A stretch of 64,000 nucleotides of DNA, from NCBI RefSeq assembly GCF_038025025.1, contig NW_027117344.1:310001-374000 (forward strand), written 5' to 3'. The notes beneath the pieces are model-generated. The model made no database searches, had not been told where the DNA came from, and saw only the letters and a list, made by a program, of their open reading frames with translations. This document shows, piece after piece, positions 1 through 64,000 of this stretch. A program made the translations under genes and the position numbers. Numbering within the stretch: position 1 is the stretch's first letter; each line of letters opens with the position of its first letter. Source of the DNA: Phyllosticta citribraziliensis. Its lineage: Eukaryota.

Positions 1-1854
1 CAAATATCCACCCGGATGGGCTCCTTGCAGCTTGCGCCGGATGGCCACCTGCGTTACTATGGCGCCACCTCTAATATCCTGTGTGATTTCCCCGACACCG
101 ACCACACCCAGACCAGGCGAACCGTCCGGAGAGATGGTCGGGACGTGCTTGAGGCTGCCAACTTGGACAAGACGGTGGATCCATCCATCGAGGGACATTT
201 GATCAGCCTCTACTTTGCCTGGCAGGAGCCTTTTTTCCATGTCGTCGACGAGAAGATGTACCACATTGGAAAGGAGGAGTGGCGCCAAGAAAAGAAGGAC
301 GTTGCCTATTACTCCGAGGTCCTCACAAATGCCATGTGTGCGGCCGGCGCGGCCTTTGACGCTCGATACCACCCCAATTTCGTGACTTGGCCAAAATCTC
401 TGTCTGACTATTTTGCCGACCGAGCAAAGGCTTTGTTGGAACTGGAGATGGACAGTCCCTGCATTGCGACAGTCCAGGCCTTGGTCATTCTTGGAAGTCA
501 CGAAATGGCTTGCAAAAGGGACGCACGGGGTTGGCTCTATAGCGGAATGGCCATGCGCCTGGCGTTTGACCTTGGCCTGCACCTTGACATGTCCTCTTAT
601 GTAAGACAGGGCAAAATCAGTGCGACTGAAGCCGAGATTCGCCGTGTAACGTTTTGGGGTGCCTATATTGTGGACCATCTCTCTGGATTCTACTATGGGA
701 GACCGGTTCGCATCAACAATGGCGACATTTCTGTGGCCAAGCCGACGTCTGATCCGTCATCGGCCATAATGAGCGCCTGGGTGCCGTACGGTTTGCACAG
801 CCCAATGGCCTCGGATCCTTCATTGATGTTTCAGGTCCCATTGGAACTAGTCTCTCGTGCTACGGTCGAGTTGTGCGAAATCATGGAGCCCCTTGGCCAT
901 GTCCTCTATGGCGTTTCCAACATTTCGCGCCAAGATCTCCATCTTCTTTCTTACAAGGTCACCGGCCAAATATTTGAATGGAAAGCCAATCTGCAGCCTC
1001 TTCTCCAGGTCGACTACCAGGACACCAACACTGCCTACCTACCGCAAGTGTTGTTGCTTCACATGCTCTACCACCAGTTTATCATTTACATTCACCGACC
1101 GTACGTCTCCAGAACCTACATTCAGCCGTCTCCGCCACAGGGTCCTGGTCATATGCACGCCCAGCAAATGTGCATCGAAAGCGCAACCGCCATTGTCGAG
1201 CTTCTGCGTCTGTACGAGCAACGCTACACTTTTCGCCGCATGAATATCCAAGCGGTGTCCATCATCTTTACCACCTCTTTAATTCTCATCTTTCTCATTT
1301 GCTCCAAGCAGCGCGGCTCGCCTCCCCCTGTGACGGCAAGCTCCCCCTCGACGGCCAATGCCACTGAAAACGCCGTGGCATATCTCAGCGTCTGCTTCCG
1401 CGCCCTCGAGGACCTCACGCAAAGCTACGACAGTGCGCGCAGGACACGCGAGTTTCTCGTCGCTCTCCAGCAGCGCTGGCAAAAACAAGCTCGCAACCAC
1501 GGTGGCAAACGCGGCCTCAAAGACCGTTCCACGGCCGCATCGCCTCGACATGAAAAGAAACGACCACGAGCCAGCACCTATGACGTCGCAGCTGGTGGAC
1601 CTCAGGGCATTGTTGGCAACGGCAACCTGACGCGACACAATTCCCTCGTTGGAACTTCGGCAGTGTCAAGAGGGGTTGCAGCACCGAACAACCACGGCGA
1701 CCTACAAGAGTTTGACTATTCTGGATTCGGCGGCCCCGACTTTGCGGCTGCAGCGTCCGCGAGAGAACAACACCACAGTCCGGATTCTCTAGGCGAAGAC
1801 TTGTTGGCGCAGCTGTGCTCGATTGGACCGGCGGGGTCAGTCACGTTTCCTTGA
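1..1854 (+). CDS. Fungal-specific transcription factor (Fungal_trans middle homology region, Zn2Cys6 class); 5' end lies upstream of the window
   Basis: Frame is open from base 1. Motifs GHLRYYGATSN, YFAWQEP, ATVQALVILG..E....DARGWLYSGMAMRLAFDLGLH and RRVTFWGAYIVD..GRP are typical of the family. No Zn2Cys6 cluster in the window. Confidence 0.9.
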   Translation, partial: QISTRMGSLQLAPDGHLRYYGATSNILCDFPDTDHTQTRRTVRRDGRDVLEAANLDKTVDPSIEGHLISLYFAWQEPFFHVVDEKMYHIGKEEWRQEKKDVAYYSEVLTNAMCAAGAAFDARYHPNFVTWPKSLSDYFADRAKALLELEMDSPCIATVQALVILGSHEMACKRDARGWLYSGMAMRLAFDLGLHLDMSSYVRQGKISATEAEIRRVTFWGAYIVDHLSGFYYGRPVRINNGDISVAKPTSDPSSAIMSAWVPYGLHSPMASDPSLMFQVPLELVSRATVELCEIMEPLGHVLYGVSNISRQDLHLLSYKVTGQIFEWKANLQPLLQVDYQDTNTAYLPQVLLLHMLYHQFIIYIHRPYVSRTYIQPSPPQGPGHMHAQQMCIESATAIVELLRLYEQRYTFRRMNIQAVSIIFTTSLILIFLICSKQRGSPPPVTASSPSTANATENAVAYLSVCFRALEDLTQSYDSARRTREFLVALQQRWQKQARNHGGKRGLKDRSTAASPRHEKKRPRASTYDVAAGGPQGIVGNGNLTRHNSLVGTSAVSRGVAAPNNHGDLQEFDYSGFGGPDFAAAASAREQHHSPDSLGEDLLAQLCSIGPAGSVTFP

Positions 1855-2387
1855 AGACTGACGAGGCAATCTTTCCCCGTCGACAGCCCGCGTGATGCGA
1901 GCAAGGGTCCCCGCCTCATCGTCATCTTGGAGTCAACCCATTGCGCACAGCTTGATGCGCCATTACGGCAGGCAAAATACCTGCCGAGACTCGTGCCGGG
2001 CTCTGGTTTGAAAACCGGATCATGTTCCCGATCAGTGACGAAGGCGGCGGTTAATCTGCGAAGTACAATGGTATGTGTTGCAATTTGCCCAAGCCGTGGA
2101 TCTAGGAGGGTTCTTTCGTAGCGATCGTTTCGTTTGTTTATGTTGGTGTTTATAGTATGCCGTCCCTGTTGGATGGTGTGTCAACAATACAAATCCGGTT
2201 GTATGTCGAGTCTGACTGTTGTGTTGCAGGTCTGTGAAGTGGAACTGGCTACCCTTGGATTGTCACTTCCTCAGAACGGTGCTTCAACACCACCGCAGGC
2301 CTTGTCTGTTAAGCTACACACTCAACCTATCCATATGTCGCCGAATCTCCCACTCATCAGCGCGTCTGTCGCGTCAAACAACCGTCA

Positions 2388-4631
2388 ATGGCGCACCAGA
2401 CGCTTCTCAAAGCCCTATGCATCTTCGTCGCTCTGGCCGCCTCACCACTCGCGCATTCCTATCCCATCTCGACCTCCCACTCGACGCGACCACGCCATGT
2501 GCTTCCCGCGCTCCCCGCGCTCCCCACGACACGCTCGGAGACGGTGAACGCCACGGACGAGCATCCACGCTGCCCCAGCTGCCCCGGCAACGGCGACCTG
2601 TACGGGCTGGGCATCCGGCTGGGCATCTATCTGCAGTGGATGTCGAGCCACATTCTACATACGGTGTCGCCGGCCAGCGCTGCCGCCACGCACGACGCCA
2701 ACTCGGTCTTCCTGCTGGCCATTCTGATTGCGCTGACGACGGGCACGGCGCGCCAGCGCAAGTGGATCCGCGCCGAGGAGGCCTATATTGTGCTGCTCGT
2801 GGCGTGGGGCTTTGTCGGGACCGTTGTTAGCGTTACGGGCGTGCGGTTGGGGGGTTTGGAAGGCCGCAGCGTTTGTGGATGGGGGTGGGTGAAGAGGAGG
2901 ATTCGCGGTTGGGTTTGGAGGAAACGTGCACGAGGGAAGAACGAGGGGAAAGGCAAGATTGGAGAAGAGTTGGATGCCCGGTGGTGGAGTCCGCTAAAAA
3001 GCTTCTGGGCACGCACGCCGGCGGAGAAGAAGACGGCATCACCGCGACGGCGACGCAAGCGCGTCTTGCGCCTCACGCTGGGCGCCGCCTCAGTCGTCAA
3101 GCACCCCAGCTTCTCGTGGGCCGGCGTCTTTTGGCGCAGCAGCATCCTGTCGTACCTGACCGCCCTCAACGCATGGGTGTGGTGGTCGCGCGTCGAAGAC
3201 TGGGAGGTGAAGGCGCGCGGCGGCAAGGCGTGTGCGGAGCCACCCACCTTTGCAAAGAACGGCTGCGTCCACCACGTCTTCTTCTTTGGGTCGCACCCGC
3301 TGGAGAATGGCGGCCTGATGAAGACGCTGCGGATCCTCTCGATCGTCCTCGCTGTGCCGGCGCTGTTGTTTAGCGTCGCGATTGCGCTCGTCTCGCTTGT
3401 CGTGCTGGCGTTTGTCGTCCAGGTCTTGCTGCTCGCCGTGAGGCAGAAGGTCAAGGCGTAGAGCGTCCTTGGCCGCGCTGCTGTTGCTCGCGTCGTGGCA
3501 TGCGGCCGCAGGCGGACTGACTGCGACGGCACCTCGGACCATATTACAACCCCTGACGCTGCGGCACCCTCTCGCGCGACACATCAAAAGACTGTCTCCT
3601 GGCCGCGCACCCTCTCTTCTTCCAAGTCACCTGCATCCGCCGCGCCACCTCCAAGAAAGACGCCGGTGCTCTCGAAACCCAAACCCAAGCCCAAATCTAA
3701 ACTGCCCACCAACACCAACGACAACACCACCGAACGACCACGCCATCTCCGTCGCTCTTCCTCGTGGTCTGTCGCCGCCGCCGCCACCGCCGCCTCGTCG
3801 GCCTTGGGAAAGCCTCTCCTGCTGGGCGTCCGCGATGTCATCACGCAGTGGTTCGTAAAAAAGGAGGCGGAGCAGCTGATGACGGGCCGACGGACGCAGA
3901 ATGCGCAAGTGCACGAGGAAGAGGAGAGGCAGCGCGAGGAAGAGGCGCGGCAGGCAGAAAAAGGGCGCCCGCCTCCCAGTCAGGACTTGGCTGTGGTCTG
4001 GAAGCCGTTCATGACGCTCATGATGAACCGGGGCGAGGGGCCCGACGAAGCAGACGAAGACGGCCGCGCCACCAGCAGCCACGCCCACGGCACCCCATCA
4101 ATGAGCAGCAGACGACGGACCCTACATCCTCACCCTGCCCGTACCTCGCCATCTCCCTCATCCCCCTCCCCCTGCCCCTCCTCCCCACGCCTCACACCGC
4201 ACCTCCTCACGCTAATCCCGCTCCTCCTCTTCGTCACGAGCATCGAAACCTCGCTGCGCCTGGCGCGCCTCAGCGCCATCAACGACATCTCCAGCATCGG
4301 CCAGCTCATCCCGTTCATCATCGGCCTGGCGTCCTTCGCCGCCAGCTGCCGCGAGGTGCTGCTCGTCGTGTATCGCCGCCGCCACCCGGACTGGCGCGAT
4401 TGGGCGTGGGAGGTGCGCACGGGCGGCGTGGGCGGTGCCAGGGCGCGCGTTTTGCGGCCGCGGCGCGAGAAGAGGTGGGACGGTGAGCGTGAGCGGCGGG
4501 ACTTGGACGGGAAGGAGGGCGTGTTGGCGTGGTGGGCGGCGCTGAGGCGGCGACGTGCGTTGGGAGGCGGCGGCGGCGGCGGTGGTGGTGGTGGTGTGCG
4601 TGCGGCGAAGGGGGAGAGGAAGCGTAGGTAG
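2388..4631 (+). CDS. Conserved fungal multi-pass membrane protein of unknown function, interrupted by one in-frame TAG at 3459-3461 (possible pseudogene, or stop removed by splicing or recoding)
   Basis: Signal-peptide-like N-terminus. N-terminal family motif NGDLYGLGIRLGIYLQW is in ORF 2388-3461. C-terminal motif SIETSLRLARLSAINDISSIGQLIPFIIG is in ORF 3495-4631. Both ORFs share one frame and only the TAG separates them. Confidence 0.7.
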
Positions 4632-5000
4632 GTAGGTGTGCGGGTGGTGATGGCGCTGTGAAGGTGGCTAACTCCGCCTGTGTATTTGTAGATTGGTAGG
4701 TAGGTAGGTAGTGCGACGCGTAGGCGGACGCCGTAAGTAGACGTGCGTAGCCTTCCTTGTTGCCAGCAGGCTGTCTAGACGGGGTCGAGCGTTGTCTCTT
4801 TCTTGGGTACCTATTCTACTCCTCTGAGTTCTCTTCTTGCCTGCTATTGCTGCTGTGATGTTCATGGTTTCTATGGTCAATGGCGTCCGTGTGTTCCTGT
4901 ATAGGAACCGCTGTGGGTAGCCGGGCATAGGGCTATTAGATGAAAGCACAGTCCGCTTAAAGAGACAACTGTGCTGCAATATCGAACGTAGCGGCAGAGT

Positions 5001-5645
5001 GCAGAGGGAAATCTAGATATCAGCCTTCTAATCTATGGCTGAAAGAGGCAATCGCTCTATAATTTCGCACGTAGTGGGTGACTCGTAAGTAACTGTAGAG
5101 GGAAATGTAGATATCAGACCTCTTATCCTTAGCTGAAGGAGGCAATCATTTAGCAACTTTGGACGTCGTGGGTGACTAAGAGAGGAAATGTAGATATAAG
5201 AGTATTAAACAGTCTGCCATACAGTGTCCTTGATGACTTAAAGAGGCTATTGTTTCGCAACTTTAAACGTAGTGGGTGACTCATAAGTGATTGCAGAGGG
5301 AAGTGCATGAATCAGACTTCTGATCACTGGCCAAAAGAGGCAATTGTTCGCTAACTTTGGATGTAGTTGGTGTATGCAGAAGGAAAACACAACTAGGCAG
5401 ACGGGTGAAGAAGCTCTGCTACGTTTAAACTTATTTTTTCTTAGCTCAAAGAGGCAATCAATTCACAAACTTCAAACGTAGTGGGTGACTGCAGAGGAAA
5501 ATCCAGATATGAACGAGTTAGTGTAGAGGGAAACTAGATATGAATGAATGAGTATAGAGAGGAATCCAGAATTGGAAGCTGTACTATGTCTGAAGTTGTA
5601 TCTGATTCTCCTAAAGAGGTAACCATTTTGCAGCTTCAGAAATAG
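5001..5645. repeat. Degenerate AT-rich tandem array, ~83-115 bp units, about 6 copies plus partial copies
   Basis: Block GYAGAGGRAAAT(C/G)TAGATAT or variants recurs at ~5001, 5095, 5179, 5293, 5376, 5491, 5524 and 5554. In the first five units it is followed by AAAGAGGCAAT and ACGTAGTGGGTGACT or variants. Confidence 0.85.
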
Positions 5646-8600
5646 AAAGATAATGAGTAAAGAGGCACAGCCCAGTAGGTGTCAAGAGAAATGAGACACC
5701 CTGAGTCTCCTTAAGCGCAACTACATCAGTGAATGAATGCTCCCAAATTGTAGATATAGAAGTAATGAAAGCTCTTTAAGCGCACTCACAATTCTAGAAG
5801 GTCGTGTGAAAAAGACATTGTGGAGCAGTTTACTAGCCTCTACTCTTAACAGAAGTGTCATAAACCTGTAGCAAGATGCCATGTCCAAAGTTACTGAAAT
5901 TTCAGACGTCCTCTTCATGGTGCGTGCAATTGCAGAAGCTACATCGCGTCCGGCGCTGAATCTATCCACGTGCTTGAGTCAGGAGCGCATCCAACACATG
6001 CTTGCCCTCCTTTTATGAGACTGACAAGCTTACTGAGCCCCGGACGAATTGACGGGTAGAGGAACAGGAGAGGTTCCCAGGTAGGTTCCTCCACAACGTC
6101 TGCTGTTGTAGAACCCAGAGTAATGGGAAACGATGTCAAGTGAACAATTGCTGTCTGAGAGGAAAGAAGGTCAACCAAAATCGACTTTGTGGAGAGATGG
6201 GTAAGTGCAAGCCCTGATTCGAAAGAAAACGATCGCTATACGCCAGTCTTTGCCGCAAAATACCAAGAAGCCGCGATCTTGACCCTCAATCTTCAGGCAA
6301 GTTGACCGCGCTGGTGAACAATCTATGCTCCTCAGTACAACGTTTGCGGGCTGGTTTGTCCGAGAAGGAGGTGAGTGTTCTAGACGATGGCATGAACACC
6401 CCAACATTTGAAATATGGTCAACGGGCTGCAGAATTCTTGCTCCACAATCTCTTCAACAGGATCGGATTTTCAACCAACCGTCCGCAACTCTGGTCGAGT
6501 CACGTGTGTAGGCTTAGTCACCTCGACAAACAAATTCCGTCTGCCATTTCGCGAAGCGCGCCGACCTTCAACAACTTCCACAATCAAGCGACTGGATTCA
6601 TCATCGCCGCAACGCGCCATGAACCATCCTTCTGTTGCCAATGCCAACGACTGAGGTTCCTTCGCGTGACGTCAACGCGTTGCCGCGCGTTGCTGACCTC
6701 CGCATCCGCCTCAACCATGGAGTCTCGGGTCCCCTCGCCCATCAGACGGCTCCAACCAAGCCCCGGAGGTATCGTCAAAAGCCGACGACAGTGTCAGCTG
6801 TCAGACTGGAAACTGCCGGGGCACGTTTGCGTTTGACAGGTGCGCAATGGCCGCGTAGAGACGTGGAGAAGGCGTCACGCGCGAAACAAAGTGCCGACAA
6901 GCTCAATGGCTCAGGAGACGGGCTAGACGATGCGACAGCACGAGCGTGTTGGGCAGGGCGAGTGTGAATGATGCGACAGACGCTAGGTTGTTTGAAAAGA
7001 GAAGATAGGGTCTATTTCGGGGGTCCACAACGATTCAAGGCGGTCTTGCAACTATCCCCGGCACTACGAGAAGCCATGATTGGCCCGCGGAATTCGGGAG
7101 CTGGACAAGGTCTGCCCAGCATCAGAACCAAACTTCAACGCCTTGCCGGATACGGTAAGTCGCGGGGTCGCGGAGACGACCTTCGCCCTCCAGATCCACA
7201 TCATACGAGCTGTGCCGCCTTGAGAAACACGGCAGCAACGCGGAACAGAAACTCGCACTGCTCTGCGCTTCGCTGAGCTCTGCTTAGGATTAGGCTTAGG
7301 GTACCTCGTGCGTGCGTCCGCGCCGAACCCAATCGCGCCCGCGTTGCCGGCATGAAACGCGCCGCGTTAGACAGCTGTTCCCGTCGTCGGCGCTGGCCAC
7401 GAGAGAATCCGACCATCAGTGGACCCTGACGCCGCCAGGACGCTAAATCTTTTTCCAAAATAGGCGCGCTGCCAGCACAGTGATTGACACGCCGAAGCTG
7501 GAAAAAAGGTGCGACTCGCGGCCCTGATTAGCTGGCCTCAGAGAAATTGTCCCTGCCTGACCGCGGGCTAGCGTCTGGTGGATTCTAGGCGCCGCTTTGC
7601 TTGCCCTTCCCTGGACCACGATTCTGCAATGCCCGGACAAGGTTCAAAGGCAGGATTCGGATGCCGCCGTGGAAGAGCGAGGAAAGTTTTCTTGCGGGGG
7701 ACAAGATGGCTTGAATTGGAAAGTATTCCGATGCAGCGCGCTACAATTGGCCTGTTGTATATCGCAGAACGTGATGGCCGTTTTTCAAAGTCAAATGTTC
7801 GCAATCCGCTCTGCTGCCTATGCTTCATGGCCAAGACCTGCACATCGAGCCGTCCATGCTCTCCTCTCGCCCTTCATGGCGTCAGCAGTCTGAAGCTTCA
7901 GACCCTGTGCATTTTGCACAGCAAACCTTTCTTTCATGACTGATCTCCGGCTTTGCAGCCTTATTTTGCAGTCTACAGGGCTTCTTCTAGGGTGCGTGTA
8001 GTCGACTCTAGCACGCAATGGTTTAGACCTTGTGCAAACCCGGGTTGACAAGGAAGACTGTGCTTGTCAGCGGAAGGTATCGAAACCCTCCACTCGGCTA
8101 AAGCCCCGCGGGACATCAGGCATATCCACAGGAGCACCGACGTTGAAGCTGCACGACTGCGGATGCTTGATTTCAAATCACTCCAGGAAGCCGCCGAAAA
8201 TGCCTCAGAAAGATCAGCAAGATAGTCTTGTGAGACCGGTCACTTGATAACTGTTGATCTCGAGTCGCACACGCCCAGAGTGGCTGACGGCGAAGAGGGG
8301 GATAGAGTGGTGTTCAGAAAAAGACGAAACGTGCGGTACCTGCGTCCATGACGCACCAATGCCACGCAGCGTGCGTCAAAAGGCGCGTTTGTCCGCCTTC
8401 AACAGGTACGGCATGTAAGGTACCCAGGCAATCAGGCATGCAAACCCTGAAGTCCCCTATCACTTCAGGGATGCAGAATGTCCCTCGCGCTTCTACCCAG
8501 ATATCCTTGTGCATGCGCCCGGCAAGAATCCATGATTGACCCTGGAAAACAGACTTCAAAGTGTCGCTCCCTGCTACGCACGCGGCGGCCCAACACCTTT

Positions 8601-10721
8601 TGCTTCCCGTGTCCGAGGCATCCCCGGTTCGACTCAACTACGAGGAACAAGAATTTTCTGCCCCACGTCTTCGCCTGCCTCTGTCGGGCCGGCTTCTGCC
8701 TGTCCAGGATTTTGCCAAACCATGCTGATCAAGAAGTACGGAGTCGAGTTTCGAAGCTTTGAAAGTAACATCGCGGTTGTGCCGTTCAATTTACTCCCCA
8801 CATCCCAGCTAGCGATCTACACGCACCCGCCAGCCGGCCCGTCGCCCGCACCGTATCCGTATCAGATCTCGATCTACGTACCTGCCAGCCAGCCAGCAGT
8901 CCACGTTCACAACCACACGTCTCTCTATCACCACGTCTGTCTGCCCGTCTTGCCGTCGGCCTTGCCGTCCGCTAGAATGCTGCTATTCTCGGACCCACGA
9001 TATGGCCTCCCCTTCGATTTTGGACGCCAGAACAACTCTCTTCTTCCTAAAAATTCTTGAGACACCACATCAAACTGGTTTTCCAAACAGGCCAGGAGCT
9101 CTCACGCACCCCACACCCCTGTCCACCAGCGCCCTGCTTCCTCCCCGAACGGACTCCGCACGGTGCCGAGGCTCGCCCTCGTCGACCGATGGTGGATGCG
9201 TGTTGCACGAGATGGTTATCGACAGAGGAGAGACTTGTGGTGTCGTCTCACCACAAAACCTGCGTGCGTTGTCCGAGTCGTGTGAGATGGACTTCGACTA
9301 CGAGGCCGGGCATCACTGACCCCTGTCTTGACTTGGACTGGAATGCCGCTTGTCCGTCGCTGCCATGCTCTCCCCTGCCCCGTTCGTTTTGCCCTGCGTT
9401 GCCCTCTTCTTTCGCCTGTCCCGTCCGCCTGAACGTCATGGCTTGGCTTTTGCTTCGACGTCGGCTCGTCAGCTTCGAGGTGTTTGTCCTCAGATGCAGA
9501 GTATACCCACAAGATATTGCAGTGTATGGCAAGCAACACAGCAACATTGACGCTCCGCAGCCGGTGAGCAGCAGCGCCATCGCTCTAGCACAACTCTTTT
9601 ACCACCACACAGCCTGCCACTCCTCATACTCTTCCGCCCTACCTGCCGCCCTGCAAATCCATCTGCCCCACGCAGTACCCTTTCAACCTCTGCATGCAAC
9701 CCGGCGCAGTGCAGCACACGCCCAAAACCCCATCACACGCGCCCTCCCTGCAAGACGCTACAGCACGCCGTAATCAACCCCCGCCGCAACAATCCCTTCC
9801 TCTCCGTCCCTTTTCCTTTGCGCTCCCTGCGGCTGGTCTAGCAGGGCATTTGGGATTCATCCTTGAAGGGCATCCATCTCTCCACGAATCCTTCCCACAA
9901 CCCCGTCTTGTCAGCAAAACAGCACATCTGACGCACAACACACACAGACACAGCCAGCAGACGTGTGTTAGGCACCTACACCTACTCATCCACCCAGCTG
10001 CCGTACCCAAAGTCGTGTCGTGCTGTGTCGTGTTCCTGCGTTTGACGTTTGACGCGGCCATGTGTCTGTGACGTGCGTGCAGGTAAGACGGCAGTGGGTG
10101 GGTAGGTCAGGCCGTTGGGTTGGTAGGTATGTGGGTGTCGGCGGTGGGTGTCTGGCTGTCTGTCGGTCTGTCAGCCAAGCCAAGACTGGGGTATGGTGTT
10201 GTGAGAAGAGGCAGGGGGCGAGCTCGTCAGCGCGTTGGAATGGTGGTGATGGGTAGGCTTGAGCACGGAGAAGACGTCCACATCGAAATGCGGAGGGAGT
10301 TGAACGTCGCTTGTTCACGCCGTTTCCTACAAGCAAGAGACGAGATTGACTTGTTTGATATAGCAGTTAAACTCTCTAGTCTTTCTATCCGCATTGGTCC
10401 TTCTTCTTTCCGTTACGGCCCTTTTTCCAACGTCATGGAAGGAGGAAGGATCACCAATACAGGCAGTTCTGACGGCTACATAAGACACCAAGCCAATGCT
10501 CATGATGACAACAGACTTGTGCGTTCAGAGAACATGAACAAGGGCAAGGGAAAGAGAATCGTAAGTAAGCAGATCACAGTTTCTCTTTCTCTTCTACTCG
10601 TCTACCCTCCCAGGCGGCAATGGCACACATAGAGGCTGACAATTAGGACAAGGAGCCAAACGGCCCGAAAGAAGAGAAGGTGAATCAGTTGCATACATCT
10701 CCACCAACCGCTAGGAGCAGT

Positions 10722-10753
<32 letters not shown>

Positions 10754-13700
10754 TAGCAGCAGCAGCAAAGCTGCCACGAGCTGCTTCAATTATCTCGTGT
10801 CACTTACATTTCTCTCCCTCCAGACCACGCCTCTCCATCAACGAACAAAATTCTTTTGTGGAGCGAGCGAGTTCACATGCCAAAATCCATCCATTCATGC
10901 ATTCTTTGACACACTCTCGCACCGCCCCACTGACCCAGCAACTCACTCATCACAACCATCACTTCTTCCTCTCCTTCTTCTCCCTCTTCAGCTGATCCAG
11001 CTTCTGCCGCCCGAAGCAACGGAACAGAGGCATGCACCCCGCGCAACCTCACGACCGCCGACCAAACCGACACCCATGTCCGCATCCCTGGCGCACTAGC
11101 AGACGTACCCTCGATACCCTCGCTGCCGTACCTACAGTTCCCTGCCCCTCGGTCCTGTCCTGTCCTGTCCTGTCCTGTCCTGTCCTGTCCTAGAGCACAC
11201 CCTTGCCCGCGCTCGCTGCTGCTCCGCGCATGTGGGTAGTCACGGGTGGCAGGTGGGGATTGAGGGACTGAGTGAGCGACCAAGGGACCAAGGGACGTAG
11301 CGCACCATACCAGAACGGGCAGACGGACGGACAGAGTGACGGAAAAGCGCACATGCGACTGACTGTTGGAGCGGCGGGGGCGCAGGTCCGGAGGTCCCTG
11401 GATAGCTAGAGTTGGTGGGGCAGAGCAGAGCAGAGCAGAACCGGCTAGGCACATAGCGTGCCGGAGACTACGACAGCGCCGTCTATCTGTCTGTCTGTCT
11501 GGGTGGGTGCGGTGGCGTCTCCCCAACGGCGCACAGAGGGCACAACACCAGGAGATATTTACTGACTGAGATTGGCTGACCGTGGCGCGCGGCACCACCG
11601 CCACAGCAGCGTTTGCTCAACAGACTTGCCTGCGCTGCGCTGCGCTGCGCTCCAATCGTTTGCCCAATTCTCCAGTCACGCACTCGGGAACCCAAAAAGT
11701 CGCCTCTGTCTCCGTCGCCTTGGCTCAGGAGCGAGAGTCTGCCCCAGCGACGACGACGGCGGGGGCTCAGCGTCCCACGAGCAAACCAGGGCAAGAGGAC
11801 CAGAAAACCCAACCCAACCCAACCGTTCGTTCAACTGCAGGCAGGAAGGCAGGCAGGCAGGCAAGCAGACGGGTGGGTGTGGCGCCGCGGCCGCGGGTGG
11901 ATAAGCGCGCAGACGACAAACAGCGAAAGCAGCAGCAGCAGCAGCAGCAGCGTGGATTGTTGGGGAAGGCTGCTTGCTTAGGTACATAGGCGCCGTAGGA
12001 GTAGTTTGCTAGCTAGGCTGGCCGGCTGGGCTGACTGGCAGGCACTGACGACGGATACTTGGGGCCAAGGGATGGATGGATGGATGGATGGATGGATGAT
12101 TGCCTAAACCATAATGTTGTTGGCTGGCATGAAGCGGTCGGGTTAGCGTTGGAGGCGAGGAGGAGGGAGAGGCTGCCCTCTCTACTGTGCCTTAGCCAGA
12201 AAGAGAGACAGACAGACCGGCAGACAGATTTTACAGTTGTAATGATGCAGTGAGGCAGCGAGCGAGCGAGGAAAAGAAGGTGTAGTCGCGGCGGCGGAGC
12301 GCGGAGCGCGGGCCTGAGCCAACCAAAGCTGCCTGCCTGTCTCACACGGCACAGCGCGCGAGAGAGAAGGGGAGGAGGGTAGGTCCTACGAGAGAACTAC
12401 ATGGACCTTGAGAATGTCTCCAATACAGCAGCTTCACCGACAACGGTCAGCGCGCAGGCTGGCAAAAGCGACAAGGAGCCAGGCAATGTAGCGGGAAAGT
12501 CAGGGATCCACCACCCGCCACCACCGCTGCCCTCCCCTCGTACGACAACTGACTGACTGACTGACGGACGGACGGACGGTCAGGTAGCGAAGGTTTACCG
12601 GGCGCTGCGCTAGGAGCTCCCTAACTTACCAGGTACTCGACCCCCCATCCCCCGCCCTGCCCTGCCCTGCCCTGCCCTGCCCTGTCGACGAGAAGTTGTG
12701 GCCGCTTGCCCGCCCGGCGCCCGCCGTCGCCTTACCCAGGAACACCACTCCTCCACACCACCGCTGCTGTTGGACGGCACTGCAGTGCTGCAGGGTGAGC
12801 GACCTGAGCTGACGAGGGCGGGCATGCGGGGCGGGCACTCAACTACCGTACCCAAGGCTACCTTACCAGCCGACCTACCTGCGTGCACCGCCCAGTGGAC
12901 TGTCTGGCATACGAAATGCTGCACCATGTTGCGCTGTCGGTCTGTCTGTCTGGGCACGCCTTCAGTGCTTCATGGAGCGTGCAGAGCGTGGACGACGACA
13001 TGGAAGGCGCCGGACAGCAGGCTACGGCTGGGACAGACGGGCAGGCAGACAGGCCGACAGACAGACAGACAGACCCTCCCACCGCAAGCCGTCACCCACC
13101 ATTTCAAGGGCGGCGGGCAGCTAACCAAACAGACGGGCGTCACCCCGCGTCGACGTCGGCGTCGACAGAACACTATGGACATAGGCCGGCCGGTGGGAAG
13201 ACGTCGTACATAGACGAGGACGGGATGGGCAAGCTTTCTCATTGCATTATTTGTTCCACTAGGATGGATCGCCAGGCCGGCTTACCGCATCCGGCATTTC
13301 GATCGCCTTGCCCTGGTGCTGCTGCTGCTGCTGCTGCGAGAGAGAGAGAGAGAGAGAGAGAGTTGCTCGTCATTTTCACCTCTCACCACTCACCACTCGC
13401 CATGCAACGAGACGACGGAGCGGCAGGGCGGCTCTGCTTGCAGCAGCAGCAGCACCGAGAGCGTCAGAGTTGAAACCTCGCCCAGGAAGGCTGCAGTAGC
13501 GCTCGCTGTAGATATTTTACTGTAGTGTAGTGTAGTGTAGTATGCCGGCCGCTGACCGCGCTGCTGATACACCAGCTACCTATTTAGCTTGCTTAGCGTG
13601 CTTGCTTGCTTGCTTGCTGGCTTTGCCTGCCCGCCCTATGCTGCTGCTGCTGCATCCCCGGCAGCTCCCCCCAGCGCGCGGATACGGATGCGGATGCTTC

Positions 13701-13801
13701 TCGGACTCTCTCTCTGCATCACCACACCACACCACACCACCCGCGTTGGTTGGGCTCGACCGAGCGCAATGTCAAACAATGTGGGGAGCTTTTGCTTACC
13801 G

Positions 13802-13832
<31 letters not shown>

Positions 13833-16800
13833 CTGCTCCACTTCCCCGCCGTCCGTCTATCCGTCTCGAGACCTTGACGGCTTTTGCTTTCTGCTGCTGC
13901 GCCAGATGCTTCGAGACGGTCCGTCCGCTCGTTCATTGATGCCCACCGCACCGCACCCCACCCACCGCAAGGAGCCAAGCAAGAAGTAGTAGTAGGCCCG
14001 GCAGACGCCGCCGCCGCCTCCGCGTCCGCCGCCGCCGTCGACTTGCCTTGTCTTGGTTGTCTCTCGTTTTGCCGTCCGTCCCTTGTCGCACCGCACTGGA
14101 CCCCGCTTGGCTAGGAACCTACGCTGCCATGCCATGCCATGCCACCAATTGACCGAAAAGATGGCGAGAGTTGCCGTCAGTCGGTCGTTGAGGTGTGAGA
14201 ACGACCTACCGCGCCTAATAGCGCCGCAAACGGAACGGCGTCGCAACTCGCCACCCCATCTCTTCGACCGACCAACCAACCAACCAACCACGTTGGTCGC
14301 GGAAGCTGGCGGCGTGCGGACATTGTTGCTGCTCTAGGAGTAAGTGTGGGTGCGTAGACGGCCAACTGAGTACGGTGGACTGGGTAGAACTTGCGAGTCC
14401 ACCACCGTCCACCAATGCAGGCCGTCAGACAGGAAGGCAGGCAAACAAACAGGCAAACAGGCGACGTCAGACAGCCATGGCAATCGAGCAGTTGAGCAAA
14501 ATCCCATGGCGCGCGCATGGGAAACCCATCCACCTACCTGCGTCCCTTGACCCGTTGGCCGGCATGAGTCCTGCATCCAAGTCCTGAGTCCTGAGTCGCT
14601 GTGCATGTCGACCTACCTAGGTGTGTAGCCAGGGACGGCGGGTATCCAGATGCGCATGCGCGCTCGCTCGCCCAGGCCAATGTCTCGCCGAGGGGTTCGC
14701 AGTACGCGTGTTTGCTCGCTGCCGTTCCCTGGTTGAGACTTGAGAGGGTTGATGGGCGTTGGCAGGACGCGGCAGCAGCAGCAGCAGCATCCCTGGAGAA
14801 CGTTGAACGCAATTGAAACTTGGGGAAAGGGGGTGGACAGAAGGCCGCTGACTGATTCTGTTTCCTTTCCTTGACGTCGTTCCGTGGCAATTGACTGTCG
14901 CATGTCCTTTCATGAGCATTTTGTTCGGCCTGCCAGGCACGAGGCATGGTTTAATGGGCCAGGCAGACAGCCCCTTTGCGGATGCAATAGACATGGGAGC
15001 GATGTTGGGCTGCCGCCGCTGCTGCTTGCGCGTGTGAGAAAGGAGAGAGGAGAGACACTTCGCGTCAGAAGGCCGCCGCCGTCGTGATGGTGATGGGGAC
15101 GACCGCCCGGACAGAGACAGAGACAGACGCAGTGAGAGCAGTCCAAAATGACGCAACCACACCTCCAACTCCAAACAGCGTCATACCTCATCAACGATAT
15201 CGAAAGAAGACTCGAACGAGTGATGGTCCTACCTCATTATTGCAGATCCTCTCATGACTCTTGGAGGAGATGAAGCAGTAGTGTTTTGCAACAACTGCAA
15301 CAAGGCCCGACGACGACGAGCGAGACCGAAGAAGGTGCGCTGTGCGGCGCCCCGACTCTCTCTAGTCATGTAGCTTGCTTGCTGGGTTGTGGTGGTGTGG
15401 TGTGGTGTGGTGGCCGCGATGCCGAAAGATGCCGAGATCTGTGTTTTGACGTTTGCCACGCGCTTCGCTTGGTTCCTCCGCCCGCCGGGGAAGGCGGAAC
15501 GGAAGCGAGTGGTGTAAGAAAGACTTTTCGGTTACATCACGGACAGTTGTCGGGCAGAGAGAGGAAGGCTGCTCGAGAGACGACGATTCATGCGCGGACG
15601 ACGGGCAAGATAACAATAAAACAGCACCGTCGCTTGCTGTTGCCAAGCTGGGTGAGCCAAACAAAAGAAACGCTGCGCAGTGTTGGTGGTGGTGCGCATG
15701 AGCGCCGGACCGGACGACCCCCCCCTGGCGCGTCCACCAAACACCACATCAGACCCCCCTCGAATTATGTATAGTCTGCCCGCGCAGACAGCCTGTGCTA
15801 GCGCTTGGACGACTGATTTCGAGCAATTAAGCCCGCCCGAAAACAGCAAATGGTAATCAGCGTCATCGCATCATTCTGGGCCAGACTCATTTGTCGTTGG
15901 CGTTGTCGTTCATCTGCTGCTTCTGGGGGGCTGGCTGGCGTTTTGCAGATCCAGACGGACTGTTTCCCGCAACCAATGCCATGTACCAGTGCACCGGGAC
16001 CCTCCCCTCCCCCCCATCATCGTCATGCGCGGGCAAGCAACATCATGCGACCCTGCAGGTCCTCCCAGCCCTCCTCCTCCTCCAGCAGCGCTCAACGGGC
16101 GCACAGCACAGCAATCAGGAAAAAGCAGGACCCTGATGTCTGGATTCTCCTGTGGCTTGCAGGAGGCCGCCGCTGCCGGCGCCTTGATGGAGAGAAGGGT
16201 TCGCAGAAGAAAGAAGCAACGGCCGAGATTCGCCCTCTGCCCTCTGTCGACGCAATACCTAGTGATGTCCTTTTTTTTTTTTTTTTTCCTTTCCTGCGCG
16301 GGCGTTTTCGGTCTCTTGATTCGTGATGCTTCACGACACGATGGTCGATACTGAGGACAATCGCTCCTCTGCGCAGGACACCAGCGTCGTCATAATTTCC
16401 CGTTGCAGCATCGTGATGAGCTTGATCCACGCGCTAGATAAACCCTGTGGAGAGCAGAACACTATTATTATTTTTTTCTTTCGTTTAGGAGCGCCACACA
16501 GCCGGCGATTGGGACTGGAGATCGTCTTTTGGCCGTTGGAGCAAGGCCGACGGCGGCGGCGGCAACGACGACGACGACGACGATTTCATTTTGCTGCGCG
16601 CGGCCAGGCCCCCACCATTCATTCCCAAGTCATGTCAGCGAGCCCCGAGGCCAGGATTTCGGAATCAAGGAACGCAGCAAGCAAGCAAGCAAGCAAGCAG
16701 CTGCAGGACGGTGAGAGTTGGCAAGGCGGAGGAGGGGACGTTCTGGGAAGGTTGCATGGCTGCAAATTTCCCCCATGACCACGGATGGGGGTGGTGGGTG

Positions 16801-16884
16801 GTGCCACAGGGGTTGCTGGTGGAAGGGTGGAAGAGAAGGGGTGGCGGTGTCGCGCGGGCAGCAGGGCAGCAGGGCTGCAGAGGG

Positions 16885-16928
<44 letters not shown>

Positions 16929-19038
16929 CACCGCAGGCAGGCACGGCGAGAGGCGTGTCCCTGTGAGATGGTAGAGTTTCCCATCTCAACAGGTCGGTTG
17001 GAGGTTGCACGGCACAGCAGAGCCACGTGCTGGGGGGGGGAAGAGGGGACTGGGGACTGGATGGAGCAACCTGAGGCAGCTTGAGCTCAGTATGACGAGG
17101 CGATGATGGTGAGGGCGGGTCTCGGGTTGGGGGGGGGGGGGGGGAGAGAAAGAGAGAGTGTGTGAGAGAGGGGCGGAATGCCGCGAGTCTTTTGGTCGTC
17201 GCGCCGTTTCGTCGTCGACAAGGTGAAAGTTGCTGTGGGCGAAGCTTCTCGCAGCAGCAGCGAATGCAGCGCTAGGACAGGGCAGGGCAGGGCAGGGCGG
17301 ATCCATGATGGATGTCTGCTCTGCGGTGGTGAGGTGCACAAGGAACCAACCTAGGAGTACATGTACGGTAGAAGCAGCTTCTTTGGACCGCATTCCGGCC
17401 GTTGATGACCCGGGTCGGCGGGCCTAGAGAGCGCAGGACGGCGGACCCTGACCAGCCCAGCCCAGCCCAGCGCAGTGCAGTGCAGTGCAGCAAACAGCGA
17501 GCCAGTGCAGCCAGCGAGACGAGACACACACATTCCCACGTCATCCGGTCGCGTCGCAGAGACGAGAGATAAAAATGGACTCGTCGAGTGGAGCAACCTT
17601 CATGTTTGCAACGCTCCGCACCACGAGTTTCAGCGAGCAGAGCGTTGACGCCCAAACGACGAAGCACCTTTTTTTGGCAGGCGGGCAGGCAGGAAGGGAA
17701 GAAAGAAAAAAAAAACAGAGTTCGACTGGACACAAGTCCGACCGACGAGGCTTGGTGCCCTGCGAGTCTGGGAGCGAAGGCAGAGGTTTACAGTCGGCGG
17801 CGGGATCGAGGATGAGCAGGGTGATCTAGAATTCTGGCGCGGGCGAGGGCGAGGGCGAGGGGGCCCACCCACCGAGGCTAGGCGCGAGGTAGGCGCCCGC
17901 GGAGGGTTGCTGGGGTCAGGTCGCTGGAGGGAACCTGAACCTGAACTTGAACCTGAGCCTGAAGCTGAACCCTGCAGCCATTCACCTGGCTCAGCCCAGC
18001 CCAGCCCAGCATGAACACCCTGTGATGTAATGACGGGCACCCAAAGTCGCGTCGCCGACTCGTGTGCGCCATGGACCTGACTTGGTTGTGCTGCAACGGC
18101 CTCCTGAGAGACGAACCTGGAGTCCAAAGTCTGATTGTGTCTGCTCTGGTCTGGTTCCCAGTCAGTCCCCCAACGGCCACGTCCCAGTCCAGTCCAGTCC
18201 CGTCCCCTCGTCTCGTCCACTCCCGTCGACACTCAGTGTCAGCACTGGTTGCGCCGAAGTGAAGCAAGGAGTGACGGTACGGTAGAGCAGCTTAGCGTCG
18301 CGGAGTGGGGCCTGCCCGAAGCGGGAGCACAAGTTGAATCCGATCGATCGATCATGTTGTTTAGTGCCCAAGGGATTCCATTTGTTGACGACAGCCAGGA
18401 CAGGACAGGACGGCGGCGCCTTTGCGGCCACGGCCGAACGCGGCGTCTCCCTCTCTCTCTCGCGCGTCGTCGACTCGACCGGGAATTCCCAGCATGCAGG
18501 CAGCGGGCGGGCGGGCGGACAGGCGGGCGGCCCTGTTCTGACTCCTGGGCTTCGAGGAAAAAGCGAAAGGCAGGGGAACGATGGCTTGTTGGTTTGTAGT
18601 GTGTGTGGATGAGAAGAGATCCACGCGAGCCGTGGCTTTGCGCGGGGCGCTAGCTCGCCCGAGTATGCCATTCTGATGCATGGCCGCAGCTCATGCGCTT
18701 TGCGAATGCCCATATGTGACCCTGGGCAATCGTCCAAAACCCTGCTTGCGATGCGCCGCTCTAGCTTCGTCCATAAGAAGCCTTTGCCTGCCGCTGCCCG
18801 CCGCCCTCGTCTCCCCTCTGCTCTGCTCTGCCTCACTCAACTCACTCCCCACCTCTCTTCTCTCCACCTCGCCTCCCTCACCCAACAACCACCACCGCCT
18901 GCCCCGTCTCTCCCCCACCCAACCCAGCACATTCCCTCGCCTGTGCTGTGCCACGTTGCCGCAGAGACACCTCCAAGCACGTACGAGGCCGAACCTCTTC
19001 AAATACGACCCCAGCTCCCGCCGAACCGCCTCACCACC

Positions 19039-20001
19039 ATGGACGGCAAGAACTCGGCCGGCAGACGCATCTCGCTGCTCAACGAAGACTCGCGCATGCC
19101 CTCGCTCGAGCCCTCGACCTACCGCTCGCGCACCTCCAGCTACGCCTCTTCGCCCTGCCTCTCGCCTCAGACCCCGCAGCTGCTGCGCTCAGACTCGACC
19201 GACTCGACAGCCATGATCAACATGCCCTCGCCCGTGACTCCTACCTATCCGTACGAAGAGGCCGGCCACTCGCCTCGTCCTCCACCGGGCACCATGCCCT
19301 ACTTTGCCATTTCCCAACAGCACATGGTCGGTTACCACCAACCAAAGGGCGCCATGATGCCCTTTGTGCCGCCGCCCCAACCGTACGCCAACCACGTCTT
19401 CGTCAGACCTCCCGGTATCGAGCGCCAACCAATGCCGCCGGCCAACCCAAAGACCAAGAAGAACCAGTACCCCTGCCCTCTGGCCAAGGCTTTTGGCTGC
19501 AATGACTACTTCACCACCTCTGGCCACGCCGCACGGCACGCAAAGAAGCACACGGGCAAAAAGGACGCCATCTGCCCCGACTGCAAAAAGGCTTTTACGC
19601 GCAAGGACAACATGGAGCAGCACAGACGCACCCACTCAAACGGCCGCAACGCCCGCTCCGCGGGCCCCAAGGATGCCGACGACGCACGCAAGAAGATGAA
19701 ACCAACGGCAACCCGGCCGAAGCCATCCCCGATCCAGTCTTCGCTACCCCCAACAACTAGCTCCTCCCTCGTCGATCCTTCTCTGCCTGTCAGCCCCGCC
19801 TCGAGTAGTTATGGCGTCGCGCCTGCGGTGCAGCCCGCCGACGACTACGTCGTGTCGCCCTATGCCGAGTCCGAGTCTGCTTCCGCCTACCCTCCTCCGG
19901 AGCCCTTCCAGGTCAACCCTCAGTCAGGGTCTGATGACGCTTTCCGGTTGCACACTCTGGCATTTGCCGCATCCGGCGAGAAGCGCAAGTTTGAGGCTTA
20001 G
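19039..20001 (+). CDS. C2H2 zinc-finger transcription factor, Nrg1-like, 320 aa, intronless
   Basis: Two fingers: CPLAKAFGCNDYFTTSGHAARHAKKH-TGKK-CPDCKKAFTRKDNMEQHRRTH. The TTSGH.ARH and R.DN..QH recognition helices resemble yeast Nrg1. ATG context CACCACCATGG. Confidence 0.85.
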   Translation: MDGKNSAGRRISLLNEDSRMPSLEPSTYRSRTSSYASSPCLSPQTPQLLRSDSTDSTAMINMPSPVTPTYPYEEAGHSPRPPPGTMPYFAISQQHMVGYHQPKGAMMPFVPPPQPYANHVFVRPPGIERQPMPPANPKTKKNQYPCPLAKAFGCNDYFTTSGHAARHAKKHTGKKDAICPDCKKAFTRKDNMEQHRRTHSNGRNARSAGPKDADDARKKMKPTATRPKPSPIQSSLPPTTSSSLVDPSLPVSPASSSYGVAPAVQPADDYVVSPYAESESASAYPPPEPFQVNPQSGSDDAFRLHTLAFAASGEKRKFEA

Positions 20002-21265
20002 GAGCTCTCATCCTCCTGCCCACACGCTCCTTGTCTCGTTTCTTCTGTCTCTTCCTTGGGATTTGATACCAAATTTTCCTTACTTCTCTTCTACCCCAGC
20101 GTCCTAGTGACGCAATGGGTCTATTTTTCTTCTTCCTACCATATTCTTATCGTAACATGCCTCCTCGTCCTCCTCATCATCAACCTCCGTTCCTTGTGCA
20201 CTTTCCTTTTTTCGTTCCAACCCTCATGAAGATTACCACTACCTTGCACGCAATAGACGCATGCCGTCATGGCTACGAAACGGAGCTACACGCGGGCAAA
20301 ATGGGGCGTTTACACCGGGTCTACTTTTTGTTCTTTCCCTTACATCATCCTTTCTACTACAAGATACACCCACGGCATGGGCTGCTCTGCTTTTTATCGG
20401 GTCTTTTTTTTCCGAGACGGGACTACTCTCCCTGGATTTTTGTTCTGGATAACAACATGGGATCGGGGACTGGGGGGACGACGGGGTTGCGGATTACCTC
20501 TCACCAATGGGCTAGACGCATGGGACCGGGATCACCACACCACCACCACCATTATTACTACCACTAGTACTATTATTATCTGGGCGGAAATCCTTTTTTT
20601 CTTGTCGTTTGAAATCCCTTCTTTCTCTCTTCTTCGCTTCTTCTCTTTGCGCGGTGGCCTTGTTGGCTGGGCCTCTTTCGCCACCTGCGTAATTTGCACC
20701 TACCACCTACCATCCTCCACCACCACTATGGCCGGCCGCCCGGCACAGGGACCGCACAGCGGACTACCGCCTGGACTGGACCCCTAATGGTGTGCCCTTA
20801 CTGGCTGGCTGGCAGGCAGCGGGGTGGGCTACTGCCACCACCACTCGACTCATATTCGTATCGTTGTGGGCTGTTTTGGGTGGAGTGGAGTGTGCACGGT
20901 GGGTGGGTGGATGAGAGTGGACCCTACCCAAGCGGGTGGGGCAGCAGCGGAGGAAGAAGAGGAAGAAGAAGCAGCAGAAGCAGAAGATTTCTGCGCGGTG
21001 CGGACGGAGGGCTGAGGGGAGGCGAGACGAGACGGGAGGACGAGGCCAACAGTGTGGGCTGTGGGCAAAAGTAGAGGCATTAGGTATGCACCAATGAATT
21101 AGAGTTAGTTTTGACCATCGTTGTTGTCGTCGGCAGCCAGAAGTCGCAGTAGCAGTCGCAGCGCCTGTGTGCTGTTGCGATTGTCGACTGTTGCGACTCG
21201 CTGCTGGGTGCCTGGCTGGCTGGCTGGCTGGCTGGCTGGCTCATCTTCTGCGCATCACCAGAGAG

Positions 21266-21298
<33 letters not shown>

Positions 21299-24200
21299 GA
21301 TCATCATTGCCGACCACACGCGACTCAGGGTCCTCCTACATCGACACCACCACCACCAGCACCACCGTCGTCATCATCATCAGCAATTGGGTGGTGTGCC
21401 TGACCTACGTGACCACCTGCAGGGTCTCTCTGCTCTTCGCTCGCGCTCGCATTGCAACGCGTCGCGTCTGTCGGCACCGCAGAGCGGCGCGCCGGGCGGG
21501 AACGCGCCGGGAGAGACTCGGCTCGGCTTTCGTCATAGGTGCGTAGGTAGGTAAGGTAGGTGCCCGGCCGCGTCGACACCACATGTACTTACTCGACAAC
21601 CAACGTCGAAGGCCGGCAAACTCCTTGAGGGATGAGGGGAGGGGCGGACGATCACACATGCAAATTGTGGGTTGGGGGGGGGGGGGGGGGGGTGGGGGGG
21701 GTAGGTTTGGTCCCTGACCCTGAGAAACAGAAAAGTGTGAAATGGGGGACAGGGACGGGGTGGTGGTGGTGGGTGTGAAGGCGCGGGTGAGTACCTACCT
21801 AGTACGTAAGACGAGGACAGGACTGAGGAGATGGGAGATAATCTGGAAACGCTCGACACGAACGCAGAAGAAGAAGAAAAAAGGTCTCATGGGAGTAATG
21901 CCAACACGTTCACTGGTGGTCGTGTTGGCTGCTGCATTGCATTGCGGTGCAGTGAGTCCCCCGCCGCTGCTGCTGCTGCCCCTGGCCGGCCGCTGCTGGT
22001 CCCTGAAATCCACACCACTATCCGGACACACCACCCTGTACCACCCACCTGCCCGCCGCATGCGGCTCGCGACGCAGACGATCGATCGTCATTGGTACGT
22101 GTACACTGCACGTTTTGGGAGACGGGGCTTCCGGTGTGCCTGGGGAAGGCGGTGGCAGTAGAAGATCAATGAATGGATGCGGGAGGGAGGGAGGAGCTGG
22201 AGAAAACTCGCTCGCTCGCTCGCTCGCTCGCTCCCGGCACGAGGTTCCGCGCGCTTTTTCACCTGGGCGCTGCGGTTGATGTGTTTGTGAGGTGCGCGTT
22301 GCGCGAGGGAGACGCGTCAAAAGAGAGTGATAGAGGGTGGGATGTAGTTTGCTAGTGGAGCGAGCATACAGCTGCAGTCAGCAGTACGCAAGAGAGACGA
22401 CAACCAACATCCACGACCAAAACAACAACAACAACAGACTCGAGATGAGCGATGAGCGACGATCGACAAGAATAACAAAGTTTCCTCACATCATGTGCCG
22501 GGTCCCATCCTTCCATCGTTAGGTTCGTTTCCGGCAAAGAGCGGAGAGGAGAAAGCACTTACATAGGTGGTGGGAGCGTTGTCCCTGGGAATTTCACGGC
22601 AGAGGGCAGAGGGGGCCCGTTCGCCCCAGCGGCGCGGCGCCACAGACATCATGGGCGTCCAAGTGTGTGTGCAATTGCAATTGCGGAGTGGAGAACAAGG
22701 GGACTCGGACTGGGCGCACCCACCCACGGAATCTAGGCCTGGGCCCCTGCCGGCCTGCCCTGCCGAGAATAATTCCATTCGCCACACTTCTTTTTTTTTT
22801 TTTTTTCTTTCTTCGTTCTGCTTCTGCTTCTGTCTGCGCCAGTGTTTATTTGCTTTTCTGTGGGGGCGCCCCTGTCTGCCTAGTGCCCACCGCAGCACCT
22901 ACACCCCCCTCGCTCCCCCGGCTGGCCCCAGTGGATACACGGTCCGAGAGAGTCTCGCTTGCTTATCGGTTTGGCTGCCCGCCCGAAGCAATCAAAACAA
23001 CATTGCCCGCGAGAGATCGAGATCAAAGGTGCGCCCCGCCGGCCGGTCGGTCTCAACACCACCAGAGACGACAAGGCTCGTCGACGGAGCAAGCTACGGC
23101 GGCGCCGGCGCACCTATCGCGTCCACCTACTAGTGTGCTGCTTGGCGGACCCTGCTTGGCGCGGCGAACGCTAGCCAACCACCTCGATCCGGGGCTGCGA
23201 GGGGGCAGAACCTAATTCATCGTATCTTGCTCCTCCTGGCTGTGCGTCCATACGAACTTCGGTCACTCTCTCCACGGCCTGGACTGCTGGACTTGTCACC
23301 GCTGCTTGCCTGCCAGCTCCTGCGTGCTCTCTCATTCATCAGGAACGACGCTTGAAATTGCCCGAAGCAGGTGGCGCGAGATTGGCTGCTGAGTCGCAGT
23401 CGCGGTCGTCGCGGTTGTTCAGGCCTTGGGGCCCTGGGGGAGCCGGCTGCTGCTTACCTTACCCCCGGAATGAGGGCCGCATGGCATCGCATCGCATCGC
23501 AACGAACGCGCGGCCGGTGAAGGATTTGAAGGCTTCACGAGGCCAGCAAAATAATACTGGAGATTGGAGATTGGAGATTGCCGTCCGTTCTGCTGACTAC
23601 CCACTGCAAGCGAGCTCTGCTCGTCGATTCATGACGACATTGTTGGCAGGCTGTGGGATCCGATGCCATTGACACATGAGAATTGAGGAAAGGGGACATG
23701 GACATTGGCGACGGTTGTCGACGTTTTCGTCGTCTGTCCGAATCTTCCATGGACCCTGCAGATTGCACGGTGGATGGATGGAGCAGAGGGGAAGGAAACA
23801 CAAACCACCAAACTTCACTACCCGTCCACCGGACATGCGTCGATTATTCGCTCGGCCGCTTCTCCCGACTTCTCCTCTCGTCTCTCGCGGTCTCGGTCTG
23901 CACCGCCTGCCTGCCTGGAACCAAGAAGAATCAAGAAACTCGATTTTCACAACTTGTGGGGTCGTGACGTGAAGTCGTCGATCCGACATAATCCCGCTCG
24001 ATCCCCAGCTGCTGCCTCTGCGTCCGGGCCTGCACTGCACGCGCCTCAACGCATGCGCCACCTCTCACCTCTCACCTCTCACCAAGCCATGGGCGCTGTC
24101 GTCATAGGAGCAGCTACGATAATACCTCTTCTACATTGACCTCCCGGAATCCCGTTGCCGACCGACACCTCATCAGACGTCCCCATCGACGACCTTCCCG

Positions 24201-27061
24201 ACACACGAGAGAGACGTCGTCGACTCATTCAGACCCGGCTGCCGCGCTGCCGGTCCGACCGCGTCGTCGCCATTACTCGCTTCTGGATTTGCTGCTGCCA
24301 TGGCCGCCGGCTGGAGAGCGCGGCCATCCATCGCTGGGAGTCTCGGCTCGGCCTCCCACTCACCCCCCATTGCGCCTTGTCGGTTTACGACCGTCCTCAT
24401 GCGCGCCCCTACCGTTCGCAGCAGTCCGTGGTCTGGCCCGCCAGGAGACAGCCGGGCGAGGAAAAGCCAAGAGCAGCGTCCGACCAGAGAGACTCTGCGC
24501 CCGTACGCGAGCGGAGCAACAACCACTGGCAAAAAGTGCCCGCCGAGCCAGAGGGCAGGGTGCGCGTGCGCGTGAAAGACGACAAATGGTCATGCGTGGT
24601 ATAGAAGCGGCGTCTTATTATGCTGACAAAAGAGCTGGCTGGCTGGCTGCGGCGGCAGTGGCAGTGGCAACAGCAACACCATGATCGCGGCGTCTTGATT
24701 GCTTGCTCGAATGCGTGCAACGCTGACGCCCCCGCCTTGCCCCCTCGACGCTGCGCTGCGCTGCGCTGCGCCGCACCGGCTGGCTGCCGCCCTGTCCGAG
24801 GGTCCTCATGGCACATGGAAGCGCACAGCGCAGCAGCCATCCGTCCGTTATTTCCTCTGTCTGCATGCCACGATGGACCAAAAGGGCATTGTTGGCGCGA
24901 GACCGAGGACGCAAGGGCTGCGCGCGCGTCGTCTCTGCAATTTGCTGCCTCGAACGCGCTCCCGATTCCGGCGGCCAGTCCCAGTCCCAATCCCCGCGTT
25001 TCCATCTTCAAGCGTGCGCGTGTCCTCAGGGGCCGCCGCGCCAGGCCAGACCAGACCCAGACACGACTCGACGGCTACATACATGCATACATGCGCTGCT
25101 GCTGATTTTATTATTGCACCGCCGCTCCGCATGCACGCACGCGCTCCGCCTGCTGGTCGACTCCCTGCGTCGCCGCAGATTGCACCGGCCGACCACCTCA
25201 TTTCCTCTGTGGCGCTGCTCAATGTCACCGTCGACCTGCGATTTAGGAGCGGGTTGCCTTGTGCCATTCGTGCTGCGTGCCGCGCCGCGCCGCGCCGCCG
25301 GCTATGCGCGTTGTATGTACGGAGAGGGGGCGCTCGCTGCACGACGTGGGCCGTCGGGCTGAGAGAGCAACTGGGGGTGAGCGCCGCGGACTCTGGACGC
25401 TGCGGAGAGCGCGCGAAAGCAAGGTCTGTAGACCCTGTGATCGAGAAACAAAGGGTCCAGTCGAGCCTGGGTCTGGTCCGGTCCGGGGCGCGGGAGGGGC
25501 AGAAGAGTGGAGCATAGCGAGCGGCGTTTGCGCTGGCTTTACAGGCACCCGCATGGCCGGCCGCTTGCCAGGTTGCTGTCATCCCAACAACAACGCCGGA
25601 CTGACGACGCGGAGAAAGAGTGGAGATTGATCATGGAGAGCGAGCGAGCGAGCGAGCCCGCCCGTTGCTGGCTGGTCTGCTTGTCTGGTCTGGTCTGGTC
25701 TGCAGTGCGGCGTGGCAGCAGCAGCGCTGGCATCACGTTCGAAGCATCCATCCATGGCCCATCGATCCCATTCTTCCTTGTCCACCTGGAGTTCAGGTCG
25801 TCTGCGGCCGAGTCGCCAGGAACGTGTTGTACGTCTTGTACTGCACTGTGCGCTCCCTCTGCGCCTTTCACGTGTCCACTGGTTTTTTTTTTTTTTTTTT
25901 TTTTTTTTTCTTCTTCCACCAGTACCACTGCCGCCGCTACGCGCCTGCATCTGTCAATCATCAGTCAGACAACGGACAGACAGTCAGACCCTGTGCGGCG
26001 GGGGATGCAGCTAGCCAGCCAGACGACCGGACCGGACGCGCCTCGATCCTTCTCGTGCCATGCATCCATGCATCTTTCCATCGTTGATGTCCCCCCTGTT
26101 TTGGTCGGTCACCGAGGGAGGGGGTGCTTTTTCCTTTCCCCTTCCTGCGCAGCCAGCCATCATGCACCCTGACGCTTTTTGATAGCTCCCACTATGTTTA
26201 TATTGCCTGCCTACCTCCCTACCTACCCATCTACATTGCCCTCGCTCCCTGCGCCCCCTCCCCCAGCCAGCCATCTCCCCATCTCCCCATCGCCCGCACG
26301 TCCGCCTTGTGCCCTGCATCAACCGTGATTGCATCTCATTTCGTCCTCGCCGCTCCTCATCACCCACGCCCTTCCTCTCCTCAGTCACTCGGACAAATCT
26401 AGATCTGGATCTGCCGCCACGCACACCACCATCACCCGTTCATTGCCCGCTCTGCTCGCCGGCTCGCCGTGTTTCCGTCTCCGGATCGCCTGCCTGGATC
26501 GCCGTTGTTCTGATTTAGCTGCTGCTGCCGTCTGTTGGCGGAAGGAGGGTGCGTGCGTGCGTGCGTGCGTTGAGCGGCTCTTTTCTTGGATGGAGTACAC
26601 CCGCTTGCTTGCCCCCAAACGCATCCACGTTTTGGTGGTGCGTGGCTAGTAGGTGCCTGACTGAATGGTTCATGAGAGTGCCCGCGGCTTGCCTGGTGTT
26701 GTTTTTCTGCGTCTCTGGGCGCGCCGGGCCGTGTCGTGTCAATGTTGTTTCGCCATGTGCGTGCGTGAGTGGCTACATGGTAGACTGAATGCTGCTGCTA
26801 CCGCCGCCCTGCTTTTGTATGATGTGTGCTGTATGCCACCGAATTTCAGCCACAGACGGATGTTTTTCTCAACGTTTCGCTCGCGCACACGTTGAGCCGC
26901 AGCAAGAACGGATGCTGCAGTCCCTTGTTTGATTGTTCAGTTCCAACATCAACACCAAACAAACAAACACGGCTTACCAAACCAAGCCCCTCCATTCTCA
27001 TCTCTTCTCTCTCTTCTTTTCAGCCTGACACTTCTGCCATGACGCGGGGGAGCTGCAGAGA

Positions 27062-27133
27062 TTAACGCCGTTGTCGTCGGAGGCTTAACGCCGTTGTGGT
27101 CGACTAAACGCCGTGCGCTCTCTTAACGCCGCC
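27062..27133. repeat. Four copies of T(T/A)AACGCCG about 1 kb upstream of the NmrA-like gene
   Basis: Copies at 27062, 27085, 27105 and 27123. Confidence 0.6.
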
Positions 27134-28148
27134 GTCTGTCTTGCTCCATCACCTTTCTCCGCTCCGCTTGATGATGAGGGAACCGAGTCGTTGCTGGTAA
27201 CCTGTCACTTGGTGAGCGTGAGACGTAGGGTGGCAGAGCGAGGTTGGATGCCGGTTTGTCGGAGTCGCTGCGGCCGCTGGATGGAGGTCAAAGCTACCAA
27301 AATGGTGGGTTGAGGCAAAGAGAAAGGGGATCAAAAGGAAAGAGAAAAGAGACTACCAGTAGTCTTGGAACAAAATGGAAAGGAAAGGGAAGAAAAAGTC
27401 AACACCAAGACCAACTACTGCACGCAGACGGACACAGACGGACGTTGTGTTCTAGCGCGAAGACCACTGGCACCCCCGCGCCACGGGCCGCTGCCAACTA
27501 TTGGACCCGACTATTTGATTGGCTGCATGCCATGGCACTACACACACCACACACCACACCACATGGCCGACTGACTGAGACAGAGCGTACCAAGGCAGCA
27601 GCTGAATGCCGCCTGCCTGCCTGTCTGTCTGTTTGAGGTGCCTGTCGCTCGCTCGCTCAGCCGCGTTCTCCGTCGCCCGTCGCGCAATGCGGCCGAGATT
27701 GGTAATCATTATTATGATGTCTTGATGTATGCTGCCGCCGCTGGTTGCACTGACGGCGCGTCGTCGTGCCGAGCGCTGACATGGCGGGGATGTGTATAAG
27801 AGGGGAGCTGAAGAAGTAGTCATTGCTCGATTGATCGATTCAGACAGCGCAAGAGGACAAAGAGAAAGGAAAAGAGAAAAGGAAACGCCGCCCCCCGTTC
27901 ACCCACCTACCCGGTATACGTCCGTCAAAGACTCGAATCAAAGAAACTTGGTTGCCACATCCGGGTCGTCGACGTCATCGCACGACTGGGTCTCTCGCGC
28001 CACCACCTGGCAGGAACCTCAGCAGGGAGCAGCAGTATCGTAGCAGTACCTCAGCAGCACACGGCAACGGAAGAAGATCAATTGAGGCTCAGGCTCCAAC
28101 TCCAACCTTACATACCATACCCTACCTGTTGCCTACACCACCACCACC

Positions 28149-29192
28149 ATGGCCACCACTACCAACAAGAAATACGACAACGTCATCGTCTTCGGGCCCA
28201 CAGGCGACGTCGGCGGCCACGCCGCCCTCGCTGCCAGCAGCTACGGCGCCAAAGTCTGGCTGGCGATGCGCACGCCCGACAAACCGATCCCAATCCTCGC
28301 GCACCTCTCGCCAGACGAAGAGAAGAAGCAGTCCTTCACGCGCATCCACGCCGACCTGACGGACGCAGCCTCGATCCGCGCCGCGGTCCAGCACTCGGGC
28401 GCCAAAGCCGCCTACGTGTACCTGGTGCCGACGGCCGACGGGCTGGCCAGCAGCCTCGCCGCCATGCGCGACGCCGGCATCGAGCTCGTCGTGTTCCTGT
28501 CTTCGTTCAGCGTGCCGTTCGGCGCCGGGCTCGACGTGCGCGCCGTCGCGCCGCAGAAGCTGATCGCGCGCGCGCACGCCGCCGTCGAGGCGAACCTCGA
28601 GGACCTGCGCGTCCCGCACGTCGCGCTGCGCCCGGCCTACTTCGCCAGCAACCCGCTCAACATGGGGCTCGACGCGGCCAGGTTCCCGGCGCTGGAGGCG
28701 CACATCTTCAACGGCGCCTTCGAGGTCGATTGCATCGCGCCCGACGACATTGGCCGCGTGGCGGGCGCGCTGCTGGTGGCGCCGCCGCCGGACCTGCTCG
28801 ACGACAAGGACGCCGCCAACCCCACGGGCGAGAAGGCGGGCAAGAAGGTGTTGTACCTCTGCGGCCCGCAGCTCATCACGCAGGACCGCGTCTTCGAAAT
28901 CATCCAGGAGGTCAGCGGGCGCGACGTCGCCGTCAAGCACCTGTCGAAGGAGCAGTGGGTCGAGCGCCAGGCGGCCCATGGCATGCCGCAGCCCGTCGCC
29001 GCGTACCTGGCCGAGGCCATGGAGAAGGGGTTTACCGATGACCAGTATCGCCGCGACATGTATGACCAGGCGGTTGCGAATGTGAAGGAGGTTACGGGGA
29101 GAGACGCTATGTCGTTCGAGGAATATGTCAAGGTGCATTTGGATGAGACGGTTAGCAAGGCGGCGGTGCCCGGGGGTACATTCAGCTCGTAG
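28149..29192 (+). CDS. NmrA-like atypical NAD(P)-binding (extended SDR) protein, intronless
   Basis: Rossmann motif VIVFGPTGDVG; VVFLSS; LRPAYFASN; IAPDDIGRVA; LYLCGP; C-terminal VTGRDAMSFEEY. Confidence 0.9.
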   Translation: MATTTNKKYDNVIVFGPTGDVGGHAALAASSYGAKVWLAMRTPDKPIPILAHLSPDEEKKQSFTRIHADLTDAASIRAAVQHSGAKAAYVYLVPTADGLASSLAAMRDAGIELVVFLSSFSVPFGAGLDVRAVAPQKLIARAHAAVEANLEDLRVPHVALRPAYFASNPLNMGLDAARFPALEAHIFNGAFEVDCIAPDDIGRVAGALLVAPPPDLLDDKDAANPTGEKAGKKVLYLCGPQLITQDRVFEIIQEVSGRDVAVKHLSKEQWVERQAAHGMPQPVAAYLAEAMEKGFTDDQYRRDMYDQAVANVKEVTGRDAMSFEEYVKVHLDETVSKAAVPGGTFSS

Positions 29193-29597
29193 GTGGCTGA
29201 TGCAACTTTTGTGTAAGCGGAGTGCGTAGGGACGATGAAAGAAGCAGTGACGAGGGCTTTGACAAACAGACCAAGCCTCGCCGCGGAAGCAAAGGTGATT
29301 GAAAAGCAATGGTCCTTTTCTTGCGCTCGGAGCATGAAATATAGGGCGCGAATGGGCAGCGAATGAAGAGACCAATGAATGCTTTGACTCGCTTGCGATC
29401 TTAAAATAAACACCAAAACATGACGCCAGGGTACTTGGGATTTCAGCAAAGATGGGAGACAACTCCCTTCTTCCCAAGCTTGACATCGAAAATGCGCCGA
29501 CCTTCTTCGCCATGAAACGTGAGGGCCAAGTGAGCATAGTTTTGCGGCCCCCTTCCTGAAAAGCGAGCGTTGGGCCTCTCCTTCATACCTTTGCTTT

Positions 29598-31768
29598 TCA
29601 AGAAAACCAGGTATTCCTCAGCTTCTTCGTAAAATCCTTCGCATAACCAAGATTGTCAACGACGGGCCGATATTTCTCGAGTTGCGAGAAAATAAAAGGA
29701 GTGAATTCGCCCTCGTAGTTGAAGGCCGATGCTTTCAGCATCCTCACATTCGTTCCAAAACTGGCGAGTCGTCAGCACCACGTACACGCCTTTTGCGCTA
29801 CCTATCGGACCGGTGCGGAACGACTTACTTGTAATCGATTTGTTCCGTGATGTCGGCCACGGCCGCCTTGCGACCTTCACTCAAGTCGGGCCTCTCCAAG
29901 ACGAACCCCTCACAGAACGAAAGAAAGTCTTTCTTGATCGAGTACTCCTCCTCTTCCAGCGTGACGAGGACGACGGGTCTGAAGAAGCGTATGATATTGA
30001 AAGCCTCTACAATATCCGTCTCATCACCACGGCTCGTGGCCAGAATGTGAGCTCCTGGAGGGCTCGAAACAGCAAAGTCTTTCAGCCAAGTCAAACCCCC
30101 TTTTACGTGAGAGCCAGCTTGCGCCGTTCTGCAGCGATCGAGACCGTCAAGAACGATGAAGACCTCATCATCGACTGCGTGGACCATTTCCCAAAAGGTG
30201 TCGCAGAGCATGTCGACGCTAGGTTGCACGGCACCCTTGTGGCAGGACAAGAAGAGCTGTTGCAGAGGCGCTTGGGATGCCAGACTGAGTTTGTAAAGTT
30301 GCAGGACGAGCGAGCGCATCATCTGCTCGAGTGTCTTTTTTGATGGGTCCTTCGATTTGAAGAAGAAAAAGATGGTAATGGGGGGGATGGACAAGCGTTC
30401 TTCGCTCTCATCTGCTGTAGGGAACGCGGTTTGGAGATGTTGGATGATGATGGAACTCAAGACTGTTTTTCCGCACGATTGAGCTCCTCGAAGCCACATG
30501 AATGAGCCGCGCTGCTCTTTCCATTCGTCGTATTCGGGGCTATCGAGAAACCAGGAGCCGGTATCCTCGTAGCGCTTGGCGATGGCGTTGTGGTAGTTTG
30601 GAGATGGATCCGGGGGAGACAGCCATTTTTGTATGTCCGTCGACTGAATTCTTGAGTCGAGGTCTGTGACACGACTCATGATCTCGTTGTTTCCATTCTT
30701 CAAACTCTCAAAGTCCTGAGAGACTCTCGATTGGTTAGCAAAAGAACCCATCACCGATAGACTCTACTCACTTTCAGCCATGGCATCTTGCATCGTTTTC
30801 TGCGCCTCGACGATGGTGGGCGCAATACGACAGAGCAAAGCCTTTGCGTATGCAGCTGCAGTCATCGCCGCGTATCCTTGCCACTCCTTGTTCTTGTGAG
30901 AGTCCGAATAGTCGCAGATGCCACGGATGACCATGCATGGGTAGTGGTTCATCAGTCCGGCCGCTTCCATTTCAAAGCAAAGGACATTTCTTTCTCTCGC
31001 AAGCTTGTCTCTTACTGTGGCGTCTTTCATCAACTGATTTGCCGACGCGATGATACCGTAATGCACCACGGGATCGTCTTTGCGCATCTCTCGACCTGGC
31101 CTCGAAACAGAGTTCTCCTCGTCATTGCCACACACATCAGAGCAAAGAGCGTCGCTGTCCGGTCCGCGGTGTGTGTATTCACTTTTGTACAACCGATCTG
31201 TAGCCAGGTCTGGCCTCGAAAACTTGTCCCGCAGTCTTTCTTTCCTCTCGAGAATCGCGTCAATGTCCTCCTCAAACGTGTGTCCATCCATCGCGTGATC
31301 TGCGCTCAAACCGGTGATCGCGGCTCGAAGCAGATTGGGTGGTTGATTGAGATATCGAGTATTCTGGAACGCTTCGTTTTGGACAGTCTTGCCAAAGTCG
31401 TATTGGAACACGCCGCCTTCTTGTCCGTCGCTTTGCGAACTGACGACTACGTCGCCCAGTCGAATGTCGTGCTTCATGCTTGGTGCGCCACCCGCAATGC
31501 CCACCATCAGCCCAATCCGGACATTCGCAAACGTGTGGAGTAAATCTGTTGCGACGGTTGCAGCAGAGGTGAGGCCGTATTCTCCGTTGGGCAGGACGGC
31601 AATGACGACGTTGTGCTTTCCCATCCGTCCCAGTGTGTAGTCATTTTTATCGTGCGCCGACACGTACTCTGGTCCTTCATGTTTCTCATCCAGGAATTGC
31701 TGAGCTGCGATATATTCCGTTTGTATAGCACAGATCCAGCCCACGGTGTATTTGTTCGGATTCGACAT
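29598..31768 (-). CDS. PNP_UDP (nucleoside phosphorylase-like) + NACHT protein; fungal NLR-like, no C-terminal repeat domain
   Basis: Exon 1 (31768-30772): [59 protein letters not shown]. Exon 2 (~30723-29829): WLSPPD..NY, TGSWFL, Walker A-like GAQSCGKT, Walker B-like [17 protein letters not shown]. Intron 29828-29761 (GTAAGT..CTGAC..CAG). Exon 3 ends at TGA 29600-29598. The intron-1 acceptor is uncertain. Confidence 0.8.
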
Positions 31769-33074
31769 GGTAGCCGGGAAGAAAAGAGTTCGAGTTCGAG
31801 TCACAAAGGAGACGAATAATTTAGGCAGGACGTTCTCATGAAGCTTGAGTGAAGCTTGAGACGAAAGGAGATATGGCTTCACTTTTCGGGGAAGGGCCGT
31901 AGATCGAAGCAAAGGCTGGACGTCAAAACACTGCAGATAAATGCAAACCTGTTACGCGCGTATTCGGTCAGCCCTATTTGTGCCTCGAGTTCTGGGTGCA
32001 GTGTTTAACCAACCACTGATCTTGCATCGAGTGTCAAGAGGCAAAGAGCCTCATCTGCAGGCAGACATGTGGTGGCGAAGTTTCTTTCAGCGGCAACTGA
32101 GGCCCAGCTGACACAACTATGGCAGACACTGGTTGGCCGCATTCCTGGCTGCTGATGCGATCCGGTCATCCCGACCGCGAGGCTGTAAGAACACATCAGC
32201 ATCAAGCCAGCAACCACGAGAAGACAGAGCTGTCAAGTAAAACGACGACAGTCTTTGATTGTTGGGGGCCAGCCTTATGCTATGCCTTGCCTGTAAGACT
32301 GCTCAGCCTCGGCAAAACCACCACAGAGTGATTGCCACCACGACTCCATGGATTCAGCTGAGTATTGTGGCAGTTCCGAAACAAGATGATAGCATGGAAT
32401 TCTGCGGAAGAGGCGGGGTACGAGCGGACCGCCTCCTGGCGAAGTCGAAGTCCTTTTTCGCGTTGACGCCGTTTGCGATTTCGACGAGACGACAAGGTGT
32501 GGTGGTGTTCTCCTCCCCACCCAGAAGTTCGAAATGTCAAATTTCTCCTCTTACCCACTTGGCAACAGCTCAATGTGCACCTTCTCCTACAAGCCGAGCC
32601 GCACGTTCGCTGAACCCAACAAATGTCAGACGGAGCCGTCCAAGATATTCCAAGCCGGCGAATTTGCTTCCTATCAGCAAAACAGTGTCAGAAATTCTTC
32701 ATGGGCACAATTTATGTACCGATGCTGCTGCAGCCTTGTGCTCTGCATTGTGGCGTCTAATTGCGTAGTGATTCGCCTGCTTCCGACTTGAGAGAAGTTG
32801 AGGAAACACGCTGAATTGGTTAGATACAGGGGCCCAATCGAATGTTTTCACATCATTGCCCGTTAAATCCTCAAGAGTCGAAACACTCAATTCATGGGGC
32901 ATGATTCTGCGACAGATGAGCCGCCTAGAGAAAAGAAGGAGAAATTCTTAGGGGCCAGGCATGGGAATTCCAACCCAGAAGGGCTATGAGAGAAGCAAAA
33001 TAGACCCCAAACGAAAGGAAACCTTTTCGTCGCACGGCCACCTTTCCTGAACAACCAAGTACCAGACTTAGCAT

Positions 33075-34100
33075 TCAAGGGAGGCCACGTCCAGAGTTGA
33101 CCGCATTCGCAAGTTGCGAAGTGTTTGGCCGATTCTCTGCAAACCCGAGAGTAAGCAATGCGCTACAAGGCAGAGCTAGTAAGGAGCCAACTCACCAGCA
33201 TATCTCTGATAACTATCCAGGTACAAGTCTTCCGTACTCAAAGTCGCCTGGACACTGTCATTCTTCTCAATCGCATCCACCAGCTTGCCCCATCGAGAGC
33301 CAGGCTCGGGGTCCGGCCAGCTGCGATACGGCTTCAAGACCCGATTCAAGCGGACGATCCAAGGAGCCACCTGGATATCGACGTAGGATATCTCGCTGCC
33401 GAGAAAGAAGGGGCCGACGGGGTCTGCCGCATCAACGAGCTTGCTGATTTGGTTCTTGAGCTCCGAGGCATGCTCAATCTGCTTCTCTGGGTCCTGCTCT
33501 TGCAGGAAGCGGTAGAAGACGGGGATGACGTGGCGGTTGACCTACTATGATTAGCGGAGGACTCGAATTTGCAGGCGGGTAACTATCGTACGTGATCGCT
33601 CCAAAGCCGGCTGTGGGCCCGGGACTTGGCGTCTGGAGGCATCAAAGCTCTTCCCACGTTCAGGTCCTCCAGCTGCTGGACGTTAGCTTGGCACTCGAGC
33701 GGAATGGCAGTCAACTTGCGTATTCCATCAGAACGGTGCTTTCGTAACACCCCCAATCCCCGTGGCGCAGAGCAGGAACCAGGCCCCGAGGGTTCACTTC
33801 GAGTAGAGACTGCGGCTTCTTGTAGGGATCCACCTCGATGTATTGGTACGGAATCTTCTTGTGCTCCAAAGATATCCACACACGCTGGACAAACGGGCTG
33901 ACAAGAAACACTATTAGCAAACGGTGTAAATTGGACGGGATCAGAATGTCATACCAGAAGCAACTTCCAAACAGCTTCAAATCATTATCCGACGAGTGCT
34001 TTTTGACGGTCTCCAAGGCCTTTCCAGTGGCTTTCGTGTGGTAGCTCTTCTTATCATCTTGTTTTGTTTGGGACTGTTGTTGGTCTTTTGCATCAGCCAT
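33075..34100 (-). CDS. Glutathione S-transferase (omega-like CPF active site), 5 exons
   Basis: LKLFGSCFCPFVQRVWISLEHKKIPYQYIEVDPYKKP..NPRGLVPAL..YESTVLMEYLED. Introns 33954-33898, 33719-33673 (GC-AG), 33591-33542 and 33195-33137 all restore the frame. Confidence 0.93.
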
Positions 34101-34270
34101 TGTACTGGAGCAGTTCACGTAAATCGCGGGATAATTGAAGTGGGGTGATAAGAAGGGTTGGCGAAGAAGACAGAGTTGTGCAGGATGGTTGATGTGCAGA
34201 GTCTGAATATGCCAACGACCAAGTTGTGACAGCACTTTGGGAGATGAAAGAAGACGGCAAGACTGATTGA

Positions 34271-35601
34271 TCATGGAGAGCAGGGTCGATTGATGTTGGA
34301 ATGACGGAAGCCATGGAAGTTGAAGGTGTGATGACGCAATAAGCAGTAGCGCTCACGTGAGCAAAAAGCGGCGGCGGGAATCAAGATGTGTTGTGCAAAA
34401 AGTCGTTTCGCATGAAAAGCAAGGATGATGGGAATATCAAAAGTCTGTACCTCGTGTGATCTCTTTTTCGCTTTCTCTTGCTCGCGCATCCATCGCTCCA
34501 CGCTACTCTTCTTGATCCTGTCACTGTCTTGAAGAGTATGCCGATGTGGACCAGGGTGGCCGTCGACCTTTCCATTCGCTCCATTGCCATTTACACGCTG
34601 TATTGTGAATATTTTCCCATGATAGGGCGAAGGGTTCATCATGGGCGCAAAGGGCCATTGCTGACTCTGTGGACCGAGGCCGCCAGTGCCCAGATCGAGA
34701 GAGTCGAGGCCAGCGTGATTCGACGACGAAGTATTGATTACCTGCTCAGTCAAGTGGCCAACTGCCTCTGGCGTCGCGGCTCCAGGCTCGTATTCAGTAA
34801 CCCTGATTTTGACGTCGCACAGATCACGCTCGCGCGCGACGCGTTTGCGTTTCTTTTTGAAAGGGTCATCAGACTTGGGAGTTCCCGAAGGACGTCCTTT
34901 TAGACGGCAGTCCATGTAGTGTGAGACAAAGGGTTTGCGTTTGTATCGCTGTGTCGAACGATGTGAATAGATATTGTCCACGTGCGGCCAGTAAGTCTTG
35001 TATCTGAAGGGGATGAGGTTAGGCACAACTGAATGGATTCGCCAACATACTGATCTTCGGTCATGACAACGGTCTCATCAAGATGGAAAAGCCTGTGTCG
35101 CCATGCTGCGAGCCCTGGGGGATCGGGCACAAGATTGGCGTGGCAGTCCTGACCAGCATCGGCATCAGCATCTTTCCCGGCGGTAGGTTCCGGCTCTTGA
35201 ATCTGCACTTGGTCAAAGCCTTGCGGTTTCACAAAGCTGTCTAAGACAAGTTGTTGGCTTTGTGTCGGACCGTAGCCGAATTGGCCGACGTTGATCGCTG
35301 TTGGTAGAAAGCTTTGCTGATGCAAATTGGAAATGGATTCCACGGGTCGGCCATGTTGGTTGATAAATGCACCGGGTTGGCGAATAGAACGAGGGTCAGA
35401 GACTTGGCCAAGAAAGCCTTGCTGAAGCAATGTGTTTTGGTCAGCAGGATGCAAGCCAAACGCACCGGCGGGTGCTGCGAAATTCTGGACAGATCCAAGA
35501 GCTTGGTCTTCTTGGGTGTGATGGAAGCTGTGCAGGACCGCAGGCTGCAGCGTTCGGAGGAGAGCGGGCGGTGACTGCTGGGCTGGACTGATGGAATCCA
35601 T
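34271..35601 (-). CDS. Putative WRKY/GCM1-fold (C-C-H-x-H) zinc-binding transcription factor; the 3' end may splice into the GST
   Basis: Q/P-rich N-terminus. Intron 35050-35004 (GTATGT..CTAAC..CAG). Conserved block YWPHVDNIYSHRSTQRYKRKPFVSHYMDCRLKG..KKKRKR..CDVKIRVTEY..IFTIQRVN..HRHTLQDSDRIKK. Donor GTACAG at 34450. Unspliced stop at 34271. Confidence 0.75.
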
Positions 35602-36005
35602 TGCCAGAATTTCTGCCGCTGCTTTAATGCTTCAGCTCGCCGTTGAAATCGTCACGATCCGGCTCCCCATTTTACGCAAAATCGTTTATCCGCGTTAGCC
35701 TCTTTCAGCCTCAAAGGACCAAGAGTTCAATGTTGCTTGCACCACGCGTGGGCCACGACTTTCAAGGTAGGCACGGTTGCGTGCTGGACATTTTCAATCA
35801 TGAGATCATTTCTTGTATTCATTGATTGCATGTTGATAGTTTCACTTTTCGTGATGACCTTCCTTGGTCGTGACCCGCGACGCCATGGCTTTCAAGTGGC
35901 ATCGTCCGGGGTATAAGCATTTGTCCTCCCTCAACTCCAGCATGTCTCAAACACGAGCTTCATCAACTTCATGTTGCCTTTTCATGGTTCATCTCATAGA
36001 CTCGG

Positions 36006-37508
36006 TTACGACTTGGCAGCACCAGCCTTGATGAGGAGGATGTCGCCATCCTCAACGACGTACTCCTTACCCTTGGTCATAACCTTACCCTGGGCCTTGA
36101 GGGTGGCTTCGTCACCCAATTCCTTGAGGACATTGAAGTTGTAGACGACTACCTGGATAAAAGTCTTTTCAAAATCTGTCGAACATTAGCGTCGGAACAT
36201 GTCGATGGCAAAATGTACTTACCAGTGTGAATGACACCGGCAGCCTGCGGCGCCTTGGTGCCGGCACGGATAGTCCATTGCCTGACCTCGTCGGTACCAG
36301 TGGTGAAGAACGAGCTCAGGTTCAGGGCCTTGCGCATGGTGGTGATGGTCTTGGGCAGTGCCGACTGGGCTTCAATTTTCTTGCACTCCTCCTGGACCTC
36401 AGCCTCCGTCTCAAAACGCGAGAGACGTTCCTCGAGGCAGATGGAGATGGGAATGATTGTGTCGCCAGTGGCGTGCTCCTTGACCCACTCGGCAATCTTG
36501 GGGAGATGCTTGTTTTTCTTGCGAATGTAGTCCCTCTCGCTCAAGTTGACAAGGTAGACAACGGGCTTGGCAGTGAGAAGGAAGAGGGTGTTGATCGTCT
36601 CGACCTAATGCTTGAATTAGCATTTTGCAGACTTCAAAAGCATAGTCGTTGCAAGGTGGGAAAATGTGTGCTGGATCAGACGGGACGTCTTCTCACAAAG
36701 ACCTCGAAGCGTTGTATTTGGTGAGGCTTTCGAAGAGCTGGGATTATATCGGGCAGAGCCCTTGTTCATCATGAAAGCAAAAAGCAGAGAAACGGAGGAA
36801 TTGCGGCGACTTACTTCCTTGGGGGACCATTGACCCTTGCGGACATCCTTGCCAGCCTTCAGGTGCTCGAGAACCTTTTCGACGGTAGCTTGTTCTTCCC
36901 TAAGCTTCTTCATCTCCAAGCTCTGGCCACCTCTCCTGGTCTGCTTGACGTAGCCCTCGTGGGCCTTTTCGACAAACTCAATGTCCTTGATACGCAGCTC
37001 CTCGCTGATGATGTCCAAGTCACGGATCGGGTCGACGTCACCCTCGACGTGGATGATTTCAGCGTCGTCAAAGCATCTGACGACCTGGAAGATGGCATCG
37101 ACAGCGCGAATGTGCGACAAGAAGGAGTTACCCAGACCGGCACCGGTCGAGGCACCGCGGGTCAAACCAGCAATGTCATAGATGGTCAAGTGGGCGGGAA
37201 CCTCAGACTTGGGCTTGTAGTGCTTGCACAGCCAGTCGAAGCGCTCATCGGGCACGATGACGCGAGACTCTTCGGGCTCGATGGTAGCATAGGGAAAGTT
37301 GGCCGGGTTACCGAGGTGGCACTTGGTGATGGCCTGGAAGAGCGTAGACTTGCCGACGTTGGCAAGGCCGACCTGAAATCACTGTCAGGGTAAGAACTTT
37401 GAACAGCAACGCGGGGTGAGGCTGCCTACATACGATGCCGGACTTGAGGTTGTTGCCGGGCCTGCCCAGCAGCACCTTTTGCTCAGGTTGGGCCTTCTTG
37501 GGGGGCAT
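36006..37508 (-). CDS. OLA1: Obg-like ATPase 1 / YchF
   Basis: [65 protein letters not shown]. Introns 37433-37373, 36814-36605 and 36222-36176. Confidence 0.96.
36669..36779 (-). ncRNA. Candidate intronic box C/D snoRNA in OLA1 intron 2
   Basis: The intron is 210 nt, versus ~47-70 nt for most others here. Box C ATGATGA at 36772-36766 and box D CTGA at 36679-36676, about 95 nt apart, with a short TGCT/AGCA terminal stem. Confidence 0.6.
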
Positions 37509-37863
37509 CTTCTTCTTCTTGCTACTCGCGTAGGTGCGGTTGAAGGTGAGGATGAAGCACTGGACGCGGGGTCGACGAGGAATCGAGGAGCGCAGTAGGT
37601 TGGGTATCAAGGAATTGAAGAGTTGGCTGGGGGTGGTTGGAGGAATCTTGCCCGAGCGAAGATGGAGACGACTACCAAAAGTCTCTCCGAAGGTGCAGCG
37701 GATGAGGGTTGGATGAAAAAGAGTGAAGTGGGATGTTGAGAGGCGGGCCAGCGCAGGGTAAGGAACTGAGGACGCAAAATTCGCTTAGAGGTTCCTTGTC
37801 CGTTCCTCCGCTCCGGAGAGCGTCCGCCGGCGAGTCGGAGTCCCGTCGGCCGTCGGGCCAGCC

Positions 37864-37886
37864 TTACGTCATCGGCTAGTCACGTG
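37864..37886. promoter_or_regulatory. CRE-like TTACGTCA and bHLH/Cbf1-like GTCACGTG motifs in the divergent OLA1/PPPDE promoter
   Basis: TTACGTCA at 37864-37871 and GTCACGTG at 37879-37886. Motif match only. Confidence 0.3.
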
Positions 37887-38154
37887 CCGGCCCTGAATAA
37901 CCACCAAGGACTTCCCCGGTCCTGGTGAGCGCTAACCAATGCCGTGAACAGCCTTAGCCTAACCTGGGCCCTGCCTGAGATTCTTACCTACCTGACCTAT
38001 CCTTTCACCCTACAACAAACAACTAACTGTTCGCGCCCACGCCGACCACCCTCGCTCTCTATGCGGTTGCTGGCCATCGCTGCATCGCCCGCCTAAAATC
38101 CTCAGGTCGTGCGCCGCGTCCCACCGAAAGAACCGCCGATCACCTCTCTACGCC

Positions 38155-39209
38155 ATGTCCCAGTCGAAACCCAAGTCGTCGCGCAAGTCGGGCGCTTCGC
38201 ACCGCTCCACCCTCTCTGTTCAAAAGACGGAAATCAGGATCAACGTCTATGACCTTCTTCCTGTAAGCTGGCCCCGCTGCAGCGCGCCCCATCTATCAAT
38301 CTACGAGCATCAATGCGCTGCTTTGGCCTTTCCTATTTCAGAAGAACGATCGACTAACTGCTTGCAGCCCGGCAAGGTTTCCTCTGTCCTGTGGACCTTG
38401 GGTAGCGGTCTGCTACACTCTGGCGTGGTCATCAAAGACAAAGAGTATGCGTACGGCGGCCATGATCGCCGTGGCATGACAGGAGTCTATTGGACAAGGT
38501 CGGCGCTAACCTGCCACCGTCTGCCATCTAAAACAAAACTGACTTTGCTCTAGGCCGCGTGTTGAACCACCCGGTGGAACCTTTAGATGCGAAGTATTGC
38601 AAGGCTTCTCATTCCTGTCGGAAGAGGAATTGACGGCTGTCATCAAAGATGCAAGTTTGCCACACCCGCGCTGTTGATCATTGCTGACATTCGCAACAGG
38701 CTTCCGAGAAATTCCAAGGCACAGCCTACAACCTTCTCACATTCAACTGCAACCATTTTACGTCGTATCTGTGCGAGGCCTTGACAGCAAAACCTGCGCC
38801 TCGCTGGCTCAACCGCGCTGCTGCCATTGGCGTGGCTCTTCCATGTGTCGTACCGCGAGAGTGGATTGCTCCGCCGGACCACGACACAGCAGACGGTGAG
38901 CTTCTGTATGAAGACGAGCATGACGAACGCGCGGCCATGCTGCGCGGGAGTCAATCGTCTAGCAATCGAAGTAGTACCCTGCATTTGGCTACCAGTGACT
39001 CACAGGACCATCGGGGATACTATACCGACCGAGAGACCAGCCAGGATAGGAGCCGGACCCGGAGCAACACCCCTGGGGGTAGACGCTCAATGACATCGGG
39101 ATCTTGGAACGGATCAGAAAGAATGCTCGCCAACGGGAGAGATACCAGTGGCCGACCAATGCCACCCAGCGAAATGGCACCAGTTCCAAATAAAGGCCAG
39201 GTCCTTTGA
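38155..39209 (+). CDS. PPPDE/DeSI-family deubiquitinase/deSUMOylase
   Basis: INVYDL, LLHSGVVI..KEYAYGGH, YNLLTFNCNHFT, P.WLNRAAAIG. Introns 38263-38367, 38499-38553 and 38651-38699 (GC-AG). Confidence 0.92.
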
Positions 39210-39685
39210 GCTCAGTAACCCTCCACCATGATCGGGCTTATACCTCATTTTTTCACCCCAGTCCATCTGGGCCGGAGCATTGTCTGTATACCCTGCTTGT
39301 CCCTATTTCCTGTTGGAGAAGACTTCAATCTTGGGCTATGGTGCTTGCGAGACGCCTGTGGATTTCTCGACGAATACCTCGGAGCCACGTCTATACAGCT
39401 CCTGACGGACAAGACTGCCGCGGTCTGTACATGAGGAACGAAGAACACGATAGATATGGTGTGGAGCGCCTTGAAGATATGAAGCATTTGCATTTCAGTT
39501 TTGAGAGACCGTGCTACAATGGGCAGGAAGTCTGGCGTCTATGATTCGTATTTAGAGACCAATCGTATCATTTGTCGCATCACGCGGCCTTGCTCTGGAT
39601 AACTTTTTGTGACCGCGCCCAACACCAACAGTTCCATTCTGCGACTCCTCATTGCCCAGCCTCAGAACCTCGACAGCAACAATAT

Positions 39686-40375
39686 TTAACCCAGTCTTCT
39701 AGGCTTCTTGCTCCTGGTACCTCCAAACTTCAGCTTGGTGGAGTCCGACACCTTGGCAATCTTTGGCCGAATTGACATTCCCTCACTGCCCATGATGACC
39801 TTTCTAACAGCCTCCCTGCCATCGCCAAAACCCCTGAAGACAAGTTCGAGTTCGCGAATCTCCGGCAGCAGACCTCTTTCCTGAATCTGGGTGAGCACCC
39901 AAGCACCGAGCTGGTACGCCGCGTCGAAGGAGCTGCGATGGTGCTTGCGGAAACCCAAGTTGCCCGCTGCGACACTGATGATTGGATTGCGGTCCGGCGT
40001 GGTGAGGGTGATGTGCGTGTTGTGCTTCGAGCAGACGACGTGCATGTGGTGTGGCTCGGGCGGTTTTTCTTGTCCGAACGTCGATTTCATGAGGCCTGGC
40101 TGGTTGAGGCCGCCCCCGACGACCATTTGCATGTACTTGGCAGAGTCATGCGGCGGACGTGGTATGTCGGTTTTGAGATTGCCTATATTGAGTAGGGTCT
40201 GGGCCTGATCGAATTCGTTTCCGGAGTCGCGGGATTGCAGCGCGCGAGCGGTTGTGGAAAGTTGTTTGTGGCCTGAGAGAGGGTTCGTGGTGGCCTTCGA
40301 CATGCGGCATACCGAGGGCGTTGCTCGGCTGAGGCGATTGAAGACCCGCAGGCCTTCTCGTCGTGTTGATTGCAT
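39686..40375 (-). CDS. MRPS18: Mitochondrial ribosomal protein uS11m (yeast MRPS18-like)
   Basis: R/S-rich presequence; KHNTHITLT, AAGNLGFRK..R.SFDAAYQL, FRGFGDGREA, DST.LKFGGTRSKKPRRLG. Confidence 0.9.
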   Translation of the reverse strand: MQSTRREGLRVFNRLSRATPSVCRMSKATTNPLSGHKQLSTTARALQSRDSGNEFDQAQTLLNIGNLKTDIPRPPHDSAKYMQMVVGGGLNQPGLMKSTFGQEKPPEPHHMHVVCSKHNTHITLTTPDRNPIISVAAGNLGFRKHHRSSFDAAYQLGAWVLTQIQERGLLPEIRELELVFRGFGDGREAVRKVIMGSEGMSIRPKIAKVSDSTKLKFGGTRSKKPRRLG

Positions 40376-40621
40376 GGTGCAGGGCGTTGATTGAAGAGTT
40401 GAGTCGCAATGGATTGGAGTGCATGCGACTGGTCGAGCGCGCCGCTGTCGGCAAATATTCGGCCAGCTAGGGCAAGGTTTAGTTTTACTTCACCTCCGGC
40501 CTTTGCGACGACATCGTACAACTTTGAACGCCGCTCAACAAATACCTACTTTGCTCTCTTCTACCGCTCTTCGGAGTTCTTGCGTCTCCCTAACCCTCAG
40601 TTCCATCCCAGCGCTACCAGT

Positions 40622-42299
40622 ATGAAGGCGTTTGCCGGCAGCGCCGTCGGCGCGCGGGTTGGAGGGTTTGCCCGCGGTTCACGGCCGGCTTCATCACAAA
40701 TTTCAGCTTATACCCGGGCTGCGTCTCGTCGACAGCTATCCTCTGCCGTCTCCTCATCGCAGCGTCCTAGCTTGTCACGCCAATCTCCAATTCCTTCCTC
40801 GATACCCTTTCTCCGATCCCACCTCGAGCCACAAGACATCCTCCTACGATCATCTGCCCTCTACGCAAGACACTTCCATGCAGGCTCTCAACTGAGCCAA
40901 GAGCAAAAAACAAAGGAGTCAGCCTCGTCATCTGAAGAGAGCGCCAAGGCGGAAGATCCAAAGGACGAGAAGAAGGAGAGCTCCGAGGGTGGCGAGAAGA
41001 AAGCCGAGGGCGAAGGCGAGGGCGAAGGCGAAGAGTCAGATAAGAAGAAGAAGGACGATGCTCCTCCACCTCCACCTCCGCCACATGGCGACAAGACGCC
41101 CTGGCAGGTCTTCACGGAAACTCTCAAGACCGAATTCAAGGCCTCGAAGGAGTGGAACGATTCGACAAAGCAACTTGCCGCTGGCGTCGAAGACTTTACT
41201 CAAAACGAGAACGTTAAGCGTGCCCGCACGGCCTACTCCAAGGCTACCGAAACCGCCTCCAGCACGACTGCAAAGGTCCTGAAGACTACGGGATCTGCGA
41301 TTGGACAAAGTGCGGCATGGACGTGGGACACTGTTCCCGTCAAGGTCATTCGCAAAGGTGCGAATGCTACGGGCAAGGGTCTGGAGAAGATCACCAGGCC
41401 TGTGAGGGAAACTGAGGCATACAAGAACGTCAAAGACGTGATCGATGACGGAAGCTCTTCAAGATACGGTGGATGGGTGGAGAAGGAGGAGAGACGGAAG
41501 AAGAGGGAAGAGCGTGAGCGCAAGAGCGGAAATCCAAGGACGTTGGAGAAGATGGAGGAAGATCCCGAGTGCGTATCTCTGAGTCTGGTCGAAGTTGGGA
41601 CAATGGAGCTAACTGGATAACAGTGCGGGAACCAACGTCACCCTCCACAAGGATGCTGCCTGGAAAGAATCCTGGCGGGACTTCCGTGAAAACAGCCGTC
41701 TTATGCAATCCGTCTTCGCCATGAAGTCCACGTACCGCGATTCCGAGAACCCTCTGATCAGCACCGCCCGCTCCATTTCCGACAGCATCGCTGGTTTCTT
41801 TGCCGAGAACGAGACGGCAATGGTCATCAAGAAGTTCAAGGAAATGGACCCTACCTTCCAGCTTGAGCCTTTCCTGACGGAGATGCGCGAGTACATTCTT
41901 CCTGAAGTCTTGGATGCTTACGTCAAGGGCGACATTGAGGTCCTCAAGCTCTGGCTGAGCGCGGCTCAGTACCAAGTTTACGCTGCTCTGATGCAGCAAT
42001 ACACCACCGCTGGCATGAAGTCGGACGGCCGAATTCTCGACATCCGCAACGTAGAGATCTTGAATGCACGCCTGCTGGACCCGGGTGAGATTCCTGTTTT
42101 CATCGTCACCTGCAGGACTCAAGAAGTCCACACTTTCAAGAACGCCAAGACGGGCGAGCTTGCTGCTGGCATGGAGGACAAGGTCCAGCAAGTCACGTAT
42201 GCCATTGGTGTCACGAGGATCCCGGAGGATGTGAACAACCCCGAGACCCGCGGATGGCGGTTGATTGAGCTTCAGAAGAGCGCCAGGGAGTACATCTAA
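40622..42299 (+). CDS. TIM44: Mitochondrial import inner membrane translocase subunit Tim44
   Basis: Presequence; HGDKTPWQVFTETL, SSRYGGW, ESENPLIST-like block, FFAENETA, DPTFQLEPFL.EMREYILPEVLDAY, CRTQEVH. Intron 41569-41623. Confidence 0.95.
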
Positions 42300-43148
42300 G
42301 CATGCAAGCGGGCCGAAAACAACTCCGTGGTTTCTCTCTATTCCTGCTTCTCGACGAGGCCGACGCCGAGCCATTTCAGCGACTCTGCTCTTCTTCTCTG
42401 CTCAAATTCGAATCTAGGTGCTTTATGACGCCTCTCGACCCGAGTTGGCGTCCTGTGTCGGCGACGAAGCATTTTTCCGGCGTATGAAAAACAAAAGTCG
42501 TTTGTACCATATACCAAGCGCCCCTTCTTCTTTTTCACGTTTCCTGCGGCCGGTATAGACGTGTGGACGGATTTCATTCAATGTTATGATGGCGCAGGAA
42601 AAGCGCTCCACTCACCCCACTCATGTACAGTATTACTGGTTGGACTTTTGGACTTTTTCGCCGTAGGGGGGACTTGGTCCTTGCGGAAAGGTGGCACTTT
42701 GATGAGTAATTACCTTTGAAAGTCTCATGTTCATGATGTGTCGTTCTCTCGCTTTTTGCACTGTACTCTGGAAGCTCCACGTTCAATGTATACTGACCCT
42801 TCTCTTGTAGAATCCAAAACGCAGCTCCGCAGACAGACAAGCCTTTGTTCATGATGTGGGCTACAAGATACCTCTCCTCGGACAAGGAATGCCGGGAAAG
42901 AGATTTTCGACACCTGGGTCCCAGTCTATTCCGTGGGCATTGCTGCTGTTAGTGAACGACCCTGGATGACGTACAGTGCGGGGCCCCGCAGCCGAGTCGG
43001 CAAGCCGAACGGGTAGATCGGCATCTTTGTCCCAACACCTCACCTTCAACACCCGTTGACAGCAAGGATTACATCCATATCAATCTCTCTTGAAATTGGC
43101 CATGCCTTTCCTGCAGTACCCTCTCTCCGACCATCTCAATCGACCTCC

Positions 43149-44801
43149 ATGATGACACTCCCATCAAGTTGCGCCGTCTTGGTTGTCGGAACCGGCAACG
43201 CCGGTCTGAGCGCCGCCATCTCTGCTGCTAAACATTTACACTCCACACTTCCCTCTTCAGAAAAGCAACGTATTCTCGTCATCGACAAGTGTCCGGCCAC
43301 ATGGGCTGGTGGCAACACGTACTTCACTGCAGGCGCGTACCGCACTGCGCACGCGGGCCTCGAAGCGCTGCTGCCCATCGTCAACAACGTGGCACACTCT
43401 TCGAAGAAGATTATTCCCAGACACAATGCATCCTCAAGTGCCTCCACCGTCCCACCAGATGCTTCCCAGATTGACCTGCCTCCTTACTCTGCAGGAGCTT
43501 TTCATGCAGACCTCATGCGGGTAACGCAGGGCCGCTGCGACCAAGATCTCGCCCGCATACTCGTCTCAGACAGCTGGCCCGCAGTCTGGTGGCTCGAAGA
43601 CCTCGGCGTGCACTTCCAGCTCAGCTATAACCGCCAAGCCTATCTCGTCGACGGCCGCCACAAGTTCTGGGGCGGGCTGGCCTTGAAAACGGAGGATGGA
43701 GGAAAGGGACTGGTGCAGGACCTCCTGGGCGCGGCGGAGAGACACGGCGTCGAAATCGTGTACGAAGCCGCGCTGCAACGGTTGGTGAAGGATGAGAAAA
43801 CCGGCGCTGTGTTAGGCGCTGTCGTCAGGTTCGAGGGCCGCGATGTCCTCGTTAACGCGGGCGCCGTCATTCTCGCCGCCGGTGGGTTCGAAGCAAATCC
43901 GCGCATGCGAGCGCAGTACCTCGGGCCTGGATGGGACCTCGCCCTCGTACGGGGGACGCCCTACAACACCGGCGAAGGCCTCGAAATCGCCATGCGCGAC
44001 GCGGACGCGAAGCAGGCCGGCAACTGGTCTGGCTGCCATTCGGTGGCATGGGACGCACACGCGCCGCCTAATGGCGGCGACCGCGCCGTTACGAACGAGT
44101 TCACCAAGTCGGGGTATCCGCTGGGCATCATGGTGAACGTCGAAGGCAAGCGGTTCGTGGACGAAGGCGTTGATTTTAGAAACTACACGTACGCTCGGTT
44201 TGGCAGGGCGATTTTGAACCAGCCCGGGGGCGTGGCGTTCCAGGTCTGGGATGCTAGGACTTCTGCGTTGTTGAGAGGTGAAGAGTATCGGGATGAGGTT
44301 GTCAAGAAGATCACGTCAGGCTCGCGGGAGGAGTTGGCGGCGAAATGTCAGGAAGACGGCTTATCCAGCATCGACAGCTTTTTGCGGACGGTAGAACGCT
44401 ACAACGACGCGGTGTACGCTCACCGCAAGACTCACCCGCATCTCTCATTCAACCCCGCTGTCAAGGACGGCCTATCTACCCGACCAGGCGCTCTGGACAT
44501 TCCAAAATCGAACTGGGCGCTCCCGTTAGACAAACCGCCTTTCCTGGCTGTCAAGGTCGGCTGTGGAATTACCTTCACGTTTGGTGGGTTGTCAGTGGAC
44601 CCAGAGACGGCGGCCGTCATCTCGACCGCGGAATCAAAGCCCATGGAGGGTCTTTACGCCATTGGTGAGATGCTCGGTGGTCTCTACTACGGCAACTATC
44701 CGGGCGGCAGCGGATTGACCGCTGGCACTGTCTGGGGGAGAAGAGCTGGGGAAGACGCGGCTCGTAGGGCGGTCAAGAAATCTACTGGAGCGAAACTTTG
44801 A
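43149..44801 (+). CDS. FAD-dependent oxidoreductase, TcuA/CobZ (tricarballylate dehydrogenase)-like, intronless
   Basis: VLVVGTGNAGLSAA, AGGNTYFTAGA, KFWGGL, LAAGGFEAN..MRAQYLGPGWD.A.VRGTPYNTG, RFVDEGVDFRNYTYA.FG, GITFTFGGL, GLYYGNYPGGSGLTAG. Confidence 0.88.
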   Translation: MMTLPSSCAVLVVGTGNAGLSAAISAAKHLHSTLPSSEKQRILVIDKCPATWAGGNTYFTAGAYRTAHAGLEALLPIVNNVAHSSKKIIPRHNASSSASTVPPDASQIDLPPYSAGAFHADLMRVTQGRCDQDLARILVSDSWPAVWWLEDLGVHFQLSYNRQAYLVDGRHKFWGGLALKTEDGGKGLVQDLLGAAERHGVEIVYEAALQRLVKDEKTGAVLGAVVRFEGRDVLVNAGAVILAAGGFEANPRMRAQYLGPGWDLALVRGTPYNTGEGLEIAMRDADAKQAGNWSGCHSVAWDAHAPPNGGDRAVTNEFTKSGYPLGIMVNVEGKRFVDEGVDFRNYTYARFGRAILNQPGGVAFQVWDARTSALLRGEEYRDEVVKKITSGSREELAAKCQEDGLSSIDSFLRTVERYNDAVYAHRKTHPHLSFNPAVKDGLSTRPGALDIPKSNWALPLDKPPFLAVKVGCGITFTFGGLSVDPETAAVISTAESKPMEGLYAIGEMLGGLYYGNYPGGSGLTAGTVWGRRAGEDAARRAVKKSTGAKL

Positions 44802-45302
44802 AGAAGACGAGGGTAGTGAGACCAATCTTTCATTTTCGCAGTGTATAGTCGAAGAACTCGTCAGCCTGGTGCCGCGGTTTGGTCTATCACATGGATAGCG
44901 AACCCCGAGTCTCGCTCCCTTTGTTGATGCCAGGTCCTCTCGTTTCCTTGTGTAAACGGCGAACATCAACCTTGCCACCCGCCTCCCCTCTCCCTGGCCA
45001 CAATACAGAAGTCCTTGCTTCAACTTTACCGAGGGTCAACTAGGATTACAGGAGAATCGACAAGTATGAACAGTGGTATCGCAGATCATCGTCCTTCGTT
45101 CCATGGAAATTTGAAATGGAAGGCAGAAGCATCCGTTAACTGGCCGAATACTGAATACCTCTCTACCTCCTTCCGACCCGTTCGGTGTCCAATTCGGTCC
45201 CAGCGTTTCCAATCGATCCTGAAAGGCGGTCGCAGCCACAACGTCCCCAGAAGCCAAGTACTCCCTTTCCTTGACCTTCCCGTGGATGATCAAATCTGCG
45301 CC

Positions 45303-45732
45303 CTACTGAGGATTGGAAGAAACTCCCTTCGCAGGACCTGGGCCAAGTTCCGGCGTGGAATTCTTCAGCCACGGTCGGATTGTCCCATTGTAATGGGCCA
45401 TTATGGCTTCTTCGTCAAAAGGCTCTGAGACGGATCATCAGTTGCTGCCGGCAACAACAAAAGCGGAAAGAGCGGGAGGAAAGTTACTCGCCTTCTTCCG
45501 TCTCGTCCGTCGGAAGTGTGGTCTCGTTGCTGGGCCTCTCGGTCGCGTTGTCGCTTTTCTTTGCAAGGTCCTTTGGAGGTTCCTTCGGCTCGTCGGCGGG
45601 TTTCTTGGTGAGAAGCTCGAGCACGATCAAATCGGCGATTGCTGGAATCTTGTCGCAGACGGCGAAGATTGCTTTGTTCAGGCGCTGGCGGTCTATGCTC
45701 GAGATGAGTACCCTCGTCTTTCGAGAATTCAT
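45303..45732 (-). CDS. Truncated member of the local zinc-finger family (N-terminal helical domain only)
   Basis: LISSIDRQRLNKAIFAVCDKIPAIADLIVLELL matches the family N-terminus. Unspliced stop at 45484. A possible GC-AG intron 45491-45425 would extend it to TAG at 45305-45303. No Cys/His domain. Confidence 0.5.
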
Positions 45733-46173
45733 GGTGGGATGAGGAAGGTGGTTTGAGAATCGAGCAGTGAGAATCCCGGAAGCAAGAGTTCTTCTTGCTG
45801 TGATGCAGTTTAAGACAGGATTTTGGTCGTATTTACATAAACACAGGATCCTGCGTTGGTTGATGCGTCAGCAAGGAGTTTGCACAAGCGTTGTGCTCAT
45901 GTTCAGCGTTCCATGGTCGATTCTGGTGCTTATCCAAGGCTCACGGGGACATAGGAAGGGATACATGAAGATGGTTTGGGGTGGGTCCAAAATCAACGCC
46001 TCTTTGAATTAGAAAGGACAACCCATCTCCTTTCACGATTTGCTGTGGTTGAGGACCATTTACGACACCTTCCTTCATCTTCTTCACAAGCCAGCTTCGA
46101 CTCTCATCTTTCCGAATGGGTGGGGAAAGCCATGGTCGACCGCCGCAGATTCACTAGCCCCACATGTATCTCT

Positions 46174-46700
46174 TCACAGCCTCCGGCCGGAATTTGTTTT
46201 CTCTTCATGCCATCCAGTTTTACAGCCCTCTGAGTCGGCTTGTCCTTCGCAGCAACTCCACACGAAACCTTCAGGGAAGTTGACTTTGTTCTCTTCATCG
46301 TCAATGGGACCGTGGCAGTCCTCGTCATGGTCGGCCCAGAAATCATCGTCAGTGGGCTCAAGCTCCTCTGCGATGCCTGCGTTAGCCGCCGCGAAATTGA
46401 CCGATTCCCTGGTATCTTACCATCGTGGTATTTGCAGGCGGTTTTTGAGTTCTGCGTCACATCGAACTCTTCGCGACATAGAGAGCAGACTGCATATCTC
46501 GGACGCTTCTTGCCTCGCGGGGGCGCACTCTCTTTCTGGTTTTTGGTGGTAGATTCATCGCTGTCGGACGTTTCCGTCAAAAGCTGCTTTGAGACGAGGG
46601 CCTTAGAGACTTCCGACTCTTGACAGATATTTATAAGCACTGTCTGCAGCCGTTCCAGATCTGCGGTGTTGATTGCTCGAGTCAAGACGTCGCCCGACAT
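46174..46700 (-). CDS. Uncharacterised fungal Cys/His zinc-finger protein (family copy A, intact)
   Basis: AINTADLERLQTVLINICQES; RYAVCSLCREEFDVTQN..ACKYHD; intron 46420-46368; FWADHDEDCHGPID..FPEGFVWSCC...GC.TGWH. Confidence 0.85.
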
Positions 46701-46966
46701 GGTGAGAACAGAGCCCGAGTTGGGGGGAAATGGCGTGGAAGACGGTCGAATCTTCAGCTGGAAATAGTTTTGAAATTCGGGCCCGACTCTCAAGCTTCAG
46801 GTTTCGACTACCTAGTGGGAGAAAGGAGAAAAGACGCGAATTTCTGAAAGACGTGTCGTAGACGCGGCGACGCGTTGAGTGTCGGGATTGTCCGGGCAAC
46901 TTTAAAGTGGAGCACAGAACGCCTATCAGCGAACAGGCGGCTCTGTACTACCCCTGCCACTGGAGC

Positions 46967-48200
46967 TCAGTCGCCGTCCAAAAGCTTCCGCCCAAAGATC
47001 CAAAGAGCACTGCAAAGTCTTCATCAACAAGATGCTGAGGTTTTGGCAAGTCTTGCAAGTCTGGCAAGTCGCAACATCTCTCCATTCGCCATCCCTCATC
47101 GCTGAGCCCCCCCGTTTCTCACCACCCCTCGGTGGACGTCTTATCGAACGATTTAGGCATCCAAATCAAGTCCTCGCACTAGTCCCGCCTGGTGGTAATT
47201 AATTGACATTAATAGGACACCCACCAGGCCGTGCGTGTGGTGTTCTACAAAATCTACACGCGAGATACAAGTCATGTTCTCTCACTGCTACTCCTATATA
47301 GTCACCATACAAAACTATGGGGACAACAAGTAAATTCTTAGTTAAGAAATTTTTAATGCCTTAAGAGGTACCAGAGCATAGGAAACCACTAAATTTATAT
47401 GAGAAAACATGCCCTATAGATGTATAGGTACTTAGAGTTACATTGCTATATTTTAAATTAGGCTGTAAGTGAGTTAGTAAATGCCTAATAAAATACTACT
47501 TGAAAGACCCACCGCCACTCTACGCCACCTTGTATGGCCTAGTAGGTGTCCTATTTAAGTCAATTAATCACCACCAGGCGGGACTAGTGTGAGGACTTGA
47601 TTTAGACGCCTAAATTATTTAATAAGATGTCTACTACAGGGTGGTAGTGATTAGCGGCGCTCATTGCTGATTTATACTAATCTGCTGCCCTTAGCCTCTC
47701 TTAGAGCTTCTTTAATAATTAGGGGGATAAGGTCCCTTGTCGAATCTATAAAGGAATTATTAAGGTGATGAGTATAAAAAGTTGGTAAAAAAGCTCTAAT
47801 TGTCTGAATGTAAGTGGAGAGTAGAAGTAGTAGAGGAAGATGCGGAAAGAGACGCGTTGCTTGCAATTTGACTTTATAACATTTCTATCTGGGCTGCTGC
47901 ACAGAGTAGGGGTCATGCCATATAGCAGTTTATAACTGCCTAAGCTGTCCAGCTCGCAAATGGGTCCTGTTATCTTTTCTGCCCGCAGGCGCCGTTTCGG
48001 TAAGGTTCTTATTAATCTTGTCTCACAGTTTTGAACAACTCTTGACTCAGGGGCACTAATAGCCCACATCTCTACAATAAGGTTAGGAAGACACATTTAT
48101 ATTCCAACTGTATCTGCTTCAGCCGTTGAACTGGCCAAGATACTTGTCTGAACTAGAGGCTGTCCCCATTTTATCTTTTAAATCTTGATTATCATGGGCC
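46967..48200 (-). pseudogene. Degenerate unidentified gene interrupted by the MITE
   Basis: Removing the element and one target-site copy joins ...IIKEALREAKGSRLV*ISDEGWRMERCCDLPD...GGSFLDGD* in one frame. Many stops upstream and AT-rich. 5' limit uncertain. Confidence 0.4.
47106..47660. mobile_element. Non-autonomous Mutator-like (MULE) MITE, ~555 bp
   Basis: ~130 bp inverted repeats at ~47106-47242 and ~47523-47660 share AAATCAAGTCCTCRCACTAGTCCCGCCTGGTGGTRATTAATTGAC. Flanking direct repeat TCATCGCTGA (47096-47105) / TCATTGCTGA (47661-47670). AT-rich non-coding interior. Confidence 0.85.
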
Positions 48201-48239
48201 CCCTACAACATCTAATAAGCAAACGAGGTTTGACGCAGC

Positions 48240-48858
48240 CTTTCTCGCGGCTATTAATGTGCGCCTAGGTCTGGTAGCCCTTCTAGTCTGCAGGCCTTTC
48301 GCAACAGTCCCAGTAGAATCCTTTGGGGTGCTTTTCGAAATTCTCCTTGGTCGTCATATGTCTGGGATTGCTTCCTTGTCAACAGTATTGTTTCCAGTAC
48401 AGCTGTTCATAGTCGATTTTACCTGTTAGATTAAATAAGCGGTAGTTCTGCATAGCCAGGCCAATCGTACCGATGTGATAGTGACAGGCTTCCTTGTTGT
48501 TTTATATGACATCACATTCTTTACGGCAGGTATAGCAGATTGTGTATCGCTCTGTCTTCCTACTCAAGTTAGGAGTTCCAGGTGATGCAACTTCCGCCGA
48601 CGCTTCTTGAGCTTGTGTCGTTTCTTCTAGTGCTGAGTCCGACGACTCTGTCTCCGAAAGTTCTGCGTCCGACCCCCATAGAGAGTTGAGATACTTGCTG
48701 TAGGGTTTCGAAACTTCTAACTTGTTGACCACGAACCAAGATTCAACGTAGCTATGTGTTTCTGGGTGTTCATTATACATGTGAACAACCATCTCCCTGA
48801 GCTGTTCTTGGTCGGCCTTATTTAAGGGTTCTTGAAGGATAGGAGGGAAGCGATCCAT
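48240..48858 (-). pseudogene. RIP-inactivated copy of the zinc-finger family (copy B)
   Basis: PLNKADQEQLREMV..RYTICYTCRKECDVI*NNKEACHYHIG; intron 48470-48423; ..HPKGFYWDCCERPAD*KGYQT*AH. Frame intact but stops at 48504, 48381, 48285 and 48267, and a conserved Cys is Tyr. Confidence 0.85.
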
Positions 48859-49338
48859 TTCAGGGTGGTTCTACGTCGATTTTGGCTTTGCAGTTTGGAG
48901 GAATGATTCAGGAAAGATGCCTTGAACGAGTCTGCAACTTAAAGATGCGAGACGCTTAGGTATAGACTGCAGGCGGGGAAGACGCGTTTAAAACTTCCGA
49001 GCCTGCTGATCGTGGGGCAGACCCATTGCTCGTGTCGCGTACTTTAACCACCAGTTGGACAGGGTTCATGGTGATCATGTCATAGTAGATGGTAGACGAC
49101 AGAAGCGGTGAGTCCTGCAACTCTGCAAGCACGTCAATAAAGACCGGCTCGATATTCAAATTGCAAGAAGCTCATACATTTCTGCGTCTTACTCCAACAG
49201 TGCTTTGACATGCGCTTGACTGAGTCGTTCAAACCAAGCAGAACAAAGTCGGACAGAAATTGTGTGAGAAGGGACTCAACAAGGAGAAACAAACCACAGC
49301 GCTCACCCACCGCCTCCGCCCTTGCAGATGCACCACAT

Positions 49339-50545
49339 TCACCTGCAGCATCTGAAACAACGAAGAATGCAACAACCTCCGGCCGACGTTCGAAGTTGGA
49401 GCGCACTATAACTGACTGCATTGGGCCAGGCGCAGTAGTAGTAGTAGCAGCACCCACACCGACAAGAAGCGCGGTCGGGTTGCACGCGCCTCGACGTGAT
49501 GCTGTAAGCCTGACCGCTCCACCGCCCAAACGGTGCCTTTTGCGGCAGAGACAGGTCCGACGCATCCGTGTTCCTGTGCTTGCAAGGGTTAGAGGGGAAG
49601 TCATGCAGCGCGTCTTCTCCGTGGCCGCGTAGCAATGAAGTGGTGCTCTCTTCTCCCTCTGTTTGGTAATCTGCAGGCGCGGTTCTATTGGCAGAGTTCC
49701 TTGTTAGCATGGGTGCATTTCGTGTACGAACTTTTATCGCGCTCTAAGGATTCGATGCTTTCAGGTGGGGAAGAGGGCCATTCGCTTTGGACGTCGTCGG
49801 TGTCGTCGGTTGTCGATTCTGTACACAGAGGCGACGATGAATATTCCGTACTCCCTTCGTCGGAACTCTCGATCTCTGACCCCTCGACCTCAGATTCGCT
49901 GCTGTCGTCGTCAACGGCGTGTTGTGAAGAGTCACTGCTCGAGTCGCTGCCCAGATCACTGGCGGAGGACACGCGTCGGTCAAGCTCTTCTCCATTCTTC
50001 CGTTGATTCACCAACTCTTCGAAAATGTCATTCGTGAGGCAAGAAGCCGTCATTCCATGACCCTGGTCGACATCAAAGAGGTCCCAGCGCACAATGGCCC
50101 TTGTCATTGAAAGGTAGGCATCTTTCAACATCTTTATCGCGTGCCGAGTTTGGTCTGCTTTGTTTGACAAGTCATCCTCATCGGGGTCCGGTTGCGTGTC
50201 TCCTGCTTCTGTCTCGTCGTCCGATAAAACGTCATCTTCAGAGGAGGTAGAATTGTACCCTGAATCACCAGATTCCGACACGTCGTCTACGTTCTCATGA
50301 TCAAGATTTTCTTGTAACCTCGTTCTCATGGCTTCGGAAGCAACGTTTTGAAACACGATGAGCGCTTTTGCGTGGAGTATCTCCAGACGCTGCTCGTCCC
50401 CGCGCTTGAAGTACGAGATGAACAGCTTTGACATGCCGACCAGTTTGTACCAGTCACCAAGCCATCGATCCATGTAGCGATACAGGACGGTCTCGACCGG
50501 CAATTCGTTCTGTCACATTTCTTCCATTTCCGCCTGAGTCAACAT
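49339..50545 (-). pseudogene. Acidic Ser/Asp/Glu-rich hypothetical gene with an early in-frame TGA
   Basis: ATG 50545 gives MLTQAEMEEM*QNELPVETVLY.. in frame with ORF 49685-50503. A plausible short intron ~49726-49685 (GTACAC..GCTAAC..TAG) joins ORF 49339-49710. Confidence 0.45.
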
Positions 50546-51002
50546 GATGGTGAAGTGCGGCTGTGAGAGCAGGAACAGCTTCGCGATAATGGTCAAGGTA
50601 CTAGGATTGAAGGACCGCGAACGCAACGCGTAAGACAAGCGACGCGTGGGCTAGCGCGTATCGAAAGAAATTGCGGAAGCGAAGAAACTCGAAGGCAACG
50701 AGGCGTGCAGAAGCGAGGGGATTCGAGTTTCGGATGTGGCCAAGAAAGCGATTGACGCGGGACGGAGACGATCCAATCGATGCAGCTCGACAGTTTGACA
50801 CTGTTGTTTTGGAAGCGTTGCTCTACGCCGTGGAGTTTTTGCAGATTGGACAACAGTTCCAGCTTCGGACCGAATACATTGCCCAATTGGGAAGGGTAAA
50901 AGGTCTCCTTCACTGCGACGTCTTGGTGCTGCCACAGAGATCTAGCGGTCCAGAATCTCGAATCCCGGTTACGCACTGCTAAGAGATCGCATGGTGGTCG
51001 TC

Positions 51003-51495
51003 TTAAAATTTCGAGCCCAACTTTTGAGAATTGCCTGCCCAAGCTTCGGAGTCGGCCTCATGATAGTCAGCTGTGCAACCTTTTGACTCTCCATCTTGAC
51101 CACAGCAAGTCCACTCGAATCCTTCTGGGTATATGCCTCTCATGTAGGGAGTGTCGACGTCCAAGTCCGTATCGTCCCAGAACCCGCAGTACCAATTTGG
51201 TGCAAGTTGACCTGGCGAACGTAAGCCTGTGCTTCATCATTCTCCTTGAACTTGAGCTACCGGTATGCCGAAGACAGGTCTTGGCGTTGAAGTGTCTGGA
51301 GTCGAATCGTCCATCACATTTCCTGCAGACTGCGCACACAACGGGTTCGAGAGTGTCTGGTACGGCAACAATCGGGACGATGGGTGCCTTGTTTCCATTC
51401 GAAGGAATTTGGCCTTTGGCGCGCTGACAACGGAGACAAGAGAACCGCTTGACAAATGCGTCGCACTTGCTCAACAAGTTTTTGAATTTCAACAT
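51003..51495 (-). CDS. Zinc-finger family copy C (C-terminal domain intact; N-terminus degenerate, start uncertain)
   Basis: AVCRKCDGRFDSRHFNAKTCLRHTG; intron 51260-51212; FWDDTDLDVDTPYMRGIYPEGFEWTCCGQDGESKGCTADYH. Confidence 0.7.
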
Positions 51496-52548
51496 GGGCT
51501 GAGAGACGTTAAGAGAGACGGCATTAGGGTCGCAATCGGGAGCTAGGCTCAAAGACGACAGTGTCGACAGTTCGTTCCCGTCTTTATGACTTCCACAAAC
51601 TCCCTGTGGTCTGTATGCACACACGGTTGTGTATTAAGCGAGACTATTGTTTCCCACTCGGAGCTCTCGATTGAGATGTCACAATCCTTTGTGTCTATCC
51701 AAGTTTTGGCTGCGATCCTGTCTTTCTCTGGCCTCGGAAGCTCTAAATTACATGCCGGCACAGAACCTTATCTGCAGGAATGTATGCGTTGAATGTTCGA
51801 GGAGGATCAGCGGAGGAAATGCGCGCTCCCTGAACGGATCGTGGACAAACCGTGGGCGAACAGGTCGAGCGCAGTTGCGCAGCAAACCCACTGATAAAGT
51901 AGCAGAGAATGGCAGCGCCTAGTTTGCTACTTCCCATGTTTAGACACTCTGACATGAGCCAGCATCACATGCGAGGAATGTACAACGTTGTACCAAAAAA
52001 GCCCATGGTAATTCCCAATCTGGTCACACGTTTGGTTGTTGATGATAGAAGCAGCAAGGTTGACGGTTTCTTGGTCCCCTGGCAGCTGATAAGCAGTGTA
52101 AGACAATGATCTGCTGCAAAAGTTTTGGATAAGTCTCGGGCCTTGCCGCGTTGACTTTGCGCGTGAAAGAGTACAAGGATTTCTTTGGTTTTTCAATCTT
52201 CCTTCTGCCGATCAGGTCGCGACTCCAATCACCTCTCTCGAATCCATCTGGACCTCAACTGACCAGCCTCATTTCGAACAAGACCGCTGTTGCGATCCAC
52301 CAGTTTTCTTGGTGCTAGGATCTTGGAGTCAGCAGGACCACAAATCCACATTCGAGCCAAGGAAAAATTCCCAGTTCGCCGCTTTTGCAATCGCCAAGCC
52401 TGATTAAACGCCATAATCCAATGCAGTCATCCCGGGTCATTGCTTTGGTGTGCAACGTACGGCATCGGAGGGGTCGTAAGGTGATTGGAATGTAAAAAGC
52501 ATTCCGCCGTTCCCGTTGCGCTCCTCTCGCGAAGCCCTTGCGCGAGCC

Positions 52549-53139
52549 TCATGAATCTACTCTCAGTTTCTTGCAGGACACATCGCGTGCGGTGTGTGGT
52601 CCTCTCCGACAGGCTGGCGAGTCGCCACGACAACCGCAGCCACTCCATACCCAACCGTTTGGATTTTCCTGCCGATGACGCTCTCTGTCGACAAGTCCGA
52701 AAGTGTCTTCGCAGTGATCGTCCCAGAGTTCGTTTTCAATGTCGGCTTCGAGGTATCCTATGCTATTGTCAGCGCGTTTCCGCCACGGTTGCACCATGTC
52801 AAGCTAACCCTCGTGCCACGTGCAATCGCCATGATTATTATGCAACGTCTCGAATTCCTTTCCGCATGTTCCACAAATCGAATAACGGATAAACGGTCTT
52901 TTGTTCGGCGAACTGGCCTTCCTGCCCATGGGTGGCGCGATGGAGATGACGGCTGGAGCGACCTGGTGCGCCTCGTACCCAAAGGGAACATCTTCGCTGC
53001 TGCTCCTAGAATCAACCAGCAACTCGATGCCAACAAGGTCGCGCGCAATCGCTGATCTCTCGCAAATGTTCTTCAGGGTAAGGCGAAGCCTGTCAGGGTC
53101 GGCGTAATCGATGGCCTCCATGAGCGAACGGGACGTCAT
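52549..53139 (-). CDS. Zinc-finger family copy D (intact)
   Basis: AIDYADPDRLRLTLKNICERS..LL; RYSICGTCGKEFETLHN..DCTWHEG; intron 52808-52758; LWDDHCEDTFG..NPNGWVWSGCGCRGDSPACRRGPH. Confidence 0.85.
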
Positions 53140-54614
53140 GGCGGGAAGATGATAAGAATGCCGGGTAGGAAGGAGCGTAAGTCGGAGCGGTCAAGGAGCC
53201 GAGAATGAGGGGCGATGAATAGAAGGATGTGATGGCAGCGTCTTGCTAGTTTCCAGCTGGACGCAGACCTGTTTGTCGGTGGTGGATTAGAGACGAAGTT
53301 GTTCCGTAGGTGCCTGGGCGTTCTGAAACGCACTCATATATGTGAAAGCCGGCAGGGCGACTGGCGTCAATTGTGAGCCATAGTACCAGACGTGTCTGCA
53401 CTGTGGCTTGGACGCTGCGAGAGGGCGGCGGTGTCAGTGGAGGGGTTGGTAAAGTCCGAAGCCGCTGTTGAGCGGAGGCCGACTGGACTTTGGGGGAGAC
53501 GCGCCATCACGCTACTAATGATCGACGCTGGGATCTCTCGCTTACCACTTTAAACTCAACGACCTTCCTTGGTTCCCCTCTCATCACTTCAACAACACGG
53601 GACACATGTCGCGATTGCTGCACTTCTACTTCCCATGCTTCGGCTACGAACTTCAACACGCTGGCTTTCACCAACCTTCGAGCTGCGTCCTGCAATTCAA
53701 CATCCCAACAACGAAAACACATTTTCTATTATGCACTGTGTCCCATGGCGGAGAGCCTTTCATCCTCTCAACATGACTTTGAGCTTGCAATGGGTCGAAG
53801 TCCCCAGACTGCTCAGATTCAACATTACCGTATCGAGGACTGACCCGAGCCTGAGTCCTCCGCAGCACCTCCGACAGCCAAGGAGAAGCCATCCCTGTCT
53901 AGCAGCACCTGCCAGCTCCAGCTTGCCGTCATACCTAAGCTTATCACCAACGCACATGAATTGCAGGGAAGACCCCAATGCGACATCACTACACGTTCCA
54001 TCAGTGAACCGGCCACCAGGCAGCTACCTGCACCGAATTCGTGTCGCGACAGTCGCAAAATATTCTTCCGCGGCTACAAGTCCACTTGAAATGCGTACCA
54101 ACCTTCTCGGCTCTACCTGAATATCTCTGCCGAGCCACTATGTTTCAAATCGATCAATCCGATCACCCTAACCAGTACTCCAAACGTTACCATTGATATC
54201 CTTGCCAATGGCTCAGATAGATGGACAGTCGGATACTCATCCTTCCTCCAAGCGTTCGTCGACACTGATGCTTTCCATTTTTGAGCGTCTTAACAAGAGA
54301 TTTGTGAAGAAAGCGGACATCCACGCTTGCTTTTACGGTGTTGTCAAGTCGGCCTGGTGCTCAAAATTCAACATGTCACTTCTCGCGTTCAGAAACAGTG
54401 CGATTCTGGGGATTGAGACAACAATCTACCTACGGCTCGGCCCCCTAGTTGTCTACTTGATGTCTTGCAGTCTCCCGAAATCAAGGTCTGCTCCCCTGCG
54501 AAGGCCTTGGCGCCGGTGTGTTGGTCGTCGATATACCTAAGTTCTCCTCTTCAAGTTCCTCTTGTACATCCACTTTCGTCATTATTCTTACCTCTTCTCA
54601 AATCACCCTTCACA

Positions 54615-55833
54615 ATGGCGGACTCCAAGCAAACTGAACCGGCCAAGAAGGACCCGAAGAACGACATTAACAATGTGCCCTATGAAGCTCCCCTGAATTT
54701 CGACCTGCCTCCCATCGAATGGATCGCGGCCAAGAACTATCGGGGGATGAACGACAACAGCACAGTTTCGATTCCAACAGCCGACCTGTCCGGAAAATGG
54801 GTCATCATCAGCGGTTCCAACAGCGGCATTGGGCGTGAAGCGGCTCTCACGATGGCCTCCTGGGGTGCCAACATTATCCTCGCCTGCCGGGAACCACGTC
54901 CAACCGAGGAGCATCCTGAAAGCGTGGCCGCCACATGCATCCAGGCTGCACGAGACGCCGGGTACGAAAAATCGGAAGTTGAATATTGGCAAATCGACAT
55001 GGCAGACCTCGAGACTGTGGACAAGTTCGCCCAGCGTTGGCTTGACACTGGACGACCGCTCGACATTCTCTGCAATAATGCTGGTATCGGGGACAACCCA
55101 GGCGGTCACGAGATGATCAGAACCAAAGATGGGCTCGAGATTTTCCATCAGGCAAGTCTTGACTGAGTTTGTGTGTTGTAACTCCTTCACTAACGCCGAA
55201 TCATAGGTCAACTTCCTCTCTCACGTCTTGCTTACTCTTCGTCTGCTCCCAGCGATTGCCAAGGCGACTGCACCCCGCATCATTTGCACGACGAGCTGCT
55301 TCCACTACCTGGGCACCTTCAATCTTGAAGACTGCAACGGCGACATCGGCATGTGCGGGCCCTCGGGCATCCTCTACTACCGAAACAATAAGCTTTTCAT
55401 GCAAATCTGGCAAGCGGAGCTGCAGCGTCGGCTACTTCAACACGAGCAGTATAAGCACATCACCGTCCAAGGCGTGCACCCCGGCTACGTCTTCTCGGGC
55501 CTGTGGAATATGAACTATGCCTCGTTCATGCGCCCAATCAAGCAACTGTTGCTCAAATACTACGTCTGGAGGTACGGCATTTCGCAGCAGCAGGGCGGGC
55601 TGGCGCTTGTCAACGCGGCGACTGCCCCGGAGGCTGGACCGGACCCGAAGGTTCAGGGCGTCGGACAAGAGGGCGGGAGAGGCGGTGGGAGGTATTGGCA
55701 TCGCATCTGGGAGGACGAGCCGATGCCGCACATCCTCGACCCGGATTGTCGGTGTCGCCTATGGAGGAAGGTCAATGACGAGCTGAATTTGAAGGAGAAG
55801 GGTCTGTTGGATGTTTTGGGCGTTGAGATGTAA
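54615..55833 (+). CDS. Short-chain dehydrogenase/reductase (retinol-DH/WWOX-like)
   Basis: DLSGKWVIISGSNSGIGREAA, LDILCNNAGI, KDGLEIFHQ|VNFLSH across GC-AG intron 55152-55206, YxxxK (YRNNK), VHPGYV. Confidence 0.92.
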
Positions 55834-56335
55834 GAAAACTTTGTTCTTCTGGCTGACTTGCACGAGGCTCGTCTGCGCTGGGCCCGACTGCGCTGTGCCG
55901 CGGCTGTCAGATTGCAAGCTATTTTCCCTAGGAGTTCGGATGGGAACCGAAAACAGATTGAACTTAACACGAACAAAATTGTGCAATGAACTTGTGGCAA
56001 CAGTCTTCATGAACAACATCTAAGGCAGCGCCTCTATCTCGTCATCGTTAAATCTTGATGCCTATAGACCACGTTGCTGCCTCTGCCGCAAATCTAGGCT
56101 CCGAAAGAAAGCCACGCACAACCAAGTTCGAGTGAGTCAACAGGTATCCCATCTGGTTCAGAAGAACAGAGTGAGTTAAGCTGGACGACGTTCACAGATC
56201 ACAAAGTTGACCCGGCAGCGCACACTCCTTTTAACTTTCTGCCTTTACTCATGAATTCCAGCCGGCGCAATGTGGACAAGTGAGAAGACTGACGGAATTG
56301 TCAATATAAATACTAGAATATCCACGCAAGGGGCA

Positions 56336-56408
56336 CATCCGCATGAAGGGAGCGTCCGCGTGAAGGGAGCGTCTGAGTGATGGGAGCATCCGAGTGGTGG
56401 GAACGTCC
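56336..56408 (+). repeat. 17-bp minisatellite, about 4.3 copies, upstream of the HET gene
   Basis: CATCCGCATGAAGGGAG / CGTCCGCGTGAAGGGAG / CGTCTGAGTGATGGGAG / CATCCGAGTGGTGGGAA / CGTCC. Confidence 0.85.
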
Positions 56409-56645
56409 ATGCACAAGAAGCAATCGCTAGGCCTTCTTGCTGACAGTTACCTTTTCAGGGGCAGCGGCTCAAGGTGTGATGTGATAGGCCCTCGCTATCC
56501 CACGTCAGGGGTGATAGAGGTGGGGGCGAAAACCGCACGTGGCCGCAATGTCAGCAATGCTAGTGGGCTGGTTTTCCATCAGCCTCAGCGACTTCTCATC
56601 CACTTCGTGTCCTCGACTTTACAGCTGCCATTTCCCTATCACAAC

Positions 56646-58556
56646 ATGGTCGGCTGTGGACCGGTACTGAACTGTCAACATGCCTATGCTCACAATAGGC
56701 AGCACTCGTTCACTCAATCTGCTCGCTCATCATTGCTTGCTATTGATCCTCCCACTCGCCCACCCGGATCCCCAAGACCAGCTTTTGAGAATCCTCCCTC
56801 TTATCAACCTCTGATCAACTGGAAGGCTTTGATATCATTCTTGAATGAGGACACATCGCCACCTAAACTGGATCCGCTACCCCAGGGATTTCGCCTCATT
56901 GATGTCGAACACCAGAATGTGGTTCGAATCCGAACACCGCGAGACTACAGCTGTCTGAGTTACGTCTGGGGCGACGTCAGTGGATTTCAGGCGGCAACCG
57001 CAAATATTGAGATGCTCTCAAAGGCTGGGGCACTTGACGACCCAGGATTACCAGCAACAATCCGAGATGCAATGATTGCGTGTCGCAGATTGGGCCAAAG
57101 GTACCTCTGGGTGGATCGGTTATGCATTCTTCAAGATGACCCCGACGGCACAAAGCAGATTCATATCGACGAAATGGGTCGTATCTACAGCCATGCATTC
57201 GTCACCCTTATAGCTCACGAAGGTGCAGATGCAGGGCATGGTCTACGTGGCGTCTCTGACCATTTCGTGCTAAGTTCTTGGAACGGTCAGAGAAACTCGT
57301 TCAAGGAGACGAAATGGGAGAATCGCGGCTGGACGTACCAGGAGGCTATGCTCTCTCGCCGACTCATCTATTTCATCGCTGAAGATGCCATATTTGACGG
57401 CAAAGGTCCAAATTCTCACTCGGCGAAGCCGAGTTATCTTCCCAATGCCGCCTTCCATCGAGATCCCGGTTACCACAAGCTTACTTATCGCCAGGCTGTT
57501 TACGTGTATACCGGGCGGGAACTCAGTGACGAGAACGATATCCTGAAAGCCTTCGCTGGTGTTTTCTGTCATTTGTTTGGCCAATATCATAAGTTCGGTC
57601 TTCCCACAAATGCCTTTGATGAAGCAATCGCATGGTGCCCGATCGGCACTTCAAGAAAACGTCGCAAGAGCTTCCCAAGCTGGTCTTGGGCGTCGGTGAC
57701 AGGGAAATCAACCTTTAATCCAAATCCAACCATTTCTGTCGCATCTTGGGCTTTCGTCGATTCTGACCAGCACGAAAACATATCCATGACATGGCCCAGG
57801 CCTTCAGACTTCTCTTTCGAGATACAATACCGTACTCCGTTGGGTTGGGTTTCACCATTTCACTTGCGGCGTTTTCAAATTCCTACTGCAGTTGAATCTT
57901 GCAGACACGGCTGCATGCTAACGACACCGCCCGGACTCGAAGTTGCCGATATGGATTGGACTTCCCTAGGTTTCCGATCCGCTTTCAAGAGAAGATGGCC
58001 CTCGAATAAGAGTTTCTGGGAAGCTTGCCGAGGTATGGAACCAGGCCAAACGCAGCCCTTGCACTTGAGATTGTTTTCTGAACACCAAAAACGACTTGCC
58101 CTGAGACATGGACGCATTCTGGTGCTCTCTCAAACTGCGAATCTCAGCGTCCAGCACTTTTTCGACGAAGGAGAAGACACAGACATAGAGCGTTATCGGA
58201 TACTTGATGGAACCGACGTGGTTGGTGCTGGTTTCTTCGATGTTCCACATGGCCGAGGAGAAGCTCCGGGCAAGATCCGCTTCTTGGCTCTTGCATGTGC
58301 CTTCGAAAAGAAGTTGACGATTTTGTCAGAGGGACGAAGTACAGCCTTCCCTGTAAATCTCGAGCGCAAATATGAGCAATTTGTTGACCAGATACCTGGA
58401 AGTTTCTACATCAACCGCGCAACGGCAGTCGTAAGAGTTCTAGCCATCGAGTCCGCCGAGAAAGATGGTGTACATCGTCGAATTGGTACTGGATTCATCG
58501 TCCTCAAAAGGTGGGCAGAACTACAGCCGATACACCGCACTTTTGTACTTGAGTAA
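56646..58556 (+). CDS. HET-domain (heterokaryon incompatibility, TOL-like) protein, intronless; start codon uncertain
   Basis: FRLIDV, YSCLSYVWG, LPATIRDAM..C..LG.RYLWVDRLCILQDD, MGRIYSHAFVTLIA, W.NRGWTYQE..LSRR, YTGRELS...DIL.AFAG, FPSWSWAS. Confidence 0.92.
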   Translation: MVGCGPVLNCQHAYAHNRQHSFTQSARSSLLAIDPPTRPPGSPRPAFENPPSYQPLINWKALISFLNEDTSPPKLDPLPQGFRLIDVEHQNVVRIRTPRDYSCLSYVWGDVSGFQAATANIEMLSKAGALDDPGLPATIRDAMIACRRLGQRYLWVDRLCILQDDPDGTKQIHIDEMGRIYSHAFVTLIAHEGADAGHGLRGVSDHFVLSSWNGQRNSFKETKWENRGWTYQEAMLSRRLIYFIAEDAIFDGKGPNSHSAKPSYLPNAAFHRDPGYHKLTYRQAVYVYTGRELSDENDILKAFAGVFCHLFGQYHKFGLPTNAFDEAIAWCPIGTSRKRRKSFPSWSWASVTGKSTFNPNPTISVASWAFVDSDQHENISMTWPRPSDFSFEIQYRTPLGWVSPFHLRRFQIPTAVESCRHGCMLTTPPGLEVADMDWTSLGFRSAFKRRWPSNKSFWEACRGMEPGQTQPLHLRLFSEHQKRLALRHGRILVLSQTANLSVQHFFDEGEDTDIERYRILDGTDVVGAGFFDVPHGRGEAPGKIRFLALACAFEKKLTILSEGRSTAFPVNLERKYEQFVDQIPGSFYINRATAVVRVLAIESAEKDGVHRRIGTGFIVLKRWAELQPIHRTFVLE

Positions 58557-58632
58557 CGCCGTTGGACACGGCAATCCCAAACTTGAGACCGCAAGTTGGT
58601 CAGTAAAAGTAGTAATACAGATCTGGGCTGCC

Positions 58633-60945
58633 TTAACCGTCAGTCAGCACCCTCGTCCAGTCAAACTTCCGCCACTTCTTCCTGAAGCCATCCACGCGCC
58701 TGTCATTCCTATGCCACCGGCCCTGCCTCTTGATGACATCCGGGCCCAAATCCAACATGCCACCGAGCAGCTCTCGCGCAAACAAGTCGCCCTTGGGCCA
58801 GCGGTTTGCATCTTCGACAATGTGGCCCAGCCCGCCATCCAGGTCAAACCAGGCGTGGAAGTAGGGCATCTGCTTGGCAATGCTGCGGCGGAAAGCCATG
58901 CGGCCCATGCCCTCGCGAGCCTTTTGCTGCGTGTTGATCAGCTTCTTGTGCTGTGTCCACTCCTCATCGGCCGCGAGAATGGCTTCGCGGAAGAAGGCTG
59001 GCGCTGTTTCGCCGAGGGAGTATGGGATGGGGACGGCCATCATGGCTGCGTGTCGCTTGCGTTCTGGCGTTGCTGCATTTTCGTAAAAGACCACGTCGCG
59101 GCCCTGGTCGTGGTACATGCGAGTGAGGGATTTCATAAAATTCTACCGTCATTGTCAGGAGTATTCGAATAGCTTGACTGACATGACTTACCCGTATTTC
59201 CTCCCATTCATCGTCATCGCACTCCAAGAGGTTGAAGCGATGCTGGATAGGAACGATGCACGCACCGCCTTCGCTAATCTCTGGCTCAGTGGGCAGCGTC
59301 AAGAAGACTCTGGTACCAAGAGAGACTACAGGAGCCACGGGTGGCGTTTCCGAGTCTTCGTGGTGACAGAGCGGACAACTGTCCAGAATGCGATTCATCT
59401 TTTGGAAATCTTCGATGGCGACATTCCGGAGGTTAACGCCTGACTTTTGAACGTGCTTGGCAAGCTTGTTGGCGTTTTCATCCATGTAATCCAAGTCGTC
59501 TGTGAACTTGGTGTCTTTTGCAATGCGTTCAGCCAGCCGGTAGCCCTCTCCTCCCGTTTGTCCTTTGGTCCTCTTTTCTTGTCGGACCATGTCCTCGATG
59601 CTCATATCTTCGTTTTCCTTGACCAGACCTCTTTCCCTGCCCCTCTTATTGGTAAGCTCTGTGACTTCGCCCTTCCTGCTGGCTAGAAGACGATTTTCGG
59701 CGGCACCCAGCACAACGACTTCTGGCTCCTTGCGGTTGGCGGCAGCAGCAATGGCCTCATTGTACTCAGCTTCAATAGAAGCGGCTTCTGGTGCTCCTCT
59801 GAGCTTCGCCTTCATCATCTTGGCCTTGAGCTTGTTGAGAGCTGTCTGATCCAATACAGCAGTTGTAGCAGGGGCCGGCTTTTCCTCCATGATTTGTCCT
59901 TGAGGCAGATCTGGTGCATCTTGGTCTTCTTCTTCATGAGCGCTGCGCCTTCGAATCCCAGCATTAAGTTTTCGCTCTTGGAAGAGCTCTCCGCTAGGTT
60001 TCTCCTTTCCAACGTAGTCTGGTCCATACATTTTGCGCCGATCAAGCTCATTTTCTTCTTCTCGAGCGTCATCAAAGTCTCTCAGACTTCCAAACCTATC
60101 CGAGGCAACTTCATCAACTGGACGGCCAGATTCCTTGGCTTCCCGGTACACATTCTTGAGCTTCGACATTCGCCATTGAGAGCCATTGTCACCAAAAGTG
60201 TAGCTGACTTCATGCTGCGCAGGCTCATCCTCCGGGACATGTTCCTCGACACCCTCTTCGAGATCCCGCAGGTGCTGGTTGAGTTCTTTTTCATGAATCT
60301 TCAGCTCGAAGTCTTTCTTTGTAGCCTTATTGTCCGGCTCGGGCTCTTTCCTCCTATTAACGTAATCCACATCCAAAGCGGAGGGAGCTTCCATCCACGA
60401 GTCGCGCTTTAAGTCTGCACCTTCAACACTAGGCTTGTCGACGGCATCCTCTGTTGGTTTGTCCCCATCGCCCTGTTCTGCCCAACGCGCGTATTCTTCA
60501 TCCTCGTCCGCAGCCGGCGACTTGGATCGGTCTTTTTCACTGCGGTGGCGTCTAGAGGAGCGATTCTCACGGTCGCGCTCGTCATCCCGGGAATGTCTCG
60601 AAGATCGATGTCTGCTCTCCTTGTGTCGCGAGGATCGGTGTTCATGCTCAAGATCGTCGTCCCTCTCGCGCCGGGAGCGCTTATGCCTATGGCTCGATTC
60701 GTCTTCGTCTTCTCTCGAGCGATGGTGCCTGGAAGAGTGATGGTGGTGGCGATGACTCCTCTCATCATCCTGTTGCAAGTCAGCGTGTGCTACACAGAAC
60801 AATCCAGCTGGGTTGGAGGGTTGGTGACGAATTGAATTACCTTGTCGCGGCGCTCTCTATCGCGGCTGCGGCTGCGGTGCCTCTTTTTCTGCGATTCTTG
60901 TGCCTTGCTCTCGGCGAGCTCACGCTCAAAATCTTCGAGAGCCAT
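58633..60945 (-). CDS. cwf19: Cwf19/CwfJ-family pre-mRNA splicing factor (CWF19L2-like)
   Basis: R/S/H-rich N-terminus; TFGDNGSQWRMSKL, CPLCHHED, IVPIQHR..LECDDDEWEEIRNFMKSL, FYENAA, EEWTQH, PYFHAWF..GGLGHIVE, FDWT. Introns 60840-60770 and 59191-59143. Confidence 0.92.
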
Positions 60946-61116
60946 GGTGGTTGTGGAGCTGGTGTTGCGCGGAGGAGACGCGCTCCCCCGCGGCGACATC
61001 ATAGCGCCGAGATTTTCTGACGTCGCTCGTCACTGCACCCCACCTACACAACTTTCTCTCCAAACATCCTCGACGCTACATCTCCGTCGCACGATCAAGC
61101 CAAGTTAGCAGATATC

Positions 61117-62355
61117 ATGGCGACGACATCCTCGGAAAAGCCCGTCACAATCGTCTGTGTCGGCATGGCCGGCAGCGGCAAGACGACCTTCATGCAGCGC
61201 ATCAACAGTCACCTTCACGCGAAAAAAGAGCCTCCATACGTTATCAACCTGGATCCTGCCGTCCGGAATGTACCTTTCGATAGCAACATTGATATTCGCG
61301 ACTCTGTCAACTACAAAGAAGTCATGAAGCAGTACAACTTGGGCCCGAACGGCGGCATCATCACTTCGTTGAACCTTTTCGCAACCAAGGTGGACCAAAT
61401 CCTCGGCCTCCTCGAGAAGCGCACGGCGCCGCCGCCACCGCCGCCTACCAATGCTCAAGGCGAGCCTGTTGCTGCGCCAGCAAAACCCATCAAGCACATC
61501 CTCGTCGATACGCCCGGCCAGATTGAAGTCTTCGTGTGGAGCGCATCCGGCGATATTCTTCTGGGCAGTCTTGCTTCCAGCTTCCCGACCGTCATTGCCT
61601 ACGTTATCGACACGCCTCGCACTACTTCGACAAGCACCTTCATGAGTAACATGCTCTACGCTTGCTCGATCCTCTACAAGACCAAGCTTCCCATGATCCT
61701 GGTGATGAACAAGACCGATGTCCAGGACGCCGAGTTTGCAAAGGAATGGATGACGGACTTCGAGGCCTTCCAGGCAGCTTTGCGAGAGGAAGAGAATGGA
61801 GGCGGATTTGGCGGTGTTGAAGGCGGAGAGGGTCCCATTGGTGGCGGATCAGGCTACATGGGAAGCCTACTCAACAGCATGAGCCTGATGCTGGACGAAT
61901 TCTACCGTCACCTGAGCGTCGTTGGAGTCAGTTCGATGACAGGACAAGGCGTGGACGAATTCTTTGAGGCGGTTCAGGAGAAGGCAGAAGAGTTTGAGAG
62001 GGATTACAAGCCGGAGTTGGAGAGGAGGCGGGAGGAGAGAGAGAAGGAGAAGGTGGCGCGGAGAGGGCAAGAGCTGGACCGGCTGATGAAGGACATGAGT
62101 GTTGGTGGTGCTTCCAACAAGGAACCAACCAAATCCAAGGGCAAGAAGAAGGCGGAACCGGAGACGGTGAGCGATATCGAAGACGAGGAAGACGAAGATA
62201 TGGGGCCGCCGGAAGAGGATTCGGACGAATTCGAGGAGGACGAAGATGACGGTGGACTCCAATCAAGATATCAAAAGGCCCTCAAAGACGACCGAGACGC
62301 GCATGGAGACGACATGAGCTTCGCAAGATACGTCACTCAGGCGTCTATGCGCTAG
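61117..62355 (+). CDS. NPA3: GPN-loop GTPase 1 (Npa3/XAB1)
   Basis: [52 protein letters not shown]; acidic tail. Confidence 0.96.
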
Positions 62356-62842
62356 GGACTGAGAATCGGATCACGGCGTTGACGAGAAAATGATGGGTTG
62401 CATGGATCGGAGTTTTGGAAGCTTTGGGTCGGCACAAGTCCACTTAGTATGGATCTCATACAAAACCACTTTCGTGGCCACTAAATTCTAGAGCCTGGTT
62501 ATGGTTCAATATCAAGTTCCGTTCCTTTATGTGAATCTTCGGGTAGTCCTCGGAGACTTGTGGGTTACCTAAAACGGCCTGCTGCTACCCACGATTCGAC
62601 TGCCCAAAATTTAACACCCATAGCCTTGACACTGATGATCATTCAAGTCGTTTCTCGTGCTCCAAAGACGAAGGCCATATTTCGACAATAAGTAGTTCGC
62701 TGAAATTCCCCTCCGCGTCGCCTTGAACCCCGGCTCGCTTACGCTCAAGTCTTGGCGCATCCAAACTCTGGAATTTCGTCCCACGGACCACGGCGCGCGC
62801 GACAACACCACCACGCCCACCGCGATACCCACGTCGACAATC

Positions 62843-63995
62843 ATGGCCGACCTTCTGAAAGATTCGCCGCTCCGCGCGGTGCAGGTTGAGGCCCTCGTGG
62901 TCATGAAGATTATCAAGCACTGCAGCCAGGGCTTCCCTACCGTCGCGACCGGCTCGCTCGTCGGCATGGACGTCAACGGCACCCTCGAAATCACCAACAG
63001 CTTCCCTTTCCCCACCGTCGACGTTCCGGCCCAGGACAACTCCTCTCACGACAATGCCTCCAACGCGGCGGCCGCCGCTCCCCGCGCCAGGGCCAACGTT
63101 GTTTACCAGAACGAGATGATCAAGTTCCTCCGCGAGGTCAATGTCGACGCATCCAACGTTGGCTGGTACACCAGCACCAACATGGGCAACTTTGTCAACC
63201 TCAACACCATCGAAAACCAGTTCTTCTACCAAAAGGAGCTCAACGAGCGGACAGTTGCCCTGGTCCACGACGTCAGCCGGAGCTCCCAGGGCGCTCTGAG
63301 CTTGAGGGCTTTCAGACTGTCGCCTGCTTTCATGCAGTCGTACAAGGAGGGCAAATTCACGACCGAGAGGTGAGCACAAAGAATTTGAGGTCTCAAAGCA
63401 TAGCTAACGTGCTTTTAGTCTCCAGAAGAGCGGCCTCCGCTACCAGGACATTCTGGTCGAACTTCCCCTCACCGTCCACAACTCCCACCTCCTCACCTCG
63501 CTGCTCCACCAGCTTCCCTCGGCTCCTCCCAAGGACGAGCTCAAGTTCCCCTCGAACCTTGCCGAACTCAACACCGACCCCAACAAGCCCCAGGCGCCCC
63601 TTTACCCCAACTTCGACTCTCTTGAGCTCTCCATCGACCCGTTCCTCGAGAAGACCTGCGACCTGCTCCTCGACAGCATCGAGAACCACCACACCGAGCT
63701 CAACAACTACCAGTACTACCAGCGCTCGATGAGCCGCGAGCAGGCCAAGATCACGGCGTGGCAGCAGAAGCGCAAGGCGGAGAACGCGGCGCGGGTCGCG
63801 GCCAAGCAGGCGCCTCTGCCCGAGGACGAGTGGCAGCGCCTCTTCAAGCTGCCGCAGGAGCCGAGCAGGCTCGAGACGCTGCTCAACTCGAGGCAGGTGG
63901 AGCAATACAGCAGGCAGGTGGACGGCTTCACGGCGGCCGTCAGCGCCAAGATGTTTGCCGTCAAGAGCAACCTGCTCCCCGGCGAGCAAATATGA
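62843..63995 (+). CDS. eIF3h: Eukaryotic translation initiation factor 3 subunit H
   Basis: MPN domain [72 protein letters not shown]. Intron 63370-63418. Confidence 0.95.
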
Positions 63996-64000
63996 GAAAA

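Follow-up and report, generated by a model that had tools for sequence, protein, structure and literature searches.

In CHORD domains (PF04968), such as CHORD-II of RAR1 (2xcm) and that of CHP1 (2yrt), the ligands succeed one another as C, C, C, H, C, C, C, H. According to PMC2935968, RAR1 contacts Hsp90 through Phe187-His188-Asp189, Trp194 and Phe204/Phe207/Met208. A single CHORD domain can also play a non-Hsp90 role, as in Rex3 (PMC12129344). A sequence-only reading of the present window, a stretch of 64,000 nucleotides of Phyllosticta citribraziliensis DNA, had described there a minus-strand set of diverged zinc-finger paralogues close to a HET gene, with likeness to CHORD and Btk-type fingers. 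Our analysis places at this locus all the detectable copies in the genome of an old, widespread family of small proteins with the CHORD fold, which local tandem duplication has probably multiplied here. The features of the locus are as follows.

45484..45732, minus strand: copy E, an 82-codon frame with the N-terminal three-helix module only, a probable remnant
46174..46700, minus strand: copy A, an intact canonical member of 157 aa (exons 46700-46421 and 46367-46174); spliced product P0001
47096..47670, unstranded: MITE-like element with 135-nt inverted arms and RIP-type mismatches between them
48241..48858, minus strand: copy B, a pseudogene with four stops (intron 48470-48423), spliced in one run
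49685..50473, minus strand: orphan gene X, 262 aa, acidic, inside the array and unrelated to the family
51003..51495, minus strand: copy C, an open 147-codon spliced frame (intron 51260-51212) with eroded N-terminal module and acidic loop
52549..53139, minus strand: copy D, intact, 179 aa (intron 52808-52758), with an altered ligand/loop motif; spliced product P0248
54615..55833, plus strand: short-chain dehydrogenase gene (Pfam adh_short), a neighbour outside the family, between the array and the HET gene
56646..58556, plus strand: HET-domain gene, 636 aa (Pfam E 2e-27), a neighbour

All five proposed starts hold on the minus strand, but only four copies are clearly paralogous, namely A (46700), B (48858), C (51495) and D (53139), E (45732) being a weak N-terminal remnant. 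Scored with the family profile, copies A-D reached 57-118 bits in their zinc domains, whereas reversed translations of the window gave 2.7 bits at most. Their pairwise identity of 25-39% bears out the high divergence attributed to the copies. The common Cys/His motif is indeed found in these four, except that W.CC is absent from D, which reads W-S-G-C-G-C and is without the first Cys of the pair; copy B is without the last Cys. The shared N-terminal helix stood less well, being weak both in B (8.8 bits vs 3.7 for the reversed control) and in E (6.0 bits vs 3.7). For the E module, scores of 6-7 bits were obtained, 2 of 1000 shuffles were as good and hhalign gave P 0.0013; copy E as such is absent from the protein collection. 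As to the state of the copies, A and D are intact, E is N-terminal only, though weakly so, and B is RIP-damaged, as had been read, but C keeps its open frame and is not dead. Searches of the genome with A and D found the family at the array only, and a single origin of A-D was neither rejected nor established (p-AU 0.126). A presumed exon-2 relic behind E was equalled by 337 and 612 of 1000 shuffles and so lacks significance, and a window match at 19525 proved to be a C2H2 transcription factor with a weak family score. Gene X has no Pfam match, is single copy and falls in a one-member cluster; no Rfam match was found in 42000-60000.

The phase-1 intron reported at a common position was confirmed, as it interrupts the same codon after C-x2-H in A, B, C and D. 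These introns are skipped exactly by RNA-like contigs, in run X1 for all four copies and in run X3 for A and D only; X1 and X3 were judged to be RNA by their spliced joints, no run being recorded as RNA. Copy D has a further intron in its 5' leader, near 53331-53267, and both this and the coding intron are skipped in X1 and X3. One contig of run X4 joins across gene X. The X4 cover was low over the HET gene and the 3' exon of B, which is uninformative without a joining contig. A fusion gene of A and E, annotated in another assembly (P0258), was rejected: no corresponding joint is found among those listed, and the X1 and X3 contigs pass unspliced through the region.

The copies have met different fates. 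Birth and death, as earlier proposed, describes B, C and E, which decay or drift, but not D, whose origin precedes the separation of five Phyllosticta species and which has stayed 92-99% identical among them. Copy D falls in one 90% cluster, broader than the clusters of four neighbouring genes, and its stem is long (1.98) relative to its crown (at most 0.06); the branch of A measures 0.51 and that of C is also long (2.35). Five P. capitalensis assemblies carry D and a 47% identical A-like paralogue 11-13 accessions apart. Copy A is an ordinary, canonical member, and family turnover at the array is only partial. Very probably, an A-like canonical gene underwent duplication before the Phyllosticta species diverged; D would have changed fast, taken up a new job and then been frozen by purifying selection, while C drifted, E lost its zinc domain and B succumbed to RIP by way of an inverted repeat.

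Codons 119, 144, 176 and 182 of copy B are stops, and the copy has a TpA/ApT of 1.06 versus 0.40-0.46 in A, C and D, a value reached by 9 other 600-bp windows of 212. The MITE proposed nearby is real, with 135-nt inverted arms at 47096-47230 and 47536-47670, and a second copy of the element, with inverted arms of its own, lies on contig C5. The arms differ by 30 mismatches, of which 21 are transitions (19 located at CpG or CpA), and TpA/ApT is 1.36. Copy B thus combines the marks of a RIP pseudogene, namely raised TpA/ApT, stops and a nearby repeat with C-to-T changes, with a borderline substrate index of 1.03. RIP of B was probably triggered by this adjacent inverted-repeat element rather than by pairing with paralogues that are 28-39% identical.

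Beyond this genome, the family is widespread across filamentous ascomycetes, has protist relatives and is undescribed in the literature searched. We retained 315 homologues among 1433 candidates; at 50%, the family numbers 1,314 clusters. Literature searches on the family, on DUF8254/PF26782 and on four orthologue locus tags found nothing (supplements lay outside the search), in line with the earlier remark that no function is known. DUF8254 (PF26782) occurs as a precomputed tag on 14 of the 120 listed homologues and on 12% of one look-alike Atlas cluster; P0003/P0004 are tagged proteins, whereas neither A nor the D cluster bears the tag. An automatic UniRef label calls these proteins C2H2 zinc fingers, yet no C2H2 Pfam family appeared in the best 25 of 48 families over 84 members, nor any for A; databases thus name the family 'C2H2-type' without a C2H2 match. 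Thirty retrieved relatives are devoid of the CxxC half and have instead a tandem pair of zinc half-domains, an arrangement that would fit a need for two copies to work jointly. Of 52 independent outside loci, 5 hold separate copies on the same strand and the other 47 show one gene; in two Fusarium species, family copies have adjacent locus tags. No viral relative was found among 67 pattern matches; one giant-virus model matched at E 0.007. A single 20-residue match, among 34 in prokaryote genomes, was not credited as a relative, and an Atlas search with the first 50 residues of D gave no usable match. Ubiquitin/SUMO genes (CAND1, E2, Ulp1, UBX) adjoin some outside loci, and SUMO-interaction-like I/V-D-L-T motifs are present in 21 of 245 proteins, a count made with no control set.

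The suggested CHORD/Btk-type resemblance was backed by both profile and fold. The family profile matched the CHP1 CHORD 2yrt at E 4e-5, and the best two of seven Foldseek rows were CHORD domains (probability 1.00 and 0.99, E 0.011 and 0.035). With VIA, RAR1 CHORD-II was the sole row at Z>=5 of 48,161 (Z 5.4, rmsd 3.6, 62 aligned); the copy A model has a pLDDT of 85.5. Each of the eight ligands (six Cys and two His, arranged as in CHORD) is kept in 81-84 of 84 members. The Pfam PF04968 cut-off of 24.6 bits was not reached, with weak matches in 29 of 84 members (best E 0.0011; ~12-13 bits for three members), and a CHORD family search of the genome misses the array. The genome has a separate canonical two-CHORD gene.

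Ligand order, fold and the x13, x2 and final x4 spacings are those of CHORD, but the members read x2, x13, x2, x40, x8, x4 where the canonical domain reads x4, x13, x2, x14, x15, x4. Thus C-x2-C stands for C-x4-C, 40 rather than 14 residues (the acidic loop) separate His from Cys-Cys, and 8 rather than 15 follow Cys-Cys, the Hsp90-binding Phe/Met segment being missing. Unlike CHORD proteins, the family has a single domain behind a three-helix module and no CS domain. Rex3/REXO1 proteins (KIX, single CHORD and DEDD) likewise have one CHORD-fold domain that follows a helical module and stands apart from the Hsp90 system, but the array family is without the exonuclease domain, and its 41-residue module has no KIX match in the best 50 rows. 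With the Btk motif (PF00779) it shares the H...W-x-C-C...G-C half, the only half carried, twice, by protist-type relatives, and a 17-residue match to BTK at rmsd ~1 (E 6); it differs by the long acidic insert and, in fungal members, by a second zinc site. The protist-type model gave no VIA match at Z>=2 and only Foldseek rows at E>6. Where CHORD has its Hsp90-binding surface, the family has the conserved acidic loop.

The loop residues W104, D106, D108, E109, H112 and G113 are kept in 80-83 of 84 members, whereas H107 and C111 vary (74/84), and a basic K-R-K patch is present in 65-68 of 84. The three N-terminal helices are modelled at pLDDT 93-97 (residues 11-40). In a wide fold search, ranks 3-8 for the N-terminus included the beta-TrCP D domain, the SAS-5 dimer domain, Cut8 and L7/L12 dimer domains, all at Z<4 (Cut8/Sts1-type Z 3.6), the level of common arrangements. 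Sequence likeness to Cut8 was seen by Pfam (E 0.004, one member) and by hhalign to this genome's Cut8 (P 0.006), while the HMMER score of 0.4 bits was equalled by 16 of 1000 shuffles. The module may resemble the Cut8/Sts1 dimer domain and F-box D domains, with three short helices that have an L-x3-C core and with weak sequence and fold matches, but it is without the six-helix proteasome-binding bundle of Cut8/Sts1, and the similarity stays below safe significance. Tentatively, and at somewhat less than even odds, the protein could be a small nuclear adaptor. It would be imported via the K-R-K patch, a short basic motif from which the nuclear location is inferred; the three helices would form a Cut8/D-domain-like homodimer, and two zinc domains would present a rigid acidic W-x-D-H-D-E-x-C-H-G loop to a basic or repeated partner, the paralogues diversifying this loop. 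Our best explanation overall, with a probability of about 0.55, is a tandem-expanded CHORD-fold family with divergent duplicate fates, acting as a nuclear adaptor, the HET gene being a co-resident of a variable island.

It is possible, though unlikely, that the Asp/Glu/His/Cys cluster of the loop instead binds a third metal or builds a small active site, making the protein a metal sensor or hydrolase rather than an adaptor. D106, H107, D108, E109, C111 and H112 lie within ten residues, and the cluster is kept from fungi to protist-type relatives (~50-60% local identity); however, H107 and C111 are the variable positions, the genus-conserved D is without the C-H-G part and fold searches gave no enzyme fold.

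A RAR1/CHP1-like Hsp90 co-chaperone, whose His-Asp loop would reach the Hsp90 nucleotide and which could mature NLR or HET proteins, appears slightly more doubtful still. Besides the CHORD fold recovered by profile, Foldseek and VIA, 79 of 84 members retain the Trp that precedes the Cys pair (RAR1 Trp194), the invariant-like H-D-E of the loop (74/84, 80/84 and 81/84) recalls His188-Asp189 of RAR1 (PMC2935968), and dimerisation would mimic tandem CHORDs. But the linker from Cys-Cys to Cys is shortened to 8-9 residues in 70 of 70 parsed members, versus 15 in RAR1, so that the segment of Phe204, Phe207 and Met208 is gone. Furthermore, with a His to Cys-Cys span of 40 versus 14, H-D is displaced outwards by ~8 residues in the longer loop, and any F-H-D/E occurs in just 8 of 84 members. 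The genome's own two-CHORD gene and the non-Hsp90 single CHORD of Rex3 (PMC12129344) also speak against it. Of the RAR1/CHP1 contact set, the family retains the Trp and has the Phe/Met segment deleted. Equally doubtful is the broader proposal of a third CHORD-fold class, conserved between protists and filamentous fungi, in which tandem arrays repeatedly give rise to specialised paralogues such as D that chaperone or guard fungal NLR/HET cell-death proteins, in a RAR1-like layer apart from CHP1.

The HET gene near the array is real, but it starts 3.5 kb beyond D with the short-chain dehydrogenase gene between, and the genome contains at least 29 HET domains in all. Among outside loci of >=5 kb, a HET domain was found at 1 of 25 (0.31 expected; a small sample of short contigs), and no NACHT/NB-ARC gene among their 118 long frames. 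The earlier inference of an allorecognition, immunity or drive locus depends on the nearness of HET. As this nearness is not a recurring feature, the inference is unsupported, and the nearby HET gene looks like a coincidence. An immunity or allorecognition locus with this gene as guard, decoy or partner is accordingly improbable, marginally more so than the co-chaperone. It could draw on position alone (a random 8-kb stretch has a HET domain at 4 kb or less in only 1.3% of the genome), on the strong divergence of the tandem copies, on one outside locus, L051, with HET 5 kb away, and on P0194, a member annotated as a fusion to a NACHT-ankyrin NLR. Yet P0194 is a one-member cluster, maybe of two merged genes, D is nearly invariant across species, and the Parastagonospora nodorum orthologue forms one 90% cluster over 155 contig records, such clusters being blind to alleles beyond 90%. 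HET genes are moreover known to gather with lineage-specific genes (PMC10684091). A meiotic-drive killer/antidote cluster is highly improbable: diverged tandem copies, RIP and a mobile element do share one island, but the copies are limited to one locus, D varies little within the genus and elsewhere the gene is an ordinary, mostly single-copy one.

Were the family to serve NLR/HET proteins, fungal immunity would gain a chaperone layer so far missing from it; the linkage evidence does not favour this. Collectively, these data define an unstudied CHORD-fold variant with a strongly conserved extra loop, and the locus offers a clean natural case of duplicate fates, with a canonical A, a changed-then-frozen D, a drifting C, a truncated E and a RIP-killed B. 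Copy D, whose altered motif is conserved across citrus-associated Phyllosticta species, is a testable candidate.

The array of CHORD-like zinc-family paralogues is real, and its members belong to a CHORD variant that is undescribed according to literature searches. All five starts proposed by the sequence-only reading were found at the positions it gave, in the following setting:

45732, minus strand: start of copy E
46700, minus strand: start of copy A
47096-47670: MITE-like inverted-repeat element between A and B
48858, minus strand: start of copy B
49685-50473, minus strand: orphan gene X, single copy, encoding an acidic protein of 262 aa
51495, minus strand: start of copy C
53139, minus strand: start of copy D
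56646-58556, plus strand: HET-domain gene beyond D

A profile of 148 fetched relatives scored the window translations at 118 (D), 95 (A), 71 (B) and 57 bits (C), reversed translations reaching at most 2.7 bits; A-D identity is 25-39%. B carries four in-frame stops and C a 147-codon open frame, and support for E is weak (equalled by 2 of 1000 shuffles; hhalign P 0.0013). The common phase-1 intron after C-x2-H was likewise confirmed in A, B, C and D, one codon past the histidine. The W-x-C-C motif, also claimed as shared, holds for the family, with D deviating from it (W-S-G-C-G-C). The introns of A and D, with GT-AG ends, are absent from contigs of two sequencing runs from different studies, and those of B and C are skipped in one of the two; that these runs are RNA is a guess, and run X1 possibly has the same source as the genome. 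Spliced A and D are identical to the proteins P0001 and P0248, both labelled Phyllosticta citribraziliensis. One X1 contig covers B, X and C (48164-52540) with three introns removed, one of them upstream of B (49177-49123), and represents overlapping or read-through transcripts that include the pseudogene B.

In the predicted structure of A (pLDDT 85.5, from an 84-sequence alignment), residues 2-41 form three helices, followed by a disordered linker with a basic patch at its end and then by a zinc domain spanning roughly 65-150. The latter resembles CHORD by profile (2yrt, E 4e-5), by Foldseek, though with no match at E<=0.001, and by VIA (RAR1 CHORD-II, Z 5.4, rmsd 3.6, 62 residues). Most of the 70 sequences that could be parsed, out of 84, have the ligand spacing C-x2-C-x13-C-x2-H-x40-CC-x8-C-x4-H, and residues W104, D106, D108, E109, H112 and G113 of the long loop each occur in 80-83 of 84 sequences. 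That this loop is a metal or catalytic site is unlikely. In RAR1 CHORD-II, described with spacing x4, x13, x2, x14, x15, x4, Hsp90 is contacted by Phe187, His188, Asp189, Trp194, Phe204, Phe207 and Met208 (PMC2935968). The Trp is common to both, whereas the family lacks the Phe/Met segment and its loop is 26 residues longer; moreover, a separate two-CHORD gene exists elsewhere in the genome. The family thus has the CHORD fold but falls outside the Hsp90 co-chaperone CHORDs by membership tests, and an Hsp90 co-chaperone role is somewhat more doubtful still. Single CHORD domains outside the Hsp90 co-chaperone system are described for Rex3 (PMC12129344).

The N-terminal helices matched the beta-TrCP D domain, SAS-5, Cut8 and L7/L12 by VIA (Z 3.2-3.8, within helix noise), Pfam Cut8 at E 0.004 and 0.051, with 16 of 1000 shuffles equally good in the HMMER control, and the own-genome Cut8 by hhalign (P 0.006). 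In Cut8/Sts1, a three-helix domain is described as the dimerisation element (PMC10808114). Since the Z values lie in the noise and some shuffles score as well, dimerisation through these helices is no more than a lead.

A five-sequence profile retrieved 315 proteins from 1433 candidates; clustered at 50% identity, its matches numbered 1,314, of which 664 had E<=1e-10. Named matches include Xylaria, Fusarium, Trichoderma, Colletotrichum, Bipolaris, Parastagonospora, Elsinoe, Lasiodiplodia, Mollisia and lichen fungi; 14 of the 120 homologues listed carry the PF26782 tag (DUF8254 in Atlas). A second, protist type (30 of 245 fetched proteins, including Kipferlia and Bolivina records) has two tandem half-domains and the same acidic loop, without the CxxC half. 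In P0040, P0077, P0081, P0036 and L059:9134-9592 the half-domains are Btk-like; several such relatives carry I/V-D-L-T motifs and one an HMG box, and a fold search with this type gave no match at Z>=2. The model also has a giant-virus match, a 179-aa protein (BFVD A0A5J6VK23), at E 0.007 and probability 1.00. Searching the P. citribraziliensis genome with A and D revealed no family copy outside the array; the sole extra match (E 0.19) was not credited.

Tandem copying is a habit of the family. Separate same-strand copies occur in 5 of 52 independent metagenome loci (77 in all), with zinc-domain identities of 33-63% between those compared, and in two Fusarium species neighbouring locus tags represent two old clades. 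At L057:6962-9784, in another fungus, the scores of three same-strand copies fall and one copy has a stop, a decay pattern like that in the window. In two independent loci (L022:6202-10573, L064:4769-10524) the gene immediately behind CAND1 is a family member, and in L061 one stands directly before a Ulp1-type protease.

D is a notably conserved derived paralogue: its 90% cluster takes in five Phyllosticta species, whose proteins match it at 92-99% identity. Three of four neighbours (GTPase, flavoprotein, HET and X, the four found in the protein collection) cluster within P. citribraziliensis only and one with one further species, clustering that also depends on gene models. In the tree, D has a stem 1.98 long and a crown no deeper than 0.06, A an ordinary branch (0.51), and B (2.45) and C (2.35) long ones; the analysis did not recover a single origin of all copies but did not reject it either (p-AU 0.126). 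Five P. capitalensis assemblies place D 11-13 accession numbers from a paralogue that shares 47% identity with A, a numbering from which at least two copies appear to predate the species split. Run X4, from another organism, has contigs that match A, the 5' part of B and the end of C at 90-93%, as well as contigs that join across X and across the 3' part of E; thus, the island varies. X, without Pfam match, is missing from at least one relative, where an X4 contig runs from 49909 straight to 50673. TpA/ApT is 1.06 in B against 0.40-0.46 in A, C and D, and the arms of the adjacent element differ by 30 mismatches, 21 of them transitions, 19 of those at CpG or CpA. Since RIP requires high identity between repeats, RIP of B was more likely set off by this inverted repeat, at a distance of 570 bp. 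The repeat's family, with inverted arms of about 140 nt, has only two copies found in the genome, the second at L020 ~1480-2120. This evolutionary account is probably correct, and firmer than the mechanism.

The sequence-only reading proposed HET-linked immunity. Its HET link is favoured by the low probability of such proximity by chance, as a random 8-kb stretch lies within 4 kb of one of the at least 29 HET domains at only 1.3% of positions. Outside the window, 25 independent loci of at least 5 kb (339 kb, 118 frames of at least 230 aa; one locus protist-type) held a HET gene once against 0.31 expected, ankyrin repeats once and no NACHT or NB-ARC domain, a small sample of short loci compatible with a weak link. 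Fusions among 25 longer proteins were one NACHT-ankyrin, one P450 and one HMG box; the first, Microdochium P0194, with the domain annotated at the C-terminus of an NLR, is alone in its cluster and may result from two neighbouring genes merged in one model. In Neurospora, HET genes are described as gathering with lineage-specific genes (PMC10684091), so finding a HET gene in the same variable island is to be expected. The immunity proposal is unsupported and improbable, and meiotic drive is far less credible. The HET product, identical to P0276 over 330 aa, has 636 aa here versus a 340-aa protein without HET domain in a different assembly of this species, either a strain or a gene-model difference.

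As the most likely mechanism, we tentatively infer (probability about 0.4) that the family acts as a nuclear two-handed adaptor. The K-R-K patch, kept in 65-68 of 84 sequences, would direct nuclear import, the N-terminal helices would pair, and the acidic loop on its zinc scaffold would bind partners, while the tandem half-domains of the protist type may reach the same two-handed state. Paralogues would then vary the loop, D having perhaps fixed a new version.
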